Source of the DNA: an uncultured Gammaproteobacteria bacterium
Lineage (GTDB): Bacteria > Pseudomonadota > Gammaproteobacteria > Steroidobacterales > Steroidobacteraceae
Length of the DNA stretch: 64,000 bases
Reading direction: 5' to 3'
Assembly: GCA_963817195.1 (NCBI GenBank)
Contig: CAWFNJ010000002.1
Location: 1,511-65,510 of the forward strand
In this document: piece by piece, positions 1-64,000 of the stretch
Layout of the letters: each line of letters begins with the position of its first letter
Position numbering within the stretch: position 1 is the stretch's first letter
The notes under the pieces: model-generated
Told to the model about the DNA's origin: nothing
Seen by the model: the letters and a program-made list of their open reading frames with translations, nothing else
Database searches by the model: none
Translations under genes and position numbers: made by a program

Positions 1-16
1 AGCGACGCGGCGTCAC

Positions 17-911
17 TCACAGCGCGTGCGGCCAGCGCCGACAGTCGCACGCGTAGTCGAGCGCGACGCCGGCGAACACCGCGAAGCCCGAGCCAGTGAT
101 TGTGCGAGGAACGCGCGGAAGCACGCGGCGCGCTCGCGCCTGCGGATGAGCCGACAGTGATACACCGCGCAGCGCGAGCGCCACGGCAAGCCCGACGTAG
201 TACGACGGCCCCATCCGCCAGTCGCACGCCGACCCACGCCATGCCCGCGAGGTAGACCGCGTAGCAGAACATGACCGCGGCGACGTCGAAGCGGCCGAAC
301 GTGATCGCCGAGGTGCGCAGGCCGAGCTTCACGTCGTCGTCGCGGTCGACCATCGCGTACTCGGTGTCGTAGGCGATCACCCAGAACAGGTTGAGCGCGA
401 GCAGCACACCAGCCGATCGGCGGCACGTCGCCGTAGCACCGCGGCGAACGCCATCGGAATGCCGAACGAGAACGCGATGCCGAGGAACGCCTGCGGCAGC
501 GCGAAGAAGCGCTTGAAGAACGGATAGGCGATCGCGATCGCGAGCGCCGGGACCGACAGCAGGATCGTCGTCGCGGTTGATCGGCAGCACGAGCAGGAAC
601 GCGCAGGAGCGCGAGCACGGCGCCGACCGCCAGCGCCTCCCACGGCGCGATCTCGCCGGCGGCGAGCGGCCGGTCGCGCCGTGCGCTCGACGTGCGCGTC
701 GAAATCGCGGTCGGCCCAGTCGTTGAACGCGCAGCCGGCCGAGCGCATCAGCAGCGTGCCGATCGCGAAGATGAGCACGAGCGACACCGCGCGGCGCGCC
801 GAGCGCCGCGAGCCACAGCGCGGACAGCGTCGGCCACAGCAGCAGCAGCGTGCCGATCGGCTTGTCGAGCCGGATCAGCCGCTCGTAGGCGTCGAGCCGC
901 GCGCGACGCAT
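17..911 (-). CDS. ubiA: 4-hydroxybenzoate polyprenyltransferase (UbiA family); reading frame broken at least 3 times in this sequence
   Basis: Manual minus-strand translation from ATG at 911 gives '[24 protein letters not shown]'. ORF 377..787 has '[24 protein letters not shown]' (Asp-rich prenyltransferase motif) and '[30 protein letters not shown]'. ORF 17..214 ends '[12 protein letters not shown]'. Confidence 0.8.
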
Positions 912-962
912 CGCCAGCGGTCGGCGCGGCTGCGGCGACGGCTCGCCGGCGTCGCGCTGCGC

Positions 963-1934
963 TCACAGCGGCAGCGCGAGCTGCTTCTTCAGCTCGCGCG
1001 GCGCGATCGTCGGCGAGCAGCGCTGCGGCGTCGGATAGCGCGAGCCGCACGCGCAGCTCGCGCTTCATCCGCGCGTTGGACAGCCGCCGCGATTCGCTCA
1101 TGAACGACAGCAGCATCGGCGCGATGCGCTGCTCGGCCTCCTCCCACGACACGCGCGGCGGGCGCGGCAGGTGGAAGGCGTCGGCGACCGCGTCGAACCA
1201 GCCGCCCATCTTCAGCTCGGCGTCGTCGCTGACGTTGTAGGCGCGGTTGGGCTTGCCGCGGAACAGCGCGGCGACGGCGGCGCGCGCGAGATCGTCGGCG
1301 TGGATGTGATTGGTGAACACGTCGTCGTCCGGCGCGAGCACCGGCGTGCCCTGCCGGATGCGCTCGAGCGGCAGCCGCGTCTCCGCGTAGATGCCGGGCG
1401 CGCGCAGGATCGACGAGCGCGACGCCGTAGCGCGCGCGCCCACGCGCGCAGCCGGTCCTCGGCGGCGACGCGCCGCCGCGCGCGCGGCGTCTGCGCGCGG
1501 CGCGGACGCGTTTCGGCGACGCGCGCGCCGGCGCAATCGCCGTACACGCCCGACGTCGAAATGTAGACGAAGCGCTGTGGTATAATTCGCGCCCGCGCCA
1601 GCGCCGCGATCAGCTTGCTGCGTGCGCGGATCGTCGCGGCCGTCGGACGGCGGCGGCGCGAAATGCAGCACCGCGAACGGCGCCGTGCGCAGGCGGTCGA
1701 AGCGTGCGCGAGCGATCGAGGTCGCCGACGATCGGGCACGATGCCGTGCGCGCGCAGCTTCGCGACGTCGTCGGCGCGGCGCGTGAGACCGTAGAGCCGC
1801 ACCTTGCGATGCGCAGCAGGTCGCGCGGTGCGCAGCGCGACGTCGCCGCAGCCGATCAACAAAACCCGGATCACGCTCGCGACCTGCGTCGTCGCGCGCA
1901 TGACGCGCGACTCTCGAATCAGCGTCGTCGCCAT
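963..1934 (-). CDS. NAD(P)-dependent epimerase/dehydratase-family (SDR) protein, frameshifted
   Basis: ORF 1212..1934 ('IRVLLIGCGDVAL' Rossmann start) and ORF 748..1953 ('APGIYAETRLPLERIRQG..FTNHIHADDLARAAVAALF..YNVSDD') are consecutive parts of one SDR. Stop inferred at 963-965 after a further frame change. The true start may be the internal Met near 1901. Confidence 0.6.
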
Positions 1935-2950
1935 GCCGCATCCAGATTACCATAAAGCCCAGCGATCACTCGTTCGCCTGCGACGACGACGAGACCGTGC
2001 TCGCGGCGGCGATGCGCGCCGACCTGATGCTGCCGTACGGCTGCCGCAACGGCGCGTGCGGAACGTGCAAGGGCAAGATCCTCGACGGGCAACGTCGACT
2101 ACGGCCCGTACCAGGCGTCGACGCTGACCGACGACGAGAAGCGCGCAGGGCTCGCGCTGTTCTGCTGCGCGCAAGCCGCTGACCGATCTCGTGATCGAGG
2201 TGCGCGAGGTGCGCCGCGCCGGCGACATCCGGATCAAGCGGCTGCCGTGCCGGATCGAGTCGATCGACAAGCCCGCCCCCGACGTCGCGATCGTCGCTCA
2301 AGCTGCCGGCGAACGAGCGGCTGCAGTATCCTCGCCGGCCAGTACATCGATTTCCTGCTGAAGGACGGCCGCCGGCGCAGCTTCTCGCTCGCGACGCCGC
2401 CGCACGACGACGCGCTGCTCGAGCTGCACATCCGCCACGTGCCGGGCGGCTTTTTCACCGACCAGCTGTTCACGCAGTACAAGGGCCGCGAGATCCTGCG
2501 CTTCGAAGGGCCGCTCGGCACGTTCTTCCTGCGCGAGGAATCCGACAAGCCGATCATCTTCGTCGCCGGCGGCACCGGCTTCGCGCCGATCAAGGCGATG
2601 ATCGAGCACGCGCTCCATCACGAGCATCGAGCGCGGCCGATGGTGCTCTACTGGGGCGTGCGCGCGCAGCGCGATCTCTACCTGCCCGATCTGCCCGGGC
2701 AAGTGGCAGCGGCGCAGCCGCAACTTCACGTTCATCCCGGTGCTGTCGGAGCCGCGCGCCGGAGGACGCTGGCCCGGCCGCACCGGCTTCGTGCACCAGG
2801 CGGTGCTGGACGATTTCGCGCGATCTGTCCGGCTATCAGGTCTACGCCTGCGGCGGGCCGGCGATGATCGACGCCGCGCGCACGACGTTCACCGCGACGC
2901 GCGCGCCTGCCGCCCGAGGAGTTCTTCGCCGACAGCTTCACCTACGCGGC
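1933..2950 (+). CDS. 2Fe-2S ferredoxin fused to FAD/NAD(P)-binding oxidoreductase (CDP-6-deoxy-delta-3,4-glucoseen reductase-like), frameshifted; 3' end uncertain
   Basis: ORF 1997..2182 has 'LPYGCRNGACGTCKGKILDG' (plant-type 2Fe-2S Cys cluster). ORF 2247..2867 has 'AGQYIDFLLKDGRRRSFSLATPP' (FAD site) and 'IIFVAGGTGFAPIKAMIEH' (NAD site). ORF 2740..3306 has 'GFVHQAVLDDF'. Confidence 0.65.
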
Positions 2951-4215
2951 GCAGCCGCCGAGCCGAAGCGCGTCGGCGCATGCGCGCAGCCGGCGGTGCG
3001 GCATCGGTCGCGCGCTCGAGCTCCGCGAGCGCGAGCTTGAGCGCCGCGGCGAGATGCGCATTCGCTTCGTCGTGCCGCGCCGAGCCGCGCCAAGCAGCTC
3101 GCCCAGCGCCACGTGCGTGCGCCAGCGGTCGTCGAGCGCGAGGCTCGCCTCGAGATACGTCTGCGCCTTGCCCCACAGCTGCGCGCGCTCGCACAGCACG
3201 CCGAGCGCGTAGAGCAGCGTCGCATCCTGGTTGTGCTCGAGCGAGCCAGCGCTCGGCCTGCTCGAGCTGCGCGCGTCGCGTCGGCCGGCGCGGCACTCGC
3301 GCGTAGAGCGCGACGAGCTCGGGATTCCAGTCGCGCTCGAGGCTGCGCGCGAGGATGTCGGCCGCCTCGCGATCGCCGCCGAGCGCGATGAAGCTGTGCG
3401 CGGCCGCGCGCGCGATCTTCGGCATGCGCTGCTCGGCATCGGACAGCCGGCTCCAGTACGCGCGCAAGCCCGCGGCGTCGTGCAGCCGCGCGCGAGCTCC
3501 TGCGCGTGCGCCGCCGCGCGGACCAGATCGCCCTCGCGTCGCGCCGTACACCTTGCGCTTGACGAGCTGGTCGACGAGCGGCGGAATCTCGGCGTAGCGG
3601 CCGCGCGCGCCTGCAGCGCGCGCAGCTCGAGCCGCAGCGCCGCGGTGTGCGAGCCCGCTTCCTTGCGCAGCGCCGCAGCATGCGCGAGCGCCTCGCGCGG
3701 CTGACCCTGCTCGAGCTTCATCTCGGCTTCGAGCATCAGCCGCGGCACGGCGAGGCTCGGCGCCTGCGCATCGGGCCGCGCGAGCAGCGCCTCGGCGGCG
3801 TCGAAGTCGCGCGTGTCGATCGCGGCGCGCGCGCGCGACCAGCGCCGACAAGCCCCGACGATTGCGGAATCGCCAGCGCCTCCTCCGCGAACTGGCGCGC
3901 GCTTGCCGTAGCGGCCTTCGAGCAGCGCGACCACCGCGGCGTCCTGCTTCGCGCGCGCGCGCTCGCGTTGCTGCTGGCGCGCCGGAACGCGCGCACTTCC
4001 TCGGGCAGCGCGCAGCGTGCGCACGACGATGCGCAGCAGCAGCGTAGCCGACGACGAAGCCGCGACGAGCAGCACGATGAGCAGCAGGTTGAGCGACAGC
4101 TCGACGCGATACGGCGGCGCGACGAACAGCGCGTAGCCGCGTCGTGAGCCTGGCCGCCAGCGCGACGGCGACCGCCGCGCGCGGCGAGCAGCAGGAACCA
4201 GAAGAGGACGCGCAC
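2942..4215 (-). CDS. hemY: HemY-family protein (heme biosynthesis-associated TPR membrane protein), frameshifted
   Basis: ORFs 2942..4075, 2889..3851 and 2938..3681 carry consecutive pieces. These are the N-terminal TM 'YRVELSLNLLLIVLLVAASS' (manual), a helical-repeat body, and 'LLYALGVLCERAQLWGKAQTYLEASLALDD'. GTG start inferred at 4215. It sits directly downstream of hemX. Confidence 0.7.
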
Positions 4216-4231
4216 GGCGGCCGGTGCGCTC

Positions 4232-5389
4232 AGCGCGTCGCGCGGCGCCGTCGCGGCTCCGCGTCGCGGCGCCGCGCGATCCTGCGCGAGCCGCAGCACG
4301 CGCACCGCTTCGAGGCTGCGCGTCAGGTCGGGCATCTCGCCGGGCATCGGCGTCGCCGCGAGCTGCTTGATCGTCGCCTGCAGCGCCTGCACCGGCTTCG
4401 CGCGCGTGTCGAAGTACTGCTTGAGCCAGCGTCGACCGCGGCGAGATCGGCCTCGAAGCTCGCGTCGTCGCGCGCGAGCAGCGCGATGCGCGCGGTCAGG
4501 AGCCGCAGCTTCAGGTTCTCGCGCAGGAAGTACTGCTGCGCGACGGGCACGAGCGGCGCCGCCGGACGGTCGGCGACTTCGATGCGGATCAGCTGCCTGC
4601 ATGTCGTCCCAGATCTCGCGCAGCAGCCGCCGCCACGCGGACTCGTCGGCGGGCGGCGCCGCCTTGTCCGGCGCGGGCGGCGGCACGCGCTCGTCCATCG
4701 CGAGCGGCAGCGTGTCGACGGCGGCGATCGCCTGATCGAGCTTCAGGCTCATGCCGGCGACGTCGACGTACGGCACGGCCTTCAGCCGATCCATGTCGCG
4801 CGACAGCGCGCGCCGCAGCGGCACGAACTGCGGGCGGTCGAGGCGCTGCAGCTTGGCGTCGGCGAGCTGCAGCGCGGTGAGCGCCGACGGCACGTTGCCC
4901 GCGAGCTGCAGCTGCTGGCTCGCGACCAGCAGCACCTGCTCGATCTCGGAGAGCGCGATCTCGTCGCGCGACGGCGCGAGATCGCGGTACAGCGCCTCCA
5001 GCGCCGCCTGCTGCGCCTGCGATTCGGCGAGCCGCGCCTCGAGCAGCGCGATTTTCGCCTGCGCGTCGCGCAGCTCGGTCGCGAGCTGCGTCTGCGCCTT
5101 CGCGTCGGCCTGCGCCGACGACTCGATGCCGGCGAGCCGCTGCGCGACCTCGACGCGCAGCGCCTGCTGCGCGCGCCTGCCGTCGAGCCAGACAGCAGCG
5201 GCGGCGGCGACGGCGAGCGCCACCGCGCCGATCAACAGGGCCATCGAAACCGTGCGACTTGGCGACGCGGTGCGTCGGTTGCCGCGCGCGGCGCTGCGGC
5301 TCCGCTCGCGCCGCGGCTGCCGCAACCGTCCGGCGCGTCGCGGCTCCCCGCCGGTCGGGGGCGATGGACGGTCGGTCGGGATCGGACAT
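4232..5389 (-). CDS. hemX: HemX-family membrane protein (uroporphyrinogen-III methyltransferase-like HemX), frameshifted
   Basis: ORF 4589..5389 gives the start. ORF 3736..5325 gives the anchor 'MALLIGAVALAVAAAAAVWL', a long Q/A/L/E coiled coil and 'IALSEIEQVLLVASQQLQLAGNV'. ORF 4323..4550 gives 'QQYFLRENLKLRLLTARIALLARD'. The 3' end is approximate. Confidence 0.65.
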
Positions 5390-5468
5390 GGGCGAGTCGG
5401 GAAGAGCGGCCGTCGATTCTAGCAGGCGGCCCTCGCGAGGCCGCGGCGCACTCGGTTTGCCACTCGGG

Positions 5469-5495
5469 TTGCCACTCGGCTACTGTCGCGATAAT
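5469..5495 (+). promoter_or_regulatory. sigma70-like promoter candidate (TTGCCA-N15-GATAAT) for the gene at 5585
   Basis: 'ttgcca' at 5469-5474 and 'gataat' at 5490-5495 lie in the hemX/5585 divergent intergenic region. The -35-like box is duplicated by a 12-bp tandem repeat. The spacer is short at 15 nt. Confidence 0.25.
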
Positions 5496-5584
5496 GCTCC
5501 GCCCGCGAGGACGGCGCGTTCGCTCGCCGGCACGCGCCTCGCTCTTCGCTTCCAATCAGCCGACCGTTCGCCGCCGCCAATCCC

Positions 5585-6285
5585 GTGTCGATTCTCGCCG
5601 CACTCGTCGCCATTGCGATCGCGCTCGCGATCGGCTTGATCGTCGGTGCGCGCCAGCGAAGGCGCAACTCGCGCCCGCTGGCGATTTCGCACGACTCGGC
5701 CGCCGGAGGCCGCGCCACCGGCGCTCGAGCCGGCTTCACCTGCTCCGGCGCGACGACTCCGCGCCCATTGCGGCGCCGTCCACTGCGGACCTCCGCCCGA
5801 CAGCGCGATCGAGCGCGCGATCGCCGAGCGCGCGCGGATCATCCGCAGCCTCGAGGCGGAGACCGCGATGCTGCGTCGCGCGCAGGTCAGCGCGCGATGC
5901 GGCGCTCGCCCAACTGACCGATCTCGCCGCGGACCGCCGCCGCGTCTTCGGCGAGCTGGCGGCCGCGACGCGGCGAGACCGCGCGCTATCGGCAACTCGT
6001 CGTCGATCTCGAGGACAACGCGCCGCCGCCCTTCTTCGGCGCCGGGGCGCCCGACGACCTGAAGCTCATCGTCGGCGTCGGCCCGGTGCTCGAGCGCATG
6101 CTGCAGCAGCTCGGCATCACGACCTATCGCCAGATCGCGCGCTGGACCGAGCGCGACATCGACGAGTTCGACGCGAAGCTCCCCGAATTTCCCGGACGCA
6201 TCCGCCGCGACGGGTGGGTCACGCAGGCGCGCGCGCTGCACGCAGAGCAAGTACGGCGACGCCGCCGTCGGCGAGGGACCGGTGA
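5585..6285 (+). CDS. membrane-anchored protein with C-terminal helix-hairpin-helix/H3TH module (COG3743-like), frameshifted
   Basis: ORF 5585..5917 begins with the TM helix 'ILAALVAIAIALAIGLIVG'. The frame of ORF 6086.. gives 'DDLKLIVGVGPVLERMLQQLGITTYRQIARWTERDIDEFDAKLPEFPGRIRRDGWVTQA'. I remember this module from COG3743 proteins and NuoE C-terminal extensions. Confidence 0.5.
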
Positions 6286-7257
6286 GCGCGACCTCGGGCG
6301 GCCGACGCGAGCGCCGCACAGCGCGACGGCGAGCCCGCGCAGCACGTCACGCGCGCGTGCGCTGATCCCGATCGCGATGCTCACCCTGGTCTGGGGCTGC
6401 AACTGGCCGGTGCTCAAGATGGGCGTGCCGGAAGTCGCCGCCGCTCACGTTTCGCGCGCTCACGCTGCCGTTCGCGCGCGCTGCGGCCTGCTCGCTGATC
6501 GCGAAGCTCGCCGGCGACTCGATCCGCGATTCCGCGCGCGATGTGGGGCAAGGTCGCGCGTGCTCGCGCTCTTCAACATCACCGGCTGGAACGGGCTCGC
6601 TGCTGTTCGGCCTCCAGCAGCTGCCCGCCGGGCGCAGCGCGATCCTCGCGTTCACGATGCCGGTCTGGAGCGTGCTGTTCTCGCTCGTGCTGCTGCACGA
6701 GCCGCTGTCGCGCGCGCAAGATCGTCGGCCTCGCGCTCGGCATGCTGGGAATGGCGTCTGCTGCTCGGCGACGACATCCGCCACCTCGGACGCACGCCCG
6801 TCGCCGCGCTCCTGATCCTCGGCGCCGTCGATCTCGTGGGCGTTCGGCACCGTGCTGCTGCGCAAGTGGAAGCTGCCGCTGTCGCAGAACACGTCTCTCC
6901 GGCTGGATGATGCTGCTGGGCTGGGTGCCGCTCGCCATCCTCGCGCCGTTCTTCGGGCCCGTGCTCGCTGCACGACCTGTCAGGCGGCGCCTGGTTCGCG
7001 CTCGCTCTACAACATCTTCCTCGCCGGCACGCTCGCGCACTGGGCGTGGTTCACCGCTCGCGCGCACGCTGCCGGTCGCGGTGTCGTCGATGTCGTCGCT
7101 GCCGGTGCCGATCGTCGGCGTGTTCTCCGGAATGCTGCTGCTCGGCGAGCGGCCGGGACCGGCCGAATGGATCGCGCTGGCGCTGGTCGTCGCGGCAATG
7201 GTCGCGGTGCTCTGGACGCCGAAGCCCGCATCCTCGCCGCCTGCGCCGGATAACTGA
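6283..7257 (+). CDS. EamA/DMT-family transporter, frameshifted several times
   Basis: Pieces are in ORFs 6086..6910 ('IAMLTLVWGCNWPVLKMGV'), 6543..6815 ('LQQLPAGRSAILAFTMPVWSVLFSLVLLHEPLS') and 6541..7257 ('WMMLLGWVPLAIL..LPVAVSSMSSLPVPIVGVFSGMLLLGERPGPAEWIALALVVAAM'). The start is approximate. Confidence 0.75.
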
Positions 7258-7385
7258 GGCGCGCCGCGATCGCGTCCGTCTGAACAGTACAACTGCCGCG
7301 GACCGAGTCAGGCCCGGATCTTGCTTTTTCCTTTCGCAGTTCCCGCGGACCATGGCCGGGAGCGATCTACGCGTGGGGAAAAGCA

Positions 7386-8007
7386 ATGACAAGGACATCG
7401 GACAATCGCAGTTTCGTACGGGTCGCCACATCGGTCGTGGCGCTCGCTCTCGGCCTCGATGCTGTGCGCCAACGCCTTCGCGCAGAACGCCGCGCGCACC
7501 GCGCCGTCACCACGACCGAGGAGATGCGTCTTTGGTCGTTCGGCGATTGCGATCGTCGCTTTCCCTACGTCGGCACCCCCGAGCACCAGGAATGCGTCCG
7601 GGTCGTGGGTTCGCCCGAGGCGAGGGACGCGAGGGCGCTCCGCGTGTGCGAAACCTCTCACCCGACCGATCACGCTGAAAGGGAGCGCTGCAAGGCAACC
7701 TATCAGGCGAACAAGGAAAGAGCCGCGCGGGAAGCCGCCGGCATGCCGACGGCGGACCCGTCCGCCACGTCCCCGGAGATGATGCGCCGGGTCAAGGCGA
7801 TCACCACCGCCGCCGTCGAGGAGCAGCGCGCAACTTCGCAGGCGCCGGAAGCCGCGGCGCCGGAAGCAGTGGTGCAGCAGAGCGGCGGAAGCACCCGCTC
7901 CCGAGGAGTCGACGTGGAAGGGAACGATCGTCACGGTCGTGCTCCTCGCCATTGGGGCGGGCGTCGGCGTCAACCTCAAGCGCCGCAAGCAAGCCCAGTC
8001 CGCGTAG
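7386..8007 (+). CDS. hypothetical exported protein with 4 Cys and a C-terminal membrane anchor, frameshifted at both ends
   Basis: ORF 7386..8018 core is 'WSFGDCDRRFPYVGTPEHQECVRVV..RVCETSHPTDHAERERCKATY'. A signal-peptide-like 'VVALALGL/SMLCANAFAQNA' is split between two frames. Manual translation of the tail gives 'WKGTIVTVVLLAIGAGVGVNLKRRKQAQSA*'. I recognise no family. Confidence 0.4.
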
Positions 8008-8151
8008 TTTTCGCGTAGTTTTTTCGTTCACGCGGTCTCGGCCACACCGGCCGCGACCCCGCCATGCCCTGGCAGGGCGCGGGCTAAGCGTTGGCGGCGC
8101 TCGTCGCGGAATCGCGCTATCCTCCCGACCCCGCAAACTCCAGCGCAGCCC

Positions 8152-9085
8152 TTGCCTCCCTTTCCGGATTTCTTCGTCGTCGGCGCGCCGCGGTGCGGCA
8201 CGACGTCGTTCTGCCGCTATCTCGCGCGGAACCCGCAGATCTGCTTCTCGCAGCCCAAGGAGCCGCACTACTTCACGCAGCTCACCCGCGACCCGACCGA
8301 GGCCGAGCTCGCGCGCGATTACCTCGAGCGCTGCTTCGGCCACTACGCGGAGCGCGCACCGCGCGGTCGGCGAAGGATCGGTGTCGTATCTCTACCTTCC
8401 CGCGGCCATCGAACGGATCCGGCGCATCAATCCGGAAGCGCGCTTCATCGCGCTCGTCCGCAACCCGCTGACCATGCTGCCGTCGTATCACCTTCGGATG
8501 CGGTTCCTGCTGCAGGAGGACGAGCCGGATTTCGCTCGTGCGTGGGCGCTCGAGCCGGCACGAGCGCGAGGAGAGAACGTGCCGCGGCACTGCCTCGACC
8601 CTCGTCTCCTCCTGTACAGCAAGGTCGCGCAGCTCGGCGCCCAGGTGGAACGGCTCTTCGCCATGGCCGGCCGCGAGCGCTCGCACGTCGTCGTGTTCGA
8701 CGACCTCAGCGGCGGATCCTCTTCGGGTCTATCGCGGCGCCCTCGATTTCCTCGGCGTCGACTACGACGGCCAGACGCGCTTCGAGTCGAGGTACGAAAG
8801 CCGGATGTACCGGTATCGCTGGCTGCAGCGGATGCTGTTCGTGCCGGCCACGCAAGGGCGGCAAGATGATGGAGACGCTGCAGCAGCGCACGCAGGAAGT
8901 ACAACCCGGACGGCTCGAAGAAACCCGGCCTCATCAAGCGAATCACGAAGTGGAACAAGGTCCCCGCGTCGCCGGCCCCACTGCCGCAGGCGACGAAAGA
9001 CGTCGTGCGCGAAACGCTGCGGCCCGACGTGGAGCTCCTCTCGCGGCTCCTCGACCGCGATCTGACCGGCTGGCTCGCCACCTGA
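8152..9085 (+). CDS. PAPS-dependent sulfotransferase-family protein, frameshifted
   Basis: ORF 8152.. has 'FFVVGAPRCGTTSFCRYL' (5'-PSB loop). ORF 7952..8869 has 'SVSYLYLPAAIERIRRINPEARFIALVRNPLTMLPSYH' (R-x7-S 3'-PB motif). The C-terminus, from manual translation, is '..LLSRLLDRDLTGWLAT*' ending at 9085. Confidence 0.7.
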
Positions 9086-9153
9086 GTCGCCGGCTTGGGG
9101 TCACGGGCGGTCTTTTTCCCGTCCTGCTAAAATTGCAATCCAGCTCCCGAAAA

Positions 9154-9798
9154 ATGCCCATGCCGGACCCCGTTGAAGCGAAGCGGACGGAAGACTCCGT
9201 CCGGCTTTTCCAGAATGACGTTCTGGAGGCGCTGACGCACGTGCATCCCCTCGTACCCCTGCTGTTCTGGGGGCCGGTTGCCGCAGTGCTGCTATGGCGC
9301 AGCGTCGCCGTCCACGGTCTCCCTGCCACCGGGCTTGCCGGGATTGCGGCCCTGGCGCTCTTCATCTGGACGCTGACCGAGTATTGCCTTCATCGCTTCG
9401 TGTTCCACTATCCCGCGCAAAGCCGCGCCGGCAAGTATCTCGTGTTCCTGTTCCACGGCGTGCACCATGCGACGCCGCGGGACAAGTCGCGTCTCGTCAT
9501 GCCGCCCGCGGGCGGCATCCTCCTGTTCATCGTCCTGTACGCGATCTTCAAGCTGCTCGTGCCCGCGCCGTGGGTCGAGCCGTTCATCGCGTTCTTCCTG
9601 ATCGGCTACCTCGCCTACGACTACATCCACTACGCGACGCATCACTTCCCGATGCGCTCGAAGCTCCTGCACTTCCTCAAGGTCTATCACCTGCAGCATC
9701 ACTACGGGGCCAAGGGCGTGCGCTACGGCGTGAGCTCTCCGGCGTGGGATTGGGTGTTCGGCACCTATCCCGCCAATCCGCGCGCCAGTGGCGGCTGA
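9154..9798 (+). CDS. fatty acid hydroxylase-superfamily enzyme, FA2H/Scs7-like (sphingolipid fatty-acid 2-hydroxylase type, no cytochrome b5 domain); apparently intact
   Basis: This is the tail of ORF 8152..9798, from ATG at 9154. It has four His boxes in FA2H-like order: 'HRFVFH', 'HGVHHATPRDKSRLVMPP', 'YDYIHYATHH' and 'HLQHHY', followed by 'GVSSPAWDWVFGT'. TM helices lie between the boxes. Confidence 0.8.
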   Translation: MPMPDPVEAKRTEDSVRLFQNDVLEALTHVHPLVPLLFWGPVAAVLLWRSVAVHGLPATGLAGIAALALFIWTLTEYCLHRFVFHYPAQSRAGKYLVFLFHGVHHATPRDKSRLVMPPAGGILLFIVLYAIFKLLVPAPWVEPFIAFFLIGYLAYDYIHYATHHFPMRSKLLHFLKVYHLQHHYGAKGVRYGVSSPAWDWVFGTYPANPRASGG

Positions 9799-10297
9799 CC
9801 TCCGGCGCGTCGCGCGCCGTCTATGCGTCGCGACGACCCTCGTCGGTTTCGCGCTCCACGTCCCCGCGCACGCCGCAGCACCGGAGCGTTCAGCCGCCCC
9901 AGGACTTCATGGTCTCTGGGTCGACAACCGCGACGCCTCCAAGCACAAGGTCGCGGTGTGGATCGAAGAGTGCGACGGCCTCCTGTGCGGGCGGATCTAC
10001 TGGCTCAAGAAGCCGACGTCGGGCGGCGCGCCGAAGCGCGACCAGAACAACCCCGACGCGACGCTTCGCGACCGCCCGCTGTGCGGTCTCAAGATCATGA
10101 CCGGCTTCAGGCCGGGCGAGGCGCCGAGCTGGTACCGCGGTTTCATCTACAACCCGAACGACGGCCGAACCTTCAACAGCACGATCCACGTGGAGGAAGA
10201 CGGCTCGCTGAAGATTCGCGGATTCGTCGGCGTGTCGCTCTTCGGCAAGACCGTGGAGTGGGTGCGGCCGCGGGAACCCCTGAATCGCTGCAGCTGA
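9788..10297 (+). CDS. DUF2147-like secreted protein
   Basis: ORF 9788..10297 has a signal peptide 'LCVATTLVGFALHVPAHA'. It also has 'GLWVD..VAVWIEECDGLLCGRIYWLKKP' and 'GFIYNPNDGRTFNSTIHVEEDGSLKIRGF', which are typical of DUF2147 as I remember it. Confidence 0.6.
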   Translation: MAADLRRVARRLCVATTLVGFALHVPAHAAAPERSAAPGLHGLWVDNRDASKHKVAVWIEECDGLLCGRIYWLKKPTSGGAPKRDQNNPDATLRDRPLCGLKIMTGFRPGEAPSWYRGFIYNPNDGRTFNSTIHVEEDGSLKIRGFVGVSLFGKTVEWVRPREPLNRCS

Positions 10298-10313
10298 TGG
10301 GCACCAAGCGCCA

Positions 10314-12053
10314 CTAGGCGCGCCGGGCTGTCGCGACGGTCGGCGCCGCCGAGCGCGGATGCGCGTCGGCAGCGACGAGCGTTGCCGTGCCGTCTCCCAT
10401 CCGATAGACGCGATCCGCGACCTCGACCAGCGGAGACTGGTGCGATATCGCCACGATGGTGAGCTCTCCGCGCAGCCCCTCGAGCGTGCGGCAGATCGCG
10501 GCCTCCGTTTCCGGATCGAGCGCGCTCGTCGCCTCGTCGAGGATCAGGAGGCGCGGCCGATGCGCCAACGCGCGCGCGATCGCGACGCGTTGCCGTTGAC
10601 CGCCCGAGAGCTTGCCGCCGCGCTCTCCGACGATCGTATCCAGACCTTCGGGCATCGCCGAGACGACCTCCCAGATGCCCGCTGCGCGCAGCGCGGTCAC
10701 GGCGTCGGCTTCGGTCAGCTCCGGATCGCCCAACGTCACGTTGTTGCGAACGGTGTCGTGCAGGAGCACCGTGTCCTGCGGCACGTAGCCGATCATCCGG
10801 CGCCACGCACGCCAGTCGACCTGCTGCCAGCGGCAGGTCGTCGATCCAGATTTCGCCTTCCTGCGGGCGCAGCAGCGCGGTGACGAGGTCGATGACCGTC
10901 GTCTTGCCGGCGCCGGACGAGCCGACGATCACCGTGATGCCGCCGGCGGGAATCGCGAGCGCCACGTTGCGCAGGATCCAGTGGTCGCGATAGCGAAAGC
11001 CCACGCCTTCGAAGCGGATCTCGCGCGCGAGCGCGGGCGAAACGCCGTCCGGCGGATTCTCGCTCTCGCTCTTCGCTCCGTCGATCGCCGCCCGCATCGA
11101 CCAGTAGGCGCTCTCGCACGTGACCATCTTCTGGTACTCGCGCTGCATCCGGCTCATGTACAGGAGAACGCGCACGAGCAGGAACGCGAGCAGCATCACC
11201 GACGCGAGCGACATCCCGAACTCCACCAGCGCCACGTAGAGCCCGGACGCGATCAGGATCGCGAGCATCGGCTCCTGCAGCGCCCGCAGCGCCTCCTTGC
11301 TGAAGACGTCCTTCTGCAGCGCACGGTTCAACTGCGTCGTGTCGCCTTCGAGCAGCACGTTGGCGAGGTTCTCGCGGGCCATCGCCTTCAACGGCTTGAC
11401 CGATTGCAGGTTGTCGGCGAGGCGCGCGAGCAGCGAGCGCAGGAGCTTGGTCTGCTTCGCCCCGGCGCGACGCGACTTGTGCACCAGCCGGTTCAGCAGG
11501 AAGATGAACACCACGCCGGCGGCGAGCGCCACGAGCGTCGCTCGCCACGACACGAGCAGCGCGATGATCGAATAGACCGTCGCCTGGATGCAAAGCGCGA
11601 GGACGGTCGCGCCGTAGAGATACGATTCGGCGCCGCGCGTCGCCTCGGTGGCGAGGCTGTTGGAGAGCGCCCCGATCGGCTGCCGCAGGTAGTATTCCCA
11701 GCGCGCACCCAGGAGCGATCGAATGAAGTCGAGGCGCAGATCCGTCGCCACGCGCGCGACCGTGTAGCCGACCTGCTTGTTCGCCGCCAGCACGAGCACG
11801 CTCTTCAGGACCATGCCGATGACGACGATCGAGAGGAGCACGCCGACCGTCGGCGTGAGTCCGACCACCGCCAGGACACGCGTCACCGCGGCGCCGAGCC
11901 CCGACGTCGCGCCCCGTCGCCGCCACGCGCGCTCAGGAGCGGCAACAGCGTCGTGAGGCCGACGCCTTCCAGGAGACTCGCGAGCACCAGCGCGCCCAGC
12001 ACCAGCGCGCTTTGCGCGGGATAGGCGCGGCTGAAGGCGAGAAAGAGCTTCAT
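10314..12053 (-). CDS. ABC exporter, fused TMD-NBD half-transporter (MsbA-like lipid/drug exporter), frameshifted
   Basis: Manual start at 12053 gives 'MKLFLAFSRAYPAQSALVLGAL'. ORF 10147..11886 holds the six-TM domain and Walker A 'GSSGAGKTT'. ORF 10314..10796 holds 'LSGGQRQR' and 'LLILDEATSALD'. It lies 28 nt downstream of spt on the same strand. Confidence 0.8.
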
Positions 12054-12081
12054 CCGGGCGCGCGACGCGGGTGACCCCGTC

Positions 12082-13299
12082 TCAAGCGCCGGTGCCGAGC
12101 TCCGCGGCGACGATGCCCGCCGCCGACCGCAAGTCGGCGAACGCCGCGCTGACGGCGGAGATCTGCTCCTCCGTGTGGGCGGCGCTTACGCTGCAGCGGA
12201 TGAGCGAGACGCCGTTGGGCGTGGCGGGCGGCAGCATCAGGTTGACGTAGACGCCGTGCTGCACGCAGGCTCTTCCAGAACGCGGAGCGCCTCCATCCGG
12301 TCGTTCAGCACCACGGCGATCACCGGGCTCGCCGGCGCGCCCAGCGTGTAGCCCATCGCCGTCAATTCCGCGTGCAGCCGCCGGTAGTTCGCAGCGAGAC
12401 GGGCGCGGAGGTCGCGCCCCGCCGCGAGCTTCACGAGCGCCTGCCGCGTCGAGGCGATCGTCGCGGGCGAAGGCGAGGCGGTGAAGATGTAGGGACGGCT
12501 CGAGTAGCGGACGAGATCGAGCGCCGGGAGGTCGCTTACGCAAAAGCCCCCGGTGCCGCCCAGGCTCTTGCTGAACGTGCCCACGATGAAGTCCGCGTCC
12601 GCGAGCACGCCCACTTCCTCGACGAGCCCGCGGCCGCGCTCGCCCAGCACCCCCACCGAGTGGGCTTCGTCCACGAGCAGGTAGCCGCCGAAGCTCGCGC
12701 TTGACCTCCACGATCTCGGCGAGCGGCGCGCGATCGCCCAGCATGCTGTAGATGCCTTCGACCACGATCAGCGTGTCGGCCGCGCGCGCTCCGAGCCGGC
12801 GCATGCGCTTCGCGAGGTCGTCGACGTTGTTGTGCCGAAACCGGATGACCTCCGCGCCGGCCAGTCGGCAACCGTCGTAGATGCTGGCGTGGCAGTCGGC
12901 ATCGAGCAGCACGACGTCGTTCTGGCCCGTGAGCCCCGCGAGCAGGCCGAGGTTTGCCTGATAGCCCGTCGAGAACACGATCGCGTCGCGCATTTCGTAG
13001 AACGCCGCGAGCTCCCGTTCGAGCCGGCGGTGATTCGAATAGCTGCCGTTCGCCATGCGGGAGCCGGTCGTGCCCGTGCCTTCGGTGTCGAGCGCCTGCT
13101 TCGCCGCCGCGACGCAGTCGGGATCGAAGGTCAAGCCGAGGTAGTTGTTCGTGCCGGCGAGAATGGTCCGCCGGCCGTGAATGATGCCTTCGGTCGGCGA
13201 CAGGATGCGCTCGATCTCGACGCCGAATGGATCGATGCCGATCGTCTCGAGCTCGCGCCGCGCCGACGCCAGGCCCTGGAACTTGTCGAAGAGTCCCAT
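12082..13299 (-). CDS. spt: serine palmitoyltransferase-like alpha-oxoamine synthase (PLP-dependent), frameshifted
   Basis: ORF 12082..13515 has 'ILAGTNNYLGLTFDPDCVAAAKQAL..GSRMANGSY..VFSTGYQANLG..LDADCHASIYDG..IRFRHNNVDDL'. ORF 12237..12674 has 'VDEAHSVGV' and 'GTFSKSLGGTGGF' (PLP lysine). The C-terminus is 'YVNLMLPPATPNGVSLIRCSVSAAHTEEQI'. From memory this is collinear with Sphingomonas SPT. Its ATG overlaps the ACP stop. Confidence 0.8.
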   Translation of the reverse strand: MGLFDKFQGLASARRELETIGIDPFGVEIERILSPTEGIIHGRRTILAGTNNYLGLTFDPDCVAAAKQALDTEGTGTTGSRMANGSYSNHRRLERELAAFYEMRDAIVFSTGYQANLGLLAGLTGQNDVVLLDADCHASIYDGCRLAGAEVIRFRHNNVDDLAKRMRRLGARAADTLIVVEGIYSMLGDRAPLAEIVEVKRELRRLPARGRSPLGGGAGRARPRARRGSGRARGRGLHRGHVQQEPGRHRGLLRKRPPGARSRPLLEPSLHLHRLAFARDDRLDAAGAREARGGARPPRPSRCELPAAARGIDGDGLHAGRAGEPGDRRGAERPDGGAPRSGRACVQHGVYVNLMLPPATPNGVSLIRCSVSAAHTEEQISAVSAAFADLRSAAGIVAAELGTGA

Positions 13300-13571
13300 C
13301 AGCTTGCCCGGACGAGCTGCTCGATCTGCTTCGCGAGGTCGCCGACGGTCTTCACGTCCGGAAGGATGCTGACCGGAATGGAGATGTCGAACCGATCCTC
13401 GATCTGCAGCATGAGGTTCATGACCTGGAGCGAGTCGAGGCCCAGGTCGCCCAGCAAATCCGTGTCTTCGCCGACCTCGACGCGCCCTTGCGTCAGCGTC
13501 GTGAGCTCGGCGCAAATCTCCGCCACGATCTGCGGATAGTCGACGGTAACGTTTCCTGTCATGGCGTTCAT
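13299..13571 (-). CDS. acyl carrier protein (dedicated, sphingolipid-cluster type)
   Basis: This is an intact 90-aa ORF with 'DTDLLGDLGLDSLQVMNLMLQIEDRF' (DSL phosphopantetheine site). It has ATGA overlaps with both neighbours, at 13299-13301 and 13568-13571. Confidence 0.8.
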   Translation of the reverse strand: MNAMTGNVTVDYPQIVAEICAELTTLTQGRVEVGEDTDLLGDLGLDSLQVMNLMLQIEDRFDISIPVSILPDVKTVGDLAKQIEQLVRAS

Positions 13572-14515
13572 GGCTTTCGCGTGGCGTAGGCTCGGGCGAG
13601 GCCCTCTTCGAGCCCGACGGCCGCCCGCCAGCCCATTGTGCTGGCGTAGTCGTGACTATCGCACAACCAGTCCGGGTGGGTGATCTCGCGCACCTTGCCG
13701 GGGGTCAGCATCGGGTCGTAACCCAGAAGCCGCGCGGCCGCGAGATTGGCCGCGGCCGCGAGCTTCAACAGCGCCACGGGAATCGGCAGCCGATGGACCG
13801 TCGCGCCGCCGCGCAGCACGCGTCCCGCGACGGCGAGCACGGTGTCCCAATCGTAGCCTCCGGCGTGCCCGTCATCGAGCTCGAAGCTGCGGCCGTAGCC
13901 CGCGTCGGCCGCGAGCCAGCGCAGCACCGCGGTCGCGAGATCGTCGACGTACAGCAGCGAAAAGCGCCCGGTGCTTCCCGCGGGCAGCGGCGCCAGCCCT
14001 CGCGCCACCCAGCGAAAAAGCGGCCGCAGCTCCTTCTCGCCGGGCCCATAGACGGCAGGCGGGCGCAGCACCGTCCAGCGCAACTGGTCCGGGGCGGCTT
14101 CCACCGCAACCTCGCCGTGGCGCTTGCTGGCGGCGTACGCCGACAGTTGGGGCATCCGCGCCGCCAGCGAGGAGATGAACAGGAATCGTGGTGCCGGCGT
14201 AAGGCTCGCGGCGACTCGCACGAGCCGGCGAGTGCCTTCGGCGTTGATCCGCTCGAACCCGGCGCGGCCGGCGCCGCGCACGGTCCCGGCGCAGTGAACG
14301 ATCGCCTCGGCGCCGGTCACGAGCGCACGCAACGATGGCTCGTCGGCAAGATCGCCTTCGACCCATTCGACGCCGCGCTGCGGCACCGGCGTGCGCCCCG
14401 ACCGGCGGCGATAGAGCGCGCGCACGCTCCACCCGCCCTCGACGAGCCACGGCAGCAGCGCCGAGCCGATGAATCCGGTCGCTCCGGTGAGCGCGACTTG
14501 GGGTTGGACGGTCAA
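13568..14515 (-). CDS. NAD-dependent epimerase/dehydratase-family reductase (candidate ceramide/3-keto reductase, CerR-like)
   Basis: This is the C-terminal ~315 aa of ORF 13568..16057. It has 'LTGATGFIGSALLPWL' (Rossmann) and 'SAYAASKRHGE' (YxxxK). TTG start inferred at 14515. It sits between the acyl-AMP ligase and the ACP. Confidence 0.65.
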   Translation of the reverse strand: MTVQPQVALTGATGFIGSALLPWLVEGGWSVRALYRRRSGRTPVPQRGVEWVEGDLADEPSLRALVTGAEAIVHCAGTVRGAGRAGFERINAEGTRRLVRVAASLTPAPRFLFISSLAARMPQLSAYAASKRHGEVAVEAAPDQLRWTVLRPPAVYGPGEKELRPLFRWVARGLAPLPAGSTGRFSLLYVDDLATAVLRWLAADAGYGRSFELDDGHAGGYDWDTVLAVAGRVLRGGATVHRLPIPVALLKLAAAANLAAARLLGYDPMLTPGKVREITHPDWLCDSHDYASTMGWRAAVGLEEGLARAYATRKP

Positions 14516-14607
14516 GCAGACGACGCCGGGATCGAGACGTGAAAGAAACGGGAATGCCGCGTCGCGGCCGCCGGCCGCGCGGGCTACCGGCGCTTCGAGC
14601 CTTAAAC

Positions 14608-16379
14608 CTACGACGCGGCCGAGGCGACCGCCGACTGGCTCGCGTCCCCGGCGCCGCTGCGCGCGGCCTTGCGCTCCTGCGCACGCCGCTCGAGGTAGTC
14701 CTCGCGCGCGGCGGCCCGCGACAGCTTGCCCGACGACGTGCGCGGCAGCGTGTGCCGCGGCACGAGCTCGATCACGCAGGAAATGCCGAGCTCTTCGTGA
14801 ATTTCGCGATGGAGCCGCTGCGTGAGCTTGCGGCCTTCCGCCGGATCGTTGATGTTCGACTGCACGACGACCACGGCGACTTCCTCGTCTTCGGAACCGA
14901 GCACGAAGAACGCCGACGCGTCCATCGACCGCAGTTCCGGCTGCCGCTCGGCGATGTGCTCGATGTCCTGCGGCCAGATGTTGCGGCCGTTGATGATGAT
15001 CATGTCCTTGTGGCGGCCGGTGACGACGATGCTGCCCTCGACCAGGTAGCCGATGTCGCCCGTGTCGAGCCAGCCGTCGTGCGACAGCGACTGGCGCGTC
15101 TGCTCGGGCTGCGCGAAATACCCGGACATGACGCTCGGTCCGCGCACTTTTATGCGCCCGACATGAAGATCGGGAAGGGGCCTTCCCTGGTCGTCGCGCA
15201 CGGCGACCTCGTGTCCCGGCAGCGGCCCGCCGCAGCGGACGAAGCCGTTGACCCGGCCCGTGTCGCTGACCGGCGGGAATCACGCGCAAATGCTCCGCCA
15301 GGTGATCGGCGTCGATCCAGTCGACGACCACGCCGCTCTTGAGCGGCGAGAAACTGATCGCGAGCGAGCTTTCGGCCATGCCGTAGCAGGGGACGAACGC
15401 GCGGGGATCGAATCCGGCCGGCGCGAGCAGCTTGGCGAAGCGGTCCGGCAGCTCGGCGCGAATGGGCTCGGCGCCGATGCCGGCGATGCGCCACGCCGCG
15501 AGGTCGTAGCCCGCGACGTCTTCGGGACGAATCCGGCGCGCGCAAAGCTCGTAGCCGAACGGCGGGCTGAACGAGATCGTCGCCTTCGTGTTGGTCATCA
15601 ACTCGAGCCAGCGGCGCGGCCGCATCGCGAAATCGCGCGTGTCGAGATAGTCGATCGAGCGCTGTGTCGCCATCGGCGCGAGCATGCAGCCGACGAGACC
15701 CATGTCGTGGTAGAACGGCAGCCACGAGACGCAGCGGTCGTCGGGCTTGATGTCGAGACCGTGATTGACCACGCCGGCGAGATTGCTCAAGGACCGCGTG
15801 CTGGGTAATGACGACGCCGCGCGGAAAGCTCGTGCTGCCCGAGGTGTATTGCAGGTATGCGGTTTCGGTCGGGCCGCTCGGGTGGAGCTCGACGTCTTGC
15901 TCCGGCAGCTCGTCGAAGTCGGCGGGCGTGCCCGTGAAAGCGAGGTCCATGCCCTCGGCTGCCTCGCGCAGGAAACGCAGGAACTGGGTCGACGCCGTGG
16001 CGACCGATGCCCCGCAACCCACGAGCAGCCCGCGCAGCCGGGCAACGTAGGCGGCATGGCCGCCCAGGTTCGCCGAGGCCGGCAGCGCCACCGGAACGAG
16101 ACCGGCGTACTGGCACGCGAAGAAGAAGCGCAGGAAATCCGGGCTGGTCTCCGCGATCACCGCGACGCGCGCGCCGCGCTCGAGCTCGAGCGACAGGAGC
16201 CGGCGCGCGAGCTTCTGCGCCTCGATGCGCAGCGTGCGATAGGGAAGCACCGCGGCGAGCTTGCCGCTGCCCGCGTAGAAGTTCGCGCCCGTGTCTCCCT
16301 GCGCGGCGTAATCCAGCGCGTCGGCCAGGCTCGCGAAATCGGCACGCCGCAGCGGCAGCGAATTCACGGTCGGCGTCAT
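14608..16379 (-). CDS. fatty acyl-AMP ligase / acyl-ACP synthetase-type adenylate-forming enzyme, frameshifted
   Basis: ORF 15150..16463 starts at 'MTPTVNSLPLRRADF' and has 'YLQYTSGSTSFPRGVVITQ'. The middle part lies in ORF 13568..16057. ORF 14608..15201 has 'DGWLDTGDIGYL' and 'LPRTSSGKLSR'. Confidence 0.75.
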
Positions 16380-16899
16380 CCGCGGCGCGGATCCAAAATC
16401 TGGCGTTCGATTCAGTTTGATTCCCCTCGAGGGCATCTCTCTACGTGCCTTGACCCAACCCAAGGCGTCGATGCGCTCGGCTCAAAAGAAAGACCTCGGA
16501 ATCCAGCGCGGGGCCGTCCCATATGATTGAATCAGTTTCTTGGGACTGTTTTATGGTTGTCCTGCCGCTCAAACCGTAAGTTTAGCAGGTAATGACTCCA
16601 AAGTAGACCGTAACTGTAGCCAGCGCGTCAAGAAACTCGGGCCCGCCGACCGCTTCCTTGTAGGATAATGTTGCGATATCGACCACTGGCGGGCGGCGCG
16701 CCCGGGGGATTGGCCCCCGCGTTTGGGTTTTCCCGGAGCCTCATGCGGCAAGGCGCCACGCCATTCGGGCCTCGGCAGGCCGTTCCGGCCCCGCCGCGGC
16801 CCGCTGGAGCCACCCTGCTGGCGGGTCGGCGGCTTTCGGGTGCCACTCAGTTGCCACCCCGGCACCGCATCCGACCGACAAACCTCTTCCACCCCGGAT
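16380..16899. promoter_or_regulatory. 520-bp divergent intergenic/promoter region between the ceramide operon and the GNAT gene
   Basis: There is no credible ORF. It holds the lowest GC in the window (16501-16620 = 58/120 GC, 48%, by hand count). Short repeated motifs are 'gattcagtttgattc' at ~16399 and 'gattgaatcagttt' at ~16526. A 'gataat' sits at 16664-16669. Confidence 0.4.
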
Positions 16900-18056
16900 T
16901 TGACTCAGGATCTCAGCGCCCATCCGCGTTACCGCCGTCGACAGCGATGCGGCGCTGGATCGGTTCCTGAGCGTTCCGGCGTGGGTTTTCGCATCGGACC
17001 CGGCGTGGGTCGCGCCGCTGCGCCTGGAGCGGCGCATGCACCTGTCGCCCAAGCACAATCCCTACTTTCAGCATGCCCGGTGGCAGGCATGGATCGCGTG
17101 GCGCGGGAGCAAGCCCGTCGGGCGGCATCAGCGCGCAGATCGATGCGCTGCACCTCGAGCGCTACGCCGACGCCACCGGCTTCTTCGGCATGCTGGATGC
17201 GGAGGATCGGCAGGACGCTTTCGCGGCGCTGCTTGGGACCGCGGAGCGCTGGCTCCGCGACAACGGGATGCGGCGCGTCCGCGGCCCGTTCGGCCTGTCG
17301 ATCAACGAGGAAGCCGGACTGCTGATCGAGGGCTTCGACACCCCGCCCGTCTTCATGATGGGACACGCCCGGCCGTACTACTCGACGCGCATCGAGGCGC
17401 AAGGCTATCGCAAGGCGGTCGACACGCTCGCCTATACGATCCACGCGGATTTCCAGCCGTCGCCCGTGATGGCGAAGCTCGTCGCCGCGGCGCAGAAGCG
17501 CGTGCATGTCCGGCCGCTCGATCGGAAGCGCTTCGACGCCGAGATCGCGCTCCTGCGCGACATCTTCAACGATGCCTGGGCGGAGAACTGGGGATTCCTC
17601 CCGTTCACCGACGCCGAATTCACGGAGCTCGGCCGGAACCTGCGCTTTCTCGTCGATCCCGGGCTGATCCGGATCGCCGAGGTCGACGGCGAGCCAGCCG
17701 CGTTCATGGTGGTCATCCCCAACCTCAACGAGGCGATCCGCGGGCTCGACGGTCGGCTGCTGCCGTTCGGCTGGGCGAAGCTCCTGTGGCGGCTCAAGGT
17801 TCGCCACCCGAAGCACCGCCCGCGTCCCGCTGATGGGCGTGCGGCGGAAATTTCAGCGCACGCGCCTCGGTCCCGCGCTCGCCTTCCTCGTGATCGCCGC
17901 CGCGCAGCCCAGGACCCTGGAGCTCGGCGTCAAGGAAGTCGAGCTGTCGTGGATCCTGGAGAACAACGAAGGCATGCGCAGCATCATCGAGTCGATCAGG
18001 CGGCTCACGCGTACAAGCGCTATCGCATCTACGAACGAGAGCTCGATGCAGATTGA
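16900..18056 (+). CDS. GNAT-fold acyltransferase, candidate bacterial ceramide synthase (bCerS-like), frameshifted
   Basis: Manual N-terminus is 'IRVTAVDSDAALDRFLSVPAWVFASDPAWVAPLRLERRMHLSPKHNPYFQHARWQAWIAW'. ORF 17073..18056 has 'RVRGPFGLSINEEAGLLIEGF..PFTDAEFTELG..IRIAEVDGEPAAFMVVIPNLNEA'. ORF 17833.. has 'VELSWILENNEGMRSIIESI', and the gene ends 'YKRYRIYERELDAD'. It is divergent from the spt operon. Confidence 0.5.
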
Positions 18057-18132
18057 CGACCCCCACGCTCACTGCGTTCGCTGCCCCCAGAGGGGGAGCA
18101 CAGGCGCCCTTCGGACGGCCGGGCGGGCGCTG

Positions 18133-18918
18133 ATGTCCTTTGCCGCCGTCGTGCTCGCCGCCGATCGCGGCCGGAACGATCCGGTGGCGCTCGCCGCCGG
18201 CGTCGCCGCCAAGTGCCTGACGCCGATCGCCGGCAGTCCGATGGTCTCGCGCGTCGTGCGCGCGCTCGAGCGTAGCGGACGCGTCGGACGCATCCTGCTC
18301 TGCGGCCCCGCCGAGGAGACGGTCGAAGGATCGCTCGACTTGCGCGAGATGACGACGGACGGCGACATCGGCTGGATCGCGCCGCAGGCAACCCCCTGCA
18401 CGAGCGCCGCGGCGGCACTGGCCACGCTCCCGAGCGACGCGCCGGTGCTCGTCACCACGGGCGATCACGCGCTGCTCGAGGCCGAGATGGTTCGCCTCTT
18501 CCTGGACGAGGCTCTCGCCCGCGGCGGCGACGTCGCCGTGGCACTCGCGCCGTACGACCTCGTCCGCGAAGCCTATCCGCAGACGCGGCGCACCGTGCTC
18601 GAGTTCAGCGACGGCCGCTTCTGCGGCTGCAACCTGTTCGCCTTTCTCACGCCGCGCGGCCGCGAAATGGTGAAGGTCTGGAAACAGGTCGAGGACGATC
18701 GCAAGAAGCCCATTCGCGTCATCGGCCTCGTCGGCTGGGGCGCGATGGCGCGCTATGCGCTCGGAATGCTGAGCCTCGCGGACGGCGTCCGGCGGATATC
18801 GAAGCAGACGGGGATCGCGGCGAGCGTGGTCACCCTGCCCTTCGCCGAGGCGGCGATCGACGTCGATACCGTCGCGGACCTGGAGCTCGTGCGCGCGATC
18901 GCGGCTAGGCGGCAGTGA
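18133..18918 (+). CDS. NTP-transferase-fold protein (MobA/CofC-like nucleotidyltransferase); apparently intact
   Basis: This is the tail of ORF 17833..18918, starting 'MSFAAVVLAADRGRNDPVALAAGVAAKCLTPIAGSPMVSRVVRAL'. It also has 'VLVTTGDHALLEAEM' and 'AAIDVDTVADLE'. The fold-level call comes from the N-terminal glycine-poor NTase pattern only. Confidence 0.45.
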   Translation: MSFAAVVLAADRGRNDPVALAAGVAAKCLTPIAGSPMVSRVVRALERSGRVGRILLCGPAEETVEGSLDLREMTTDGDIGWIAPQATPCTSAAAALATLPSDAPVLVTTGDHALLEAEMVRLFLDEALARGGDVAVALAPYDLVREAYPQTRRTVLEFSDGRFCGCNLFAFLTPRGREMVKVWKQVEDDRKKPIRVIGLVGWGAMARYALGMLSLADGVRRISKQTGIAASVVTLPFAEAAIDVDTVADLELVRAIAARRQ

Positions 18919-19640
18919 CCCAGGCGGCGCCGGGCGTCGACGCGCGTTCGAGATCGGCCGGGCTGTCCACTTCGGTCCATCCCGTCGCCGGAATCTCCTG
19001 CGTGTAGACCGACCCGCTCTTCGCGAGAGCGTCGATCAGCGACAGGTACCACTGCGACAGCGCCGCCGGCGTGCGCAGCGCCCGGTCCATCGCGTCGCGG
19101 AAGAGGCGCGCGCCCTCGCCGCGGAAGGTCATCATCCCGATCGATTCCGCGTTCACCTCGTCGCGCGGGAGCTTCTTGCCCACCTGCAGCAGCCGATCGC
19201 CGTCGCGGATCACTTTCATGTCGTCGTCGTCGTATTGATCCTTGCGGCTGACGGCGAGCGTGATCGGGTGCTCCGGGCGCCGCGAGGAGCCGCTCGAGCA
19301 CCGCGGCGTCGAACAGCGTGTCGCCGTTCAGGAGCAGGAACTCGCGCTCCATTTCGCCGCGCGCGACCCAGCAGCTGACGAGGTTGTCGGTGATCGTGTA
19401 GAACGGGTTGTAGAGGGTGCGGATGCGCCGCGGGCCGTAGCGTTCGGCGAGCCCCGCTTCGACGAGCTCGGCGCCGAAGCCGACCACGACCGTGATGTCG
19501 TCGACGCCGCAGCGCAAGAGCGCGTCGATCTGCCGGCCGATGAGCGGGCGCCCCAGCACCGGAAGCATGCATTTCGGCGCGCGCTCGGTGAGCGGCAGCA
19601 ATCGCTTGCCTTGACCGGCGCTCAGGATAATCGCTTTCAC
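18905..19640 (-). CDS. sugar/alcohol-phosphate nucleotidyl(cytidylyl)transferase, LicC/IPCT-like; one frameshift
   Basis: GTG start at 19640. ORF 18753..19694 has 'KAIILSAGQGKRLLPLTERAPKCMLPVLGRPLI..DITVVVGF..LLLNGDTLFD'. ORF 18905..19219 has 'ESIGMMTFRGEG..QWYLSLID..TGWTEVDSPADLE'. Its 3' end overlaps the convergent gene by 14 bp. Confidence 0.65.
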
Positions 19641-19829
19641 TTTTCGTCCATTTCTTCGTTCGAGTCGCGGCCGAGACGGCCCGAGATCGCCCAAAAAAGC
19701 CGGCTAGTTTCGCCTACCGGAGCGAATAACTCAAATGGCCGCGTCGTCGCGAAGGCGCCTCGCCGGACCCGCCTCGGCGAAGGGCTCGAGCGCACGGAAC
19801 CTCCGGGGTGCGGATCGACTCTAGACCCC

Positions 19830-19835
19830 TATAAT
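19830..19835 (+). promoter_or_regulatory. perfect TATAAT -10 hexamer upstream of the RND operon (candidate promoter element)
   Basis: 'cccctataatgcgg' lies 62 nt upstream of the adaptor start, in the 256-bp divergent gap shared with the nucleotidyltransferase gene. I saw no convincing -35 box. Confidence 0.25.
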
Positions 19836-19896
19836 GCGGCTGCCGCTGACCGCTCCGCACCGGATAACAGGACGGGAGGACGAAGCCTCGTTCCCG

Positions 19897-21310
19897 ATGA
19901 CCGACCCCGTTCCCACGAACTCCGACGCCCGAAGCCGAGGCCTTGCGGCCGACGCGGGTCACGACCGCGGCAAACGCGCTGGTGGATCGCCGTCGCCGTG
20001 GTCGGCATCGCCGCCATCGGCGCGGCGATCTGGTACGCAAGCGGGAAGCCGCTCACCGCCACGGCGACCGGGCGCCTCGCGTGGCGCCATGGGCGAGAAA
20101 GGCGGCAAGGGCGATGCCCCGCGCACGACGCCCGTCGTCGCCGCGCCGGTCCGCCAAGGCACGCTCGACGTCTACCTGTTCGCGCTCGGCACGGTGACGC
20201 CGCTCAACGCCGTCGTCGTCAGGAGCCGCGTCGACGGGCAGCTGATGAAGGTCGCCTTCGAGGAGGGCCAGATGGTGAAGGCGGGCGATCTCCTCGCCCA
20301 GATCGATCCGCGTCCGTTCGAGGTGCAGCTCACGCTCGCCAACGGACAGACGCGCGCGCGACCAGGCGCTGCTCGAGAACGCGCGCGTCGACGTCGAGCG
20401 CTATCGCACGCTGCTCGCGCAGGATTCGATCTCCAAGCAGCAGGTCGACACGCAGGAGTCGCTGGTGCGCCAGTACGAGGCCGCGGTGCAGGCCGACCAG
20501 GGCAACATCGACAACGCGAAGCTGCAGCTCACGTACACGCGCGTCGTCGCGCCGATCGGCGGCCGCGTCGGCCTGCGCCAGGTGGACCCGGGCAACATCG
20601 TGCGCGCCGCGGACGCGAACGGCATCGTCGTGATCACGCAGCTGTCGCCGATCGGCGTGGTGTTCCCCATTCCCGAGGACACGCTGCCGCGCGTGATGAA
20701 GCGGCTGCAGCGCGGGCGATCGCATCCCGGTCGACGCCTTCGACCGCGCGCAGAAGGAAAAGCTCGGCAGCGGGCCGGCTGCTGACCGCCGACAACCAGA
20801 TCGACACCACGACGGGCACGATCAAGCTCAAGGCCGAATTCGCCAACGCCGACGGCGTGCTCTTCGCGAACCAGTTCGTCAACGTGCGCATGCCGGTCGA
20901 GACGCGGCCGAACGCCACGCTCGTGCCGACGGCGGCGATTCAGCGCGGCGTCGCGGGAACGTTCGTCTACGTCGTCAAGGACGACAAGACGGTGACGGTG
21001 ACGCCGGTGCAGATCGGCTCGACGCAGGGCGAGGTCGACGTCGATCGAAAGCGGCGTCGCTCCGGGCGCGATGGTCGTCGTCGACGGCGCCGACCGGCTG
21101 CGCGAAGGCGCGAAGGTCGAGGTCGTCACGCGCGATGCGCCCGTTCCGGCGACGCCGCGAGGCGGCGCGGCGCGGGAAGCGCGGCGGCAAGGACGGCGGC
21201 AAGGCGGCGGCAAGCGGCGGCAAGGATGGCGCGGGCCACGCGGGAGCGCAGACTCGAAGCGACTGCGCACGCGCCGCGATGGCGACCGCTCGCGCCGAAA
21301 GTCGCTCTGA
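19897..21310 (+). CDS. mdtA: RND efflux periplasmic adaptor (MdtA/MuxA family), frameshifted
   Basis: ORF 19834..21462 has 'VVAAPVRQGTLDVYLFALGTVTPLNAVVVRSRVDGQLMKVAFEEGQMVKAGDLLAQIDPRPFEVQL' and 'ADNQIDTTTGTIKLKAEFANADGVLFANQFVNVRM'. ORF 20465..20785 has 'LQLTYTRVVAPIGGRVGLRQVDPGNIV'. Confidence 0.8.
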
Positions 21311-21316
21311 CTCCCG

Positions 21317-24300
21317 ATGAATCCGTCACGCCTGTTCATCCTCCGGCCGGTGGCGACCTCGCTGCTGATGGTCGCGATCCTGCTCGTCGGGCATCGTCGC
21401 GTACCGCGTGCTGCCGCTGTCGGCGCTGCCCAAGTTCGACTATCCGACGATCCAGGTCGTGACGCTGTATCCGGGCGCGAGCCCCGACGTGATCACCTCG
21501 TCGATCACCGCGCCGCTCGAGCGCCAGTTCGGCCAGATGCCGGGCCTGAACCAGATGTCGTCGACGAGCTCCGGCGGCGCTTCGGTCATCACGCTGCAGT
21601 TCAGCCTCGAGCTGCCGCTCGACGTCGCGGAGCAGGAAGTGCAGGCCGCGATCAACGCCGCCGGCAACTTCCTGCCGACGCGACCTGCCGCAGCCGCCGA
21701 TCTACAACAAGGTCAATCCGGCCGACACGCCGATCGTGACGCTGGCGCTGACGCTCGACGCACGATGCCGCTGCCGAAGATCCAGGATCTCGCCGACACG
21801 CGGCTCGCGCACGAAGATCTCGCAGCTCGCCGGCGTCGGGCTCGTCAGCATCAGCGGCGGCCAGCGGCCGGCGGTGCGCATCCAGGCCAATCCGAAGGCG
21901 CTCGCCGCGTACGACCTGTCGCTCGACGACCTGCGCACCGCGATCGCCAACGCCAACGCGAATCAGGCCAAGGGCAGCTTCGACGGCCCGACGCGCGCGT
22001 CGACGATCGACGCCAACGACCAGCTCAAGTCGGCCGACGAATATCAAGTCGATGATCGTCGCCTACCGCAACGGCGCGCCGGTGCGGCTCGTCGACGTCG
22101 CCGACGTCATCGACGGCGCCGAGAACACGCGCCTCGCGGCGTGGGCGAACGACTCGGCCGGCGGTCATCGTCAACATCCAGCGCCAGCCGGGCGCGAACG
22201 TCATCGAGGTGGTCGACCGCATCAAGCGCCTGCTGCCGCAGCTTCAGGCGTCGCTGCCGGCCGCGGTCGACGTCACGATGCTGACCGACCGCACCGTGAC
22301 GATCCGCGCGTCGGTGCGCGACGTGCAGTTCGAGCTGCTGCTCGCCGTCGCGCTCGTGGTGATGATCATCTTCGTGTTCCTGCGCAACGTGCCGGCGACC
22401 GTCATCCCGAGCGTGGCCGTGCCGCTGTCGCTGATCGGCACGTTCGCGGTGATGTACCTCGCCGGCTTCTCGATCAACAACCTGACGCTGATGGCGCTGA
22501 CCATCGCCACGGGCTTCGTCGTCGACGACGCCATCGTGATGATCGAGAACATCTCGCGCTACATCGAGAAGGGCGAGTCGCCGCTCGAGGCGGCGTTGAA
22601 GGGCGCGGAGCAGATCGGCTTCACCATCATCTCGCTGACGGTGTCGCTCATCGCCGTGCTGATCCCGCTGCTGTTCATGGGCGACGTCGTCGGCCGGCTG
22701 TTCCGCGAGTTCGCGATCACGCTCGCGGTCGCCATCCTGCTGTCCGCCGTGGTCTCGCTGACGCTGACGCCGATGATGTGCGCGCGCCTCCTGCGCCACG
22801 TCCCGGTGCGCGAGCAGGGACGCTTCTTCCGCAAGAGCGGCGAGTGGTTCGACCGCGTGATCGCCGGCTACGCGCGCATGCTGACCTGGGTGCTCGACCG
22901 CCAGGGCGCGACGCTGCTCGTCGCGCTCGCCACGCTGGCGCTCACCATCGTGCTGTACATCGTGATCCCCAAGGGCTTCTTCCCGGTCCAGGACACCGGC
23001 GCGATCCAGGGCATCTCGGAAGCCTCGCCGACGATCTCGTTCGCCGCGATGGCCGAGCGCCAGCAGGCGCTCGCGAAGGTGATCCTGCAGGACCCCGCGG
23101 TGGAGAGCCTGTCGTCGTTCATCGGCGTCGACGGCACACAATCCGACGCTGAACAGCGGCCGCTTCCTGATCAACCTGAAGCCGCTCGTCGCAACGCGAG
23201 CGGCAGCGCCACCGACGTCATCCGGCGCCTGCAGGAGTCGCTCGCCGGCGTCGAAGGCATCGCGCTCTACATGCAGCCGGTGCAGGACCTGACCATCGAG
23301 GACAAGGTGAGCCGCACGCAATACCAGTTCTCGGTGGAGGACGCGAACGCGGACGAGCTCGCGCACTGGGTGCCGAAGCTCGTCGAGCGGCTGCGCCAGG
23401 ATCCGCGGCTCGCGGACGTCGCGAGCGACCAGCAGGAAGGCGGGCTGCAGGCGTACGTCGAGATCGACCGCGCGGCGGCGAGCCGCTTCGGCATCACGCC
23501 GGCGATGATCGACAGCGCGCTGTACAACGCTTTCGGCCAGCGCCTCGTCTCGACGATCTTCACGCAGACCAACCAGTATCGCGTCGTGCTCGAGGTCGGG
23601 CCGGAGTTCCGCAAGGGCCCGGCCGCGCTCGACGGCATCTACGTCAATGCGCCGAACGCCAGCGCCGCGGCCGCAGCCGCCGGCGCGGGCGTCGGGCACC
23701 GCCGCGCCAGCGGCCGAGCGCCGCGACGCAGCAGGTCCCGCTGTCGGCGCTCGCGCGGGTCGTCGAGCGCACGGCGCCGCTCGTCGTCAGCCGCATCGGG
23801 CAGTTTCCGGCGGCCACGATTTCCTTCAACCTGGCGCACGGCGCATCGCTGGGCGACGCCGTCAAGGCCATCGAGGCGGCGCAGCGCGACATCGGCATGC
23901 CGGCGAGCGCGCAGGTGAAGCTCCAGGGCGCGGCGCTCGCGTTCCGCGCCTCGCTCGCCAACCAGCTGCTGGCTGATCCTGGCGGCGATCGTCACCGTCT
24001 ACATCGTGCTGGGCGTGCTGTACGAGAGCTACATCCACCCCATCACGATCCTGTCCACGCTGCCGTCGGCGGGCGTCGGCGCGCTGCTCGCGCTGCTGCT
24101 CACGCGGCAACGATCTCGACGTGATCGCCATCATCGGCATCATCCTGCTGATCGGCATCGTGAAGAAGAACGCGATCATGATGATCGACTTCGCGATCGA
24201 CGCCGAGCGCGAGCGCAAGCTCGCGCCGCGCGACGCGATCTTCGAGGCGTCGCTGCTGCGCTTCCGGCCGATCATGATGACGACGATGGCGGCGCTGCTG

Positions 24301-24516
24301 GGCGCGCTGCCGCTGATGATCGGCTGGGGCGTGGGCTCCGAGCTCCGCCATCCGCTCGGCATCACGATGGTCGGCGGCCTGATCGTGAGCCAGGCGCTGA
24401 CGCTGTTCACCACGCCGGTCATCTATCTCGCGTTCGACCGGCTCGAGCGCCGGATGAAGGCGCGGCGCGAGCGCTGCGCGCGGCGCGGGCCGCGGCGCTC
24501 GGGCAGCGGGCCATGA
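21317..24516 (+). CDS. mdtB: RND permease (MdtB/MuxB family), heavily frameshifted
   Basis: It starts '[25 protein letters not shown]'. The core in ORF 22209..23918 has '[28 protein letters not shown]'. The C-terminus in ORF 24121..24516 has '[42 protein letters not shown]'. The gene is readable only by hopping across at least 8 listed ORFs. Confidence 0.85.
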
Positions 24517-24522
24517 GCGACG

Positions 24523-27500
24523 ATGAACATCTCGTCGCCCTTCATCGACCGCCCGGTCGCGACGACGCTGCTCACGATCGGCGCGGTGCTCGCCGGCGCG
24601 GTGGCGTTCCGCCTGCTTCCGGTGTCGCCGCTGCCGCGGGTCGACCTGCCGACGATCTCGGTGTCGGCGTCGCTGCCGGGCGCGAGTCCCGAGACGATGG
24701 CGGCGACGGTCGCGATGCCGCTCGAGCGCTCGCTCGGGCCTCATCGCCGGCGTGACGGAAATGACGTCGACGAGCGCGCTCGGCTCGACGCGCATCGTGC
24801 TGCAGTTCGACCTCGACCGCGACATCAACGGCGCCGCGCGCGACGTGCAGGCCGCGATCAACGCGGCGCGGAGCTCGCTGCCGACGGGCCTGCAACGGCA
24901 ACCCGTCGTATCGCAAGGTCAATCCGGCCGATGCGCCGATCATGATCCTGGCGCTCACGTCGGAGACGATGACGCAGGGCCAGATGTACGACGCCGCGTC
25001 GACGATCATCGCGCAGAAGCTCTCGCAGATCGACGGCGTCGGCCAGGTCCAGGTCGGCGGCAGCTCGCTTCCCGCCGTGCGCGTCGAGATCAATCCGCAG
25101 GCGCTCTACAAGTACGGCATCGGCTTCGAGGACGTGCGCGCGGCGCTCGCCGCGGCCAATGCCAATCGGCCCAAAGGCATGGTGGACGACGGCACGCGCA
25201 CCTGGCAGATCGACGCCAACGACCAGGCGAAGACCGCCGCGCGAATACCTGCCGCTGATCGTCTCCTATCGCAACGGCGCCGCCGGTGCGCATCACCGAC
25301 GTCGCGGAAGTCGTCGACTCGGTCCAGGACCTGCGCAACGCGGGATCGTCCAACGGCAAGCCGTCGGTGCTCGTGATCGTCAGCCGGCAGCCCAACGCCA
25401 ACATCATCGAGACCGTCGACCGCGTGCATGGAGCTCGTGCCCGCGCTGCGCGCGTCGATTCCGGCGCGCCATCGATCTGCAGGTGATGATGGAGCGCACG
25501 ACGACGATCCGCGCGTCGCTGCGCGACGCCGGGCGCACGCTCGCGTTCTCGGTCGCGCTGGTCGTGCTGGTCGTGTTCCTGTTCCTGCGCCACGGCCGCG
25601 CGACACTGATCCCGAGCGTCGCGGTGCCGGTGTCGCTGACGGTCACCTTCGGCGTCATGTATCTCTTCGGCTACAGCCTCGACAACCTGTCGCTGATGGC
25701 GCTCACCATCGCGACCGGATTCGTGGTCGACGACGCGATCGTCGTGCTCGAGAACGTCTCGCGCCATATCGAGGCCGGCATGCCGCCGATGGAGGCGGCG
25801 CGCGTCGGCGCCGGCGAGGTCGGCTTCACCGTGCTCGCGATGACGCTCTCGCTGGTCGCGGTGTTCATCCCGCTCCTGCTGATGGGCGGCTTCGTGGGCC
25901 GCTTCTTCCGCGAGTTCGCGGTGACGCTGTCGGCGGCGATCCTGGTCTCGCTCGTCGTCTCGCTCACCACGACGCCGATGATGTGCTCGCGGCTGCTGCT
26001 GCCGGCGGGCGAGCGGCGCACGGGCCGGTTCCACCGCGTGGAGCGAGCGCGCGTTCGTCGGCGATGCTCGAGGCTTACGGGCGCACGCTCTCGCTGGGCG
26101 CTCGATCACGCCCCGCTCACCGTGCTGATGCTGCTCGCGACCGTGGCGCTCAATGTCTTTCTCTACGTGATCGTCCCGAAGGGCTTCTTCCCGCAGCAGG
26201 ACACGGGGCAGCTCATCGGCCGCATCCAGGCCGACCAGAGCATCTCGTTCCAGGCGATGCGGCAGAAGCTCGCCGACTTCATCGCGATCGTGCGCGCGGA
26301 CCCGGCGGTGGCGAACGTCGTCGGCTTCACCGGCGGCGCAGCAGCGCAACACGGGCTCGATGTTCGTCACGCTGAAGCCGCTGTCCGAGCGCGAGGACAG
26401 CGCCGACCAGATCGTCGCGCGGCTGCGCCGCGAGCTCGCGCGCGAGCCCGGCGCCAATCTCTTCCTGCACGCCGGTGCAGGATATCCGCGTCGGCGGCCG
26501 GCAGAGCAACGCGACCTACCAGTACACGATCCAGGCCGACGACCTCGCCGACCTCGCGACGTGGGAGCCGCGCATCCGCGCTCGCGCTGTCGCAGCTCCC
26601 CGAGCTCGTCGACGTCAACACCGACCAGCAGAACAAGGGGCTGTCGACGTCGCTCGTGATCGATCGCGACGCCGCGGCGCGTCTCGGCGTGACGCCGCGG
26701 ACGATCGATGCGACGCTCAACGATGCGTTCGCGCAGCGCCAGGTCTCGACGATCTACTCGCCGCGCAACCAGTACTACGTGGTGATGGAAGCCGCGCCGG
26801 AATACTGGCAATCCGCCGGATGCGCTCAACCAGATGCACGTCAGCGCGCAGGGCGGCGCGCAGGTGCCGCTGTCGATGTTCGCGCGGCATACGGCGACCG
26901 AGACCTCGCTCGCGGTCAATCACCAGTCGCAGTTCGTCGCTTCCACCATTTCGTTCAACCTCGCCGGAAGGCGTGTCGCTGTCGCAGGCGACCGCAGGCG
27001 ATCGACGCACGCGCTCGCCCGCATCGGCGTGCCGACGACGGTGCGCGGCAGCTTCCAGGGATCCGCGCGCGCGTTCCGGGCCGCGCTCGAGACCCAGCCC
27101 ATGCTGATCCTCGCGGCGCTCCTGACGCTCTACATCGTGCTGGGCGTGCTGTACGAGAGCTTCGTTCATCCGCTCACGATCCTGTCGACGCTGCCCTCGG
27201 CCGGCGTCGGCGCGCTGCGTCGCGCTGATGCTGTTCAAGACCGACTTCAGCATCATCGCGCTGATCGGCGTGATCATGCTGATCGGCATCGTGCAGAAGA
27301 ACGCGATCATGATGATCGACTTCGCGCTCGACGACCGAGCGCGGCAGCAACGCGAGCGCGCGCGACGCGATCTTCGAGGCGTGCCTGCTGCGCTTCCGGC
27401 CGATCCTGATGACGACGCTCTCGGCGTTGCTCGCCGCGATCCCGCTCGCGCTCGGCACGGGGCGACGGCGCGGAGCTGCGCCAGCCGCTCGGCATCGCGA

Positions 27501-27660
27501 TCGGCGGAGGACTCATCCTGAGCCAGCTCCTGACGCTGTACACGACGCCGATCGTCTATCTCTACCTCGACCGCCTGAGCGACCGGGCCGCGAGCCTGCG
27601 GCGCACGGCGCTGGCGGCGCGCGCGTCTCGCACGCACGTCCGGCGGACGCGCCGCAATGA
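24523..27660 (+). CDS. mdtC: RND permease (MdtC/MuxC family), heavily frameshifted
   Basis: ORF 24523.. has '[25 protein letters not shown]'. ORF 25159..27228 has '[28 protein letters not shown]'. ORF 27228.. has '[24 protein letters not shown]'. The manual tail is '[30 protein letters not shown]'. Confidence 0.85.
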
Positions 27661-29047
27661 CGCGCGCCCGCTCCTTCGTGCTGCGCATCGTGCCGCCATC
27701 GTCGCCGTGGTCGCGCGCGTCGCGCTGCCGCGTCGTGCACCGTCGGACCCGACTACGTCCGGCCCGCCGCCGATGTCCCGCCCGCGTACAAGGAAGCGAA
27801 GGATGGCAGCGTCGCGGCCGCGCCGAGCGCGATTCCCGCCGGCGCCTGGTGGGAGATCTTCGGCGATCCCGAGCTCGAACGCGCTGGAATCGCAGGTCGT
27901 GCTCAACAGCCAGACGATTCGCGCCGCCGAAGCGCGCGTCGCGCCAGGCGCAAGCGCTGATCGACGTCGCCCGCGCGCCCGGGCTTCCCGACGCTCAACG
28001 CCGCCAGCACCAACAAGAAAGTCGGGCTCACCGCCGGCTGGGAGCTCGATCTGTGGGGCCGCATCCGGCGCAGCGTCGAAGCGAGCGAGGCCGGCGCCGA
28101 AGCGAGCGCCGACGACCTCGCGGCGGCGACGCTCTCGATGCAGGCGCAGGTCGCGCAGAACTACTTCCTGCTGCGCGTCCAGGACGCGGAAATCCGGCTG
28201 CTGCAGGACAGCGTCGCGCGCTACGAGCGATCGCTGCAGCTCACGCGAAACCAGTACGACGCCGGCGTCGCATCGCGCGGCGACGTCGTGCAGGCCGAGG
28301 CGCAGCTCAAGTCGACGCGCACGCAGACGCTCGACGGCGCAGTTGAACAGGGCGCAGCTCGAGCACGCGATCGCCGTCCTCGATCGGCAAGGCGCCCGCC
28401 GACTTGAGCATCGCCGCCACGACCGCCGACATGCGCGATCCCGGCGGTGCCTCCGGCGCTGCCTTCCGAATTGCTCGATCCGGCGGCCGGACATCGCCGC
28501 CGCCGAACGCCGGATGGCGGCGGCCAACGCGCAGATCGGCGTCGCGCAGGCCGACGTTCTATCCGTCGGCGCGTCTCTTCGCCGGCGGCGGCATCGACAT
28601 CAGCTTCGCCGGCGGCATCGCGCTCGCCCAGTACATTCTCGACGGCGGGTTGCGCGAGGCGACGAAGGCGCAGGCCACGGCAGCCTACGAGGAGACCGAT
28701 CGCCAATTACCGGCAGACGGTGCTCGTCGGCGCTCCGCGACGTGGAGGACAATCTCGTCGCCGTGCGCATTCTCGAGGAGGAGGCCGGCGTGCAGGCCGC
28801 GGCGGTCAAGGCGTCGCGCGAATCGGTGACGATCACGAACAACCAGTACCGCGCCGGCATCGTCACGTATCTGGCCGTCGTCGTCGTGCAGGCCGCGGCG
28901 CTCGTCAACGAGCGCGCCGACCTCGCCATCGAGGGCCGGCGCCTCGTCGCCAGCGTGAACCTGATCAAGGCGTTGGGGGGCGGCTGGCAGGCGCCCGCCG
29001 ACCGACACAGGCGAGCGCCGCGAAGTAGGTACGAACGCGGCGGATAG
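27657..29047 (+). CDS. RND efflux outer-membrane lipoprotein (NodT/OpmB family), frameshifted
   Basis: Manual N-terminus is '[19 protein letters not shown]...[14 protein letters not shown]'. ORF 28138.. has '[56 protein letters not shown]'. ORF 27707..29047 ends '[17 protein letters not shown]'. Confidence 0.75.
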
Positions 29048-29074
29048 CGCGCGCCGGCGCGACGCTCAGCTTGT

Positions 29075-30039
29075 TCAGGCCGGCGCCGCCGCGAGCGCCT
29101 GACGGAGGCGCCGCCCGTCTTCCGGAACGAAGCGGCCGCGGTCGAGCGAGTAGGCCCGCACCGCGACGCGCAAGCTTCCAGCCGTCTTCGCTGCGGCGGA
29201 TCCGATAGAGGTGATACGTCGCGTAGCGGTCGACGTGCTTGCCGATCGCCGAAGCCGAAGGGACGCCGATGGCGAGGTTCCGGCCGCGCGCGCCGTCGAG
29301 ATAGGCGGCCGCGGAAAAGTGCGCGTGGCCGTGCAGCGTGAGCTCCGCGCCGCGGCGCGCGAGCACGTCGCGCAGCGCCGCGCCGTCGCGCAGCGACTTG
29401 CGCCAGCGCACCGTGTGCGACGCCGGCGGATGGTGCAAGAGCACGATGCGGAACAAGCCGTCGCGCCCGGTTTGCTCGAGCAGCGCGTCGAGCCGCGCCA
29501 ACTGCTTCTCGCCCAGGCGCCCCGTGGCGAGAAAGGGCGCCGACGGCAGCGCCGTCGACAACCCGATCAGCGCGACGTGCCGGCGAATGCGCAACGTCGG
29601 AAACGCATCGCCGCCCTCGCCTCGAGCTGCCGCATCGTCGCTGCGCACCGCGGCATCGTCGCCGCGCACAGCGGCGTCGTCGCCGCACATGTACGCCGAC
29701 CATTGCGCGAACGTGTCCTGCCACGATTCGCGGACGTAGGCGTCGTGATTGCCGGGAACGACGGTGATGGTTTCCGGCGGGCCCAGCCGCCGCGAGCCAC
29801 GCCGCCGCCTGCCGGAACTCCTGCGGCAGCCCGATGTGCGTGAGATCGCCGGTCACGGCGATGTGATCGAAGTGCTCGGAGTGGAGGTCCGCGCGCAGCG
29901 CATCGAGCACGTCGGTGCGGTGCTCGCGGCGGCGCCGATGGCGCCACGACAGGTAGCCAAGGAGCCGCTTGCCGATGAGCGCGCGCGGGCGCACGCCCTC
30001 GAGCGACGAGAGATGCAGATCGGACAAGTGCGCCAGCAC
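29075..30039 (-). CDS. calcineurin-like metallophosphoesterase, frameshifted
   Basis: ORF 28600..30039 has 'MLAHLSDLHLS' and 'IAVTGDLTHIG'. ORF 28965..29690 has 'IVLLHHPP' and 'LTLHGHAHF'. The C-terminus and stop (29075-29077) were reconstructed manually: 'WKLRVAVRAYSLDRGRFVPEDGRRLRQALAAAPA*'. Confidence 0.7.
29630..29692. repeat. imperfect 21-bp tandem repeat x3 inside the metallophosphoesterase gene (encodes GDDAAVR-GDDAAVR-SDDAAAR)
   Basis: The units are 'ccgcatcgtcgctgcgcaccg', 'cggcatcgtcgccgcgcacag' and 'cggcgtcgtcgccgcacatgt'. The minus-strand translation in ORF 28965..29690 is 'CGDDAAVRGDDAAVRSDDAAARGEGG'. Confidence 0.7.
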
Positions 30040-30260
30040 GAAGTCGGCGTCCGAGCGCCGAACGACGAGCGCGACGCGAAAGCGCGCTCGTCCGCGTCGA
30101 TCGTGAGCTCAACGGGTCGCATGCGGTTAGTATATGATGCCGCGCTTCGGCGCCTCTTGAACCGCGCCCCTCCGCCTTCGTCGCGCAGCGAAGCGCGACC
30201 TCCAGCGGCGCCTCCGCCGCTCGAACCCCGCAGGCCCGAAAGATCGACATCGACGACAAC

Positions 30261-31474
30261 ATGGTTGCAGTGGTCGTGGGCGACAGCCCCATCCGCCTGT
30301 GGGGCCTTACGCCCGCGGAACGGATCGAACGCCAGTTGCGAGCCGAACGCATCCCCGTGTCCCGCGACGGTCTCGCCGCCCCGCCGGCGACGGGAACGCT
30401 CCTGATGCTGCGCGGCGACTACCTCTACGATGCCCGCGTGATCCGCGGGCTCGCCAAAGTCCGCAACGCGATCCTCGAAGTGGAGGTCGACGGGCGCTCG
30501 CTGCCGGTGGCGGCGCATGTCGGCGTGAACGACGCACCGGTCGCCCGCGCGTCGCTCGACGGCGCACCGGATCGACGCGACGGCGTCGGGCATCGCCAAG
30601 GTCGGTCTCGCCGACGTCGCGCAGGGCTACGAAGCGGGGTTGAAGAAGCTCGATCGGCCCTTCGTTCTTCCGGTCACCGCGGAGCGGCGGCCCGCGCTCG
30701 AGCAGCTCACGTTCTCCGGCGCGTACAAGGGCGTCACCGATCTCGTCACCAAATGGCTGTGGCCCGTTCCGGCACAGTGGGTCACGCGCTGGTGCGTGCG
30801 GATGGGAATGACTGCCAACCAGGTGACGGCCGCGAGCCTCGTGCTCGTCATCGTCGCGGGCGTGCTGTTCGCGCGCGGCGAGTTCGCCTGGGGCCTTGTC
30901 GCCGGCTGGATCATGACGTTTCTCGACACCGTCGACGGCAAGCTCGCGCGCGTGACGATCACGTCGACCCAGTTCGGCAACGTGTTCGATCACGGGATCG
31001 ATCTCATCCACCCTCCGCTCTGGTACTTCGCCTGGGGCGTGGGACTCGCGCTCGATCCGCCGGCGATCGGCGGAGTCCCGCTCGCCTGGATCTACTGGGC
31101 AATCCTCGCCGGCTACGTCGGCGGGCGTCTTTGCGAAGGCGCGTTCCAGCTCTTCATCGCGCGCTTCTCGATCTTCACGTGGCGGCCGTTCGACTCGTGG
31201 TTCCGGCTGGTCGCGGCGCGACGCAATCCGAACATGATCATGCTCACCGTGAGCCTGGCGCTCGGGCGCCCGGATCTGGGCCTGCTCGCCGTTGCAGTAT
31301 GGACGGTCGCGTCGATGGTGCTGCTGCTGGCGCGGCTCCTGCTGGCCGCGCTCGAGAAGCACAACCGGGTGACGATCCGCTCGTGGCTCTCGGAGATCGG
31401 CGAGCACGATGGACGAGCATGCGCTGACGGCACGGGTGTTCGCCCACGCCGCTCCCACCGCGCGCAAGGCGTAA
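30261..31474 (+). CDS. CDP-alcohol phosphatidyltransferase-family membrane enzyme with ~125-aa soluble N-terminal extension, frameshifted
   Basis: ORF 30261.. gives the N-terminus 'MVAVVVGDSPIRLWGLTPAERIERQL'. ORF 30640.. has 'FLDTVDGKLARVTITSTQFGNVFDHGIDLIHP', the full D-x2-D-G-x2-A-R-x8-G-x3-D-x3-D motif (from nt 30925), plus multiple TM helices. Stop inferred at 31472-31474 after a terminal frame change. Confidence 0.75.
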
Positions 31475-31487
31475 CGGCGGCGGCGAC

Positions 31488-32499
31488 ATGCCGCCGGCAG
31501 ACGTGTCGACGCCCGATTCCGCAACGCGCCTCGCGCGCCTCTCGATCGGCATCCTGCGCAACCCGGGAAGCGGCGCGAACCTCCGCGCGCGCGAAAGCGA
31601 TGGAGCGACGCGCTCGCCGCGCATCGCGAACCTTCCCTGCCTCGAGGTGCACGATCCCGCTGAGCGTCGAGGCCGCGTTGCGCGACCTCGCGGGTCGCGG
31701 CGTCGACACGATCGCCGTCAGTGGCGGCGACGGCACCGTCAGCGCCGTCCTCAATACGATCTTCGCGCGCAACCCGTTCCCGCGGCTGCCGCTTCTCGCG
31801 GTGCTGCGCGGCGGCACGGCCAACATGACCGCGCGCGACGTCGGCCTCTCCGGTCGCCAGCATCGCGCGCTCTCGTCGCTGATCGAGGCGGCCTCGCGCG
31901 GCGGCGAAGGGCTGACGGTCACCAAACGCCCGGTCATTCGCATCGATCCCGGCGGCGGACGCGACACGATTCACGGGATGTATTTCGCGGCTGCGGCGAT
32001 CTCCCAGGGCATCGACTACTGCAAGCGCAACGTGCACAAGATGGGCCTGCGCGGCGAAATCGGTCCCGCCGTCACGATGGCGCGCTTCGTCGTCGCGATG
32101 GCGCGAGGCGAGCGCGAGATCGTCGCCCCCGTGCCGATGACCGTCGCCGTCGACGATGCGCCCGCCGCGACCTTCGATTGCGAGGTCGTCCACGTGACCA
32201 CGCTCGAGCAGCTGGTGCTGGGACTGCGGCCGTACTGGGGCGCGGAAGCGGCGCCGTTGCACTACGCGAGCGTGCGCGCCCATCCGCGGCACTGGCTGCG
32301 CGCGCTGCCCGGCCTCCTGCGCGGGCGGCCCAATCGCTTCGTCACGGAAGCGAACGGATACGAAAGCCGCAATGCGCATCGCCTGTCGATCGGGCTCGAC
32401 ACGCCGTTCTTCGTCGACGGCGAGCTCTTTTCCCCGACACCCGGCACGCCACTGTTACTCACCGATGGCGGGACGGCGGACTTCGTGACTCTGCGATGA
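31488..32499 (+). CDS. lipid kinase of the DAG-kinase catalytic-domain family (sphingosine/ceramide kinase-like), one frameshift
   Basis: ORF 31488.. has 'LSIGILRNPGSGANL'. The frame of ORF 30640..32499 has 'GVDTIAVSGGDGTVSAVLN' (GGDGT) and 'LAVLRGGTANMTARD'. It ends 'DGGTADFVTLR*'. It starts 13 nt after the preceding gene. Confidence 0.75.
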
Positions 32500-33427
32500 A
32501 TTCGCCGCTCGAAGAGGTGATCACGAGCGAGGTCGCCGCGCGCGCGCCGGACCCGGTGGTCGCGCTCGGCGAGAGCCTGCGCCAGCGCTTCGGGGCACAT
32601 GCGCTGGCAGTGCTGTTCTATGGCTCCATCCGCCGCTCGCGCAACGACGAGGGCGGCATCGTCGATCTCTATGTGCTGGTCGACCGCTACCGCGACGCTT
32701 ACTCGAGCGTCCTCCCCGCCTTCGCGAACCAGCTGCTGGCTCCCAACGTCTACTATCTCGAGGCGCCGTTCGCGGGACGCACCGTGCGCGCGAAGTACGC
32801 GGTCTTGTCTCTCGATCATTTCGAGCGCGGCATCGCGCACTGGTTTCATCCGTATCTTTGGGCGCGCTTCGCGCAGCCGTGTGGGCTGTTGTACGCCGCG
32901 GACGAGACCGTGCGTGCGCGCGTGGTCGGCGCGCTCGGGAGAGCGCTCACCCGCTTCGCGGCGAGAGTGCTGCCGCGCCTGCCCGACGAATTCGACGCCG
33001 AAGTGCTGTGGACACGCGGCCTGCTTCTCACCTACGCCGCCGAGTTGCGCTCGGAGCGTCCCGCCAGGATCGTCGCGCTCTACAACGAGTCGGCGAGCGG
33101 AGTTGCGCGCGCGAACCGAGGCGCTCGCGCGCAGCGAGGGCTGGAAGCTCGCAGCCGCAGGCCGCTATCGCAATCCGAGCACGTCGTCCGATCGCGTCGG
33201 CTCCGCCTGCAGTTGGGCCGCCTGCATCGTGCAGGGAAAGCTCTTGAGCGTGCTGCGGCTCCTGAAGGCCTCGTTCACGTTCGACGGCGGATTGCCGTAC
33301 ATCGTCTGGAAAATCGAGCGCCACTCCGGGGTGAAAGTGGCGATCACGCCGTTCATGCGCCGCTCACCCGCGCCTGGGCGCGATCGGCGCCCTCTGGCGA
33401 ACGTGGCGCCTCGGCGGGTTTCGCTAG
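32496..33427 (+). CDS. nucleotidyltransferase-fold protein, Tam41/Mmp37-like (candidate CTP:lipid-phosphate cytidylyltransferase), frameshifted
   Basis: Its ATG overlaps the kinase stop (ATGA at 32496-32499). It has 'AVLFYGSIRRSRNDEGGIVDLYVLVD' and 'NVYYLEAPFAGRTVRAKYAVLSLDHFERGIAHWFHPYLWARFAQP'. From memory these resemble Tam41 blocks. The tail and stop (33425-33427) were reconstructed manually. Confidence 0.4.
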
Positions 33428-33480
33428 CGCGGCGCCACCATCCTCGTGCCAGGCTTTCGCGGGGCGTTCGGAGGCCTCGC

Positions 33481-35593
33481 CTACTTCGCGCCGGGACCGA
33501 TATTGCGAGCCAGGAATTTCTCGACCCGGGTCCAGAAATCGATCCGCGTTTCCAGCTTGCGCCAGCCGTGGCCCTCATCCGGGTATTCGACCCATTCGAC
33601 ATCCGGATTGGTTCGCGTCACCGCATCCCTGAAGGCCTTGCCGTGCTCGATCGGAACGCGCCGGTCGATGCCGCCGTAGGCGAGCAGCAGCGGCCGGCGC
33701 ACCTTCGCCGCCTGCTCCACCGGCGACGTGTCCGCAAGTTGCCGGGCATCGGCGAACCGATCGCCGATCAATTGCGGCATCTCGTAGCCTCGCGCCTCGT
33801 CGGAGATGTCGCTCCAGGCGATGTCGTACATGAGACCGATGTCGGTTACGCCGACCCAGTCGATTCCGCAGCGGTAGAGATCGTGGTGCCGGACGAGCCC
33901 CATCAGCGCGGCGTAGCCGCCGTAGCTCCCGCCTGCGATGCACACGCGCCCGGCATCGACCCAGCCTGAACCGATCGCCCAAAGCAGCCGCATCCGCGAT
34001 GTCCTCCTGCATCGCCCGCCCCCATTGCTTCCACCCGGCCCGAAAGTGCGGGAAGCCGAATCCCTGGCTGCCGCGGAACTCGGGTTCGATCACGACGTAA
34101 CCGCGCGAGGCGAGAAACTGTGCGTCCGCTTCCCACTGCCAATGCGTTCCTCGCACCCACGGCCCGCCATGCACTATCACGACCGCCGGCCGGGGCGCGC
34201 TCGCCTTGCCGGGCGGATGCGTCACGAGCACAGGGATCGACATGCCATCGCGCGCCGTGAACCGGCGATATTCACGCTTGCCCATGTCGTGCGGCTTGAT
34301 CCACGGCCTCGACGCTGCGATCGAGATCAGCAGGCTCGTGTCGCGATCGTAGACGTAGTAGTGGGGCGGCTGCCGGTCCGACGAAGCGGTGACGAGCACC
34401 TGGGGCACGCCGATGCAGCGCCGACATTCGATGCGATTGACGGTTTGCGGCAGCGCGGCGTCCACTGCCTCCTGGGTTGCTCGCATCACGGGGTCGAGCC
34501 ACATCGTGCGCAGCACGTCGGTCTCGTAGTGCACGCCGACCAGACGCCGCACGTCGTGGTCGTACACCACCGAGCCGCGGAAGTCGTAACCGTCGAGGGC
34601 GAGCATCGGTTCCGGCGAGAGCTTTCGCGTCCTGCCATCGACGACATGGAGTGCCGCCGTGCCGTCCCCACGCTGCGCGAGCGCCAGCAACTGGCCGTCG
34701 AACCCCATCCAGTACGGATCGGCGTACCGGTCCCCGAAGTAGTCCGCGTCCTGCCACTTGTCCCATCCGGCACCGGAAGCCGACTTTGCATAGACGCCCA
34801 ACCGACCTCGATCCCGTGTGGTCACGATCACCGGGCGGCCCTCGGGATCCACGACCCAGCGGGTCACTCGCTTCGGCACGCCTTCGCTCAGGTTCTTCGT
34901 CGCGCCGGTTACCGTGTCGAGGCGCGCAAGCCGGGTATCGACGACATCGCCGTTGTTGGCGATCGTCTGACCCTGCACCAGCACGTCGTTCGAGCCGTCC
35001 CCGGGCACGCTGTGCAACCTCCACATCCAGGGCAGCGGCGCGTAGCGGCTGAGCGGAGCGCGCACATTGGCGAAGCTCACGAGGGGATCCACGAGGCGGC
35101 GGAATTGGGTTCCGTCGCGATTGATGGCCCACAGGCCCGGCGCGAGCGATCTGCCGAGGATGGTTTGCCGCTCGGGCGCATCGAACACGAGACGCTCGTC
35201 GTTCACCCATTGGTAATTCGACACGTTGGCATCGTCGACTCCCGCGACGACCCTGGGCGGGTCGAGCTCTTCGACGTCGAAGACCGCGAGTTGGGCGTAT
35301 CCCGCCGGGGTGGCCACCGATACCGCCAGGTGACGACCGCTGGGCGAAAGCACGGGCTTTGCCATCACCGGCGGCCGGAAGAAGGCCTCGAGCGGAACGA
35401 AAGCGGGCGTCGCGTCGCCGGCCGGCTCCGCTCGCGACGGGCCGGCGGCGAAGGCCAGGACCCAGCACGCGAGAACAGCGATCGGGCGCAACGTCCGCGT
35501 CCGGCGGCGCGGAAGCCATGGAGAGGACGGTTGTGGCATAGGTCGAAGGACTCTGCCCCACTTCCGTGTGGACCTCAAGGGGCGGCGCAACAC
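33481..35593 (-). CDS. S9-family serine peptidase (prolyl oligopeptidase/dipeptidyl aminopeptidase type), secreted; frameshifted near the C-terminal domain
   Basis: ORF 33575..35593 holds a signal peptide '[18 protein letters not shown]' and a beta-propeller region. ORF 33481..33993 has '[12 protein letters not shown]' (GxSxGG), '[12 protein letters not shown]' and 'EYPDEGHGW'. The start may be the Met at 35539. Confidence 0.75.
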
Positions 35594-35607
35594 GCTAGAA
35601 TTGCTCC

Positions 35608-36045
35608 ATGAACGCCACGATCACCAAGTTCGGATACCCCGGATCGCTGCTGCGCGAATACCGGAGCTGGGTCGTCCTGCTGCGCCCGGCGCAGGTGACG
35701 CTCGGCAGCCTCGTTCTTGCTTGCAAGGAAGACGCGACTGCGCTGGGCGCGGTCTCGGCGGAGGCGTACTCGGAGCTCGCCGTCGCCATCGCGGATCTCG
35801 AACGCGCGCTCTCCACGACGTTCGACCACCAGAAGATCAACTACCTCGCGCTGATGATGGTCGATCCGCACGTCCACTTCCACGTGATCCCGCGCTACTC
35901 GGGCAGCCGCGAGTTCGAGGGCTCGACGTTCGGCGATGCCACGTGGCCGAAGCCGCCGGACGTCACGAGCGCGCTCGCGCTCTCGCCGGCGCAGATGAGC
36001 GCGCTGCACGCGAAGCTTCGCGCCGCGTGGCCGCAGCGTGCGGCC
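35608..36045 (+). CDS. HIT-family protein; natural stop not identifiable (ORF runs on to 36351)
   Basis: ORF 35608..36351 has '[21 protein letters not shown]' (histidine-triad motif) within a ~140-aa HIT-like domain. The remainder of the ORF is Arg/Ala-rich and lies antisense to the convergent dehydrogenase. Confidence 0.7.
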
Positions 36046-36079
36046 TTCGGCGTTGGCGATCGCTCGACGCCTGCCGGGC

Positions 36080-37032
36080 CTACGCCAAGCTCGGGAATCA
36101 GCGTCGGCAGCGGCTTCTTCGGCGAACCACGCGTCGAGGTTCGCCTTGCACAGGTCGCCCATCGCCTTGCGCGTCTCGTGCGTCGCGCTGCCGACGTGCG
36201 GCAGCAGCACGACGTTGTCCATCGCCAGCAGCGCCGCGGAATGTGCGGCTCGTCGGCGAACACGTCGAGACCCGCGCGCCTTGATCGTGCCCGCCTGCGA
36301 GCGCCGCGACGAGCGCCGGCTCGTCGACGATCGAGCCGCGCGCGATGTTGACGATCGTGCCCTTCTTGCCGAGCGCCGCGAGCACGTCGGCGTTGACGAT
36401 GTTCTTCGTCGCCGCGCCGCCCGGACACGCGACGACCAGGAAGTCCGACTCCGCCGCGAGCGCCTTCAGGTCCGGCACGAATCGATAGGCGACGTCCTGC
36501 GGCTTGCGGCCGGTGTAGGCGACCTTCATGCCCATCGCCGCGACGCGCTGCGCGATCGCCTTGCCGATGCGGCCGAGCCCGAGGATGCCGACGCGTCTTG
36601 CCGCCGAGCTTGGTCGTGAGCTCGGGGCCGCGCTTCTCCCATTCGCCCGCGTGCACGAAGCGATTGAGCGCGCACGAAGCCGCGCCCGGTCATCAGGACC
36701 AGCGCCGACGGCGACGTCGGCGACGTCGTCGGTCAGCACGTCGGGCGTGTTGGTCACCTTGATGCCGCGCTTGCGGCAGTAGTCGACCGGCACGCCGTCG
36801 TAGCCGACGCCGAACACCGAGATGATCTCGAGCTTCGGCAGCGCGTCGAGCAGCGTCGTCGGCGTGACCGTGCCGCCGCCCTGCACCAGGCCGCGGATGC
36901 GCGCGCCCTCGCGCGGCGAGCAGCGCCGGCTTGTCGGCCGCCTGCGACGTAGTCGTGGCAGCGGTAGTCGGCCTTCAGCGGCTCGTAGAGGAACGGCGGC
37001 AGCGGCGCGGTGACGATGATGTCGGGCTGGGC
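36080..37032 (-). CDS. D-isomer-specific 2-hydroxyacid dehydrogenase (glyoxylate/hydroxypyruvate reductase-like), frameshifted
   Basis: Manual start at 37032 gives 'MPSP(D)[19 protein letters not shown]'. ORF 36098..37075 has '[29 protein letters not shown]' and '[12 protein letters not shown]'. ORF 35575..36222 has '[19 protein letters not shown]'. The 3' end is approximate. Confidence 0.7.
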
Positions 37033-37038
37033 ATGGGT

Positions 37039-37861
37039 TCAGTCTTCGGTGTCGTGGAGTCGGGCGGCGAACCATTCTAGCAACCCGGCGATGAGGCCGG
37101 CGTCGCCGCCGGCGGTCGCGACCGCGCGCGAAGCCCGAGCGCGCGCGCGTGCTCGGCGATGCGCGGATGCGGCACGAACGTCGGGCATCGCGCGCAAGCA
37201 GCGCGCGCGCCGTCGGCGTCGAGCAGCGCGCACAGGTTGTCGAGGCCTTCGCTCGACGTGAGCGTCACCGCGTGCGACGCGGCCCTCGCGCAACGCCTCG
37301 GCGAGGCCGTCGGCGCCGCGCTGCGGCGCGCGCGCGCCGATAGCAGGCGACGTAGTCGACGCGCGCGCCGCGCGCGCGCAGCGTGTCGCCGAGCAGCTCG
37401 CGCCCGCCCTCGCCGCGAAAGATCGACGACGCGCTTGCCGCGCACGTCGCGCGAGCTCCGGCAGCGCGAGCAGGCCTTCGCTGTCGAACGTTGTCGTCGG
37501 GAATGCGCGACATCGGGGATGCCGACCGCGGCGAGCGCTTCCGCGGTGCCCGGCCCGGGCGCAAAGGCGACGAGCCGCGCGGGCCAGCTGCCGCGGATCG
37601 GGCACGCCGTATTCGACGGCGTTGGCGGAGACGAAGATCGCGAAGTCGTAGTCGGCGAGCGCCGCGTGCGCGCGCGCGAGCGGCGCGGGATCCGAGCGGC
37701 GGCAGGATGACGATCGCGGGAAAGATGATCGGCGTCGCGCCGAGCGCCGCGATCTTCTGCGCGAAGCCCGCCGCCTGCCGCGCCGGTCGCGTGACGAGGA
37801 TGCCGACGCCCGGCGAGCGGCCCGCCGGTCGCGCGGGCGGCGTCGAGCGGATGGACGCCAT
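37039..37861 (-). CDS. hemD: uroporphyrinogen-III synthase, frameshifted
   Basis: ORF 37265..37861 has '[36 protein letters not shown]'. ORF 37077..37445 has '[12 protein letters not shown]'. ORF 37039..38292 ends '[13 protein letters not shown]'. It lies immediately downstream of hemC. Its stop is 6 nt before the next gene's start. Confidence 0.65.
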
Positions 37862-37876
37862 CGCTGCGAGCGTGCC

Positions 37877-38859
37877 TCAGTCGGTCGACGAGGCGCGCCG
37901 CGCCGCGCGCCAGGAACTCGTCGGCGAGCGCGCGCCCGAGCGCGTCCGCCGCCTCGGCGTCGTCGCACGGCGCCGCGTCGCTCGCCGCGCATCACCTCGC
38001 TGCCGTCGCGGCTCGCGAGCAGCCCGCGCAGCCACAGCTCGCCCTGCCGCGCCACTCGGCGTACGCGGCGAGCGGCGTGTGGCAGCTGCCCGCACAGCGC
38101 GCGCGAGAACGCGCGCTCGGCGGTCGTCGCGAGCGTCGTCGCCGCGATCGGCGAGCGGCGCGAGCGCCGCGACGACGTCGGGGCGGTCGGCGCGGCATTC
38201 GATCGCGAGCGCGCCCTGGCCCGGCGCCGGGCAGGCTGTCGTCGGGATCGAGCAGCGACGCGATGCGCGTCGCCGAAGCCCAGCCGCTTCAACCCGGCGG
38301 CGGCGAGGATGATCGCGTCGTACTGGCCCTCGTCGAGCTTGCGCAGCCGCGTGTTGACGTTGCCGCGCAGCGGCTGCGATCGCGAGCATGCGGATAGCGC
38401 TCGCGCAGCTGCGCCTCGCGCCGCAGGCTCGACGTGCCGACGACGCGCGCCGCCGGGCAGCCCGGCGAGCGTCGCGATAGCGGTTGGACACGAACGCGTC
38501 GCGCGGATCCTCGCGCGCGGCGATCGCCGCGAGCACGAAGCCGTCGGGCATGTCCATCGGCACGTCCTTCAGCGAATGCACGGCGAGGTCGGCGCGGCCT
38601 TCGCGCCATCGCGACCTCGAGCTCCTTGATGAAGAGTCCCTTGCCGCCGATCGTCGGCGAGCGGCCGGTCGAGCACGCGATCGCCCTGCGTCGTCAGCCG
38701 AGCAGGTCGACGTCGCACGCCGGATAGAGCGCCGCGAGCCGCGCGCGGACGTGCTCGGCCTGCCACAGCGCGAGCGCGGATTCGCGCGTGGCGATCGTGA
38801 GCCGGCGCGGCGCCGGCGCATGCGTCGGGAGCATCGGTCACGTCGCCGATGTCGCTCAT
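37877..38859 (-). CDS. hemC: porphobilinogen deaminase (hydroxymethylbilane synthase), frameshifted
   Basis: Manual N-terminus is '[18 protein letters not shown]'. ORF 38569..38859 has '[13 protein letters not shown]'. ORF 37877..38821 has '[41 protein letters not shown]'. Confidence 0.85.
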
Positions 38860-38945
38860 GTGGCTCCCGGATCGGCGTGCCGGTCGCTCGCGGCCGGTAT
38901 CGCTATCATAGCGCCGCCGATCGCCCTCACCGATGGTTACTCGTC

Positions 38946-39865
38946 ATGCGCATCGTCATCACCGGCGGCGCCGGATTCCTCGGGCGCCGCCTCGCCCGCG
39001 CGCTTCTCGCGCGCGGCACGCTCACCGACGCGCGCGGCGTCGGCGCGACCGATCGCGACGATCGTCCTGCTCGATGTCGTCGCCGCCGCCCGGACCTGCG
39101 CCGATCCGCGCGTCCGCGTCGTCGCCGGCGATCTCGCCGATCCGGCGCTCGTCGAGCGCGCGCTCACGCCGGACACCGACACCGTGTTCCATCTCGCCGC
39201 GGTCGTCAGCGGCCAGGCCGAGGCCGACTTCGACATCGGCATGCGCGTCAATCTCGACGCGACGCGCGCGCTGCTCGAGCGCTGCCGCACGCTCGCGGCG
39301 CCGCCGAAGTTCGTGTTCACGAGCTCGCTCGCCGTGTTCGGCGGCCCGTTGCCCGACCCGGTGCCGGACAACGCGCCGCTGACGCCGCAGTCGTCGTACG
39401 GCACGCAGAAGGCGATCGGCGAGATTCCTGGTCTACGACATGACGCGCAAGGGCTTCATCGACGGCCGCAGCCTGCGCCTGCCGACGGTCACGCGTGCGG
39501 CCGGGCAAGCCCAACAAGGCCGCGTCGTCGTTCGCGAGCGGCATCATCCGCGAGCCGCTGTCCGGCGTCGAGGCGATCTGCCCGGTGGCGCGCGACGACG
39601 CGGATGTGGGTGCCGTCGCCGCGCGCCGTCATCGCCAACCTGATCATCGGTCACGAAGCGCCGGCGTCGGCGTTCGCGCACACGCGCTCGATCAACGTGC
39701 CCGGCATCTCGTTCCGGTCGAGCGAGATGGTCGCGGCGCTGCGCCGCGTGGCCGGCGACGCCGTCGCCGATCGCGTGAAATGGCAATTCGATCCGGCGAT
39801 CGACCGGATCGTCTCGACGTGGCCGGCGAACTTCGCGCCGCAGCTCGGGCCCGCGCTCGGCATGA
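38946..39865 (+). CDS. NAD-dependent epimerase/dehydratase-family dehydrogenase (DenD-like), frameshifted and 3'-truncated at the junction
   Basis: ORF 38484.. has 'MRIVITGGAGFLGRRLARALL'. ORF 38788..39951 has 'VFHLAAVVSGQAEADFDIGMRVNLDAT..KFVFTSSLAVFG..TPQSSYGTQKAIGE'. ORF 39495.. has 'RPGKPNKAASSFASGIIREPLSG'. Recognisable sequence stops at '..ANFAPQLGPALGM'. Confidence 0.65.
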
Positions 39866-39870
39866 CAAGA
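39862..39870. other. abrupt junction between two unrelated coding sequences (assembly/concatenation breakpoint)
   Basis: The epimerase reading frame ('..LGPALGM') and an internal parC codon series ('KKLPLLGDLRDESTE', from 39867) abut. There is no stop, spacer, RBS or start codon between them. Confidence 0.75.
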
Positions 39871-41237
39871 AGCTGCCGCTCCTGGGCGACCTGCGTGACG
39901 AGTCGACCGAGGCCGTGCGGCTGGTGCTGGTGCCGCGCAGCCGGGCCGTGACGCCCGAGCTGCTGATGGAGCAGCTGTTCCGCCTGACCGAGCTGGAGGT
40001 GCGCCTCTCGCTCAACATGAACGTGCTCGACGCCACAGGCGTGCCGCGCGTGATGAGCCTGGCCGAGGTGCTCGAGGCCTATCTGGCGCACCGGATGGAG
40101 GTGCTGGTCCGCCGCTCGCGCCATCGCCTCGCCAAAGTCGAGGACCGGCTCGAGGTCCTGGAAGGCTACCTCAAGGCGTTCCTCGACCTCGACGAGGTGA
40201 TCCGGATCATCCGCGAAGAGGACGAGCCCAAGCCGGCGCTGATGGCGCGCTTCGAGCTGACGGACCGGCAAGCCGAGGCCATCCTCAATTTGCGCCTGCG
40301 CAATCTGCGCAAGTTGGAGGAGATGGAGCTCGCGGCCGAGCAGGCGCGGCTGAGCGACGAGCGGCGCTCGCTCCTGGAGTTGCTGGCGGACGAAGGCGAT
40401 AGCCTGCGCCGGGCACGGCTGAAGGAGCAGTTCCTGGCGGCCAAGAAGCAGTTCGGCGGCGGGCCCTTGGGAAGGCGGCGCACCAGCCTCGCCGACGCGC
40501 CGGTGATCGCGCCCGAGCTCCTGGAGGAGCCGGTCGAGCGATTCCCGGTCACGATTGTCTGCTCGAAGCTTGGCTGGATCCGCTCAGTACGGGGCGCTGT
40601 CGAGAATCCGGGCGAGCTGAAGTACAAGGAGGGCGACGGCGAGCGCTTCATTCTGCCGGCGCAGAGCAGCGACCGTCTGCTGGTCCTGGCCGCCGACGGG
40701 CGCGTCTACACCTTGGGCGTCGACAAGCTTTCCAGCGGTCGCGGGCACGGTGAGCCGATCTCGCTGGCGATCGACCTGGAGAAGGGCGTCGAGATCGTGG
40801 ACCTGCGGGTCCACCGCGCCGACGGCCGGTTGGTGTTCGCGACACGCAAGGGCTTCGGCTTCGTGGCCGAGGAGCAGGAGATCACGGCCCAGACCCGCGC
40901 GGGCAAGCAGGTCGTCAACCTGACCCCGGGCGACACCTTGCTGGCGGCCGTGCCGGTCGAGGGAGACCACCTCGCCGTGACCGGCACCAACCGCAAGCTC
41001 CTGATCTTCCCCGTGGCCGACCTGCCTGTCCAGGCGCGCGGCAAGGGCGTCACGCTCATGCGGCTCAAGGATGCCGAGCTCGCCGACCTGCGCACGCTCG
41101 ATCTCGCAACCGGCCTCGCCTGGCCCGTCAATGGGCGCGAGCGCCGCGTGCCCGACCTCACTGGCTGGCGCGGACCCCGTGCTGGTTCCGGCCGGATGGT
41201 GCCCAACGGCTTTCCCAAGAACAACCGCTTCGGCTGA
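39867..41237 (+). CDS. parC: DNA topoisomerase IV subunit A, C-terminal ~457 aa only (5'-truncated fragment)
   Basis: ORF 39495..41237 from 'KKLPLLGDLRDESTEAVRLVLVPRS' onward has 'LNMNVLDATGVPRVMSLAEVL', 'EVLEGYLKAFLDLDEVIRIIREEDEPKPALMARFELTDRQAEAILNLRLRNLRKLEEME' and a beta-pinwheel tail. This is collinear with E. coli ParC from about residue 290. Confidence 0.85.
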   Translation, partial: KKLPLLGDLRDESTEAVRLVLVPRSRAVTPELLMEQLFRLTELEVRLSLNMNVLDATGVPRVMSLAEVLEAYLAHRMEVLVRRSRHRLAKVEDRLEVLEGYLKAFLDLDEVIRIIREEDEPKPALMARFELTDRQAEAILNLRLRNLRKLEEMELAAEQARLSDERRSLLELLADEGDSLRRARLKEQFLAAKKQFGGGPLGRRRTSLADAPVIAPELLEEPVERFPVTIVCSKLGWIRSVRGAVENPGELKYKEGDGERFILPAQSSDRLLVLAADGRVYTLGVDKLSSGRGHGEPISLAIDLEKGVEIVDLRVHRADGRLVFATRKGFGFVAEEQEITAQTRAGKQVVNLTPGDTLLAAVPVEGDHLAVTGTNRKLLIFPVADLPVQARGKGVTLMRLKDAELADLRTLDLATGLAWPVNGRERRVPDLTGWRGPRAGSGRMVPNGFPKNNRFG

Positions 41238-41254
41238 CCAATCGGCAGGTCAGT
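41235..41254. terminator. short hairpin between convergent parC and flippase genes (possible bidirectional terminator)
   Basis: 'ctgacc aatcggca ggtcag' forms a 6-bp stem with an 8-nt loop that spans both stop codons. There is no U-tract, so the call is weak. Confidence 0.2.
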
Positions 41255-42560
41255 CACCGCGTAACCGCGCCGCCGCCGTGCGGGCGATCTCGCGCAGTGC
41301 CCGTGCGTCCTCGCGTTGCGGCAGAAGGATTTTCCCGACGGCGAAGCCGAACCGGCGCCGGTAGGCGATGACAATGACCACCACGGCGGCGATTTGCGCC
41401 AGCGCGTAGGCGAGCCCGGCACCGGCGAGCCCAAGGGGCGGCGTCAAGAGCCAGAACGCGACGGCCGCCACCAAACTGCCGGCGGCGAAGGCGGCAATGC
41501 CCCAGCGGGCGAGGCCCTGCGCGGAGAGGCAAGGGTAGAGCATGGTCGTGTAGGAATTGGCGAGTGCACCGATCATCACCAGGCGGAAGGCACCGGGCTC
41601 GGCGGCGTAGTCCTCCCCGAGGACGAGCCCGAGCAGGGGTCGGGCGAGCATCAATGCCACCAGCGCCACGACCGCCATCAGTGCCGTGACCAGCCGGGCG
41701 ATGCGGATGGCGTCCAGGGCGGAGGCCTTGATGTCGGTCGCACGCACGCCGTAGCTGAAGATGACGATCCCGACGGCGGTCGCCACCTCGACCAGGATCT
41801 CGCCCAGGCGCTGCGAGCCGAAATAGATGCCCAGGGCGTCCTCGCCGAGCTGCCAGCTCACGATCCAGAAACCGATGCGGCCGAGCAGGATCAGGAGCAG
41901 GATGGCGATCCACAGCTCGCCGCCGTAGCGGAACATGCGGGCGACCAATGCGGGCTGGAACAGCGTGGCCGGACGGATGGCGCCGCTGACCTGCCAAAGG
42001 AGGTAGACGGCGGCCGCGACATGGGCCGCGAGCAGCACCCAGATGGCGGTGGCGAGGTCGAGCAGGCCGAGCGCCCAGAGGCCGATCGTGCCGGCCAGGA
42101 CCACGGCACGCGAGATCAGCTCGGAGCGGTTCAGGCGGCCGAGGTCGCCGCGCCCGAGAAACACGCCCTGGCCAATACGCAGGCAGAGCATGGGTGCCAC
42201 GTTGAGCGCCGCCACCAGCGCCAGGGGGCCATAGCCGGCGACGTAGCCGCCGGCCTCGAGCATCAGCCAGCAGGCGAGCACGCCGGCGGCCCCCAGGAGC
42301 AGCCAGAGGGCCATCAGGTGGGTGGTCACGGCAGGGTCGGCCGCCGGCTCCTGGCCGATCACCCAGGCACCCGACTGGCGGAGCCCCAGATCGAAGGCGA
42401 TCGCCAGCACCAGGGCGGTCGACATGACGTAGCCGTAGAAGCCGAACTCGCCGACGGTGAGGCTGCGCGCCAGCAGGACGAACACGGCGAAGTTGGCTGC
42501 GCGCATCACCAGGCGGGTGAGCAGCACCCACACCGAGTCGAGCAGCATTGCCGAGTTCAT
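41250..42560 (-). CDS. polysaccharide/oligosaccharide flippase (Wzx/MOP-superfamily membrane protein); intact
   Basis: ORF 41250..42806, with the likely start at 42560 ('MNSAMLLDSVWVLLTRLVMRAANFAVFVLLARSL'). It has about 12 predicted TM helices and 'FGFYGYVMS', in the Wzx-like layout. Confidence 0.7.
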   Translation of the reverse strand: MNSAMLLDSVWVLLTRLVMRAANFAVFVLLARSLTVGEFGFYGYVMSTALVLAIAFDLGLRQSGAWVIGQEPAADPAVTTHLMALWLLLGAAGVLACWLMLEAGGYVAGYGPLALVAALNVAPMLCLRIGQGVFLGRGDLGRLNRSELISRAVVLAGTIGLWALGLLDLATAIWVLLAAHVAAAVYLLWQVSGAIRPATLFQPALVARMFRYGGELWIAILLLILLGRIGFWIVSWQLGEDALGIYFGSQRLGEILVEVATAVGIVIFSYGVRATDIKASALDAIRIARLVTALMAVVALVALMLARPLLGLVLGEDYAAEPGAFRLVMIGALANSYTTMLYPCLSAQGLARWGIAAFAAGSLVAAVAFWLLTPPLGLAGAGLAYALAQIAAVVVIVIAYRRRFGFAVGKILLPQREDARALREIARTAAARLRGD

Positions 42561-42591
42561 AGGAATTGTCCCGGCAGACTTTGTCGCCGGA

Positions 42592-43770
42592 CTAGATGCC
42601 GACCCCCGAATAGGCTTCCGCGAACAGGCGGTTGGCGCCGGCGAGGTCGAGCGGCTCGGGGTTGCCGCCGGCCGTCGGGTCGGACACTGCCATGGCTGCA
42701 AGCTCGTCGAACCGGTCGGTCGGCACGCCAAGCGCCTGGAGCGTGTGCGGCACGCCAAGCTCGGCGCGCAGGGCCAGGATCCAGTCGAGGAAGCCCTGGA
42801 ACCCACCCTCGATGCCCAACCAGGCCGCGAGGCGCTCGATCTTGGGCTCGATCTGATTGCGGTTGAACACGAGCACGTAGGGCATGACGACGGCGTTGGT
42901 CAGGCCATGATGGGTGTCGTAGATGGCGCCGATCGGGTGCGAGAGGCTGTGGATGGCTCCCAGACCCTTTTGGAAAGCAGTGGCGCCCATCGCGGCCGCG
43001 GCCAGCATCATGCCGCGCGCCTCGAGGTCGGCCCCGTGGGCATAGGCGCGCGGCAGGGCGATCTTCACCAGCCGGATGCCCTCGACCGCGATCCCCTCGG
43101 CCATCGGATGCCAGGACGGCGCGCAATAGGCCTCGAGGCAATGGGCCAGCGCGTCCATGCCGGTGGCGGCGGTCAACTTGGGCGGCAGCCCCAGCGTGAG
43201 CTCCGGGTCAAGGATCGCGGTCCGCGGCATCATACGCGGGTGGAAGATGATCTTCTTGGTGTGGGTCACCTCGTCGGTGATCACACCCGCCCGGCCGACC
43301 TCGCTGCCGGTGCCGGCGGTGGTCGGGATGGCGACGACGGGTGCGATACCCTCGCCGCGCGCCCGGGTCCACCAGTCGCCGACATCCTCGAAGTCCCACA
43401 AGGGCCGTTCCTGGCCGGCCATGAAGGCCACGACCTTGCCGCAGTCCAACGCACTGCCGCCACCCAGCGCCACCACTCCGTCATGGCCACCGGCGGCAAA
43501 CGCTCGAACTCCGGCCTCGACATTACCCGCCACGGGATTCGGCCGAACATCGGTGAACAGGCCACCCTCGCGCCCGCCAGCGCGCAGGATCTCGAGCAGG
43601 GCTGCGGTCACCGGCAGGGCGGCGAGCCCCGGATCGGTCACTACGAGCGGGCGGGCAATGCCGGCCTGCTCGCAGGCACGCGCAGCCTTGGCGAGGCTGC
43701 CAGCCCCGTAAACCACGGTGGTTGGATAGTTCCACGTGGTCGCAAGCTTGGCGACGTCGGGCTGCAACAT
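42592..43770 (-). CDS. iron-containing (group III) alcohol dehydrogenase; intact
   Basis: This is a 392-aa ORF with 'VALGGGSALDCGKVVAF', 'PTTAGTGSEV' and 'AIHSLSHPIGAIYDTHHGLTNA' (metal-binding His). Confidence 0.85.
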   Translation of the reverse strand: MLQPDVAKLATTWNYPTTVVYGAGSLAKAARACEQAGIARPLVVTDPGLAALPVTAALLEILRAGGREGGLFTDVRPNPVAGNVEAGVRAFAAGGHDGVVALGGGSALDCGKVVAFMAGQERPLWDFEDVGDWWTRARGEGIAPVVAIPTTAGTGSEVGRAGVITDEVTHTKKIIFHPRMMPRTAILDPELTLGLPPKLTAATGMDALAHCLEAYCAPSWHPMAEGIAVEGIRLVKIALPRAYAHGADLEARGMMLAAAAMGATAFQKGLGAIHSLSHPIGAIYDTHHGLTNAVVMPYVLVFNRNQIEPKIERLAAWLGIEGGFQGFLDWILALRAELGVPHTLQALGVPTDRFDELAAMAVSDPTAGGNPEPLDLAGANRLFAEAYSGVGI

Positions 43771-43877
43771 GATCCCTTTCCTGCACGGTCCCGCTCCGTC
43801 CGCATAGCCCAGCCGATACGGCCGGGGAAGCGGGAGGTCATGCCGGCAGGATCACGCCGTTCCAGCATCTCTCCGGA

Positions 43878-44030
43878 TCAGGCGAACAACATCAGGATCA
43901 GGAAGGTCAAGGTGACGACCCAGGCAGCGGCCACCACACCCAGGCCCACACCCACGGGCCGATCGTAGGTCCAATCGTTACGGCGCACGGTCTCGCGTTG
44001 CGCGGTCATCGTCCACATCCGCTGAAGCAT
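43878..44030 (-). CDS. small hypothetical membrane protein (~50 aa)
   Basis: ORF 43878..44084, using the internal Met, gives 'MLQRMWTMTAQRETVRRNDWTYDRPVGVGLGVVAAAWVVTLTFLILMLFA' with one C-terminal TM helix. I recognise no family. Confidence 0.3.
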   Translation of the reverse strand: MLQRMWTMTAQRETVRRNDWTYDRPVGVGLGVVAAAWVVTLTFLILMLFA

Positions 44031-44186
44031 TCGATGCGGAGGCTTCTGCGCCCGATCCAGCCCGGAATCTGTGGCGAAACCCACAGGCCAGCGGGTCGCA
44101 GCGCCAGCCGGCTGCGACTGCCGCTATTCTGTCGGCCGGATCGCGACACGCCACCGCCGCGGCCCGCATAGGGGAGCGCGGCTGGG

Positions 44187-46004
44187 ATGCCCAAGGCATT
44201 CGATTTCTCCAACCCACCGTTCGACCGGCTGCGGCCGATGGAGATCGAGCGGGTGAGCCGCCTGGTCGACGTCGTGTTTCTTCCGCAAGGGGCAGACGGT
44301 GCTCGCGGCCGGCACCCTGCCCGACCAGTTCTACGTCGTGATCAAGGGCCTGATCGAGGAGCGCGCCGGCGCGGAGATCGTGGCGGTCCACGAGAGCGGC
44401 GACGGGTTCGACAGCGGCATCCTGGTGCACCAGACCACCAGGCACGACTTCGTCGTGCGCGAGGAGGCGATCTGCTACGCCCTGCCGATCGAGGACTTCA
44501 TCGAGCTCACGGCCAACAACACGGCCTTCGCCGGCTTCTTCTTCAAGGACATCTCGCACAAGCTGGAGGCGCTGGGCCAGCGGCAGGCGAGCCCGCAGGC
44601 GCTGGGCGCCATGACCACCCGCGTGCGCCAGGCGCCGGTCAACCCGCCGGTGTTCGTGCCGCCGGAGACCACCCTGCACGAGGCCGCCGTCCACATGGAC
44701 CGGGCCGGCCAGCGCGCGCTCCTGGTGCGCGACGGCGACGCGCATCGGCATCTTCACCGGCGTGGACCTCACCCGCACCGCCGTGGCGGAGCGCCAGCCA
44801 CTCGAGACGCCGGTGCGCGATCTCGTCCACTACGGCGTGGTCGGCGATCGAGGAGGACAGCTTCCTGTTCGAGGCGGCCCTGCTGATGGCGCGCCGGCGC
44901 GTCCGCCACCTCGTCGTGCGGCGCGACGACGAGATCGTGGGCGTGCTCGATGCCGCCAACGTCCTGTCCTCGCTGGCCAACCAGGCCGACCCGATCGGCG
45001 CGCTGATCGACCGGGCCCAGACCCCGGCCGATCTCGCCGAGGCCAGCGAGCGGATCGGCTTCCTGGTCCGCCAGCTGCACGACAGCGGCACCAAGATCGG
45101 CTTCATCACCGAACTGTCGACCGACCTGCACCGGCGCGCCACCGCCGGGCTGTTCGCCAAGCTGGCCCCGCCGGGCATGGCCGAGCGGGCCTGCCTAGTG
45201 GTCATGGGCAGCGAGGGCCGGGGCGAGTACCTGACCAAGACCGACCAGGACAACGGCATCATCCTGGCCGACGGCTACGACCCGCCCGATTGGGAGGGCT
45301 TCCGCCACCGCTTCACCGCCGCCATGATCGATGCCGGCTTTCCCGCCTGCCCGGGCGAGATCATGGTCCGCAATCCCGCCTGGTCGAAGCCGCTCAAGGC
45401 CTGGTGCGACGATGTCCGCGCCTGGGTGCTGAAGCCGGACGAGCAGGCGCTGATGAACGTCGCGATCTTCTACGACGCCGCCGCCGGTCGCGGGCGACGC
45501 CGGCCTGCTGGAGCGGGCGAAGGACTATCTGTTCGCCTTGCTCGCCGACAACAGCGCCTTCCACGCCCGTTTCGCCCGGGCCATCGAGATGTTCGACACG
45601 CCGCTCGGGTTCTTTTCCACCTTCGTCACCGAGAAGGGGCCGCACAAGGACGAGCTCGACCTGAAGAAGGGCGGGCATCTTCCCGCTGATGCACGGCGTG
45701 CGTGCCCTGGCGCTGGAGCAGCGGCTGGTCGAGACCAACACCATCCAGCGCATTCGCCGGCTGCAGGCCCAAGGCGTGTTCGACAAGGCGCTGGGCGAGG
45801 ATCTCGCCGCAGGCCTTCGAGTTCCTGCTGGGCCTGCGGCTGTCCGCGCGCTTGGAGAAGATGCGCCTGCACCAGCCCTTGGACAATTTCATCCGGCCGG
45901 GCGAGGTCACCAAGCTCGAGCGCGACCTGCTCAAGGACTCGCTGCAGATCGTCAAGCGGCTGAAGGAGGTGGTCCGCCACCACTTCCATCTGGCGATGTT
46001 CTGA
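44187..46004 (+). CDS. cNMP-binding + CBS + DUF294 putative nucleotidyltransferase (signal-transduction type), frameshifted
   Basis: ORF 44299.. has 'LPDQFYVVIKGLIEE' (cNMP-like) and 'LHEAAVHMDRAGQRALLVRDGD' (CBS). ORF 44187..45689 has 'LVVMGSEGRGEYLTKTDQDNGIIL' (NTase G-S..D.D). ORF 45702..46004 has 'KLERDLLKDSLQIVKRLKEVV'. Confidence 0.7.
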
Positions 46005-46011
46005 GCACCGC

Positions 46012-46640
46012 ATGCTCCAGAACCTCAAGCGCGCCTGGTGGCGCCGCCAGCTCAAGGAGCAGGCCTTTGCCTTCCTGGCCGACGCCTACGACGGCGACGA
46101 GTTGGTGAGCATCGACTGCGAGACCACCGGCCTGGACGTGAAGAGGGACCAGATCCTCTCGGTCGGGCGCGATCAAGGTGAAGGGCGATGCCATCCTTAC
46201 CAGCGAGCGCCTGGATTTCTTGGTCCGGCCGAAGGAGCCGGTCTCCGAGCGGACCATCCTGATCCACCATATCCGCCCCGTCGACCTGGAGACTGCCGTG
46301 CCGGTCGACGAGGCGATCCGCCGCGTGCTGGAGTTCGTCGGCCCACGGCCGCTGGTCGGCTACTTCCTCGAGTTCGACGTCGGCATGCTCAACAAGTATG
46401 TCCGCCCGCTGATCGGGGCCGGCGCTGCCCAACGCCCAGATCGAGGTGTCGCGGCTCTACTACGACTGGCGCGCCGCCCAGGTGCCGCCGGGCGGCAACA
46501 TCGACCTGCGCTTCGAGACCATCCGGCAGCGGCTGGACCTGCCGCGCCGCGCCGCCCACGACGCCTTCAACGATGCGCTGCTGACCGCGATGATGTACCT
46601 GCGACTCAAGGGCGGCTGGCGACCCGATCCGCCGGAGTGA
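46012..46640 (+). CDS. DEDDh 3'-5' exonuclease (DnaQ/PolIII-epsilon-like), frameshifted
   Basis: ORF 46012.. has 'LVSIDCETTGLD' (Exo I). ORF 46178.. has 'HHIRPVDLE..LVGYFLEFDVGML' (Exo II). ORF 46446..46640 has 'AAHDAFNDALLTAMMYLRL' (Exo III, H-x4-D). It starts 8 nt after the DUF294 gene. Confidence 0.7.
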
Positions 46641-46658
46641 TGCCCGATCCGGGCGGAC

Positions 46659-47337
46659 ATGGGCATGGCGATCACTCTCCACTCGGTCTCGACCCGCCAT
46701 TTGCGCGGTGCCCTGGCGCTGGCGTCGGTCGTCGGCGTCGCGGCGGCGCTGCTGCTGCGGCACCGCCTGGACTACGAGCTGCTGGTCGCCGCTGCCTGGG
46801 ACGCCGCCGTGCTGATCTTCATCGTCTTGGTGCTGCGAGCCACCTGGCACTACGACGAGACGCAGATGACCCGCAAGGTCAGACACCGGGCGCCGAGCTC
46901 GCTGCTGGTGGGCTGCACGGCGTTCTGCGCCGCGATGTTCGGGATCTACGCGCTCCTGCTCCTGGTCACGGCCTCGGGCGATCCCGGCCCCGGCAAGGCG
47001 CTGATGCTGACGCGTGGCGCTGCTGACCACGGCCCTGTCGTGGGGCCTCGTGCATCTGCTGTTCGCGCTTGAATATGCCAAGCTGTACTACGTCGATCAC
47101 CCCGGCGCCCAGGCCGCGACCCCGCCGGGCGGGCTCGAATTCCCGGGCGGCCACCTGCCCGAATACTCCGATTTCCTCTACTTCTCGTTCACCATCGGGG
47201 TCGCCTGCCAGACAGGCGATGTCGACATCTCGTCCCGGCACATGCGCCGGATGGCGCTGCTGCACGGGCTGATCGCGTTCCTGTTCAACACGGTGATCCT
47301 GGCCGCCACCATCAACATCGCGGCCAGCCTCAGCTGA
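46659..47337 (+). CDS. DUF1345-family membrane protein, one frameshift
   Basis: ORF 46659.. holds TM helices. ORF 47014..47337 has 'ALLTTALSWGLVHLLFALEYAKLYY..GLEFPGG..PEYSDFLYFSFTIGVACQTGDV..LLHGLIAFLFNTVILAATINI'. Confidence 0.6.
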
Positions 47338-47413
47338 AGCCCGACCAGTTCTGGTTTGACCTAACTCGGCGGGCGGAGGCATGCATCCGCCCGCACGGGA
47401 CAAGGGGGCGAGC

Positions 47414-48386
47414 ATGACCGAGCCACGATCCTATCTGCCGTTGTCGGGCATGGACCTGCCGCGGTTCGCCGGCATCCCGACCTTCATGCGCCTGCCGCAC
47501 GTGCCGGTCGACGAGGCCGCATGAGGTGCAGATCGGGCTGATCGGCGTGCCCTGGGACGGCGGCACCACCAACCGGCCTGGCCCGCGCCACGGCCCGCGC
47601 CAGCTGCGCGACTACTCGACCATGATCCGGATGATCAACCAGGCGACCGGCCTACGCCCGTTCAACATGGTGCGCTGCGCCGATCTCGGCGACTGCCCGG
47701 TCAACCCGGCGGACCTGCAGGACAGCCTGGCCCGCATCTCCGGCCACTACGGCAAGCTCCGCAAGAAGGGGATCGTGCCGATGACCGCCGGCGGCGACCA
47801 TCTGGTCTCGCTGCCGGTGCTGCGCGGGCTGGTCGGCAAGGGCGCGCCGGTGGCCATGATCCACTTCGACGCCCACACCGATTTCTACGACACCTATTTC
47901 GGCGGTTTCCGCTTCACCCACGGCACGCCGTTCCGCCGTGCCGCCGAGGAGGGCCTGATCGACACCAGCAGGGTGGTGCAGATCGGCATCCGCGGCACCG
48001 CCTACGACGGCGAGGACGTCGAATGGGCCCGCGCCCACGGGGTGCGGATCTTCATGATCGAGGAGGTCATGGACCGCGGTCCGGACGCGGTGATGGCCGA
48101 GGCCCGCGAGATCGTGGGCGACCAGCTCTGCTACGTCAGCTTCGACATCGACGGCATCGACCCCTCGCAGGCGCCGGGCACGGGCACGCCCGAGATCGGC
48201 GGCTTCTCGACCCACACCGCCCAGCGGATGATCCGCAAGCTCCAAGGCCTCAATCTGATGGGAGCGGATCTGGTCGAGGTCAGCCCGCCCTTCGACCAGT
48301 CCGGCATGACCGCCTGGGTTGGCGTGAGCATCATGTTCGAGCTCCTGTGCGTGCTGGCCGACGCCGTGGCCCGCCGCACCGGCTGA
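47414..48386 (+). CDS. ureohydrolase of the arginase family (agmatinase / guanidino-acid hydrolase), one frameshift near the 5' end
   Basis: Manual start gives 'MTEPRSYLPLSGMDLPRFAGIPTFMRLPH', preceded by RBS 'aaggggg'. ORF 47526..48386 has 'IGVPWDGGTT', 'MTAGGDHLVSLP', 'MIHFDAHTD' and 'YVSFDIDGIDPSQAPGTGTPE' (Mn-binding motifs). Confidence 0.8.
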
Positions 48387-48461
48387 GCGGCAACCTCGCT
48401 TGGCCGCGGCGGTTCTTCGATGGTAGGGTCTTCGTCCGATTCCGACATCAGGGAGAACAGC

Positions 48462-48723
48462 ATGAGCATGCAGGATGGCTACCTCGACCGCATGGCGGCT
48501 CGGATCGCGGAGTTCGAGCGCGCGCTACGGGGCTCGTCCGCCGAGCAGCTGGACGATCGTCGGCGCCGCGATCTCGAGGCCGGGCTTGCCACGGTCAAAG
48601 AGCGCTTTCAGGCCCTGCGCCGGGCGAGAGCCGAAGTGACCGACGAGATGCTTCAGAGCTTCACCGCAGAGCTTCGAGCGTCTTCGCGCGGCCTTCGGCG
48701 AGGCCCGCGTCGAGGCAGCGTGA
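48462..48723 (+). CDS. small hypothetical helical protein (~86 aa), terminal frameshift
   Basis: RBS 'gggagaa' precedes the ATG at 48462. The sequence is 'MSMQDGYLDRMAARIAEFERALRGSSAEQLDDRRRRDLEAGLATVKERFQALRRARAEVTDEML'. Stop inferred at 48721-48723 after a frame change. Confidence 0.35.
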
Positions 48724-48799
48724 GCGTGAGCTTCATGCGGCGTTAATAGGTCGCGACGAGGATGGGCGCTCTCACCCTGCGGAGCCGAGGCGCCTTCCC

Positions 48800-49148
48800 G
48801 TGCGGCAACATGCGATCACCTTGGTTTGTGCGGCGGCGGTGCTCGGCTTGCTCGCCTTCTCCACGGTCTCCGCGGAGGAGCCGCGCTGCACCGACGAGGC
48901 CGCAGGGCTGGTCGCCTGCATCGCCGGGCGGCTCTGCACCTGCGGCTTCGCAACGAGGCAGTCCGGCCACTGGACTGCCGGACGGATTCCGCTGGGATTG
49001 CGGCATCCTGCGCCCGAGCTGCGGGCCGCCAGTACCGGCCACGCTAGACCCTTGGCAGGGCGAGCTGCCTGATTCCTTGGAGATCGATCGCTCGAACACC
49101 ATCATTCAGCAGGGAGCGGCCAAGCCACGGGGTTGGCCGCGCCGCTGA
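48800..49148 (+). CDS. small secreted Cys-containing hypothetical protein, frameshifted
   Basis: GTG at 48800. The signal peptide is 'ITLVCAAAVLGLLAFSTVSA', followed by 'EEPRCTDEAAGLVACIAGRLCTCGF'. The tail in ORF 48762..49148 is 'DGFRWDCGILRPSCGPP..'. Confidence 0.3.
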
Positions 49149-49149
49149 G

Positions 49150-49764
49150 GTGGTGATGAGCAGATCGAACTGGTGGTTCGCATCGGCCCTGGCGTTGGCC
49201 CTGCTGGTGCTGGAGGGTGCGGGCGCAGACGCGCAGCAGCGCAGCCTGACCGGCGGCGGCCCGGCGCCCGCCGGCTCGGATGCGTATCTGCAGCGCCAGT
49301 TGCGGACCCTGGAGCGGGCGGGGACCTCACCCGACAGTGCAGGGATCCTGTTGCGCCGCACGCAGCGGGACCTGATCAGCCAGGGCCGCGGGGTGTACCT
49401 GACGCCAGAGCAGGCGCGCATCCAGCGCGACCTCGACCGGGTGGGGCGCGATCTGCAGCGCGAAAAGCTGAGCACGGCCACGGCGCAACCCCCGGCGCAG
49501 CCACGCGGCGAGCGCCTGCCCGGCACGATCGACGACGCGGCGGCCCTGCCCAGCTTTGGCGGCACCATCACCCTGCGCCGGCTGGTCGGCCGTGCGGAGA
49601 GCGCGATGGCCGAGGGTCGCTCTGGTCAGGCGCGGTCGGACATCGCCACAGCGCGCAGCCTCGTGGGCTCGGTCGATCCGAGCTCGCCCGAGGACAGCCG
49701 AGACCTGCACGAGCTGGAGGCGCGGATGACGGCGGTCGAGCGGCGACTGGCGAGCGGCGGCTGA
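49150..49764 (+). CDS. secreted hypothetical protein (204 aa); intact
   Basis: ORF 49150..49764 has the signal peptide 'WWFASALALALLVLEGAGADA'. The body is helical and rich in R, Q and L. I recognise no family. Confidence 0.4.
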   Translation: MVMSRSNWWFASALALALLVLEGAGADAQQRSLTGGGPAPAGSDAYLQRQLRTLERAGTSPDSAGILLRRTQRDLISQGRGVYLTPEQARIQRDLDRVGRDLQREKLSTATAQPPAQPRGERLPGTIDDAAALPSFGGTITLRRLVGRAESAMAEGRSGQARSDIATARSLVGSVDPSSPEDSRDLHELEARMTAVERRLASGG

Positions 49765-49826
49765 TCGCGGTCGGCCCAGGCATGCGCTAAGTGGGTTCGC
49801 AGGATGGAACCTCGCGGAATGCGCCC

Positions 49827-50332
49827 ATGCCCGCCCATTTCGATCTCCGGCCCGCCATGCCTGCCGACCTGCCGCAGGTGCTGGCAATCTATGCCGCCGA
49901 GGTGCGCCACGGCACCGCGAGCTTCGAGCTCGAGCCGCCCGATCTCGTCGAGCTGACCAGGCGGCATGGCCGGGTGGCGCAGCTCGGCCTGCCCTGGCTG
50001 GTGGCCGAGCTTCCCGGACGGCATCGGCGGGTTCGCCTACGCCACCAGCTACCGTGACCGCCCAGCCTACCGGTTTACGGTCGAGGACTTCGGTCTATGT
50101 CGCGGATTGGGCGCGAGGTCGCGGGCTCGGTCGCGCCTTGCTCGAGGCCGTGATCGCGGCGGCGCGCGCCTCCGGGGCTCGGCAGATGGTGGCCGTCATT
50201 GGCGATTCCGCGAACCATTCCTCAATCGGCCTGCACCGGGCCTGCGGCTTTGCCGAGGTCGGCGTCCTGCGCGACGTCGGCCGCAAGTTCGACCGCTGGC
50301 TCGACACGGTACTGATGCAGCGCGGGCTCTGA
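49827..50332 (+). CDS. GNAT N-acetyltransferase, phosphinothricin-acetyltransferase-like, frameshifted
   Basis: ORF 49791.. has 'MPADLPQVLAIYAAEVRHGTASFELEPPDLVEL'. ORF 50054..50332 has 'VYVADWARGRGLGRALLEAVIAAARASGARQMVAVI' (acetyl-CoA loop) and 'HRACGFAEVGVLRDVGRKFDRWLDTVLMQ'. Confidence 0.65.
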
Positions 50333-50390
50333 GCGCCGCGCGCGCAGGCCGCGTTGCGGCCGGCCGGCTGAACAATCAAGATCGCAACCG

Positions 50391-52200
50391 GTGAGCAAGG
50401 GGGAAACCGACATGCCGAGCCGCGATGGTGGTGCCGACCCGGCCGAGCTGGCACGGACGCTCACCGAGCTCGCCGAGAAGAGCCGCAACGTGGCGCAGCA
50501 GTTCATGGCGAAGCAAGCCAAGAGCGACGGTTTCCAGATCCCTGATCCTGGGGTTGTAGGCGACGCCTTCGTGAAGCTGTCGCAAGCGATGCTGGCGGAC
50601 CCCGGCCGGCTGATGCAGGCGCAGATGCAGCTCTGGCAGCAAATGGGAGAGCTGTGGCAGCGTCAGATGCTGCGGGCCGGCGGTGAAGCTGCCGAGCCGC
50701 TGGTCGAGCCCGAAAGTGGCGACAAACGGTTCAAGGACGAGGCGTGGAGCGAGGAGCTGGTGTTCGACTACATCAAGCAGTCCTACCTCGTGGCGTCGCG
50801 CTGGATCCAGGATACCGTGGCCGAGGTCGACGAGCTCGACCCCGCGACGAAGAGCAAGGCGGAGTTCTACACGCGCCAGTTCGTCGACGCGCTCTCGCCC
50901 AGCAACTTCGCATTGACCAACCCCACCGTGCTCAAGCACGCGGCCGAGACCAAGGGCGAGAGCCTGCTCAAGGGCCTGCGGCGGCTCCTCGACGATCTGG
51001 AGCGCGGCAAGGGCGACCTCAAGATTTCGATGACCAACGAGGAAGCGTTCCAGATCGGCGAAAACATCGCTGTCTCACCCGGCAAGGTGATCTTCCAGAA
51101 CGAGCTGATGCAGCTTCTACAGTACGAGCCCACCACTGACCAGGTCTACAAGCGACCTCTGCTGATCGTGCCGCCTTGGATCAACAAATTCTATATCCTT
51201 GACCTGAAGCCCAGGAACAGCTTCATCAAGTTCGCGGTCGACCAGGGGTTCACCGTGTTCGTGATCTCCTGGGCCAATCCGGGCCGCAGCCTCGCGCACA
51301 AGACTTTCGAGAACTATCTCGACGAGGGACCCTTGGCGGCACTGGGGGCCATCGAGCAGGCGATCGGCGAGCGCGAGGCCACGATCATCGGCTATTGCCT
51401 GGGCGGCACGCTGACCGCGTGCCTGCTGGCCTGGATGGCCGAGCAGGGTGACGACCGGATCAAGGCCGCGACCTTCTTCACCACCATGACCGACTTCGCC
51501 GAACCGGGCGAGCTCGGCGTGTTCATCGACGAGGAGCAGCTCGACCTGATCGAGAAGCACATGCAGGAGAAGGGCTATCTCGAGGCGCGCCACATGCAGC
51601 AGGTGTTCAACCTGATGCGCGCCAACGACCTGGTCTGGGGCTTCGTGGTCAACAACTACCTGATGGGCCGCGAGCCCATGGCGTTCGACCTGCTGTACTG
51701 GAACGCCGACAGCACGCGCATGCCCTACATGATGCACAGCTTCTACCTGCGGAACATGTACCAGAAGAACCTGCTGGTGCAGCCCGGCGGCATCACCCTG
51801 AAGGGCGTCCCGATCGATCTGGGGAAGATCGCGACCCCCTGCTACTTCCTCTCGGCCAAGGAGGACCATATCGCGCCCTGGGCCTCGACCTACCGCGGCA
51901 GCCTCAACTTCAAGGGCCAGGTGCGGTTCGTGCTCGGGGGCTCGGGCCACATCGCCGGTGTGATCAACCCGCCCTCCTCGTCCAAGTACGGCTACTGGAC
52001 CAACGCGCAAGCGACCGGCGAAGCCCGAGACATGGCTGGCGACGGCGCGGCAGCACGAGGGGTCGTGGTGGCCGGACTGGGCGGCATGGCTGGCCAAGAA
52101 GAGCGGCGCCCAGGTGCCGGCGCGCGAGCCTGGCGCCGGCGGGTTACCGGCCCTGGAGCCGGCTCCCGGAGCCTTCGTCAAGGTCCGGGCGGCCGATTGA
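50391..52200 (+). CDS. phaC: class I poly(3-hydroxyalkanoate) synthase, one frameshift near the 3' end
   Basis: ORF 50391..52325 has 'RFKDEAWSEELVFDYIKQSYL', 'LLIVPPWINKFYILDL', the lipase box 'IIGYCLGGTL' and 'WNADSTRMP'. The manual tail is 'EGSWWPDWAAWLAKKSG..FVKVRAAD*', ending at 52200. Confidence 0.85.
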
Positions 52201-52711
52201 GCTTCGACAGCACCCGGCGGGATGTCGTGCGAGCCCGTCGTCCATTCCGGCACTGTGATCGGTTTGCACACCTGGACGTAGGTTTCAGGGAATTGCATCC
52301 ACAGGCCTGGAATAGCCTGATCTGACCCGCGTCAGTCAGTCAGGTGTACCGAATACGGGAGCTGCGGTGAGGTCGGTCAATTGATGGCTGATCGCCCGCA
52401 CGCCGCGAACGATCTTGGTCGGGTGTCGAGCATGATGCGTGATCAGACATGGCCGTTCGCGGGCAAGGCTCGCGTGTTCGATGCCCTAGCGTTTCCGCCC
52501 AACCGCCTCGGCTCCGTCGGCGCAAGCCGGCGGGGCCTCCCTTTTGCCGGCCGCCGTGGTAGGTCAATCGAGCATGCGAATGCCGTGAATACGAAGATGT
52601 CCCAGGCGATGATTTTCGCGCCCCGTACCGCCCCGTGGCCCTACTCGGGCCAAGGCGGCAAGAAGACTTGGTCCCGACCGCGGGTCCGAAGCAAAGGCGG
52701 AATCGGAACGA

Positions 52712-53275
52712 ATGACCAGCCCAACAGCTGTGCACGGCCTCTCGACCAAGAGCGGCGATCTTACTGGAGACCCGGTGACAGCCGAGATCACCACCCATGT
52801 GGCCGCCCTGCGACGCTACGCGCTGGTTCTGGTGGGCGACCCGCACGAGGCGGACGACCTGGTGCAGGAGGCTCTGACGCGAGTACTGTCGCACATGCGC
52901 GCCTGGCGCCCCGTGCGCGACCTCCGGGCATACCTGTTTACGACCATGCATAACGTCTTCATCAACTCGACCCGCAAGCGGCACAATCGTCGCGACCATG
53001 TGCCGATCGAAGACGTCATGGGGACCCTGTCGTCGCCTGCCACCCAGCCACGGCGGCTGGAATTCCGCGATCTCCTGCAGGGCTTGGCCGCACTGCCCGA
53101 GCAGCAACGCGAGGTGCTGTTGCTTGTTGGTCTCGAGGGGATGAGCTACCTTGAGACTGCGCGGATTCTCGACGTGCCGATTGGAACCGTCATGTCCCGT
53201 CTATCGCGTGGGCGCGAAGCGCTGCGTCAGCTCATGACGCATGGCGCGGTTGCGCGGCTGCGTGTGGTGAAATAG
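52712..53275 (+). CDS. ECF-type RNA polymerase sigma-70 family factor; intact
   Basis: This is a 187-aa ORF with 'LRRYALVLVGDPHEADDLVQEAL' (region 2) and 'LPEQQREVLLLVGLEGMSYLETARILDVPIGTVMSRLSRGREAL' (region 4 HTH). Confidence 0.85.
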   Translation: MTSPTAVHGLSTKSGDLTGDPVTAEITTHVAALRRYALVLVGDPHEADDLVQEALTRVLSHMRAWRPVRDLRAYLFTTMHNVFINSTRKRHNRRDHVPIEDVMGTLSSPATQPRRLEFRDLLQGLAALPEQQREVLLLVGLEGMSYLETARILDVPIGTVMSRLSRGREALRQLMTHGAVARLRVVK

Positions 53276-53277
53276 CC

Positions 53278-54288
53278 ATGACATCGAACGATACCGTTGC
53301 TTCCTTGACCGATCACGATCTGCACGCCTTCGTCGATGGCGAGCTGGATGGGCGGCGCTATCGCCAGATCGTGGCGCATCTCGCCAACGATCAGGCGGCC
53401 GCCGAGCGCGTCAACGGCTACCTGCGACAGCAGGGCGAATTGGCGGCGTTGCGCGAGCAGCTGGCCGACCTCGACCCCGTGGCGGACGAGATGACCGCGG
53501 AGTTGACCCGGCAGTTGGCGGGCTCGATGCGCCATCAGCGCCGCGTGCGCTACGGTGCGATCGCCTCGGCCCTGGCGGCCACGATGCTGATCGGCATGGT
53601 CAGCGTGTGGGGTCCCGACCCGAGCCTGATGGCGCAGCGGCTGGCATTCTCGCGGCAGGTCGCCGAAGCCGGCCCGCAGATGCTGTTCGGGCGGGATCCG
53701 CTCAGCGGGGCGGCCCAGCTCGTGACGGGCGTCAACGGCGATGCTCCGCTCCAGCTCGACGAGCAGCTGGCGGCCTATTCGATCCGCCGACCCGACCTCG
53801 CCGCGCACGGCCTGCGCTTTGTCGGCGGCGATGCGCTCCAGGGCGGCGACTCGCCGGCCATCCGACTGGTGTACGCGGACGACGACGATCATCGGGTGTT
53901 CCTGTTCGTGGGTGCCGTCGGCAGCAGCGCCGACGTGGCGCTGACGGTGGTGCCGGAGGGGCACATCTCGCTGAATTGGCGTCGCGGGCCCTTGGTGTTC
54001 GCGCTCATCGGCCCGAAGGACAGCGAGCAGCTGCTCGAGGTCATGGCATCGACCAGCGAGCTGCTGGCGATTCCGCCGACGGGCGACGGCGCCGATGTTC
54101 CGGCGATGGCGTCGGCACCCTCGATGTCGAACATGGTCGCCACCGACGCCACCGACCCGGTTGCCGTGCAGCAGGCCGACGGCGGGATCGGTCAGGCGAG
54201 TGGTGCGGGCGAAATCATCCAGCCGGAAGGCACCGTTCTTCCGGTCACTCCGGCGATGATCGTCGAGGGCGAATCCAAGCCACTCTGA
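53278..54288 (+). CDS. anti-sigma factor (single-pass membrane protein); intact
   Basis: It starts 2 nt after the sigma gene. The N-terminus is 'LTDHDLHAFVDGELDGRRYRQIVAHLANDQAAAERVNGYL', and the TM helix is 'YGAIASALAATMLIGMVSVWG'. Confidence 0.65.
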   Translation: MTSNDTVASLTDHDLHAFVDGELDGRRYRQIVAHLANDQAAAERVNGYLRQQGELAALREQLADLDPVADEMTAELTRQLAGSMRHQRRVRYGAIASALAATMLIGMVSVWGPDPSLMAQRLAFSRQVAEAGPQMLFGRDPLSGAAQLVTGVNGDAPLQLDEQLAAYSIRRPDLAAHGLRFVGGDALQGGDSPAIRLVYADDDDHRVFLFVGAVGSSADVALTVVPEGHISLNWRRGPLVFALIGPKDSEQLLEVMASTSELLAIPPTGDGADVPAMASAPSMSNMVATDATDPVAVQQADGGIGQASGAGEIIQPEGTVLPVTPAMIVEGESKPL

Positions 54289-54297
54289 CGGCGAGGC

Positions 54298-55363
54298 TCA
54301 GGAAGCGGGTGATGGCTCGGCCAGCAGCTGGTCGAGCCCCACCTGCAACCGCTCCACTTGGTACGCCGGAACCATGAACGCCCAGCCGTCGAGCTTGCGG
54401 GCCAGCGCCGCCGACTGATCTGCAGGCTTGTCCGTGACCGGCGGCTCGCCGAGCGCGCCGGTCACCTTGATGGTCAGCCAATGCTTGGCGGTCTCGCCCT
54501 CGCCCAGGTCGGTCAGGGTGACATCGACCGCACCGCCGGCGAAGGTCTCGAAGCGGACGCGGCGCGCATCCGGCGGGACCGTGAGCTCCGACGCCGGTCG
54601 AACATCGTCCATGGTCAGCCCCGACAGGGCACCGGCGAGCGATTCGACCTTCACCGGGTCGAGCTTGCGGCCCTCCGGCAGGGTTGCGTCGGTGACGAAG
54701 TCGGCCGAGACGTCGGGCCGCGACAAGCGTGCGCGGCCACCCCTCCCGGTGGCTGCACGACCACGCGGGCCACCTGATCCAGCGGCACGTCGACAAGCTC
54801 GCTGCCGATCAGCGTCATGGCATCTGCCGGCAGATCCAGCTCGCCGCCGGCGAGCCAAGCCTGATGGTCGGCGGCCCGGCGCACATAGACGCCACCTCGG
54901 CCGCCACCGTAGAGGGACGGGCTCGCCTTGCCGACCACGGCCGCCGCCAGCGTCGCGCCATCGCCACCGAGCAGCTCGATCAGACGGGACGTGGCGCCAT
55001 CAGCGCCGGGCTCGTCCAGCTCCAGCCGCTCCAGGCGCTTCGGATCAGCGGTCTTGGCCTCGACCAGCTGCAGATTGGCGAGCGCCAGGGCCAGGTCGCG
55101 CACCTTCGCCGGGTCGATCGGATAGTCCCGCCTTTTCAGCCAGGGACCAGCCCTGGTCCGTCGGCCGTCACCGTCAGCTTGCCCGCGGGCATGGTGATGC
55201 GGATCTCGCGGACGTCGTTCAGTCGGTCGAGCAGCCCGGGAAACATGGCCTCGCCGGCTGCTTCGACGCGAAGCGGGGTATCGCGCTGCGACACGGCGTG
55301 CGCCGCCAAGGCGATGCTCGCGACGGTGGCCAGGGCGAGGATGGCGAAGTTCCTGGGCGACAT
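54298..55363 (-). CDS. DUF4340-like protein (accessory component of the GldG/ABC-2 system), frameshifted
   Basis: ORF 55136..55363 gives the anchor 'FAILALATVASIALAAHA'. ORFs 54651..55103 and 54298..54858 hold the body. It is the last gene of the ABC-2/GldG operon, starting 16 nt after the GldG stop. The family call rests mainly on operon position and size. Confidence 0.45.
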
Positions 55364-55379
55364 GTGAAGCTCTCGCGAT

Positions 55380-57256
55380 TCAGGCCGCAGCCTGGTCGAA
55401 ACGACGCCGGTAGCGCGCGCGCCGGAACAGCGCGATCACGATGGCGGCCGCCGCGACCAGGAGCGGCACCGCCGCGATGTTGAGGAAGCGGGTACGGTCA
55501 CGCAGCCGCTCGATGTCCTGGCGCAGGGCGAGCTGGACGTCGCGCAGCTCACGGCGCGTGTCGAGCAGCTGACTGCGGAAGCCGTCGATCTCCTTGCGCT
55601 GGGCCTCGCTGAGCAGGCTCGGGTCGTCGCCTTCGCCGACCCGCAAGGAGCTCAGCTTGCCCTGCAGATCGTTCAGCCGCTGCAGCAGCTCCTGCTCCTT
55701 GGCACGGTACTGCGCCTCGCTGGCGCGCCGGATCTCCGCCACCTTGGTGAACGGCCGCACCGTCACCTCGCGGCCGCGCAGGCTGGTCAGTGCCTCGCTG
55801 CCGACCAGATAGTCCAGGGCGTTGGCGACCAGGTTGGCATTGTCGGCGATCGGGATGGCCACCTGCTGACCCATCATGCTCAGCCAGTTGCGGTCGTCGA
55901 GCAGATCGGTGTCGGCGACGACGATGATCTGGGCGGGGCTCCTGGTCTCGGCCAGATGCGCGGGCTCGGTCACGACGTCCTCGGGCGCCTTGTCGCCGAA
56001 TGCCGACTTGAGCGGCCCGGAAATCCGCGCGGCCATCACCAGCTCCTTGCCGCCCGGCTTGAAGTCGCGGATGAGCGCCATCGGGTCGGGATAGAGCCGT
56101 ACCTTGTCGGCCGGGATCGCCATCGCCTCCCCGCTCGAGCGGATCAGCGGCGTGAAGGTCGTCGTGGCGCCCTCGTGCGTCGCCAGCGCGCCGGCCGTGC
56201 CGAGATTGACCCGATTGAGCTCTGCCGTGACCACCTCGCCTGCGGCCAGATGGCCACGGTCGAGCGACAGCCAGGGCAGATAGTCGACCACCTGCTCGCG
56301 CCCGCCGCTCGGGAACGGACACCTGCCGAGCCGACTGCGGGATCGCCGACGACGGTGTTGGGGTCGAAATCGACGCCCCAGGCGGGGAACAGTTTCTCAA
56401 GGTTGGAGAAGGTGTCGCCCGGCATGCCCGGCTGCTGCTGCCGCATCGCCTGCGCCTCCGAGTGCGGGTCGACGAACACCAGCACCTTGCCGCCGCGCAT
56501 CACGAACTGGTCGATGGCGTAGATCGTCTTCTCGCTCAGCGCCTGCGGATGCACGAGCAGCAGCGCGCCGACGTCCTCGGCGAACCGGTCGATGTCGCCT
56601 TCCTGGACCCGGACCTCGAAGAACTGGTTGAGCTCCTGCATCACCTGCCAGGGCTGGTACTGCATGGCCGGATCGGCATTGAGCGGCAGGCCGGTCACCA
56701 GCGCCACCACCGGCTTGTCGGGGTTGGCGAGGTTGTTGACCATCCGCGTCAGGTCGTACTCGAGGAAGGGCTCGCGCTCGGGCGAAAGCGTCGGCAGGAC
56801 GTCGACGTCGTCGGTGCTGTTGGTGCCGGCGATGCCGAAGATAGCCGGCGCTCGCGCCGCCCTCGAGCGACAGCGGCTCCAGACCGAAGCCGACTGCCCG
56901 GTCCTCCTCGGGCGAGAACGGCTCCGGATCGATGATACTCGACCGCGATCTTGCCGTTCGAGGCCTCGGCATAGCTGCGCAGCAGATCGTGCACCCGATC
57001 GGCGTAGGAGCCGAGGAACGGGTTGGCGTCGCGAAGCGCGCGCGAGACGTAGAAACGCAGCGTGATCGGCTCCGTCGAGCTTGGCCAGCAGCTGCTCGGT
57101 GCCGCTTGACAGCGTGAACTGGCGGTTCTGCGTCAGATCGAGCCGCAGCCCGCGCAGGGCGAGGCTGCCATAGACGTTCAGCGCCACGAACAGGATCACC
57201 GCCAGCACGATGCCCGCGACGGTCAGCTTCTGGCGGTCGAGGTGGAATTGCCCCAT
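55380..57256 (-). CDS. GldG-like ABC-transporter auxiliary protein (ABC-type uncharacterized transport system), frameshifted
   Basis: ORF 56144..57256 starts with the N-terminal TM 'LTVAGIVLAVILFVALNVYGSL'. ORF 55380..56291 holds a coiled coil and the C-terminal TM 'NIAAVPLLVAAAAIVIALF'. This two-TM bracket architecture is typical of GldG. Confidence 0.6.
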
Positions 57257-57271
57257 GCGCTGCTTGGACCT

Positions 57272-58012
57272 TCAGGCCGCCTTCTTGAGGTCGACCAGCA
57301 GCGTGTTGAGGATCAGGCAGACGACGATCAGCGAGGCGAAGAACAGCAGGGTCGCCAGGTCGATCACGCCCTTCATCAGCTGCGCCGAAATGGCTGATGA
57401 AGCTGAACGAGGCCACCGTGTCGACCACCAGCGGCGGCGCCCAGGAGCGAAAGGCCGCGAGCACCAGATCGATGCCGCTCATCAGGAACAGGAAGCACAC
57501 GGCGGCCGCCACCACGAAGGCGATCACCTGGTTCTTGGTCAGCGCCGAGACGCAGGCGCCGATGGCGATGAAGGCGCCCGCCATCACCCAGCTGCCGAGG
57601 TAGGAGGCCAGGATGACGCCGTTGTCCGGCTCGCCCAGCCAGTTGACGGTCAGCCACATCGGGAAGGTGAGCAGGAGCGCGATACCGGCGAAGGCCCAGG
57701 CGGCCAGGAACTTGCCGAGCACGGCCGCGAAGGTCGTGGTCGGCAGCGTCATCAGCAGCTCGATCGTGCCGGTGCGCCGCTCCTCGGCCCACAGCCGCAT
57801 GGCGATCGCCGGGACCAGGAACAGATAGAGCCAGGGGTGGAACAGGAAGAACGGCGCGAGGTCGGCCTGCCCGCGCTCGAAGAAGCCGCCCAGGAAGAAG
57901 GTGAGCGACGCCGGTCAGCGCCAGGAAGATGACGATGAAGACGTAGGCCAGCGGGCGTGGTGAAGTAGGCCTTGAGCTCGCGGGCGAAGATGGTGCGGAC
58001 GGAGTGCAGCAC
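57272..58012 (-). CDS. ABC-2 type transporter permease, frameshifted
   Basis: GTG at 58012. The manual N-terminus is 'VLHSVRTIFARELKAYFTTP'. ORF 56397..57800 has 'MRLWAEERRTGTIELLMTLPTTT' and TM helices. The manual tail is 'LILNTLLVDLKKAA*'. Confidence 0.7.
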
Positions 58013-58025
58013 GGCCCGGCGCTCC

Positions 58026-58977
58026 TCAATGCGCGACGCTGGTGAGGTCGCGAAACACGTCGTCGAGCCGCCCCTGCTCGACCACGATCTCGTCGACCTC
58101 CAAGCCGCTGCGCCGCACCAGCTCGGCGACCTCGTGGCCGATCTCGCCGCCCGGCTCGGGCACCGACGAGCAGGCTGGCAACGCCGTTGACGGCCCCCAC
58201 GACCTCGACCGACCGCACGCCGGGCAGGTCCGCCAGCATCGGCTGCAGCTTGGGCTGCAGGTTCGCGTTCACGGTCAGCCGCACCGCGTTGTGGTGCCGC
58301 GAGCGGCGCTTGAGCTCGTCGGGCTTGGCGTCGGCCACGATCCGGCCGCGCGCGATGATCACGGCCCGGGTGCAGATCGCCTCGACCTCCTCCAGGATGT
58401 GGGTCGAGATCACGATCGCCTTGTCGCCGGCCATCTCGGCGATCAGCTGGCGCACGCCATGCTTCTGGTTGGGGTCCAGACCGTCGGTGGGCTCGTCGAG
58501 CACCAGCACGGGCGGGTCGTGCATGATCGCCTGGGCGAGGCCGACGCGGCGCTTGAAGCCCTTGGAGAGGGTCTCGATCGGGCGGTGCGCCACTTCCTCG
58601 AGCTGCGTCCGCCCGATCGCCGCGTCGATGCGCCGCTTGCCGTCCTCGCCCGTCGAGCCCGCGCATCTCGGCCACGAAGCGCAGGAAGGCCAGCGACGGT
58701 CATGTCGCCGTAGAGCGGGGCACCCTCGGGCAGGTAGCCGACCCGCCGCTTGACCTCGATCGGCTGGCGCACGACGTCGAAGCCCATCACCTGAGGCGCT
58801 GCCGGAGGACGGCGTGATGAAGCCGGTGAGCATGCGCATCGTGGTCGACTTGCCGGCGCCGTTCGGGCCCAGGAAGCCCAGCACCTCGCCGCGGGCCACC
58901 GTGAAGCTGATCTCCTCCACGGCGTGTACGGGGCCGAACCGTTTGGCCAGGCGGTCGAGCCGGACCATCTCGGTCAT
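58026..58977 (-). CDS. ABC transporter ATP-binding protein, frameshifted
   Basis: ORF 57376..59037 has 'MTEMVRLDRLAKRFG', 'GFLGPNGAGKSTTMRML' (Walker A), 'LSKGFKRRVGLAQA' and 'VLVLDEPTDGLDP' (Walker B). Stop reconstructed at 58026-58028. Confidence 0.85.
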
Positions 58978-59163
58978 CGACCGGCAACTCCTGATTTGTT
59001 CTGGCGCCGCGAGCATCATGCGGGCGCACGGCGTCATATTCAGCCCGCGCCGACGTGATCAAGCCCCCACAAGGTGAATTTCGCTCAATGCGGGGCACCG
59101 ACCCTTGGTCGGCGGCCCGGCCTGCGGCAGTCTGCGCTGACCGAGCGCACCAAGGCCACCGGC

Positions 59164-60181
59164 ATGCCACCCGACCAGCCGATCACCACCGTGGAGATGC
59201 ACACCGCGGGCGAGCCCGTCCGGATCGTCACGAGCGGCTACCCGCCGCTGCGTGGGCGCCACCATCCTCGGAAAAGCGCCGCTACGCCCGGGATCATCTG
59301 GACCATCTGCGACGGATGCTGATGGCCGAGCCGCGCGGGCATGCCGACATGTACGGCGCACTGCTGGTCGAGCCCGACCTGCCCGGCGCGCATCTGGCCG
59401 TGCTCTTCCTGCATAACGAGGGCTATTCGACCATGTGCGGCCACGCGGTGATCGCGCTCGGCCGCTTCGCCGTCGAGCGCGGGCTGGTCGCGGTCGCTGC
59501 GAGCCCGAGACCGAGGTGCGCATCCAGTGCCCCTGCGGCCTCGTCACCACCACCGTCGAGGTCGCCGACGGCCGTGCCGGCCGCGTCCGCTTCGCCAGCG
59601 TGCCGGCGTTCGCCTTCGCCCGCGACGCCGTGGTCGTCACCGGCCCGTTCGGGCCGGTCACCTGGACATCGGCTACGGCGGTGCCTTCTACGGCGTGCTG
59701 CCGGCCTCCGCCCTCGGGCTCGACCTGGAGCGCAGCCCGGTCTCGCGGCTGGTGGAGGCGGCGATGGCGATCAAGCATGCCGCCGCCGGCGCAGATTCCC
59801 CTCTCCCACCCCGACAGCCCCGATCTCGCCTACTTCTACGGGGTCATCCTGACCGACGACACGAGCGCCGACCCCGATGCCGCCACGACCAATGTCTGCG
59901 TGTTCGCCGACGGCCAGGTCGACCGCAGCCCGACCGGCTCCGGCGTCACGGCCAGGCTCGCCCTGATGCACCGCCGCCGTGAGGTCGCGACCGGGCAGTC
60001 GCGCCGCTTTCGCAGCATCACCGGCGGCGAGTTCGTCGGCCGGGTGCTGTCCACGACCCGGGCCGGCCCGCATCCGGCCGTGACGGTCGAGGTCGCCGGC
60101 GAGGCCTTCTTCACCGGCGAGGCGGTGTTCCGGCGCGAGCCGGCGGACCCTCTGGGCGGCGGCTTCCTGCTGCGGCGGTGA
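59164..60181 (+). CDS. proline racemase-family enzyme with Cys/Thr catalytic pair (trans-3-hydroxy-L-proline dehydratase type), frameshifted
   Basis: ORF 59074.. has 'MPPDQPITTVEMHTAGEPVRIVTSGYPPL'. ORF 59055.. has 'LFLHNEGYSTMCGHAVIALG' (first catalytic Cys). ORF 59435..60181 has 'FADGQVDRSPTGSGVTARLA', with Thr where racemases and epimerases carry the second Cys. Confidence 0.7.
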
Positions 60182-60236
60182 GCTCAGGAACCCGGGCGCA
60201 TGGGCGGCCGTTGCGCCCCCACAACCGGAGAGAAGC

Positions 60237-60425
60237 ATGATCCCGGCCACGCCGCCGTCCCCACCGACCGAGATCCCGCCACAACCCGGACCCGACATCC
60301 CGCCTCAGCCGCCGGTCGAGCTGCCGGGCCTGCCGGACGAGCCGATCATTCCGCCGCCCGCGCCGGACATCGTCCCCACACCGCCGCCCGACAACGTACC
60401 GCCGCCCGGTCGCGAACCGGCTTAG
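60237..60425 (+). CDS. proline-rich mini-protein (62 aa, about half Pro)
   Basis: ORF 60237..60425 is preceded by 'ggagagaagc' just before the ATG. The sequence is 'MIPATPPSPPTEIPPQPGPDIPPQPPVELPGLPDEPIIPPPAPDIVPTPPPDNVPPPGREPA'. There is no signal peptide and no TM helix. Confidence 0.35.
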   Translation: MIPATPPSPPTEIPPQPGPDIPPQPPVELPGLPDEPIIPPPAPDIVPTPPPDNVPPPGREPA

Positions 60426-60452
60426 GCCGCGGACCGACAGAACTCGATCGCC

Positions 60453-62511
60453 TCAGAGCCGAACGTCGTCCTCGGTCAGGGTCTTGTTGCCGGTGAGCCG
60501 GATCTCGAACTCGGGAGCCAGGTCGCCGTCGGTGGTGGCGCGGACGATGGTGGTCGCCCCCTTGACGTAGCGCACCTCGCCCGGTGCGCCGGTGAAGGCA
60601 GCAGTGCCGCGCCAGACGAAGGGCTGGTCGCCCGGAAGGCTGGGATCCGCGTCGATGCGCGCGAGATCGAGCACGTCCTGGCCCGGCGCGAAGTCGGTGA
60701 TCTGATCGCGACTTGCTCGCGCCCGGCGGGCTGTCCTGAACGGCGTCGAAATCGTAGCTGTCACGCCCGCCGCCGCCGGTGGCGACGTCCCGGCCCCGGC
60801 CGCCCTGGAACGCATTGGCGCCCGCGTCGCCGATGAAGCGGTCGGCCTTGGTCGTGCCGATCGCACCCTCGATGCTGGTGAGCAGGTCGGTCTCGCTGCC
60901 GCGCTTGGCGGTATCCGTGGTGCCGCTCAGATCGACGACGACCCGGGTCGCCGCTGAAGGCGAAGGTGGCGAGATCCACCCCGGTGCCACCGTTCAGCCG
61001 GTTGTTGCCCGGCCCGCCGTCGAGCACGTCGCTGCCGTCGCCGGCGTTCAGGGTGTCGGCGCCGCCCAGGCCCCGCAGCAGGTCGTTGCCGCTTGAGCCC
61101 GAGCCAGCGTGTTGCCGCCGGCGGTGCCGGTGCAGCACGTCGTTGTTGGCGGGGCACCGGTCGAGAGCGGCTGGTTGATCTCGATCGAGCCGATGTCGGG
61201 CAGGCTGCCGGCGGGCTGCGGGCGGGCGCTGGTGCCGAGCTGGCCGACCCTGCTGGCGGCCAGCGGATCGGCGCCGGTGAGCGCGGGATTGGCGACGTCA
61301 TTGCGCAGGGAGACGACGCCGTTGGGATTGAGCAGCCCGCCGCCGGTCGCGGGGTCGATCGTGGCGAAGATAGCGGCTGCCGGCCTGTTCTCGCGGTCGC
61401 CGGCAACGGCGCCTGCGACGTCGCTGCCGAACACGTTGTGGCCGTTGCTGAACGCGATGCGCGGCTCCAGCGATGTCTGGACCTCCCGCGGGCTCACTAC
61501 CGTCGCTGCTGTTGCCGGCGACGATGGCTGTTGCTGATGCTCAACCCGAACCGTAGCGGCGGACGTAGAGGCCACCGCTGGCATGTACGGTGCCAGCAGA
61601 TGCCGTTACCGGTGATCGTGCTGTTGCGAACGAGCAGCGTCCCGGCAAGGCATGATGCCGCCACCGCCGTAGCTGCGCCGCGCGAATTGTTGGCGATCGT
61701 GCTGTCGGAAATGGTGACCTGGCCGCCGGTACTGTCAATGCCGCCGCCATAGGTGGCGTGGTTCTCGGCGATCGTGGTGCGCAGCGACGGTAAGCGAGTG
61801 CCGTTGGCGAGAACGGCCCCGCCCGCATAGGCGCCGTTGTCAGTCAGGCTCGAGTCCTCGATCAGGGCCGTGCTCTCGTATGCTGAGCAAGATGCCGCTC
61901 GCGTATGCGTAGAATGCGCGCCGCCGCTATTCCCGGTAAATTTGCTGCCACGGATCGTCAGCGTCACGATCGCCAGCGGCGGCAATGGCGCCGCCACTCG
62001 CCAAGCAGCTCGATTTCCGTCGAGACGGCCGGCGGCGATGTCGACCCGACTGCCCGCCGTAGCGAAGATGCCGCCGCCATTCCCGATCCTGAAGCCAGCG
62101 CTGTATGCGCCGGACGAGCTTTCGCTGACCGTCACCCGGCTCATGGTGAGATGGCCGCCGCCGAGCAGGATAGCGCCACCGTCCTCATCTGCCCCGGAGC
62201 GGCCATTGGTCAGGGTCAGATCGCGCAGCGTGACGTCTGTGCCGCCGCCAGTGATGTTCAGGATGCGGCTCGTTGGCGTTGCCGTCGATGGTGACGGCGC
62301 TGCCGTCGTCGTTCCGGTCGCCATCGATCGTGAGGTCCCGGGTGATGGCGAGCTCGCCCTGGGTCAGCACCAGCGGCGAGCCGCCCTCGAGATTGAGGGC
62401 AAACCGGATGATGTCGCCAGCGTTGGCCTGCGCCACGGCTTCGCGCAGGCTGACCTTGCCGTCGATCGGATCGATCAGGTCGGCGAGGGTGGTGACGGTG
62501 ATGTAGGCCAT
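60453..62511 (-). CDS. large secreted CSLREA-domain / right-handed beta-helix / RTX calcium-binding repeat protein, frameshifted
   Basis: ORF 62185..62511 has 'MAYITVTTLADLIDPIDGKVSLREAVAQANAGD'. ORF 61497..62324 holds beta-helix repeats ('ILNITGGGTDVTLRDLTLTNG'). ORF 60761.. has 'GGADTLNAGDGSDVLDGGPGNNRLNGGTGVD'. ORF 60453..60866 holds the C-terminus 'DVLDLARIDADPSLPGDQPFVW..'. Confidence 0.7.
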
Positions 62512-62809
62512 GACGTTCGCAACCCCTGATTGTCGTTTACTGTTCCGCTAAGCTAAAGACGTCACGGGCTGATGGTCCAGCATGGATCGGAGACCCGCCG
62601 TATCCCGCTATGCCACAGCGTGAGATCGGTGGCCGACAGGTGCAAGAATGCGTCGGGCACGGGGATCGACCGGCGGTTGCAGGCCCAGGGACGGCCCAGC
62701 GGCCGCGGAAGCGTTGTCCCGCGGCCCGCGCAGCAGCGATAATCTGCTGCAGAAGCAGCTCTTGAGCTCCGTAGACGGATCATCGACTGTTCGTCCGAAG
62801 CACGAGGCG

Positions 62810-63747
62810 ATGGGGGCAGGAGTCCTCGAAGCAACGCACGCCCACAGATCCCTAACGTCGAGGCGATCCGAATTGACCGACGAGGCGCTCCCCAAGCTGC
62901 ACTTCATCTCCGGCCTGCCGCGCTCGGGCTCGACCCTGCTCGCCGGCATCCTGCGGCAGAACCCGCAGCTTCCATGCCGCGATGAGCGGGCCGATCGCCG
63001 GGCTGGTGACGGTGCTGCTCAACGCCATGGGGCCGCAGAACGAGACCGCCGTGTTCCTCGACGAGGAGCGCAAGGCCGAGCTCCTGCGGGCGATCATCCA
63101 GGCCTACTACCGGCCGCAGGCGCGGCAAGGCGGTGGTGTTCGACACCAACCGCGCCTGGTGCGCGCGGCTGCCGCTGCTGGTGACGCTGTTCCCCGAGGC
63201 GCGGGTGATCTGCTGCGTGCGCGACGTCGCCTGGGTCCTGGACAGCTTCGAGCGGCTGGTGCGCAAGAACCCCCTCTCGCCGACCAAGCTGTTCGCCACG
63301 CCGGAGGAGCGGCAGACGGTCTACAGCCGGGTCGAGGCGCTGGCGCATCGCGACCGGGTGGTGGGCTTCGCCTGGTCGGCGCTCAAGGAGGCCTATTACG
63401 GCGAGCATTCGCGCTCGCTGCTGCTGGTCGAGTACGACATCCTGTGCCAGCGCCCGCGCGAGACCCTGAAGCTGGTCTACGACTTCCTGGGCGAGCCCTG
63501 GTTCGACCACGATTTCGACCAGGTCGAGTATGACGAGCCGGAGTTCGACGCCCAGCTGGGTGCGCCCGGCCTGCACAGCGTCAAGAGCAAGGTCGAGTTC
63601 ACGCCGCGCCGCACCATCCTGCCGCCGGACCTGTTCGAGAAGTACGCGACCCTCGCCTTCTGGCGCGACCCCAAGGGCTCGGCCGCCTGGCGGATCACCG
63701 CCCAGCCCGACGCGCCCAAGCCGGCTGCAGCGGCCAAGCCGAACTGA
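62810..63747 (+). CDS. sulfotransferase-family protein (second one in the window), frameshifted
   Basis: ORF 62648.. has 'LPKLHFISGLPRSGSTLLAGILRQNP' (5'-PSB loop). ORF 63133..63747 has 'VVFDTNRAWCARLPLLVTLFPEARVICCVRDVAWVLDSFERL' and 'YDEPEFDAQLGAPGLHSVKSKV'. Confidence 0.65.
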
Positions 63748-64000
63748 TGGCGCTGGAGATCCGGCCCTACCGGCCCGAGGACCGTGACGAGCTCCTCGAC
63801 GTCTGGGAGGCGGCCAATCGCGTCGGCCACCCGTTCTTCGACGAGGCCGAGCTCCTGGCCCGGCGCCGCCGGCTGATCGAGGTCCATCTGCCGGCGTCGG
63901 AGAGCTGGGTCGCGTGGGACGAGGGTCGGATCGTCGGCGGCATCGGCCTGGACGGCGCCTTCGTCGGCGGCCTGTTCGTCGACCCGGCGCATCACCGCCG
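63747..64000 (+). CDS. GNAT-family acetyltransferase, 5' part only (runs off the window)
   Basis: Its ATG overlaps the sulfotransferase stop (TGATG at 63745-63749). Manual translation gives 'MALEIRPYRPEDRDELLDVWEAANRVGHPFF..IVGGIGLDGAFVGGLFVDPAHHR'. Confidence 0.55.
   Translation, partial: MALEIRPYRPEDRDELLDVWEAANRVGHPFFDEAELLARRRRLIEVHLPASESWVAWDEGRIVGGIGLDGAFVGGLFVDPAHHR

Follow-up and report, generated by a model that had tools for sequence, protein, structure and literature searches.

Sulfate is attached to sphingolipids in eukaryotes by the cerebroside sulfotransferase GAL3ST1, which gives rise to sulfatide, with the sulfate on galactose. The sulfonolipids of the Bacteroidota (capnine, sulfobacins) carry a C-S sulfonate that originates from the condensation of cysteate, without the involvement of a PAPS sulfotransferase. 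Among the Proteobacteria, the sphingolipid/ceramide-phosphoglycerate cluster of Caulobacter crescentus has been described and comprises CC_1168-CC_1152 (Olea-Ozuna et al. 2024, PMC11324152). A search of the supplements of that paper for 'sulfotransferase' gave 0 hits, and in the literature we found no paper that ties a sulfotransferase to bacterial sphingolipids. Myxobacterial homologues of the fatty acid 2-hydroxylase FA2H were described by Ring et al. 2009, as cited in a passage of PMC10002949.

The window analysed here, a stretch of DNA of 64 kb, contains a proteobacterial sphingolipid supercluster that occupies 8.1-19.6 kb and 29-36 kb (Table 1). Our best reading, which we hold to be somewhat probable, is that the products of this supercluster make, flip and receive a ceramide-derived lipid that is both 2-hydroxylated and O-sulfated. 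The gene identities, motifs, conservation and recurrent neighbourhoods on which this reading draws were observed directly. The retention, in related genomes, of a sulfotransferase (ST) beside sphingolipid genes in several layouts suggests an undescribed sulfated bacterial sphingolipid.

Table 1. Genes of the supercluster and their positions in the window
Feature	Position	Strand	Reading frame	Basis and remarks
ST, PAPS-type	8152..9085	+	about 310 aa, TTG start; frameshifted (see text)	three-frame translation, DNA alignment, Pfam
Scs7/FA2H-like membrane di-iron fatty-acid hydroxylase	9154..9798	+	214 aa, intact	PF04116
DUF2147 protein, lipocalin-like family	9788..10297	+		PF09917 at 5e-30; signal-peptide-like N-terminus
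ABC half-transporter, transmembrane + nucleotide-binding domain	10314..12053	-	about 577 aa; two frameshifts, near 11900 and 10810 (translation)	PF00664, PF00005
Spt, serine palmitoyltransferase	12082..13299	-	two frameshifts, near 12680 and 12270 (translation)	NCBIfam NF047599, 632.8 bits vs cut-off 500
AcpR-like dedicated acyl carrier protein	13299..13571	-	intact	PF00550; CC_1163 position
CerR-like NAD-dependent epimerase/dehydrogenase	13568..14497	-	intact	PF01370; CC_1164 position
AasR-like fatty acyl-AMP ligase	14608..16379	-	two frameshifts (translation)	NF006624, 792.6 bits vs cut-off 600
bCerS-like candidate gene	16905..18050	+	frameshifted	tblastn, 67-76% identity to 399-aa L001 gene
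NTP_transf_3 nucleotidyltransferase	18124..18900	+		CC_1153-like
NTP_transferase	18905..19640	-	one frameshift	CC_1152-like
Metallophosphoesterase	29172..30075	-		CC_1158-like
CDP-alcohol phosphatidyltransferase, N-terminal extension	30261..31410	+		PF01066; CC_1159-like
DAGK_cat/YegS-type lipid kinase	31633..32496	+	start uncertain, may be upstream of 31633	PF00781; NCBIfam YegS-like, weak
Tam41-like nucleotidyltransferase	32496..33430	+	frameshifted	PF09139, weak; CC_1161-like
HIT-like protein	35608..36042	+	148 aa	

The bCerS-like gene has no family match in Pfam or NCBIfam; it adjoins aasR, as a conserved arrangement, in beta- and gammaproteobacterial clusters and is found in cluster types A to E. 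Genes of the Caulobacter type for the head group lie at 29-33 kb. In other genomes, no gene is found beside ST more often than the Tam41-like one, and at two loci (L084 and L005) a HIT-like gene is placed between the two.

In outline, AasR, AcpR, Spt, the bCerS-like acyltransferase and CerR would produce dihydroceramide, as in Caulobacter, and the Scs7/FA2H-like enzyme would then hydroxylate the amide-linked acyl chain at position 2. The ST, a predicted soluble cytoplasmic enzyme, may use PAPS to O-sulfate a hydroxyl of the lipid on the inner side of the inner membrane, a step that we infer from gene context only. Candidate acceptors are the new acyl 2-OH, the C1-OH of the ceramide, or a hydroxyl of a phospho-head group that the Tam41-like, lipid-kinase, CDP-alcohol-transferase and phosphoesterase genes would provide. 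The resulting anionic lipid may be flipped by the ABC half-transporter encoded after spt and received in the periplasm by the secreted, lipocalin-like DUF2147 protein; all of these substrates and transport roles are predictions.

The ST gene is not one continuous reading frame; it is split by four single-base insertions (near 8355, 8710, 8860 and 8900 in a DNA alignment with four relatives), with the result that its two PAPS motifs fall in different frames on three-frame translation. Both motifs named at the outset, GAPRCGTTS (8182-8208) and RNPLTMLPS (8459-8485), are indeed there and are invariant across 17 homologues; the invariant positions cover the 5'-PSB, the 3'-PB and a K-E-x-H motif. 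The stop codon is at 9083-9085. Pfam assigns the protein to Sulfotransfer_3 (PF13469) at 1.3e-13, with PF00685 also matched, and it shares 90% identity over 100% of its length with intact 309-aa proteins.

With spt, aasR and the ABC gene frameshifted as well, and with four shifts falling in ST (934 bp) where other parts of the window have about one in every 0.8-1.2 kb, it might be supposed that the shifts are real and that ST, and perhaps the entire pathway, is a decaying set of pseudogenes in the source organism. We consider this very improbable. With a GC3 frame model, at least 45 switches of frame on the same strand, with no stop codon close by, are counted over about 52 kb of coding sequence, and 34 of these are +1 shifts; the same type of shift, mostly a single-base insertion, affects RND pumps, ABC-2 transporters, a CBS/nucleotidyltransferase gene and further genes throughout the 64 kb. 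Because the shifts span the whole window, assembly errors, and not decay of the locus, are the most likely source of those in ST, the ABC gene, spt and aasR, and the organism therefore probably carries these four genes intact. The ST fragments, furthermore, are 84-90% identical in amino acid sequence to intact homologues, every motif residue being retained, the genes are intact in all relatives, and the excess of shifts in ST (four against about one expected; P ~0.03 by our own Poisson estimate) is weak.

The nearest solved sequence to the ST is 3rnl (E 1.4e-19), and the folds nearest to its structure model, which is of modest confidence (mean pLDDT 64.6), are those of 3rnl, the heparan-sulfate 3-OST/NST enzymes and the CurM ST. 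Glycans or peptides are the substrates of the solved sulfotransferases closest to it. With 2,481 clusters at E<=1e-30, the family is a large one and probably has several substrates. Affiliation with Nod-factor sulfotransferases, raised beforehand as a possible objection, is not seen, as the ST reaches 16.8 bits with the NoeE model, whose cut-off is 500. No gene for PAPS synthesis was seen near the cluster.

The hydroxylase gene is intact and begins 69 nt beyond position 9085, where the ST stop codon ends, and its HRFVFH, HGVHH, HYATHH, HLQHH, RLVMPP and WDWVFGT motifs are all in place, in agreement with the initial annotation. The 214-aa protein, in which no cytochrome b5 domain is present, matches yeast Scs7 (PDB 4zr1) at E 2.6e-27; the alignment spans the catalytic domain in full and includes every His motif. 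JGI gives homologues of the protein the name 'dihydroceramide fatty acyl 2-hydroxylase'. Core ceramide genes occur in 51 of its 80 metagenome loci, and in 25 of the 28 that are flanked by 3 kb or more in each direction; the FA2H-like hydroxylase is thus consistently a regular member of proteobacterial ceramide clusters. ST is missing from most hydroxylase-bearing clusters, including those of the Halieaceae type, which contain ceramide genes. PF04116 is a broad superfamily, to which OlsE, acting on ornithine lipid, also belongs; LpxL-type acyltransferases flank the hydroxylase gene in gammaproteobacterial clusters; and sequence alone tells neither the electron donor nor the substrate. The enzyme might, on these grounds, act on a lipid other than ceramide, such as an ornithine lipid, or on a free or ACP-bound fatty acid. 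This appears quite improbable to us: its best solved match, across the entire domain, is a ceramide 2-hydroxylase, its gene directly follows cerR in 25 of the 28 well-flanked loci, and a passage of PMC10002949 ties the myxobacterial FA2H homologues to sphingolipid formation.

The DUF2147 gene overlaps the end of the hydroxylase gene, as had been noted; the overlap is 11 nt long and is retained in relatives. It is conserved in all clade-A loci, its product matches HP1028 (PDB 4inn) weakly, and a role as lipid carrier has been proposed earlier for the family. On the opposite strand, the ATG of the ABC gene at 12053 is confirmed to lie 28 nt past the spt stop codon (12082-12084). The protein that the gene encodes has the Walker A and Walker B motifs as well as the LSGGQ signature. 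The label 'MsbA-like' holds for the architecture; as an MsbA equivalog or orthologue the protein was rejected, since it falls below every NCBIfam equivalog cut-off (MsbA, TIGR02203, 238 bits vs 602; PglK, 188 vs 1000; HepA, 274 vs 725). With ABCB, TmrAB and PglK as its nearest solved structures, it is a generic ABCB-type half-transporter. Its position is conserved only in clade A and one gammaproteobacterium. The initial proposal of a 2-hydroxylated, perhaps O-sulfated sphingolipid with a dedicated exporter is supported in part: the neighbourhood survey favours it; the exporter is clade-restricted and not an MsbA orthologue.

That survey, a check proposed from the start, proved favourable: the hydroxylase lies in ceramide clusters, ST recurs beside sphingolipid genes, and the ST-hydroxylase-spt layout is retained in relatives. 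The full ST-FAH-DUF2147/ABC-spt layout was found in 10 species-level genomes and 9 metagenome contigs. Sphingolipid genes lie within 10 kb of ST in 27 of 80 species (loci), in at least four gene orders, and the linkage holds in 19 of the 51 loci whose flanks measure 5 kb or more in each direction. At 12 gammaproteobacterial loci ST adjoins a Tam41-like gene, LptF2/G2 and bCerS; in Lysobacterales it follows bCerS and NTP3; and at one locus (L055) it stands between an ABC homologue and bCerS. A lipid acyl hydroxylase, either FA2H-like or of the unrelated OlsC/LpxO-like family, is encoded within 1.5 kb of ST at 21 of the 80 loci.

Could the adjacency be devoid of functional meaning, ST sulfating a soluble metabolite or peptide and being merely carried along with the cluster? 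The very large family and the unrelated contexts of ST in Nitrosomonas (a MetA-like outer-membrane protein, glycosidases), Nitrococcus and many Lysobacterales speak for this. We nonetheless find it distinctly unlikely, given that the linked ST groups are scattered over separate branches of the ST tree in their several gene orders, that 27 of 80 compares with about 1% expected (our own estimate for a random gene, a cluster of ~20 kb and a genome of several Mb), and that at one locus (L052) ST and the lipid hydroxylase gene before it overlap.

Somewhat less unlikely, although still not favoured, is that the target of ST is some other component of the envelope (lipid A/LPS, ornithine lipid, capsule or exopolysaccharide) and that genes for envelope lipids simply cluster. 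At gammaproteobacterial loci, ST has LptF/LptG-type permeases among its neighbours, together with a hydroxylase of the OlsC/LpxO family that NCBIfam matches best to the ornithine-lipid 2-hydroxylase OlsC (250 bits, cut-off 450); the nearest solved sulfotransferases include glycan enzymes; and many loci have no linked sphingolipid genes (none within 10 kb at 53 of 80). The same gammaproteobacterial loci, however, hold bCerS-, AasR-, Tam41-, CC_1159- and CC_1158-like genes, which are sphingolipid-specific in Caulobacter, genes of LPS or O-antigen biosynthesis do not recur beside ST at the surveyed loci, and in clade A the ST is co-directional with the Scs7-like hydroxylase.

Of the known systems, the Caulobacter cluster is matched in the order aasR-cerR-acpR-spt (CC_1165-1162), in the bCerS-like gene and in homologues of CC_1161, CC_1159, CC_1158, CC_1153 and CC_1152. 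It differs in having no sulfotransferase, FA2H-like hydroxylase, DUF2147 gene or ABC exporter; its acyl hydroxylase is of the DesA family and encoded elsewhere (CC_0202), and its candidate flippase, CC_1166, is Wzx-like and not an ABC protein. The lipid kinase of the window, in turn, is of the DAGK_cat type, and no LptF2/G2 genes were found in the window, unlike the Caulobacter cluster.

With 3rnl (Alicyclobacillus, uncharacterised), nearest by sequence and fold, and the heparan-sulfate 3-O- and N-sulfotransferases, near by fold, the ST shares the P-loop 5'-PSB, the 3'-PB and the K/N-E-x-H-F/Y-F motif, which we take to be catalytic in 3-OST; identity is 14-24%, and these proteins have glycan or unknown substrates and no lipid-cluster context. 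The CurM and olefin-synthase ST domains, weakly similar (E 0.057 to 3e-4) but among the neighbours by both fold and sequence, use PAPS to sulfate an acyl-chain hydroxyl (that of beta-hydroxyacyl-ACP) but are parts of PKS megasynthases in which sulfate is a leaving group. To GAL3ST1 there is a functional analogy only, in the PAPS-dependent O-sulfation of a sphingolipid that is proposed here; sulfatide is sulfated on its sugar, whereas no glycosyltransferase is conserved beside ST, and the two are taken to be different families of the sulfotransferase fold because the Pfam scan of ST gave only PF13469 and PF00685. The type IV ABC lipid flippases MsbA and PglK resemble the ABC protein in domain organization, as half-transporters, but not in equivalog score. 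OlsC and LpxO have an unrelated fold (PF05118) and are absent from the window, and a member of their family stands beside ST in gammaproteobacterial clusters where the window has its FA2H-like enzyme. The Bacteroidota sulfonolipids are, like the proposed product, sulfur-containing, sphingolipid-like membrane lipids. Akin to FA2H and Scs7, finally, the hydroxylase has the catalytic membrane domain with all its His motifs, though not the N-terminal cytochrome b5 domain, and an association with sphingolipids is common to both.

The window has a G+C content of about 70%, and high-GC shadow ORFs, together with frameshifts, made ORF lists and GC3 filters unusable there; genes were located instead by reading three frames on each strand, by mapping homologues and with a frame model based on GC3. 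The resulting layout is listed in the table. The minus-strand genes, from the ABC half-transporter to the AMP-binding enzyme, converge on the plus-strand genes for the PAPS-type sulfotransferase (ST), the Scs7/FA2H-like hydroxylase and the DUF2147 protein. The spacings reported in the initial annotation are exact, the start of the hydroxylase gene lying 69 nt past the stop codon of ST and that of the ABC gene 28 nt past the stop codon of spt, and the overlap of the DUF2147 gene with the end of the hydroxylase gene amounts to 11 nt.

Features of the window, with the basis of each assignment
Feature	Position	Strand	Basis or remark
ORF, 210 aa, directly upstream of ST	7386-8018	+	No Pfam match
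ST	8152-9085	+	Three-frame reading, Pfam
ST 5'-PSB P-loop, GAPRCGTTS (GxxR/KxGTT)	8182-8208		G11-T18 invariant in 17 homologues
ST 3'-phosphate-binding motif, RNPLTMLPS (R-x7-S)	8459-8485		R104 and S112 invariant
Fatty-acid hydroxylase, 214 aa	9154-9798	+	Three-frame reading, Pfam
DUF2147 protein	9788-10297	+	Three-frame reading, Pfam
ABC half-transporter	12053-10314	-	Three-frame reading, Pfam
ABC Walker A	10900-10917
ABC signature	10596-10610
ABC Walker B	10515-10550
Spt	13299-12082	-	Pfam; NCBIfam equivalog NF047599, 632.8 bits vs cut-off 500 (frameshift-corrected protein)
Acyl carrier protein	13571-13299	-	Pfam
NAD-dependent epimerase/dehydrogenase	~14497-13568	-	Pfam
AMP-binding enzyme (fatty acyl-AMP ligase)	16379-14608	-	Pfam; NCBIfam, 792.6 vs cut-off 600
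bCerS-like conserved gene	16905-18050
Nucleotidyltransferase	18124-18900	+
Nucleotidyltransferase	19640-18905	-
RND efflux operon	20085-29050	+	Membrane-fusion protein, two MdtB/MdtC-like pumps, outer-membrane factor
Metallophosphoesterase	30075-29172		Beyond the inserted RND efflux operon
CDP-alcohol phosphatidyltransferase	30261-31410	+
DAGK_cat lipid kinase	end at 32496
Tam41-like protein	from 32496
HIT-like protein, 148 aa	35608-36042	+	Pfam HIT, 20.6 bits, slightly below cut-off
Topoisomerase IV/gyrase subunit A-like frame	39865-41234	+	PF00521 model positions 247-420 and C-terminal beta-propeller only

The order aasR-cerR-acpR-spt in the window is that of CC_1165-1162 within the Caulobacter crescentus sphingolipid cluster, CC_1168-CC_1152 (Olea-Ozuna et al. 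2024, PMC11324152), with a bCerS gene there and a bCerS-like gene here. The window also encodes the head-group families represented in Caulobacter by CC_1161 (Tam41/CDP-DAG-synthase-like), CC_1159 (CDP-alcohol transferase), CC_1158 (phosphoesterase) and the two nucleotidyltransferases CC_1153 and CC_1152 (PMC11324152). Because both the core order and the head-group gene families match, we regard the window as carrying a Caulobacter-like sphingolipid supercluster, and the core of the locus is of an already known type. The bCerS-like gene, whose product of about 390 aa matches no Pfam or NCBIfam model and whose identity is putative, adjoins aasR in every cluster type described below; NCBIfam likewise holds no model for the Tam41-like, hydroxylase or DUF2147 proteins. 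In four homologous loci (L084, L005, L041 and L082) the supercluster genes are all contiguous with ST.

Several features of the surrounding region are recorded here in their own right. The RND efflux operon separates the ceramide-synthesis half of the window's cluster from the head-group half, and the two halves are contiguous in L084, L041 and L082. The HIT-like protein, with its HVHFHVIPR motif, recurs inside sphingolipid superclusters elsewhere (L084 8544-8990, L046 19723-20148 and L055 14854-15279), lies between the Tam41-like gene and ST in L084 and L005, and may be part of nucleotide-activated head-group chemistry. The CC_1159-like CDP-alcohol transferase has its best NCBIfam similarity, 46.6 bits and under the cut-off, to phosphatidylinositol-phosphate synthases, so that an inositol- or glycerol-phosphate type of head group is possible instead of phosphoglycerate. 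The ORF directly upstream of ST is conserved in L002 only (68% identity over 110 aa) and therefore probably lies outside the module. Scanning 7.3-17 kb for promoters and terminators gave nothing above chance, and an Rfam scan of the window gave no match.

The ST reading passes through frames 0, 1, 2, 0 and 1, with no uninterrupted frame. DNA alignment to four relatives places four extra single bases in the gene (alignment columns 212, 569, 715 and 755), none of them in a homopolymer, and once these are removed the product shares 90% identity, from end to end, with intact proteins of 309-312 aa. Three further genes of the locus, those for the ABC protein, Spt and AasR, have two shifts apiece. 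Taken by themselves these lesions could denote pseudogenisation specific to this locus, but we reject that as the main reading on account of the distribution of frameshifts over the window as a whole: in some 52 kb of coding sequence, a frame model built on codon-position G+C counts at least 45 same-strand frame switches with no nearby stop codon, and 34 of these are +1. Among the genes affected are those for RND pumps and ABC-2 transporters and one for a CBS/nucleotidyltransferase. Relatives with the same gene arrangement, mostly MAGs labelled 'uncultured beta proteobacterium', have the genes intact. Because the shifts are spread over the whole window and the relatives are intact, we read them as probable assembly errors and not as pathway decay; the four ST insertions are probably such errors.

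Over positions 1-64000 generally, reading frames are broken about once per kb by single-base indels, mostly insertions and non-homopolymer where checked, a pattern suggestive of an assembly that is unpolished or rich in errors. The topoisomerase IV/gyrase subunit A-like frame, which follows directly on a frameshifted NAD-epimerase gene and from which the N-terminal catalytic part is absent, may represent either a gene cut short or a junction created by misassembly.

Motifs, profiles and predicted fold agree in assigning ST to the PAPS-dependent sulfotransferase superfamily. Both PAPS-binding motifs are exactly as first annotated, in different frames of the window, and a K-E-x-H-Y-F motif is also invariant in the homologues. 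PF13469 scores 52.1 bits (cut-off 27) and PF00685 scores 23.6 (cut-off 22). Foldseek returned sulfotransferases throughout as the top matches of the AlphaFold model, which was built from a shallow 17-sequence alignment (mean pLDDT 64.6) and used for fold class only. No signal peptide or membrane segment was seen in ST by eye. The nearest solved relative is an uncharacterised Alicyclobacillus sulfotransferase (3rnl, E 1.4e-19), followed by heparan-sulfate 3-O-/N-sulfotransferases, tyrosylprotein sulfotransferases and the CurM/olefin-synthase domains, and the family extends to 2,481 clusters at E<=1e-30. Among the outcomes that would speak against its proposal, the initial annotation had named a clustering of ST with glycan or Nod-factor sulfotransferases and action on non-lipid substrates; no match to the Nod-factor enzyme NoeE was obtained, the equivalog model NF052394 reaching 16.8 bits against a cut-off of 500 with the P-loop alone aligned. 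Eukaryotic sulfatide is made with a sulfotransferase of the GAL3ST family, to which ST gave no family-level match: the Pfam scan at E<=0.001 returned PF13469 and PF00685 only.

How often ST and the hydroxylase sit beside sphingolipid genes had been posed as a question by the initial annotation, and neighbourhood surveys now answer it for both. For ST, one genome per species was scanned and sphingolipid genes were then mapped at the resulting 80 loci; linkage was found in 27 of the 80, and in 19 of the 51 with flanks of at least 5 kb on both sides. The linked loci fall into five arrangements. Type A, in 10 betaproteobacterial species and in a further 9 metagenome contigs, has the complete layout of the window. 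In type B, from 12 Gammaproteobacteria whose ST is 44-52% identical, an OlsC/LpxO-like hydroxylase gene precedes ST, and a convergent gene set follows (Tam41-like, CDP-alcohol transferase or kinase, phosphoesterase, LptG2, LptF2, both nucleotidyltransferases, bCerS and aasR); at L052, one of these loci, ST starts within the hydroxylase gene. Type C (three Lysobacterales) reads bCerS, NTP3, ST; type D (L055) has a homologue of the ABC gene, 51% identical, then ST, then bCerS; and in type E (L048) bCerS lies about 5 kb from ST. These groups are scattered across the neighbour-joining tree of ST. A lipid acyl hydroxylase, either FA2H-like or of the unrelated OlsC/LpxO family, occurs within 1.5 kb of ST in 21 of the 80 loci, and the Tam41-like head-group gene is as frequent a neighbour as the hydroxylases. 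De novo clustering of ORFs around ST was noisy, owing to high-GC shadow ORFs and frameshifts, and the Tam41-like, metallophosphoesterase, LptF/G and LpxO-like neighbours, first taken from it as leads, were then confirmed by Pfam.

The unlinked loci, which include Nitrosomonas, Nitrococcus, many Lysobacterales and several short contigs, show no recurrent lipid gene. Cultured organisms in which ST homologues occur include Nitrosomonas communis Nm44, Nitrosomonas sp. Nm34 and Nm132, and Nitrococcus mobilis Nb-231. Away from sphingolipid genes the commonest neighbour of ST is a MetA-pathway-like outer-membrane beta-barrel (PF13557) about 1 kb upstream, seen in Nitrosomonas and relatives (L018, L025, L027, L030 and L033); in Nitrosomonas the genes that come next encode a large glycoside hydrolase and an alpha-amylase. 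The association of ST with sphingolipid genes is, in sum, well supported by comparative genomics, with two thirds of the loci unlinked and the product hypothetical. Literature searches on sulfotransferases or sulfation and bacterial sphingolipids found nothing relevant, and the recurrence of a PAPS sulfotransferase in such clusters of bacterial sphingolipid genes, as judged from gene neighbourhoods, is new with respect to the literature searched. An apparent Acetobacter report of 'ceramide-1-sulfate' was discarded, since the lipidomics label Cer-AS seems to have been expanded wrongly there.

The hydroxylase matches PF04116 with 65.4 bits against a cut-off of 31 and aligns residue by residue to yeast Scs7 (4zr1) over the whole catalytic domain (E 2.6e-27). 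The four His boxes and the RLVMPP and WDWVFGT blocks described at the outset are all present, with HRFxFH, HGxHH, HxxxHH and HLxHH in register with Scs7 and their residues invariant in 15 homologues. Pfam detects no cytochrome b5 domain in the protein, whose alignment with the yeast enzyme begins at residue 183 of the 392-residue chain 4zr0. When metagenome contigs were scanned with the homologue alignment, core ceramide genes were found at 51 of 80 hydroxylase loci, and at 25 of the 28 with flanks of at least 3 kb on both sides. Gammaproteobacterial clusters of this kind run acp-spt-(EPSP-synthase-like)-phosphoesterase-NTP3-bCerS-aasR-cerR-(LpxL-like)-hydroxylase-(LpxL-like), without ST. Such recurrence makes the hydroxylase a regular member of proteobacterial ceramide clusters, and the gene context of the well-flanked loci supports the prediction that it 2-hydroxylates the ceramide N-acyl chain. 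On its own the enzyme is of a kind already known, functional FA2H homologues having been tied to sphingolipids in myxobacteria (PMC10002949); in Caulobacter, hydroxylation is credited to an unrelated DesA-family enzyme encoded elsewhere (PMC11324152). A further observation concerns the gammaproteobacterial, Halieaceae-type ceramide clusters (L083 9022-11552 and many metagenome loci, L108-L162), in which two homologues of LpxL/HtrB-type lipid A acyltransferases flank the hydroxylase and an EPSP-synthase-like gene follows spt, a content that suggests acyloxyacyl or enolpyruvyl decoration of the ceramide in these organisms.

The ABC protein has ABC_membrane and ABC_tran domains with Walker A, signature and Walker B motifs, by which it is classed as a type IV (ABCB-like) exporter half-transporter. 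The first description of it as an MsbA-like exporter holds for the half-transporter with intact motifs and fails for the family: the MsbA models TIGR02203 (237.8 against 602) and NF008381 (176 against 867) are both missed, as is every other NCBIfam equivalog cut-off (HepA 274 against 725, PglK 188 against 1000), and the solved structures nearest to it are those of generic ABCB, TmrAB and PglK proteins. Its position after spt is kept in type A, and in L055 its homologue adjoins ST. The DUF2147 protein belongs to a lipocalin-like family (HP1028) recently proposed, from synteny, as a hopanoid carrier, and its gene is translationally coupled to the hydroxylase gene in every type-A locus.

In the pathway that we propose, dihydroceramide would be synthesized as in Caulobacter, its N-acyl chain would be hydroxylated by the Scs7-like enzyme, cytoplasmic ST would move sulfate from PAPS onto a lipid hydroxyl, and the ABC protein would flip the lipid for uptake by DUF2147. 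ST is found repeatedly with a 2-hydroxylase that belongs to one or the other of two unrelated families, a hint that the acyl 2-hydroxyl so formed is the sulfate acceptor or, at least, that hydroxylation precedes sulfation. The C1-hydroxyl of ceramide and a head-group hydroxyl stay among the candidates because the Tam41-like gene is an equally frequent neighbour of ST and because natural ceramide 1-sulfates are found in sponges and bryozoans (PMC3280575). As a rough estimate, and given that ST acts on a sphingolipid, sulfation of the acyl 2-hydroxyl is quite conceivable at somewhat under an even chance, and the C1-hydroxyl and the head group are each rather unlikely acceptors.

The genetic basis of bacterial sphingolipids has been established recently, in Caulobacter, Bacteroides and myxobacteria. 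To our knowledge the head groups of these lipids are phosphate-, sugar- or cysteate-based, and the sulfur-containing sphingolipid-like lipids that we know of from bacteria are sulfonates derived from cysteate. A conserved PAPS sulfotransferase in sphingolipid clusters would add a new head-group chemistry; if correctly read, ST would be the first enzyme to carry out O-sulfation in a pathway for bacterial sphingolipids and might yield a phosphorus-sparing anionic lipid for the outer membrane. Taking the parts together, we tentatively propose, as a minority prospect, an unrecognised class of bacterial outer-membrane lipids, the O-sulfated sphingolipids. Were this so, these would be anionic lipids whose head-group charge needs no phosphorus, made by a dedicated PAPS sulfotransferase acting on ceramide pre-hydroxylated by either of two unrelated acyl 2-hydroxylases, exported by an ABC exporter and a DUF2147 lipocalin, and spread through soil and aquatic Beta- and Gammaproteobacteria; the ceramide sulfates isolated from sponges and bryozoans could likewise stem from such microbial lipids. 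Intact orthologues of the genes are present in public MAGs, for example in the gene sets of L084 and L041.

According to PMC11324152, it is not known how sphingolipids arrive at the outer membrane, and the candidate flippase of Caulobacter is Wzx-like, not an ABC protein. No LptF2/G2 genes were found in the window. An ABC flippase acting with a periplasmic DUF2147 lipocalin is a reasonable export route, drawn wholly from the gene arrangement, and such a pair in a sphingolipid cluster appears to be new relative to the literature searched. The ABC exporter and its lipocalin-like periplasmic partner would be candidates for an export path other than the Wzx/Lpt2 route suggested in Caulobacter.

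What the first reader, a model, noticed from the sequence alone, without database searches (positions are those of the whole stretch)
12082..18056. Complete bacterial ceramide-synthesis core: acyl-AMP ligase, epimerase-type reductase, ACP and SPT operon, with a divergent GNAT acyltransferase
Seen in the sequence:
- Four minus-strand genes are tightly packed. ATGA overlaps occur at 13299 and 13569, and a 92-nt gap follows the ligase.
- The SPT-like protein has the alpha-oxoamine synthase hallmarks ('VDEAHSVG', 'GTFSKSLG'). From memory it is collinear with Sphingomonas SPT rather than BioF.
- The ACP has the DSL site, the reductase has GxxGxxG and YxxxK, and the ligase has the 'YTSGSTSxPRGV' motif.
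- A GNAT-like gene ('NPYFQHA..', 'LSWILENNEGM') is divergently transcribed.

Established knowledge: this is the same five-gene set reported as necessary for ceramide synthesis in Caulobacter crescentus. That set comprises spt, a dedicated ACP, an acyl-ACP synthetase, an NAD-dependent epimerase-like reductase and a GNAT-type ceramide synthase.

Inference: the flanking genome carries hemX/hemY and a MuxABC-OpmB-type pump, which suggests a beta/gamma-type backbone. The locus may therefore have been acquired horizontally, and the organism probably makes sphingolipids.
Basis: partly seen in the sequence, partly recalled or inferred. Interest (0 to 1): 0.7.

Follow-up and report, generated by a model that had tools for sequence, protein, structure and literature searches.

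The report
Betaproteobacterial ceramide (sphingolipid) synthesis gene cluster
This stretch of an uncultured betaproteobacterium carries the known five-gene set for making ceramide, laid out as in E. coli BL21 and many other bacteria and next to genes for a phosphorylated head group, so it is a sound but ordinary example of a known pathway, read from very error-prone sequence.

Summary
Window 12082-18056 encodes, on the minus strand, serine palmitoyltransferase (SPT), a dedicated ACP, an SDR/epimerase-type reductase and a fatty acyl-AMP ligase. A tandem-GNAT acyltransferase is transcribed divergently.

- **Identity:** SPT passes NCBIfam's serine palmitoyltransferase equivalog (632.7 bits, cut-off 500) and fails the BioF and KBL models. 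All five proteins are full-length homologues (44-57% identity) of the E. coli BL21(DE3) yghO-aasR-epi-acpR-spt cluster, which has the same layout. The literature equates that cluster with Caulobacter CC_1154 and CC_1162-1165.
- **How common:** 38 of 65 judgeable loci from other species show the identical layout.
- **Corrections:** nine frameshifts break SPT, the ligase and the GNAT gene. The whole window has about 160 frame switches, including in hemC, hemD and parC, so this is sequencing noise, not decay. The 13299 junction is TGATG, not ATGA.
- **Horizontal transfer:** not supported. Composition is typical, the closest relatives are all betaproteobacterial, and synteny is conserved among them.
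- **Extent:** the system is larger than reported. Counterparts by domain type of all six Caulobacter phosphosphingolipid head-group genes are present (18133-19640 and 29003-33357), separated by an MdtABC pump operon. An ABC exporter and a fatty-acid hydroxylase also flank the core.

Verdict: a new member of a known kind.

The parts
12082..13299 (-). spt: serine palmitoyltransferase (PLP-dependent alpha-oxoamine synthase), 404 aa after correcting 3 frameshifts (about 12690, 12281, 12265)
   Evidence: NCBIfam NF047599 scores 632.7 bits (cut-off 500), while bioF scores 331.6 (cut-off 426) and KBL 317.9 (cut-off 460). PDB matches: S. wittichii SPT 444 bits, S. paucimobilis SPT 417, KBL 246, BioF 174-182. 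Identity is 57% to E. coli BL21 SPT and 87% to L003.
13299..13571 (-). acpR: dedicated acyl carrier protein (90 aa, DSL phosphopantetheine site), intact
   Evidence: Pfam PP-binding 52.4 bits. It scores below every housekeeping AcpP cut-off (45.4 against 71). It is 49% identical to E. coli AcpR ECD_02853. Its stop overlaps the spt start by 1 nt.
13568..14515 (-). cerR/epi: NAD(P)-dependent extended-SDR reductase (315 aa, GATGFIG, YAASK), intact; TTG start
   Evidence: Pfam Epimerase 98.2 bits. It is 44% identical over its full length to E. coli ECD_02852. It holds the conserved position between aasR and acpR in 38 loci.
14608..16436 (-). aasR: fatty acyl-AMP ligase / acyl-ACP synthetase (about 608 aa after correcting 2 frameshifts at about 15791 and 15268)
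   Evidence: NCBIfam NF006624 fatty acyl-AMP ligase 792.1 bits (cut-off 600). It is 48% identical to E. coli AasR ECD_02851 and 86% to L003.
16437..16899 (.). Divergent intergenic region with a conserved block at 16581-16633. On the minus strand the block reads TCTTGACG..N18..TCTACT, which is promoter-like.
   Evidence: Alignment of the intergenic regions of the window and 12 relatives; unique match in the window. No Rfam family was found. The simple promoter scan found nothing.
16900..18056 (+). bCerS/aca (YghO family): tandem-GNAT N-acyltransferase, about 384 aa after correcting 4 frameshifts (about 16912, 17126, 17811, 17999); TTG start
   Evidence: It is 49% identical to E. coli YghO over 374 aa (E 1e-136), 80% to L003 and 88% to P0001. 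The AlphaFold model of the family has pLDDT 84.5, and Foldseek's top hits are tandem GNATs. Pfam Acetyltransf_1 is only weak (22.6 bits).
10314..12053 (-). MsbA/HepA-like ABC exporter (half-transporter), 28 nt downstream of spt on the same strand; candidate lipid flippase; 2 frameshifts
   Evidence: Pfam ABC_membrane plus ABC_tran. NCBIfam HepA and MsbA models score below cut-off. The same position directly downstream of spt is found in 14 loci, including distant gammaproteobacteria.
8152..10297 (+). Accessory block: sulfotransferase (8152 to about 9084, frameshifted), fatty-acid hydroxylase (about 9154-9798) and the DUF2147 protein (9788-10297)
   Evidence: Pfam Sulfotransfer_3, FA_hydroxylase and DUF2147. 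The same order is found in L003/L004, L005, L007-L010, L017 and L047. DUF2147 is also linked to the cluster in many Methylophilaceae loci, and FA_hydroxylase in L012 and L071.
18133..18918 (+). MobA/CofC-like nucleotidyltransferase (NTP_transf_3) directly after the GNAT gene; counterpart by domain type of Caulobacter CC_1153
   Evidence: Pfam NTP_transf_3 50.6 bits. It directly follows the GNAT gene in 31 of 80 loci. CC_1153 is described in PMC11324152.
18905..19640 (-). NTP_transferase (sugar/alcohol-phosphate nucleotidyltransferase), 1 frameshift; counterpart by domain type of Caulobacter CC_1152
   Evidence: Pfam NTP_transferase and NTP_transf_3. It accompanies the GNAT-NTP_transf_3 pair in 17 loci. 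CC_1152 is described in PMC11324152.
29003..30075 (-). Metallophosphoesterase; counterpart by domain type of CC_1158
   Evidence: Pfam Metallophos 48.2 bits. Homologues (45-54% identity) sit next to the GNAT-NTP genes in 17 distant loci.
30240..33357 (+). Head-group operon: CDP-alcohol phosphatidyltransferase (30240-31471), DAGK_cat lipid kinase with a GGDG motif (31472-32493) and a Tam41-like cytidylyltransferase (32494-33357). By domain type and order these are counterparts of CC_1159, CC_1160 (ceramide kinase CpgB) and CC_1161.
   Evidence: Pfam CDP-OH_P_transf 33 bits, DAGK_cat 48.8 bits, Tam41_Mmp37 19.1 bits (weak). Homologues lie beside the ceramide genes in L056-L058, L060, L062-L065, L067, L072, L074, L077-L080, L082 and L083. 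Caulobacter functions come from PMC11324152 and PMC10331486.

Best explanation
This is a working ceramide (dihydroceramide) biosynthesis cluster of the beta/gammaproteobacterial type, read from a very noisy assembly of an uncultured betaproteobacterium.

**Proposed pathway**
1. The acyl-AMP ligase (AasR) activates a free fatty acid and loads it onto the dedicated ACP (AcpR).
2. SPT condenses acyl-AcpR with L-serine to give 3-oxosphinganine.
3. The tandem-GNAT enzyme (bCerS/YghO family) adds the N-acyl chain, and the SDR reductase (CerR/Epi) reduces the 3-keto group. The order of these two steps is disputed in the literature.
4. The MsbA-like ABC exporter encoded 28 nt downstream of spt probably flips the lipid across the inner membrane.
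5. A neighbouring fatty-acid hydroxylase probably hydroxylates the lipid.
6. Six further genes probably convert ceramide, via ceramide-1-phosphate and nucleotide-activated intermediates, into an anionic phosphosphingolipid of the Caulobacter CPG/CPG2 kind. These are two nucleotidyltransferases beside the GNAT gene, and the set of phosphoesterase, CDP-alcohol transferase, lipid kinase and Tam41-like enzyme at 29-33 kb.

**Shown:** gene identities, family membership by sequence or fold, and synteny.
**Inferred:** every enzymatic step, the exporter role, the head-group chemistry, and that the frameshifts are sequencing errors.
For: **SPT identity**
- It scores above the curated serine palmitoyltransferase equivalog cut-off (632.7 against 500) and below the BioF, KBL and ALAS cut-offs.
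- Its best solved relatives are the Sphingomonas SPTs (444 and 417 bits, aligned end to end). KBL scores 246 and BioF 174-182. The His, Asp-x-x-His and PLP-lysine motifs are identical.

**Other core genes**
- The ligase passes the fatty acyl-AMP ligase model (792 against 600).
- The ACP fails all housekeeping AcpP cut-offs, so it is a specialised ACP.
- All five proteins are full-length homologues of E. coli BL21 ECD_02850-02854 in the identical divergent layout: 49, 48, 44, 49 and 57% identity.
- The E. coli SPT, AcpR and AasR were tested biochemically. All five E. coli genes are listed as orthologues of CC_1154 and CC_1162-1165; for example YghO against CC_1154 is 44% identical, E 1e-107 (PMC9386255).
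- The GNAT family model folds as a tandem GNAT.

**Synteny**
- 38 of 65 judgeable loci from other species have the same layout, and 46 of 65 have all five genes within 10 kb.
- The head-group genes lie next to the ceramide genes in 17 or more distant loci. They match the domain types and order of CC_1158-1161 and CC_1152/1153.

**Frameshifts are noise**
- About 160 same-strand frame switches occur in 64 kb, hitting hemC, hemD, parC, ubiA and mdtB/C as well.
- There are no nonsense codons in the corrected frames, and identity to intact orthologues is 76-87% for SPT, ACP, ligase and GNAT and 63% for the reductase.
- The closest MAG also has fragmented RND genes.
Against: - No lipid or enzyme data exist for this organism.
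- No Caulobacter sequence could be retrieved, so homology to the genetically defined bCerS and CerR is transitive, through E. coli YghO/ECD_02852 and published tables.
- E. coli YghO and ECD_02852 have not themselves been shown to be a ceramide synthase or reductase.
- Sequence evidence for the GNAT domain is weak (Pfam 22.6 bits, no NCBIfam model, no PDB sequence match).
- The Tam41-like assignment is below Pfam's cut-off (19.1 against 24), and no head-group gene reaches an NCBIfam equivalog.
- In this window the head-group genes are about 9 kb from the core, behind a drug-pump operon.
- As written, the sequence cannot encode intact SPT, ligase or GNAT.
Confidence: 0.85

Rival explanations
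1. The cluster is a decaying pseudogene remnant. The nine frameshifts are real, and the organism no longer makes sphingolipids.
For: SPT, the ligase and the GNAT gene are each broken by 2-4 frameshifts in the sequence as given.
Against: - Frame switches occur at about 2.5 per kb across the whole window, including essential genes (hemC, hemD, parC, ubiA). The core region is no worse, at about 1.5 per kb.
- No nonsense codons appear.
- The corrected proteins keep 76-87% identity to intact orthologues (reductase 63%) and all catalytic motifs.
- Most events are single-base insertions, typical of read error.
Confidence: 0.04
2. The locus was recently acquired by horizontal transfer, as a genomic island from an alphaproteobacterium or another donor.
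For: - Sphingolipid genes are patchily distributed among proteobacteria; several loci have the GNAT gene without the other four nearby.
- hemC-hemD (38835 to about 37040) and hemX-hemY (5244-3087) lie on the same strand but are separated by a 32-kb block that contains all the sphingolipid genes.
Against: - GC is 0.684 against 0.696 for the window, and GC3 is 0.886 against 0.908, within the spread of the window's genes.
- No integrase, transposase, tRNA or flanking repeat was seen.
- The SPT fits the 'BetaP' model, not the alpha model.
- GNAT identity falls roughly with taxonomic distance: beta MAGs 73-80%, other betaproteobacteria about 70%, Xanthomonadales 61-68%, Halomonadaceae 55-61%, Pseudomonas 53%, enterics 49-51%. 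The literature gives about 41-44% between beta/gamma and Caulobacter versions.
- About nine related MAGs share a 12-gene synteny.
- The window also shows at least one chimeric junction, so long-range order is unreliable.
Confidence: 0.1
3. The cluster makes a related but different lipid, not ceramide. Candidates are a sulfonolipid or capnine-like compound, a sulfated long-chain base, or an N-acyl amino-alcohol signal.
For: - A sulfotransferase is conserved upstream in the closest relatives.
- Alpha-oxoamine synthases include cysteate acyltransferases and CqsA-type autoinducer synthases (one search lists them).
Against: - The SPT scores 417-444 bits to true SPTs, against 171 to cysteate-C-fatty acyltransferase and 140 to CqsA. 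It also passes the curated SPT equivalog.
- The sulfotransferase is found only in the nearest relatives, whereas the five core genes and the phospho-head-group genes are conserved across phyla.
Confidence: 0.05

Closest known systems
E. coli B / BL21(DE3) yghO-aasR-epi-acpR-spt cluster (ECD_02850-02854; NC_012971 2989282-2994885)
   Same: - It has the identical five genes in the identical layout: the GNAT gene divergent from ligase-reductase-ACP-SPT, with a 1-nt ACP/SPT overlap.
- Full-length identity is 44-57%.
- E. coli SPT, AcpR and AasR were shown to make 3-oxosphinganine through acyl-AcpR (PMC9386255).
   Different: - E. coli has a 4-nt ligase/reductase overlap instead of a 92-nt gap.
- Downstream of spt, E. 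coli has LptF/LptG paralogues and other envelope genes, not the MsbA-like ABC exporter.
- E. coli has no nucleotidyltransferase, kinase or CDP-alcohol transferase genes nearby.
Caulobacter crescentus sphingolipid region CC_1152-CC_1168 (ceramide genes CC_1154 and CC_1162-1165; CPG/CPG2 genes CC_1152, 1153 and 1158-1161)
   Same: - It has the same five ceramide functions in the same spt-acpR-epi-aasR order.
- GNAT-NTase-NTase adjacency matches CC_1154-1153-1152.
- The order phosphoesterase, CDP-alcohol transferase, lipid kinase, CDP-DAG-synthase-like enzyme matches CC_1158-1161.
   Different: - In Caulobacter bCerS lies about 8 genes from spt, with LptF2/G2 in between. Here it is directly divergent.
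- Here an MdtABC-OMF pump operon splits the system.
- The Caulobacter flippase candidate and LptC2/F2/G2 have no detected counterparts here. This window instead has an MsbA-like exporter, a sulfotransferase, a fatty-acid hydroxylase and DUF2147.
- No direct sequence comparison could be made.
Nitrosomonas eutropha C91 Neut_0458-0461 plus Neut_1100 (the betaproteobacterial example in the literature)
   Same: It belongs to the same class and has the same aasR-epi-acpR-spt operon (PMC9386255).
   Different: In N. eutropha the acyltransferase (Neut_1100) is far from the operon. Here it is adjacent and divergent.
Sphingomonas SPT (S. wittichii 2x8u, S. paucimobilis 2jg2)
   Same: These are the best solved relatives, collinear over residues 3-397, with identical PLP-lysine and His/Asp motifs.
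   Different: - The window protein fits NCBIfam's beta model (632.7 bits, cut-off 500) and not the alpha model (492.5 bits, cut-off 670).
- The 'ARPPATP' arginine of the Sphingomonas enzymes is Leu here and in E. coli.

Membership tests
Serine palmitoyltransferase (SPT clade of alpha-oxoamine synthases) | Scores above a curated SPT equivalog threshold and below those of BioF, KBL and ALAS | tested here: met
   NF047599 scores 632.7 (cut-off 500). bioF scores 331.6 (cut-off 426), KBL 317.9 (cut-off 460) and ALAS 207.7 (cut-off 339). The query was the frame-corrected protein.
Serine palmitoyltransferase (SPT clade of alpha-oxoamine synthases) | PLP-binding lysine and His/Asp catalytic motifs; collinear with characterised SPTs | tested here: met
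   The alignment to 2x8u and 2w8j covers residues 3-397. DADxHASIYDG, LVDEAHS and GTFSKS are conserved.
Serine palmitoyltransferase (SPT clade of alpha-oxoamine synthases) | Placement inside the SPT clade in a full phylogeny with BioF, KBL and HemA outgroups | not tested
   Only score ranking was done: SPT 417-444 bits, KBL 246, BioF 174-182, ALAS 167. No tree was built.
Serine palmitoyltransferase (SPT clade of alpha-oxoamine synthases) | Condenses L-serine with an acyl thioester to give 3-oxosphinganine | not testable with these tools
   This needs an enzyme assay. The closest tested relative is E. coli BL21 SPT at 57% identity.
AcpR (sphingolipid-dedicated ACP) | Small PP-binding protein with a DSL serine, encoded directly upstream of spt, distinct from housekeeping AcpP | tested here: met
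   PP-binding 52.4 bits. All AcpP models score below cut-off. There is a 1-nt overlap with spt. It is 49% identical to AcpR of E. coli.
AasR (sphingolipid-dedicated acyl-ACP synthetase, FAAL type) | Adenylate-forming enzyme of the fatty acyl-AMP ligase subfamily, homologous to ECD_02851/CC_1165 and clustered with acpR-spt | tested here: met
   NF006624 scores 792.1 (cut-off 600). It is 48% identical to ECD_02851 over 552 aa. The YTSGSTSFPRGV motif is present.
CerR / Epi (bacterial ceramide or ketosphinganine reductase) | Extended SDR with GxxGxxG and YxxxK, homologous to ECD_02852/CC_1164, located between aasR and acpR | tested here: met
   Epimerase 98.2 bits. It is 44% identical to ECD_02852 over 304 aa. 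The position is conserved in 38 loci. Homology to Caulobacter CC_1164 rests only on the published 34% identity between ECD_02852 and CC_1164.
bCerS / Aca (bacterial ceramide synthase, YghO family) | Homology to the genetically defined Caulobacter enzyme CC_1154 / CCNA_01212 | tested here: inconclusive
   No Caulobacter sequence was obtainable, so direct comparison was impossible. The link is indirect: the window protein is 49% identical to YghO (E 1e-136), and the published YghO-CC_1154 comparison gives 44% identity, E 1e-107, 98% coverage.
bCerS / Aca (bacterial ceramide synthase, YghO family) | GNAT-superfamily acyl-CoA N-acyltransferase fold | tested here: met
   The model of P0001 (88% identical to the window protein) has pLDDT 84.5. 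Foldseek's top hits are tandem GNATs (5kf1, 2wpw, 7q3a, MshD 1ozp), E 1e-12 to 1e-14. Pfam is only weak.
bCerS / Aca (bacterial ceramide synthase, YghO family) | N-acylates the long-chain base | not testable with these tools
   This needs an enzyme assay or a knockout.
Caulobacter-type phosphosphingolipid (CPG/CPG2) head-group set | Six genes: lipid (ceramide) kinase, CDP-DAG-synthase-like enzyme, CDP-alcohol transferase, phosphoesterase and two nucleotidyltransferases, all linked to the ceramide genes | tested here: inconclusive
   All six domain types are present, in matching order. They lie next to the ceramide genes in many other genomes. However, there was no sequence comparison with CC_1152/1153/1158-1161, no NCBIfam equivalog, and the Tam41 hit is below cut-off.

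The most novel reading that the evidence does not exclude
This uncultured soil or freshwater betaproteobacterial lineage may make a phosphosphingolipid not yet described: a Caulobacter-like ceramide phospho-head-group lipid that is also hydroxylated and possibly sulfated, exported by its own MsbA-like ABC transporter rather than an Lpt-like system. The sulfotransferase, FA-hydroxylase, DUF2147 and ABC block next to spt is conserved in about nine related MAGs. In several unrelated genomes a HIT-domain gene is also linked to the cluster.
Probability: 0.15. Interest if true: 0.5.

Novelty: new member of a known kind. Interest (0 to 1): 0.25.

Why it matters
- It adds an uncultured betaproteobacterial lineage to the organisms predicted to make ceramide and probably anionic phosphosphingolipids.
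- The survey done here shows that the compact divergent five-gene layout is the common arrangement across beta-, gamma- and deltaproteobacteria and Nitrospirota. A 2022 comparison of seven genomes found all five genes clustered only in Caulobacter and E. coli BL21.
- The Caulobacter-type head-group genes travel with the ceramide genes in many phyla. This supports the view that phosphorylated sphingolipids are a widespread bacterial outer-membrane component.
- None of this changes the current understanding of the pathway.
- The practical lesson is about data quality. The window has roughly 2.5 indels per kb and at least one chimeric junction, so gene integrity and long-range order cannot be taken at face value.

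Tried and rejected
- **Caulobacter sequences.** The single genome-contig scan returned the 80 best hits, none alphaproteobacterial. The Nat Chem Biol paper (Stankeviciute 2022) is not held. A full-library representative search gave 150 unnamed hits, which I did not follow up because it would be costly with a low chance of success.
- **Source contig.** An exact look-up of the window's ACP found nothing on record.
- **RNA elements.** Rfam and tRNA scans of the window were empty.
- **Promoters and terminators.** The scan of the locus gave nothing above chance.
- **Island boundaries.** The repeat search near hemX and hemD gave only GC-rich chance matches.
- **PDB match for the GNAT.** The sequence search found nothing, so a fold search was used instead.
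- **Curated models for the head-group and accessory proteins.** NCBIfam has none above cut-off.
- **Stop-to-stop ORFs with a GC3 filter.** This was useless because of the frameshifts. I replaced it with a codon-usage Viterbi segmentation.
- **Rejected readings.** Locus-specific pseudogenisation, recent HGT from an alphaproteobacterium, and BioF/KBL or sulfonolipid synthase identity for the AOS were all considered and rejected.

Full report
**1. What is in the sequence**

ORF listing and three-frame translation show four co-oriented minus-strand genes and one divergent plus-strand gene at 12082-18056.

| Gene | Coordinates | Strand |
|---|---|---|
| Alpha-oxoamine synthase (SPT) | 12082-13299 | - |
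| 90-aa ACP | 13299-13571 | - |
| Extended-SDR 'epimerase' | 13568-14515 | - |
| Adenylate-forming ligase | 14608-16436 | - |
| ~384-aa GNAT-like protein | 16900-18056 | + |

The reductase/ACP junction is a true ATGA overlap. The ACP/SPT junction is TGATG, a 1-nt overlap, not ATGA. The 92-nt gap after the ligase stop is real if the reductase starts at TTG 14515.

**2. The sequence is badly damaged, everywhere**

None of SPT, the ligase or the GNAT gene is a single open frame.
- A frameshift-aware protein-to-DNA alignment against intact orthologues from a related MAG (L003) places 3, 2 and 4 frameshifts in them. There are none in the ACP or the reductase. Most events are single inserted bases, not confined to homopolymers, and no in-frame stop codon appears.
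- A codon-usage Viterbi segmentation of the whole window gives about 160 same-strand frame switches in 64 kb.
- Housekeeping genes are affected too: hemC, hemD, ubiA, a parC fragment and mdtB/mdtC.
- The corrected proteins remain close to intact orthologues in L003: SPT 87%, ligase 86%, GNAT 80%, ACP 76%, reductase 63%.
- L003 itself has fragmented RND genes.

I therefore read the frameshifts as assembly or read error, not gene decay. All protein analyses below use frame-corrected translations.

**3. Identity of the five genes**

*SPT*
- NCBIfam places it in the serine palmitoyltransferase equivalog NF047599 ('SerpalmtaseBetaP'): 632.7 bits, cut-off 500.
- It is below cut-off for the alpha SPT model (492.5, cut-off 670), bioF (331.6, cut-off 426), KBL (317.9, cut-off 460) and ALAS.
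- Against solved structures, the best matches are S. wittichii and S. paucimobilis SPT (444 and 417 bits, collinear over residues 3-397). KBL scores 246, BioF 174-182, cysteate acyltransferase 171, ALAS 167 and CqsA 140. The His, DEAH and FSK(PLP-lysine) motifs are conserved.

*Other genes*
- The ligase passes the fatty acyl-AMP ligase model (792, cut-off 600).
- The ACP has a PP-binding domain but fails all AcpP cut-offs.
- The reductase is a generic extended SDR.
- The GNAT gene has only a weak Pfam hit (22.6 bits), no NCBIfam model and no PDB sequence match.
- The GNAT family is large: more than 8000 close homologues in one search, and 1166 clusters at 50% identity with E ≤ 1e-30.
- An AlphaFold model of an 88%-identical family member (pLDDT 84.5) is a tandem GNAT. 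It resembles glucosamine N-acetyltransferase, the clavulanate-pathway tandem GNAT and mycothiol synthase.

**4. Link to the characterised systems**

Padilla-Gómez et al. 2022 (PMC9386255) describe the same five genes in E. coli BL21(DE3): yghO/ECD_02850 plus ECD_02851-02854. I fetched that region. Its layout is identical: yghO divergent from ligase-reductase-ACP-spt, with a 1-nt ACP/spt overlap.

| Window protein | E. coli partner | Identity |
|---|---|---|
| GNAT | YghO | 49% |
| Ligase | AasR | 48% |
| Reductase | Epi | 44% |
| ACP | AcpR | 49% |
| SPT | SPT | 57% |

These are essentially full-length matches for the four enzymes; the ACP match covers 65 of 90 residues.

The paper's Table S2 gives the E. 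coli-Caulobacter orthology:
- YghO-CC_1154: 44% identity, E 1e-107
- SPT: 53%
- AcpR: 41%
- Epi: 34%
- AasR: 42%

The paper also shows experimentally that E. coli SPT makes 3-oxosphinganine, preferring acyl-AcpR, and that AasR loads its cognate AcpR.

I could not obtain Caulobacter sequences. The link to the genetically defined bCerS and CerR is therefore transitive. E. coli YghO and ECD_02852 have not themselves been assayed.

**5. Organism, and how common the layout is**

A scan of one genome per species with a GNAT alignment returned 80 loci. GNAT identity to the window falls roughly with taxonomic distance:

| Group | GNAT identity |
|---|---|
| 'Uncultured beta proteobacterium' MAGs (mostly MFD bins) | 73-80% |
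| Methylotenera/Methylophilaceae, Gallionellaceae, Nitrotoga, Rhodocyclaceae | ~63-70% |
| Xanthomonadales | 61-68% |
| Halomonadaceae | 55-61% |
| Pseudomonas | 53% |
| Pantoea | 51% |

Loci from delta-type lineages and Nitrospirota were also returned.

tblastn of the cluster proteins against these loci gave these counts:
- 38 of 65 judgeable loci have exactly the window's divergent five-gene layout.
- 46 of 65 have all five genes within 10 kb.

The 2022 statement that the five genes cluster only in Caulobacter and E. coli BL21 reflected a seven-genome sample. Later work already notes that spt, bCerS and cerR are often clustered (PMC11334938). The window is therefore a typical member of a known kind.

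**6. Horizontal transfer**

The backbone is betaproteobacterial. That does not imply transfer, for these reasons:
- The cluster is native to many beta- and gammaproteobacteria.
- The SPT fits the beta model.
- GC is 0.684 against 0.696, and GC3 is 0.886 against 0.908, so composition is unremarkable.
- No mobility genes, tRNAs or boundary repeats were found.
- About nine related MAGs share a 12-gene synteny.

The one hint in favour is gene order. hemC-hemD (38835 to about 37040) and hemX-hemY (5244-3087) lie on one strand, separated by a 32-kb block that holds all the sphingolipid genes. However, the window has at least one chimeric junction (section 8). I put recent HGT at about 0.1.

**7. The system is larger than reported**

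*Genes next to the core*
- An MsbA/HepA-like ABC exporter begins 28 nt downstream of spt (10314-12053). The same position is occupied in 14 loci, some of them distant.
- Upstream on the other strand lie a sulfotransferase, a fatty-acid hydroxylase and a DUF2147 protein (8152-10297).
- After the GNAT gene come an NTP_transf_3 gene (18133-18918) and a convergent NTP_transferase gene (18905-19640). The first pairing recurs in 31 loci, and both together in 17.

*Genes beyond the MdtABC-OMF operon (19980-29002)*
- Metallophosphoesterase (29003-30075, minus strand)
- CDP-alcohol phosphatidyltransferase (30240-31471)
- DAGK_cat lipid kinase with a GGDG motif (31472-32493)
- Tam41-like protein (32494-33357; weak hit)

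In 17 or more distant loci these four genes sit directly beside the GNAT-NTase genes. They therefore belong to the same conserved super-cluster. The pump operon is an interruption in this lineage.

*Match to Caulobacter (PMC11324152 and PMC10331486)*

| Window gene | Caulobacter counterpart by domain type |
|---|---|
| Metallophosphoesterase | CC_1158 (phosphoesterase) |
| CDP-alcohol transferase | CC_1159 (CDP-alcohol transferase domain) |
| DAGK_cat lipid kinase | CC_1160 (ceramide kinase CpgB) |
| Tam41-like protein | CC_1161 (CDP-DAG-synthase-like) |
| NTP_transf_3 | CC_1153 (nucleotidyltransferase) |
| NTP_transferase | CC_1152 (nucleotidyltransferase) |

Domain types and order match those of the six Caulobacter genes needed to turn ceramide into ceramide phosphoglycerate lipids. 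The match rests on domain type and synteny only. NCBIfam has no equivalog for any of them.

**8. Other points**
- A D-erythronate dehydrogenase gene ends at model position 303 of 321. It abuts a ParC fragment that starts at model position 273 of 735, at 39865. This is a chimeric or deleted junction.
- A HIT-domain gene (35608-36123) has homologues next to the GNAT gene in six distant loci.
- A conserved non-coding block (16581-16633) lies about 150-200 nt upstream of the ligase start.

**9. Verdict**

The five-gene ceramide reading is well supported. The HGT inference is not. The finding is a new member of a known kind, in an uncultured betaproteobacterium, with a probably complete phosphosphingolipid pathway. 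Interest is low to moderate.

Noticed in passing
window 1-64000: The whole window carries about 160 same-strand reading-frame switches, roughly 2.5 per kb. Essential genes (hemC, hemD, ubiA, parC) are hit as well. This looks like an unpolished long-read or low-coverage assembly, and most events in the core genes are single-base insertions.
   Followed up: yes
window 39855-39870: There is an abrupt junction here. A D-erythronate dehydrogenase gene (38862-39864) stops at model position 303 of 321. A ParC (topoisomerase IV subunit A) fragment follows immediately, starting at model position 273 of 735. This is probably a misassembly or a deletion.
   Followed up: partly
window 3087-5244 and 37040-38835: hemX-hemY and hemC-hemD lie on the same strand but 32 kb apart. 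The intervening block (5245-37040) holds every sphingolipid-related gene, the MdtABC-OMF pump, an S9 peptidase, a 2-hydroxyacid dehydrogenase and an EamA transporter. Positions 5245-5971 show no coding signal. No repeats, tRNA or integrase mark the boundaries.
   Followed up: partly
window 29003-33357: A second lipid gene group lies here: a metallophosphoesterase, a CDP-alcohol phosphatidyltransferase, a DAGK_cat lipid kinase (GGDG) and a Tam41-like protein. In many distant genomes these genes sit directly next to the ceramide genes. They mirror Caulobacter CC_1158-1161, the ceramide phosphoglycerate pathway.
   Followed up: yes
window 35608-36123: This HIT-domain protein (HVHFHVIP motif, weak Pfam hit) has homologues at 46-55% identity immediately next to the GNAT/bCerS gene in L073, L076, L078, L079, L082 and L083. 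It may be another accessory gene of the sphingolipid cluster.
   Followed up: partly
window 8152-12053: A sulfotransferase, a fatty-acid hydroxylase, a DUF2147 protein and an MsbA-like ABC exporter flank spt. The full block is conserved in about nine related MAGs. DUF2147 is also linked to spt clusters in many Methylophilaceae genomes, and the ABC exporter in some gammaproteobacteria.
   Followed up: partly
window 16581-16633: A 53-nt non-coding block about 150-200 nt upstream of the ligase start is conserved in the close relatives. On the minus strand it reads TCTTGACG..N18..TCTACT..CCTGCTAAA, which looks like a promoter or operator for the aasR-cerR-acpR-spt-ABC operon.
   Followed up: partly
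L003/L004 (CAVOHM010000001.1, 894893-916092): The closest reference MAG also shows sequence damage. Its reductase gene call is truncated (286 aa, starting at VRALYR) and its RND permease genes are split into many small ORFs. This is consistent with the same kind of sequencing error in this group of MAGs.
   Followed up: no
window 60465-62517 and 62876-63720: A large secreted-type protein with RTX-like glycine-rich calcium-binding repeats and parallel beta-helix-like repeats lies on the minus strand. A second sulfotransferase gene follows it. Both were read from the translations only.
   Followed up: no

Follow-up and report, generated by a model that had tools for sequence, protein, structure and literature searches.

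What lipid is built by three coupled genes that lie on the forward strand (30261-33427) of a 64,000-nt contig stretch from an uncultured member of the Steroidobacteraceae, referred to here as the window? An initial sequence-only reading assigned their products to the CDP-alcohol phosphotransferases, the lipid kinases and the Tam41-like nucleotidyltransferases, and profile searches after frame repair upheld all three families (PF01066, PF00781 and Tam41-like). The 13-nt spacer between genes 1 and 2 (CGGCGGCGGCGAC, 31475-31487) and the ATGA overlap of the gene 2 stop with the gene 3 start (32496-32499) were also found as first described. In Caulobacter, the CC_1158-cpgA-cpgB-cpgC cluster makes ceramide phosphoglycerate (CPG) and ceramide diphosphoglycerate (CPG2), and the triad is cpgABC-like. 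A promoter and terminator scan of 29900-33800 returned nothing informative. The divergent metallophosphoesterase gene next to the triad, whose open reading frame is split into 3-4 frame pieces, matched PF00149 with 40.5 bits after frame repair.

Table 1 Features of the window that bear on sphingolipid head-group synthesis
Feature	Coordinates	Strand	Basis
Gene 1, cpgA-like CDP-alcohol phosphotransferase	30261..31474	+	PF01066, motif, tblastn frame junctions, AlphaFold
Gene 2, cpgB-like DAGK-fold lipid (ceramide) kinase	31488..32499	+	PF00781, NPGSG/GGDGT
Gene 3, cpgC-like Tam41-fold nucleotidyltransferase	32496..33427	+	PF09139 E 9e-4, Tam41 profile and fold matches
Calcineurin-like metallophosphoesterase, CC_1158-like position, divergent	29099..30122	-	PF00149, tblastn pieces
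Ceramide backbone genes and ABC exporter, block	10419..16337	-	
aasR	14644-16337	-	AMP-binding match
cerR	13598-14643	-	Epimerase match
acpR	13300-13544	-	PP-binding match
spt	12100-13299	-	NCBIfam equivalog NF047599
MsbA-like ABC exporter	10419-12099	-	Homology to L001 gene with ABC_membrane and ABC_tran matches
bCerS-like gene, putative bacterial ceramide synthase	17127..18042	+	Position and conservation only
CC_1153-like MobA/CofC-type nucleotidyltransferase	18133..18900	+	PF12804, 50.6 bits
cpgD-like nucleotidyltransferase, N-terminus not delimited	18995..19601	-	PF12804, 34.2 bits; LicC match

None of the three triad genes is an intact open reading frame, and five frame switches were located altogether: two in gene 1 (~30576 and ~31411), one in gene 2 (~31665) and two in gene 3 (~33099 and ~33371). 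Breaks in this number could mark a decaying, non-functional operon of pseudogenes, but such decay is extremely improbable: switches of the same type occur throughout the window, housekeeping-type genes included, with 64 frame junctions counted in ~49 kb of coding sequence (~1 per 770 coding nt), and 48 of them behave like a single extra base. Once repaired, the triad genes have no internal stops and are ~70-82% identical to their homologues, and the gene 3 product is 309 aa long, as are nearly all of the 120 homologues that match it best. Because similar switches are spread window-wide, the breaks in the triad are assembly indels, and the genes are therefore probably intact in the organism. 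Programmed frameshifting and pseudogenisation of the triad were rejected on this distribution.

The repaired gene 1 product (~403 aa) combines a cytosolic domain at its N-terminus with a catalytic domain of 6 TM segments, and matched PF01066 with 33.6 bits (cut-off 22). The CDP-alcohol motif 'DTVDGKLARVTITSTQFGNVFDHGID', beginning at nt 30925, agrees in full with D-x2-D-G-x2-A-R-x8-G-x3-D-x3-D, the complete signature that had been read from the sequence; the soluble extension, first put at ~125 aa, measures ~150-165 aa. PIP synthases were the best NCBIfam matches, all below equivalog cut-offs (46.5/170, 41/180 and 20/580 bits among models of PIP / archaetidylinositol-phosphate synthases and DIPPS). 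A structure prediction based on an alignment from a protein search for homologues gave an AlphaFold model with a pLDDT of 81, whose best PDB folds were AF2299 (E 2.6e-11, TM 0.60/0.71) and IPCT-DIPPS of Archaeoglobus fulgidus (PDB 4o6m/4o6n/4q7c, 4mnd). The match spans the full length with both domains and includes the complete motif, at an identity of 16-18%. In contrast to both proteins, the N-terminal domain of gene 1 has no recognisable cytidylyltransferase signature, the cytidylyltransferase here being the separate cpgD-like gene, and the presumed acceptor is a sphingolipid. The donor of DIPPS is CDP-inositol, which is soluble; we know of no established substrates for AF2299.

Gene 2 encodes ~337 aa after repair and matched PF00781 with 51 bits (cut-off 23.6). 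Both 'NPGSG' and 'GGDGT', the motifs first noticed in it, are present in the repaired product. CpgB is described as a DAGK/LCB5-type kinase that has a GGDG motif but lacks CxxxCxxC (PMC10331486), and gene 2, in which GGDGT is kept and CxxxCxxC is absent, fits this description. The kinases of related loci in betaproteobacteria are 69-72% identical to it. The named NCBIfam lipid-kinase models (YegS/DgkB/BmrU) scored far below their cut-offs, the best with 28.8 against 284 bits, and the best match among PDB sequences had an E of 0.0045, the others being weaker. [quoted passage not shown]

As a single sequence, gene 3 matched PF09139 (Tam41_Mmp37) with 19.1 bits (E 9e-4), below the gathering cut-off of 24, and matched no PDB sequence; many close homologues, the best of them 82% identical, bear a precomputed PF09139 match marked 'weak'. 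A 93-sequence family profile reached the Tam41 structures 6ig2/6ig4 with an E of 1.3e-5. The AlphaFold model (pLDDT 94.2) has an NTase plus winged-helix fold, and its top five PDB folds were all Tam41 (E 5e-9 to 9e-7, probability 1.0, TM 0.52-0.61), the next fold family reaching a TM of 0.29. The resemblance to Tam41, noted in the sequence-only reading together with the motifs 'LFYGS...DLYVLVD' and 'KYAVLSLDHFERGIAHWFHPYLWARFAQP', is thus supported by profile search and by the structure prediction and fold search which that reading had proposed; both motifs are present.

Within the gene 3 family, G43, the S44-like position and D57 are invariant and align with the GS...D motif of Tam41, and two further invariant residues, K100 and R124, correspond to Lys109 and Arg133, which bind CTP in human TAMM41. 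The third CTP-binding residue (human Lys136) is replaced by an invariant Gln, Q127, and nucleotide choice or chemistry may therefore differ from those of Tam41. For Thr199 and Asn208 of Tam41 no position was mapped in the family alignment. In common with Tam41/TAMM41 and the Firmicutes Tam41 (PDB 6ig2, 6ig4, 7ecd), gene 3 has an NTase domain plus a helical domain, a single acidic NTase residue, KY(A/G)V and (A/G)RF blocks that carry the CTP-binding Lys and Arg, and a basic C-terminal helical tail, although identity is 14-16%, TM is 0.52-0.61 only and the Pfam cut-off is not reached. For CpgC, Caulobacter genetics indicates ceramide-1-phosphate as the substrate, in place of the phosphatidate used by Tam41. 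Caulobacter CC_1161/CpgC itself bears the Tam41/Mmp37 InterPro domain IPR015222 (PMC11324152 S1 Text).

By its domains, its gene order and intermediate orthologues from the literature, the triad is very probably the orthologue set of Caulobacter cpgA-cpgB-cpgC. The gene set is already known as a CPG-building operon and is not new. Caulobacter cpgABC had been cited for this DNA as an analogy only; what had been missed is that families and order match that operon. The four protein families of C. crescentus cpgABC (CCNA_01217-01219 / CC_1159-1161) and CC_1158 recur in the window in identical order, namely Metallophos (minus strand), PF01066, PF00781 and Tam41-like by Pfam/InterPro domain families; likeness to the Caulobacter proteins is judged by families and gene order. 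CC_1159/CpgA bears PF01066 and CC_1158 is a calcineurin-like phosphoesterase (PMC11324152 S1 Text). Gene 1 likewise joins PF01066 to an N-terminal cytoplasmic domain, as expected of CpgA, and the tight A-B-C operon order has a calcineurin-like phosphoesterase as its neighbour. Olea-Ozuna et al. compared six genomes and saw no orthologue of CC_1158 beyond Caulobacter, so the window phosphoesterase is equated with CC_1158 by family and position only.

Caulobacter and the window also share linkage to spt, acpR, cerR, aasR and bCerS, and two accessory nucleotidyltransferases of the CC_1153 and cpgD (CC_1152) types. Roughly 11-14 kb separate the triad and the ceramide genes, about the 12 kb initially given. 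Spt matched the NCBIfam equivalog NF047599 with 611.5 bits (cut-off 500). The bCerS-like gene had no Pfam or NCBIfam match; its homologues adjoin the CC_1153-like gene in 45 of the 80 closest loci, and the order of the two genes is that of Neut_1100/1101 and CC_1154/1153. For the cpgD-like product, the best PDB sequence match was LicC, a CTP:phosphocholine cytidylyltransferase (E 7.6e-9); no CpgD structure was among the PDB entries searched, and a 2026 preprint reports the same LicC-type fold relation for CpgD. In contrast to Caulobacter, the window comes from a host of ~70% G+C, an RND efflux operon of 8-9 kb interrupts its cluster, no LptC2/F2/G2-like genes were seen in it, and an MsbA-like ABC exporter, a sulfotransferase, a fatty-acid hydroxylase and a DUF2147 gene lie beside spt. 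Given the sulfotransferase and the hydroxylase, the end product could be a lipid other than CPG2.

Intermediates between the two loci are provided by the Nitrosomonadaceae. Nitrosomonas eutropha Neut_1100-1106 are the published orthologues of CC_1154/1153/1156/1155/1159/1160/1161, and Neut_1104-1106, corresponding to CC_1159-1161, form a betaproteobacterial cpgA-cpgB-cpgC in the order of the window. A Nitrosospira locus (L080) carries seven consecutive genes in the Neut_1100-1106 layout, with a cpgC that shares 45-46% identity with gene 3. In the Nitrosomonadaceae loci, LptF/G-like permeases separate the CC_1153-like gene from cpgA and there is no phosphoesterase, whereas in the window the phosphoesterase is present and the LptF/G pair is absent. 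Two alphaproteobacterial loci (L060 and L063) carry cerS, the CC_1153-like gene, cpgD, phosphoesterase, cpgA, cpgB, cpgC, spt, cerR and aasR, nearly but not exactly in the published Caulobacter order.

A genome scan with a 13-sequence gene 3 alignment was evaluated in the 80 closest loci, from species-level genomes, and linkage was counted in the 37 of these with full +-10 kb flanks. Of the 80 loci, 67 have cpgB immediately upstream of cpgC, 51 a cpgA-type transferase, 51 a phosphoesterase next to the cluster and 45 the CC_1153-like gene; chance falls far short of explaining the triad arrangement. At least one ceramide-synthesis gene was found within 10 kb in 33 of the 37 full-flank loci. With this co-occurrence, a check that the sequence-only reading had suggested, and with spt, aasR, cerR and acpR in the window, the proposed link of the triad to ceramide synthesis holds. 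Both cpgA and cpgD were present in 22 full-flank loci, cpgA only in 7, cpgD only in 1 and neither in 7. Phosphoesterase-cpgB-cpgC clusters without cpgA are common among related loci, cpgB-cpgC can occur without cpgA and cpgD, and a natural CpgB-CpgC fusion protein of 662 aa (P0143) was found. More than 2292 gene 3 homologues exist, and the CpgC family comprises 1168 clusters at 50% identity from at least 589 species, reaching Nitrospirota, Desulfobacterota and Calditrichota.

The canonical logic for these three families is that of glycerophospholipid synthesis, in which a DAG kinase would supply phosphatidate, a bacterial Tam41 would convert it to CDP-DAG, as the Firmicute enzyme does, and a PIP/PGP-synthase-like enzyme would use the product, with no sphingolipid link. 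The in vitro activity of CpgB on DAG (PMC11324152 S1 Text) and the PIP synthases at the head of the gene 1 matches agree with such a route; it is nevertheless very unlikely, as the NCBIfam scores are far under their cut-offs (PIP synthase 46/170 bits, YegS 29/284), gene 3 is 14-16% identical to Tam41 and below the Pfam cut-off, and ceramide genes are linked in 33/37 full loci. Moreover, the Caulobacter mutants alter sphingolipids, and ceramide-1-phosphate persists in the cpgC mutant (PMC9393093). A CDP-DAG salvage pathway was rejected on the same evidence.

The sequence-only reading had placed the three enzymes in a line, with gene 2 making ceramide-1-phosphate, gene 3 making CDP-ceramide and gene 1 using CDP-ceramide as donor for the head group. 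Translational coupling of the genes, the Tam41 fold of gene 3 with its kept GS...D, Lys and Arg active-site residues, the position of gene 1 as the sole CDP-alcohol phosphotransferase of the cluster and a published proposal of NDP-activated ceramide (PMC11324152) are in keeping with this order. It is a misfit, however, because the Caulobacter cpgA mutant retains CPG and loses CPG2 only (PMC9393093), and because CpgA is proposed to use CDP-glycerate, the product of CpgD, whose deletion has the same phenotype as that of cpgA (PMC12275187). The tracking of cpgD by cpgA, the frequency of phosphoesterase-cpgB-cpgC clusters without cpgA and the proximity of gene 1 to AF2299 and DIPPS also argue against it, and the linear route is considered improbable. 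The Kennedy-type transfer that had been offered as an alternative, with a soluble CDP-alcohol as donor, lies nearer to the current model of gene 1.

Taken with published genetics and enzymology (PMC9393093, PMC10331486, PMC12275187, PMC11324152), these data suggest that the triad, the metallophosphoesterase and, 11 kb off, the cpgD-like and CC_1153-like nucleotidyltransferases would furnish ceramide with an anionic phospho-head group, phosphoglycerate (CPG) and diphosphoglycerate (CPG2) being the likeliest. Ceramide would be supplied by the spt, acpR, cerR, aasR and bCerS-like genes of the same window. Gene 2 would convert ceramide and ATP to ceramide-1-phosphate, as Caulobacter CpgB does in vitro, and gene 3 would act on this product, CpgC being required for the first phosphoglycerate according to Caulobacter genetics. 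Since the Tam41 fold and most active-site residues are kept in gene 3, nucleotidyl activation is the most likely chemistry of this step: CTP and ceramide-1-phosphate would give CDP-ceramide and PPi, with a glycerate-adding step to follow. The cpgD-like enzyme would form CDP-glycerate from CTP and 2-phosphoglycerate, as shown for Caulobacter CpgD, and gene 1, an AF2299/DIPPS-type enzyme, may convert CPG to CPG2 with phosphoglycerate donated by CDP-glycerate, as genetics suggests. A D-2-hydroxyacid dehydrogenase gene 2.7 kb downstream of the triad was considered as a glycerate source; none was called in the gene tables of three related loci (L001-L003).

That the CpgC family, gene 3 included, acts as a CTP:ceramide-1-phosphate cytidylyltransferase making CDP-ceramide is put forward tentatively, as a reading somewhat short of probable. 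The Tam41 fold, the kept Lys, Arg and Asp, the kinase-CpgC fusion and ceramide-1-phosphate as the genetic substrate are consistent with it. A full-text literature search for CDP-ceramide found no papers, and the sequence-only reading knew of no CDP-activated ceramide; an NDP-activated ceramide made by CC_1161 had, however, been suggested in 2024 (PMC11324152), so the window is not the source of the idea. According to a May 2026 preprint, the mechanism of CpgC is still without identification.

The annotation leads to the expectation that this uncultured-type bacterium makes anionic phosphosphingolipids like the CPG and CPG2 of Caulobacter. In Caulobacter, such lipids give support to the outer membrane and let the cells live without lipid A, and polymyxin and colistin are inferred to target them. 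The size and taxonomic reach of the CpgC family, its confidently modelled Tam41 fold with most active-site residues preserved, the CpgB-CpgC fusion, the tracking of cpgA with cpgD and the existence of cpgB-cpgC pairs lacking both sharpen the question of how CpgC acts on ceramide-1-phosphate, which is readily testable. If the tentative assignment is true, CDP-ceramide would be a never-observed nucleotide-activated sphingolipid, the sphingolipid counterpart of CDP-diacylglycerol, and its synthesis would extend to >589 bacterial species, Nitrospirota and Desulfobacterota among them.

The sequence-only reading placed three plus-strand genes at 30261-33427, here termed gene 1 (cpgA-like), gene 2 (cpgB-like) and gene 3 (cpgC-like). 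A three-frame translation of 30100-33750 and the ORF list were used to locate the triad, and all three genes were found at these coordinates. The 13-nt spacer described between genes 1 and 2 is present (CGGCGGCGGCGAC), following the TAA of gene 1 (31472-31474) and preceding the start of gene 2 at 31488, as is the ATGA overlap of genes 2 and 3 (32496-32499). The CDP-alcohol motif described in gene 1 is DTVDGKLARVTITSTQFGNVFDHGID, with its first nucleotide at 30925, and the further motifs named, NPGSG, GGDGT, LFYGS...DLYVLVD and KYAVLSLDHFERGIAHWFHPYLWARFAQP, were all recovered in the three-frame translation.

None of the three triad genes is a single ORF, and the divergent phosphoesterase gene upstream is likewise broken. 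Using intact homologues as tblastn queries, two frame junctions were placed in gene 1 (~30576, ~31411), one in gene 2 (~31665) and two in gene 3 (~33099, ~33371). A codon-position G+C scan of the window, which has a G+C content of ~70%, identified 64 frame junctions in ~49 kb of coding sequence on both strands (~1 per 770 coding nt), 48 of them the equivalent of one extra base. Because the switches are alike on both strands and extend throughout the window, they were attributed to assembly indels and not to decay of the triad. The window looks like an unpolished assembly rich in insertions, and ORF-based annotation of it will fail. After frame repair, gene 3 encodes 309 aa, the same length as nearly all of its 120 best homologues, the closest being 82% identical.

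The three family assignments were checked against Pfam profiles. PF01066 matched gene 1 (33.6 bits) and PF00781 matched gene 2 (51 bits); PF09139 (Tam41_Mmp37) matched gene 3 at 19.1 bits (E 9e-4), under the cut-off of 24. Genes 1 and 2 scored far under all named NCBIfam equivalogs, including PIP synthase, DIPPS and YegS. The gene 3 family comprises 1168 clusters (E <= 1e-3), and 93 sequences drawn from 50%-identity cluster representatives were aligned. The best match of this profile among PDB sequences was S. pombe Tam41 (6ig2, 6ig4; E 1.3e-5), pairing KYAV with KYGV, WARFAQP with AGRFQKP, and ELR..E with DIR....E. An AlphaFold model of gene 3 (pLDDT 94.2, pTM 0.90) gave Tam41 structures from S. 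pombe and a Firmicute as its five best PDB folds (E 5e-9 to 9e-7, TM 0.52-0.61), followed by ANT(4') aminoglycoside nucleotidyltransferases (TM 0.29). As Tam41 ranked first in both searches, the resemblance noted in the sequence-only reading is real.

Human TAMM41 binds CTP through Lys109, Arg133 and Lys136 (PMC8935507). The first two correspond to invariant K100 and R124 in the gene 3 family, whereas the position of Lys136 is taken by Q127 (window ~32874-32876), a glutamine invariant in 93/93 family representatives; this may reflect a different nucleotide or phosphate-binding geometry. Of the three acidic residues classical for NTases, Tam41 retains only one (PMC11646218); in the 93-sequence alignment a single invariant Asp (D57) follows the GS motif.

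A model of gene 1 built with 50 homologues (pLDDT 81) matched AF2299 from end to end, N-terminal cytosolic domain included (E 2.6e-11, TM 0.60/0.71), with AfCTD-fused PIP synthases and IPCT-DIPPS ranking next. This CpgA-type cytosolic domain (30261 to ~30700) has invariant W14, R21, R24 and D57; its fold is like that of the AF2299 N-terminus, and it weakly matches inositol-1-phosphate cytidylyltransferase. The domain may derive from a cytidylyltransferase that has degenerated, with its function moved to the separate cpgD gene.

A context look-up at two homologues revealed a common unit of a divergent Metallophos gene followed by CDP-OH_P_transf, DAGK_cat and Tam41-like genes, which at one of the two loci adjoins spt, an ACP, an NmrA/epimerase reductase and an AMP-binding enzyme. 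Caulobacter encodes a calcineurin-like phosphoesterase as CC_1158; of the genes that follow, CC_1159 (CpgA) combines PF01066 with an N-terminal cytoplasmic domain, CC_1160 (CpgB) is a ceramide kinase, CC_1161 (CpgC) carries a Tam41/Mmp37 InterPro domain and CC_1162 is spt (PMC11324152 S1 Text). These literature descriptions of families and order identify the phosphoesterase-triad unit of the window as the predicted counterpart of CC_1158-1161. Among related loci from the genome scan, two from alphaproteobacteria (L060, L063) come close to the gene order published for Caulobacter, differing by a slight rearrangement of the same genes, and in one from Nitrosospira (L080) seven genes in a row are arranged as Neut_1100-1106, the published N. 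eutropha orthologues.

Gene 3 relatives were found in at least 589 genomes, scanned at one genome per species. The sources of the 80 closest are Burkholderiales and further betaproteobacterial MAGs, Nitrosospira, Nitrosovibrio, Nitrospirota, Desulfobacterota, Gamma- and Alphaproteobacteria and Calditrichota. When these 80 loci were searched by tblastn with the window proteins, cpgB lay directly upstream of cpgC in 67, cpgA and the phosphoesterase were each present in 51, bCerS-like and CC_1153-like genes each in 45, and a cpgD-like gene in 37. At least one ceramide-synthesis gene was detected in 33/37 loci with full +-10 kb flanks, so the triad does not occur mainly without spt, an outcome that would have spoken against the proposed ceramide link.

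Caulobacter cpgB mutants are without ceramide phosphate, CPG and CPG2; cpgC mutants retain ceramide phosphate and are without CPG and CPG2; and in cpgA mutants CPG2 is the only lipid missing (PMC9393093; PMC11324152). CpgB has ceramide kinase activity in vitro (PMC10331486), and CpgD (CC_1152) converts CTP and phosphoglycerate to CDP-glycerate, the proposed donor for CpgA (PMC12275187). The best supported model, favoured over others by this published genetics and enzymology, is that CpgB would make ceramide-1-phosphate, CpgC would convert it to CPG, and CpgA would use CDP-glycerate from CpgD to add the second phosphoglycerate. The linear route of the sequence-only reading, in which ceramide-1-phosphate becomes CDP-ceramide that is consumed by gene 1, is hard to reconcile with the CPG retained in the cpgA mutant. 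The Tam41 fold and most residues of the nucleotide site are conserved in CpgC, so that its most economical chemistry would be to activate ceramide-1-phosphate by nucleotidyl transfer. A metagenomic homologue (P0143, 662 aa) is a natural fusion of an N-terminal CpgB-type kinase (NPMSG, AGDGT) with a CpgC-type Tam41-like domain (residues 366-659), which fits CpgB and CpgC as consecutive steps. Across the 37 full loci, 22 had both cpgA and cpgD, 7 cpgA only, 1 cpgD only and 7 neither (Fisher p = 0.002, uncorrected for phylogeny), and phosphoesterase-cpgB-cpgC clusters that lack cpgA are frequent in Syntrophobacterales and other groups. This joint presence and absence, together with the cpgA-less clusters, supports CpgA partnering CpgD rather than acting downstream of CpgC.

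Other features of the window
Feature	Position	Strand	Remarks
Sulfotransfer_3-like, fatty-acid hydroxylase, DUF2147	8170-10264	+	Adjoin ABC-spt-acpR-cerR-aasR block; Sulfotransfer_3-like 25 bits, slightly below cut-off
bCerS-like gene; CC_1153-like NTP_transf_3 gene	17.1-18.9 kb		
cpgD-like NTP_transf_3 gene	18995-19601		Best PDB sequence relative LicC
RND efflux operon	20134-29002	+	Separates cpgD-like gene from phosphoesterase-cpgABC
S9 prolyl-oligopeptidase-type hydrolase	33481-35593	-	Frame-broken; convergent with gene 3
HIT-domain protein	35608-36015	+	
D-isomer-specific 2-hydroxyacid dehydrogenase	36124-37029	-	Glycerate/hydroxypyruvate reductase family; 2.7 kb downstream of gene 3
Polysacc_synt-type flippase	41307-42548	-	
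Frame switching every few hundred bases (example)	44278-48554	+	
Frame switching every few hundred bases (example)	55160-58977	-	
Second, clearer sulfotransferase	62873-63720	+	Sulfotransfer_3, 61.7 bits

Spt of the window scored 611.5 bits against the NCBIfam betaproteobacterial serine palmitoyltransferase equivalog (cut-off 500), and aasR, cerR and acpR adjoin its gene. The sphingolipid may be hydroxylated or modified in other ways. The LicC likeness of the cpgD-like gene matches a CpgD-LicC fold relation reported in a 2026 preprint. The RND operon encodes an HlyD-type adaptor, an OEP outer-membrane factor and a pair of AcrB-type pumps, the first of them tested by profile and the second recognised from the translation alone. 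In related locus L001, by comparison, cpgABC lies ~5 kb from spt without an RND operon; spt is flanked there by the same sulfotransferase, fatty-acid hydroxylase and DUF2147 families. The 2-hydroxyacid dehydrogenase could be a source of D-glycerate; its position is probably a coincidence, since none was called in the gene tables of L001-L003.

The gene set, its ceramide link, its occurrence in beta-, gamma- and deltaproteobacteria as well, and the proposal that CC_1161 makes NDP-activated ceramide are already in print, and the window triad thus belongs to a known kind. The term 'CDP-ceramide' was absent from the papers of the literature searched, and a May 2026 preprint still terms the CpgC mechanism unidentified. 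The enzymology question is the family's and is not specific to this locus.

Two arrangements bear on the family more widely. Phosphoesterase-cpgB-cpgC clusters with no cpgA or cpgD within reach (L013-L017, L023-L025, L028, L029, L036, L040, L043, L075, L083) occur in Syntrophobacterales, Desulfobacterales, Calditrichota and some Gamma- and Alphaproteobacteria, and bCerS-like and CC_1153-like genes frequently accompany them. This variant associates the CC_1153-like enzyme with the cpgBC step and not with cpgA, and the end product of its carriers may be a mono-phospho head group. In Nitrospirota, including Nitrospira, the genes form a compact cluster, cerS - CC_1153-like - cpgD - (gap) - cpgA - cpgB - cpgC (L019-L022, L026, L039, L044, L056, L069-L074, L079, L081, L082), and this gene content suggests that nitrite oxidisers may make phosphosphingolipids.
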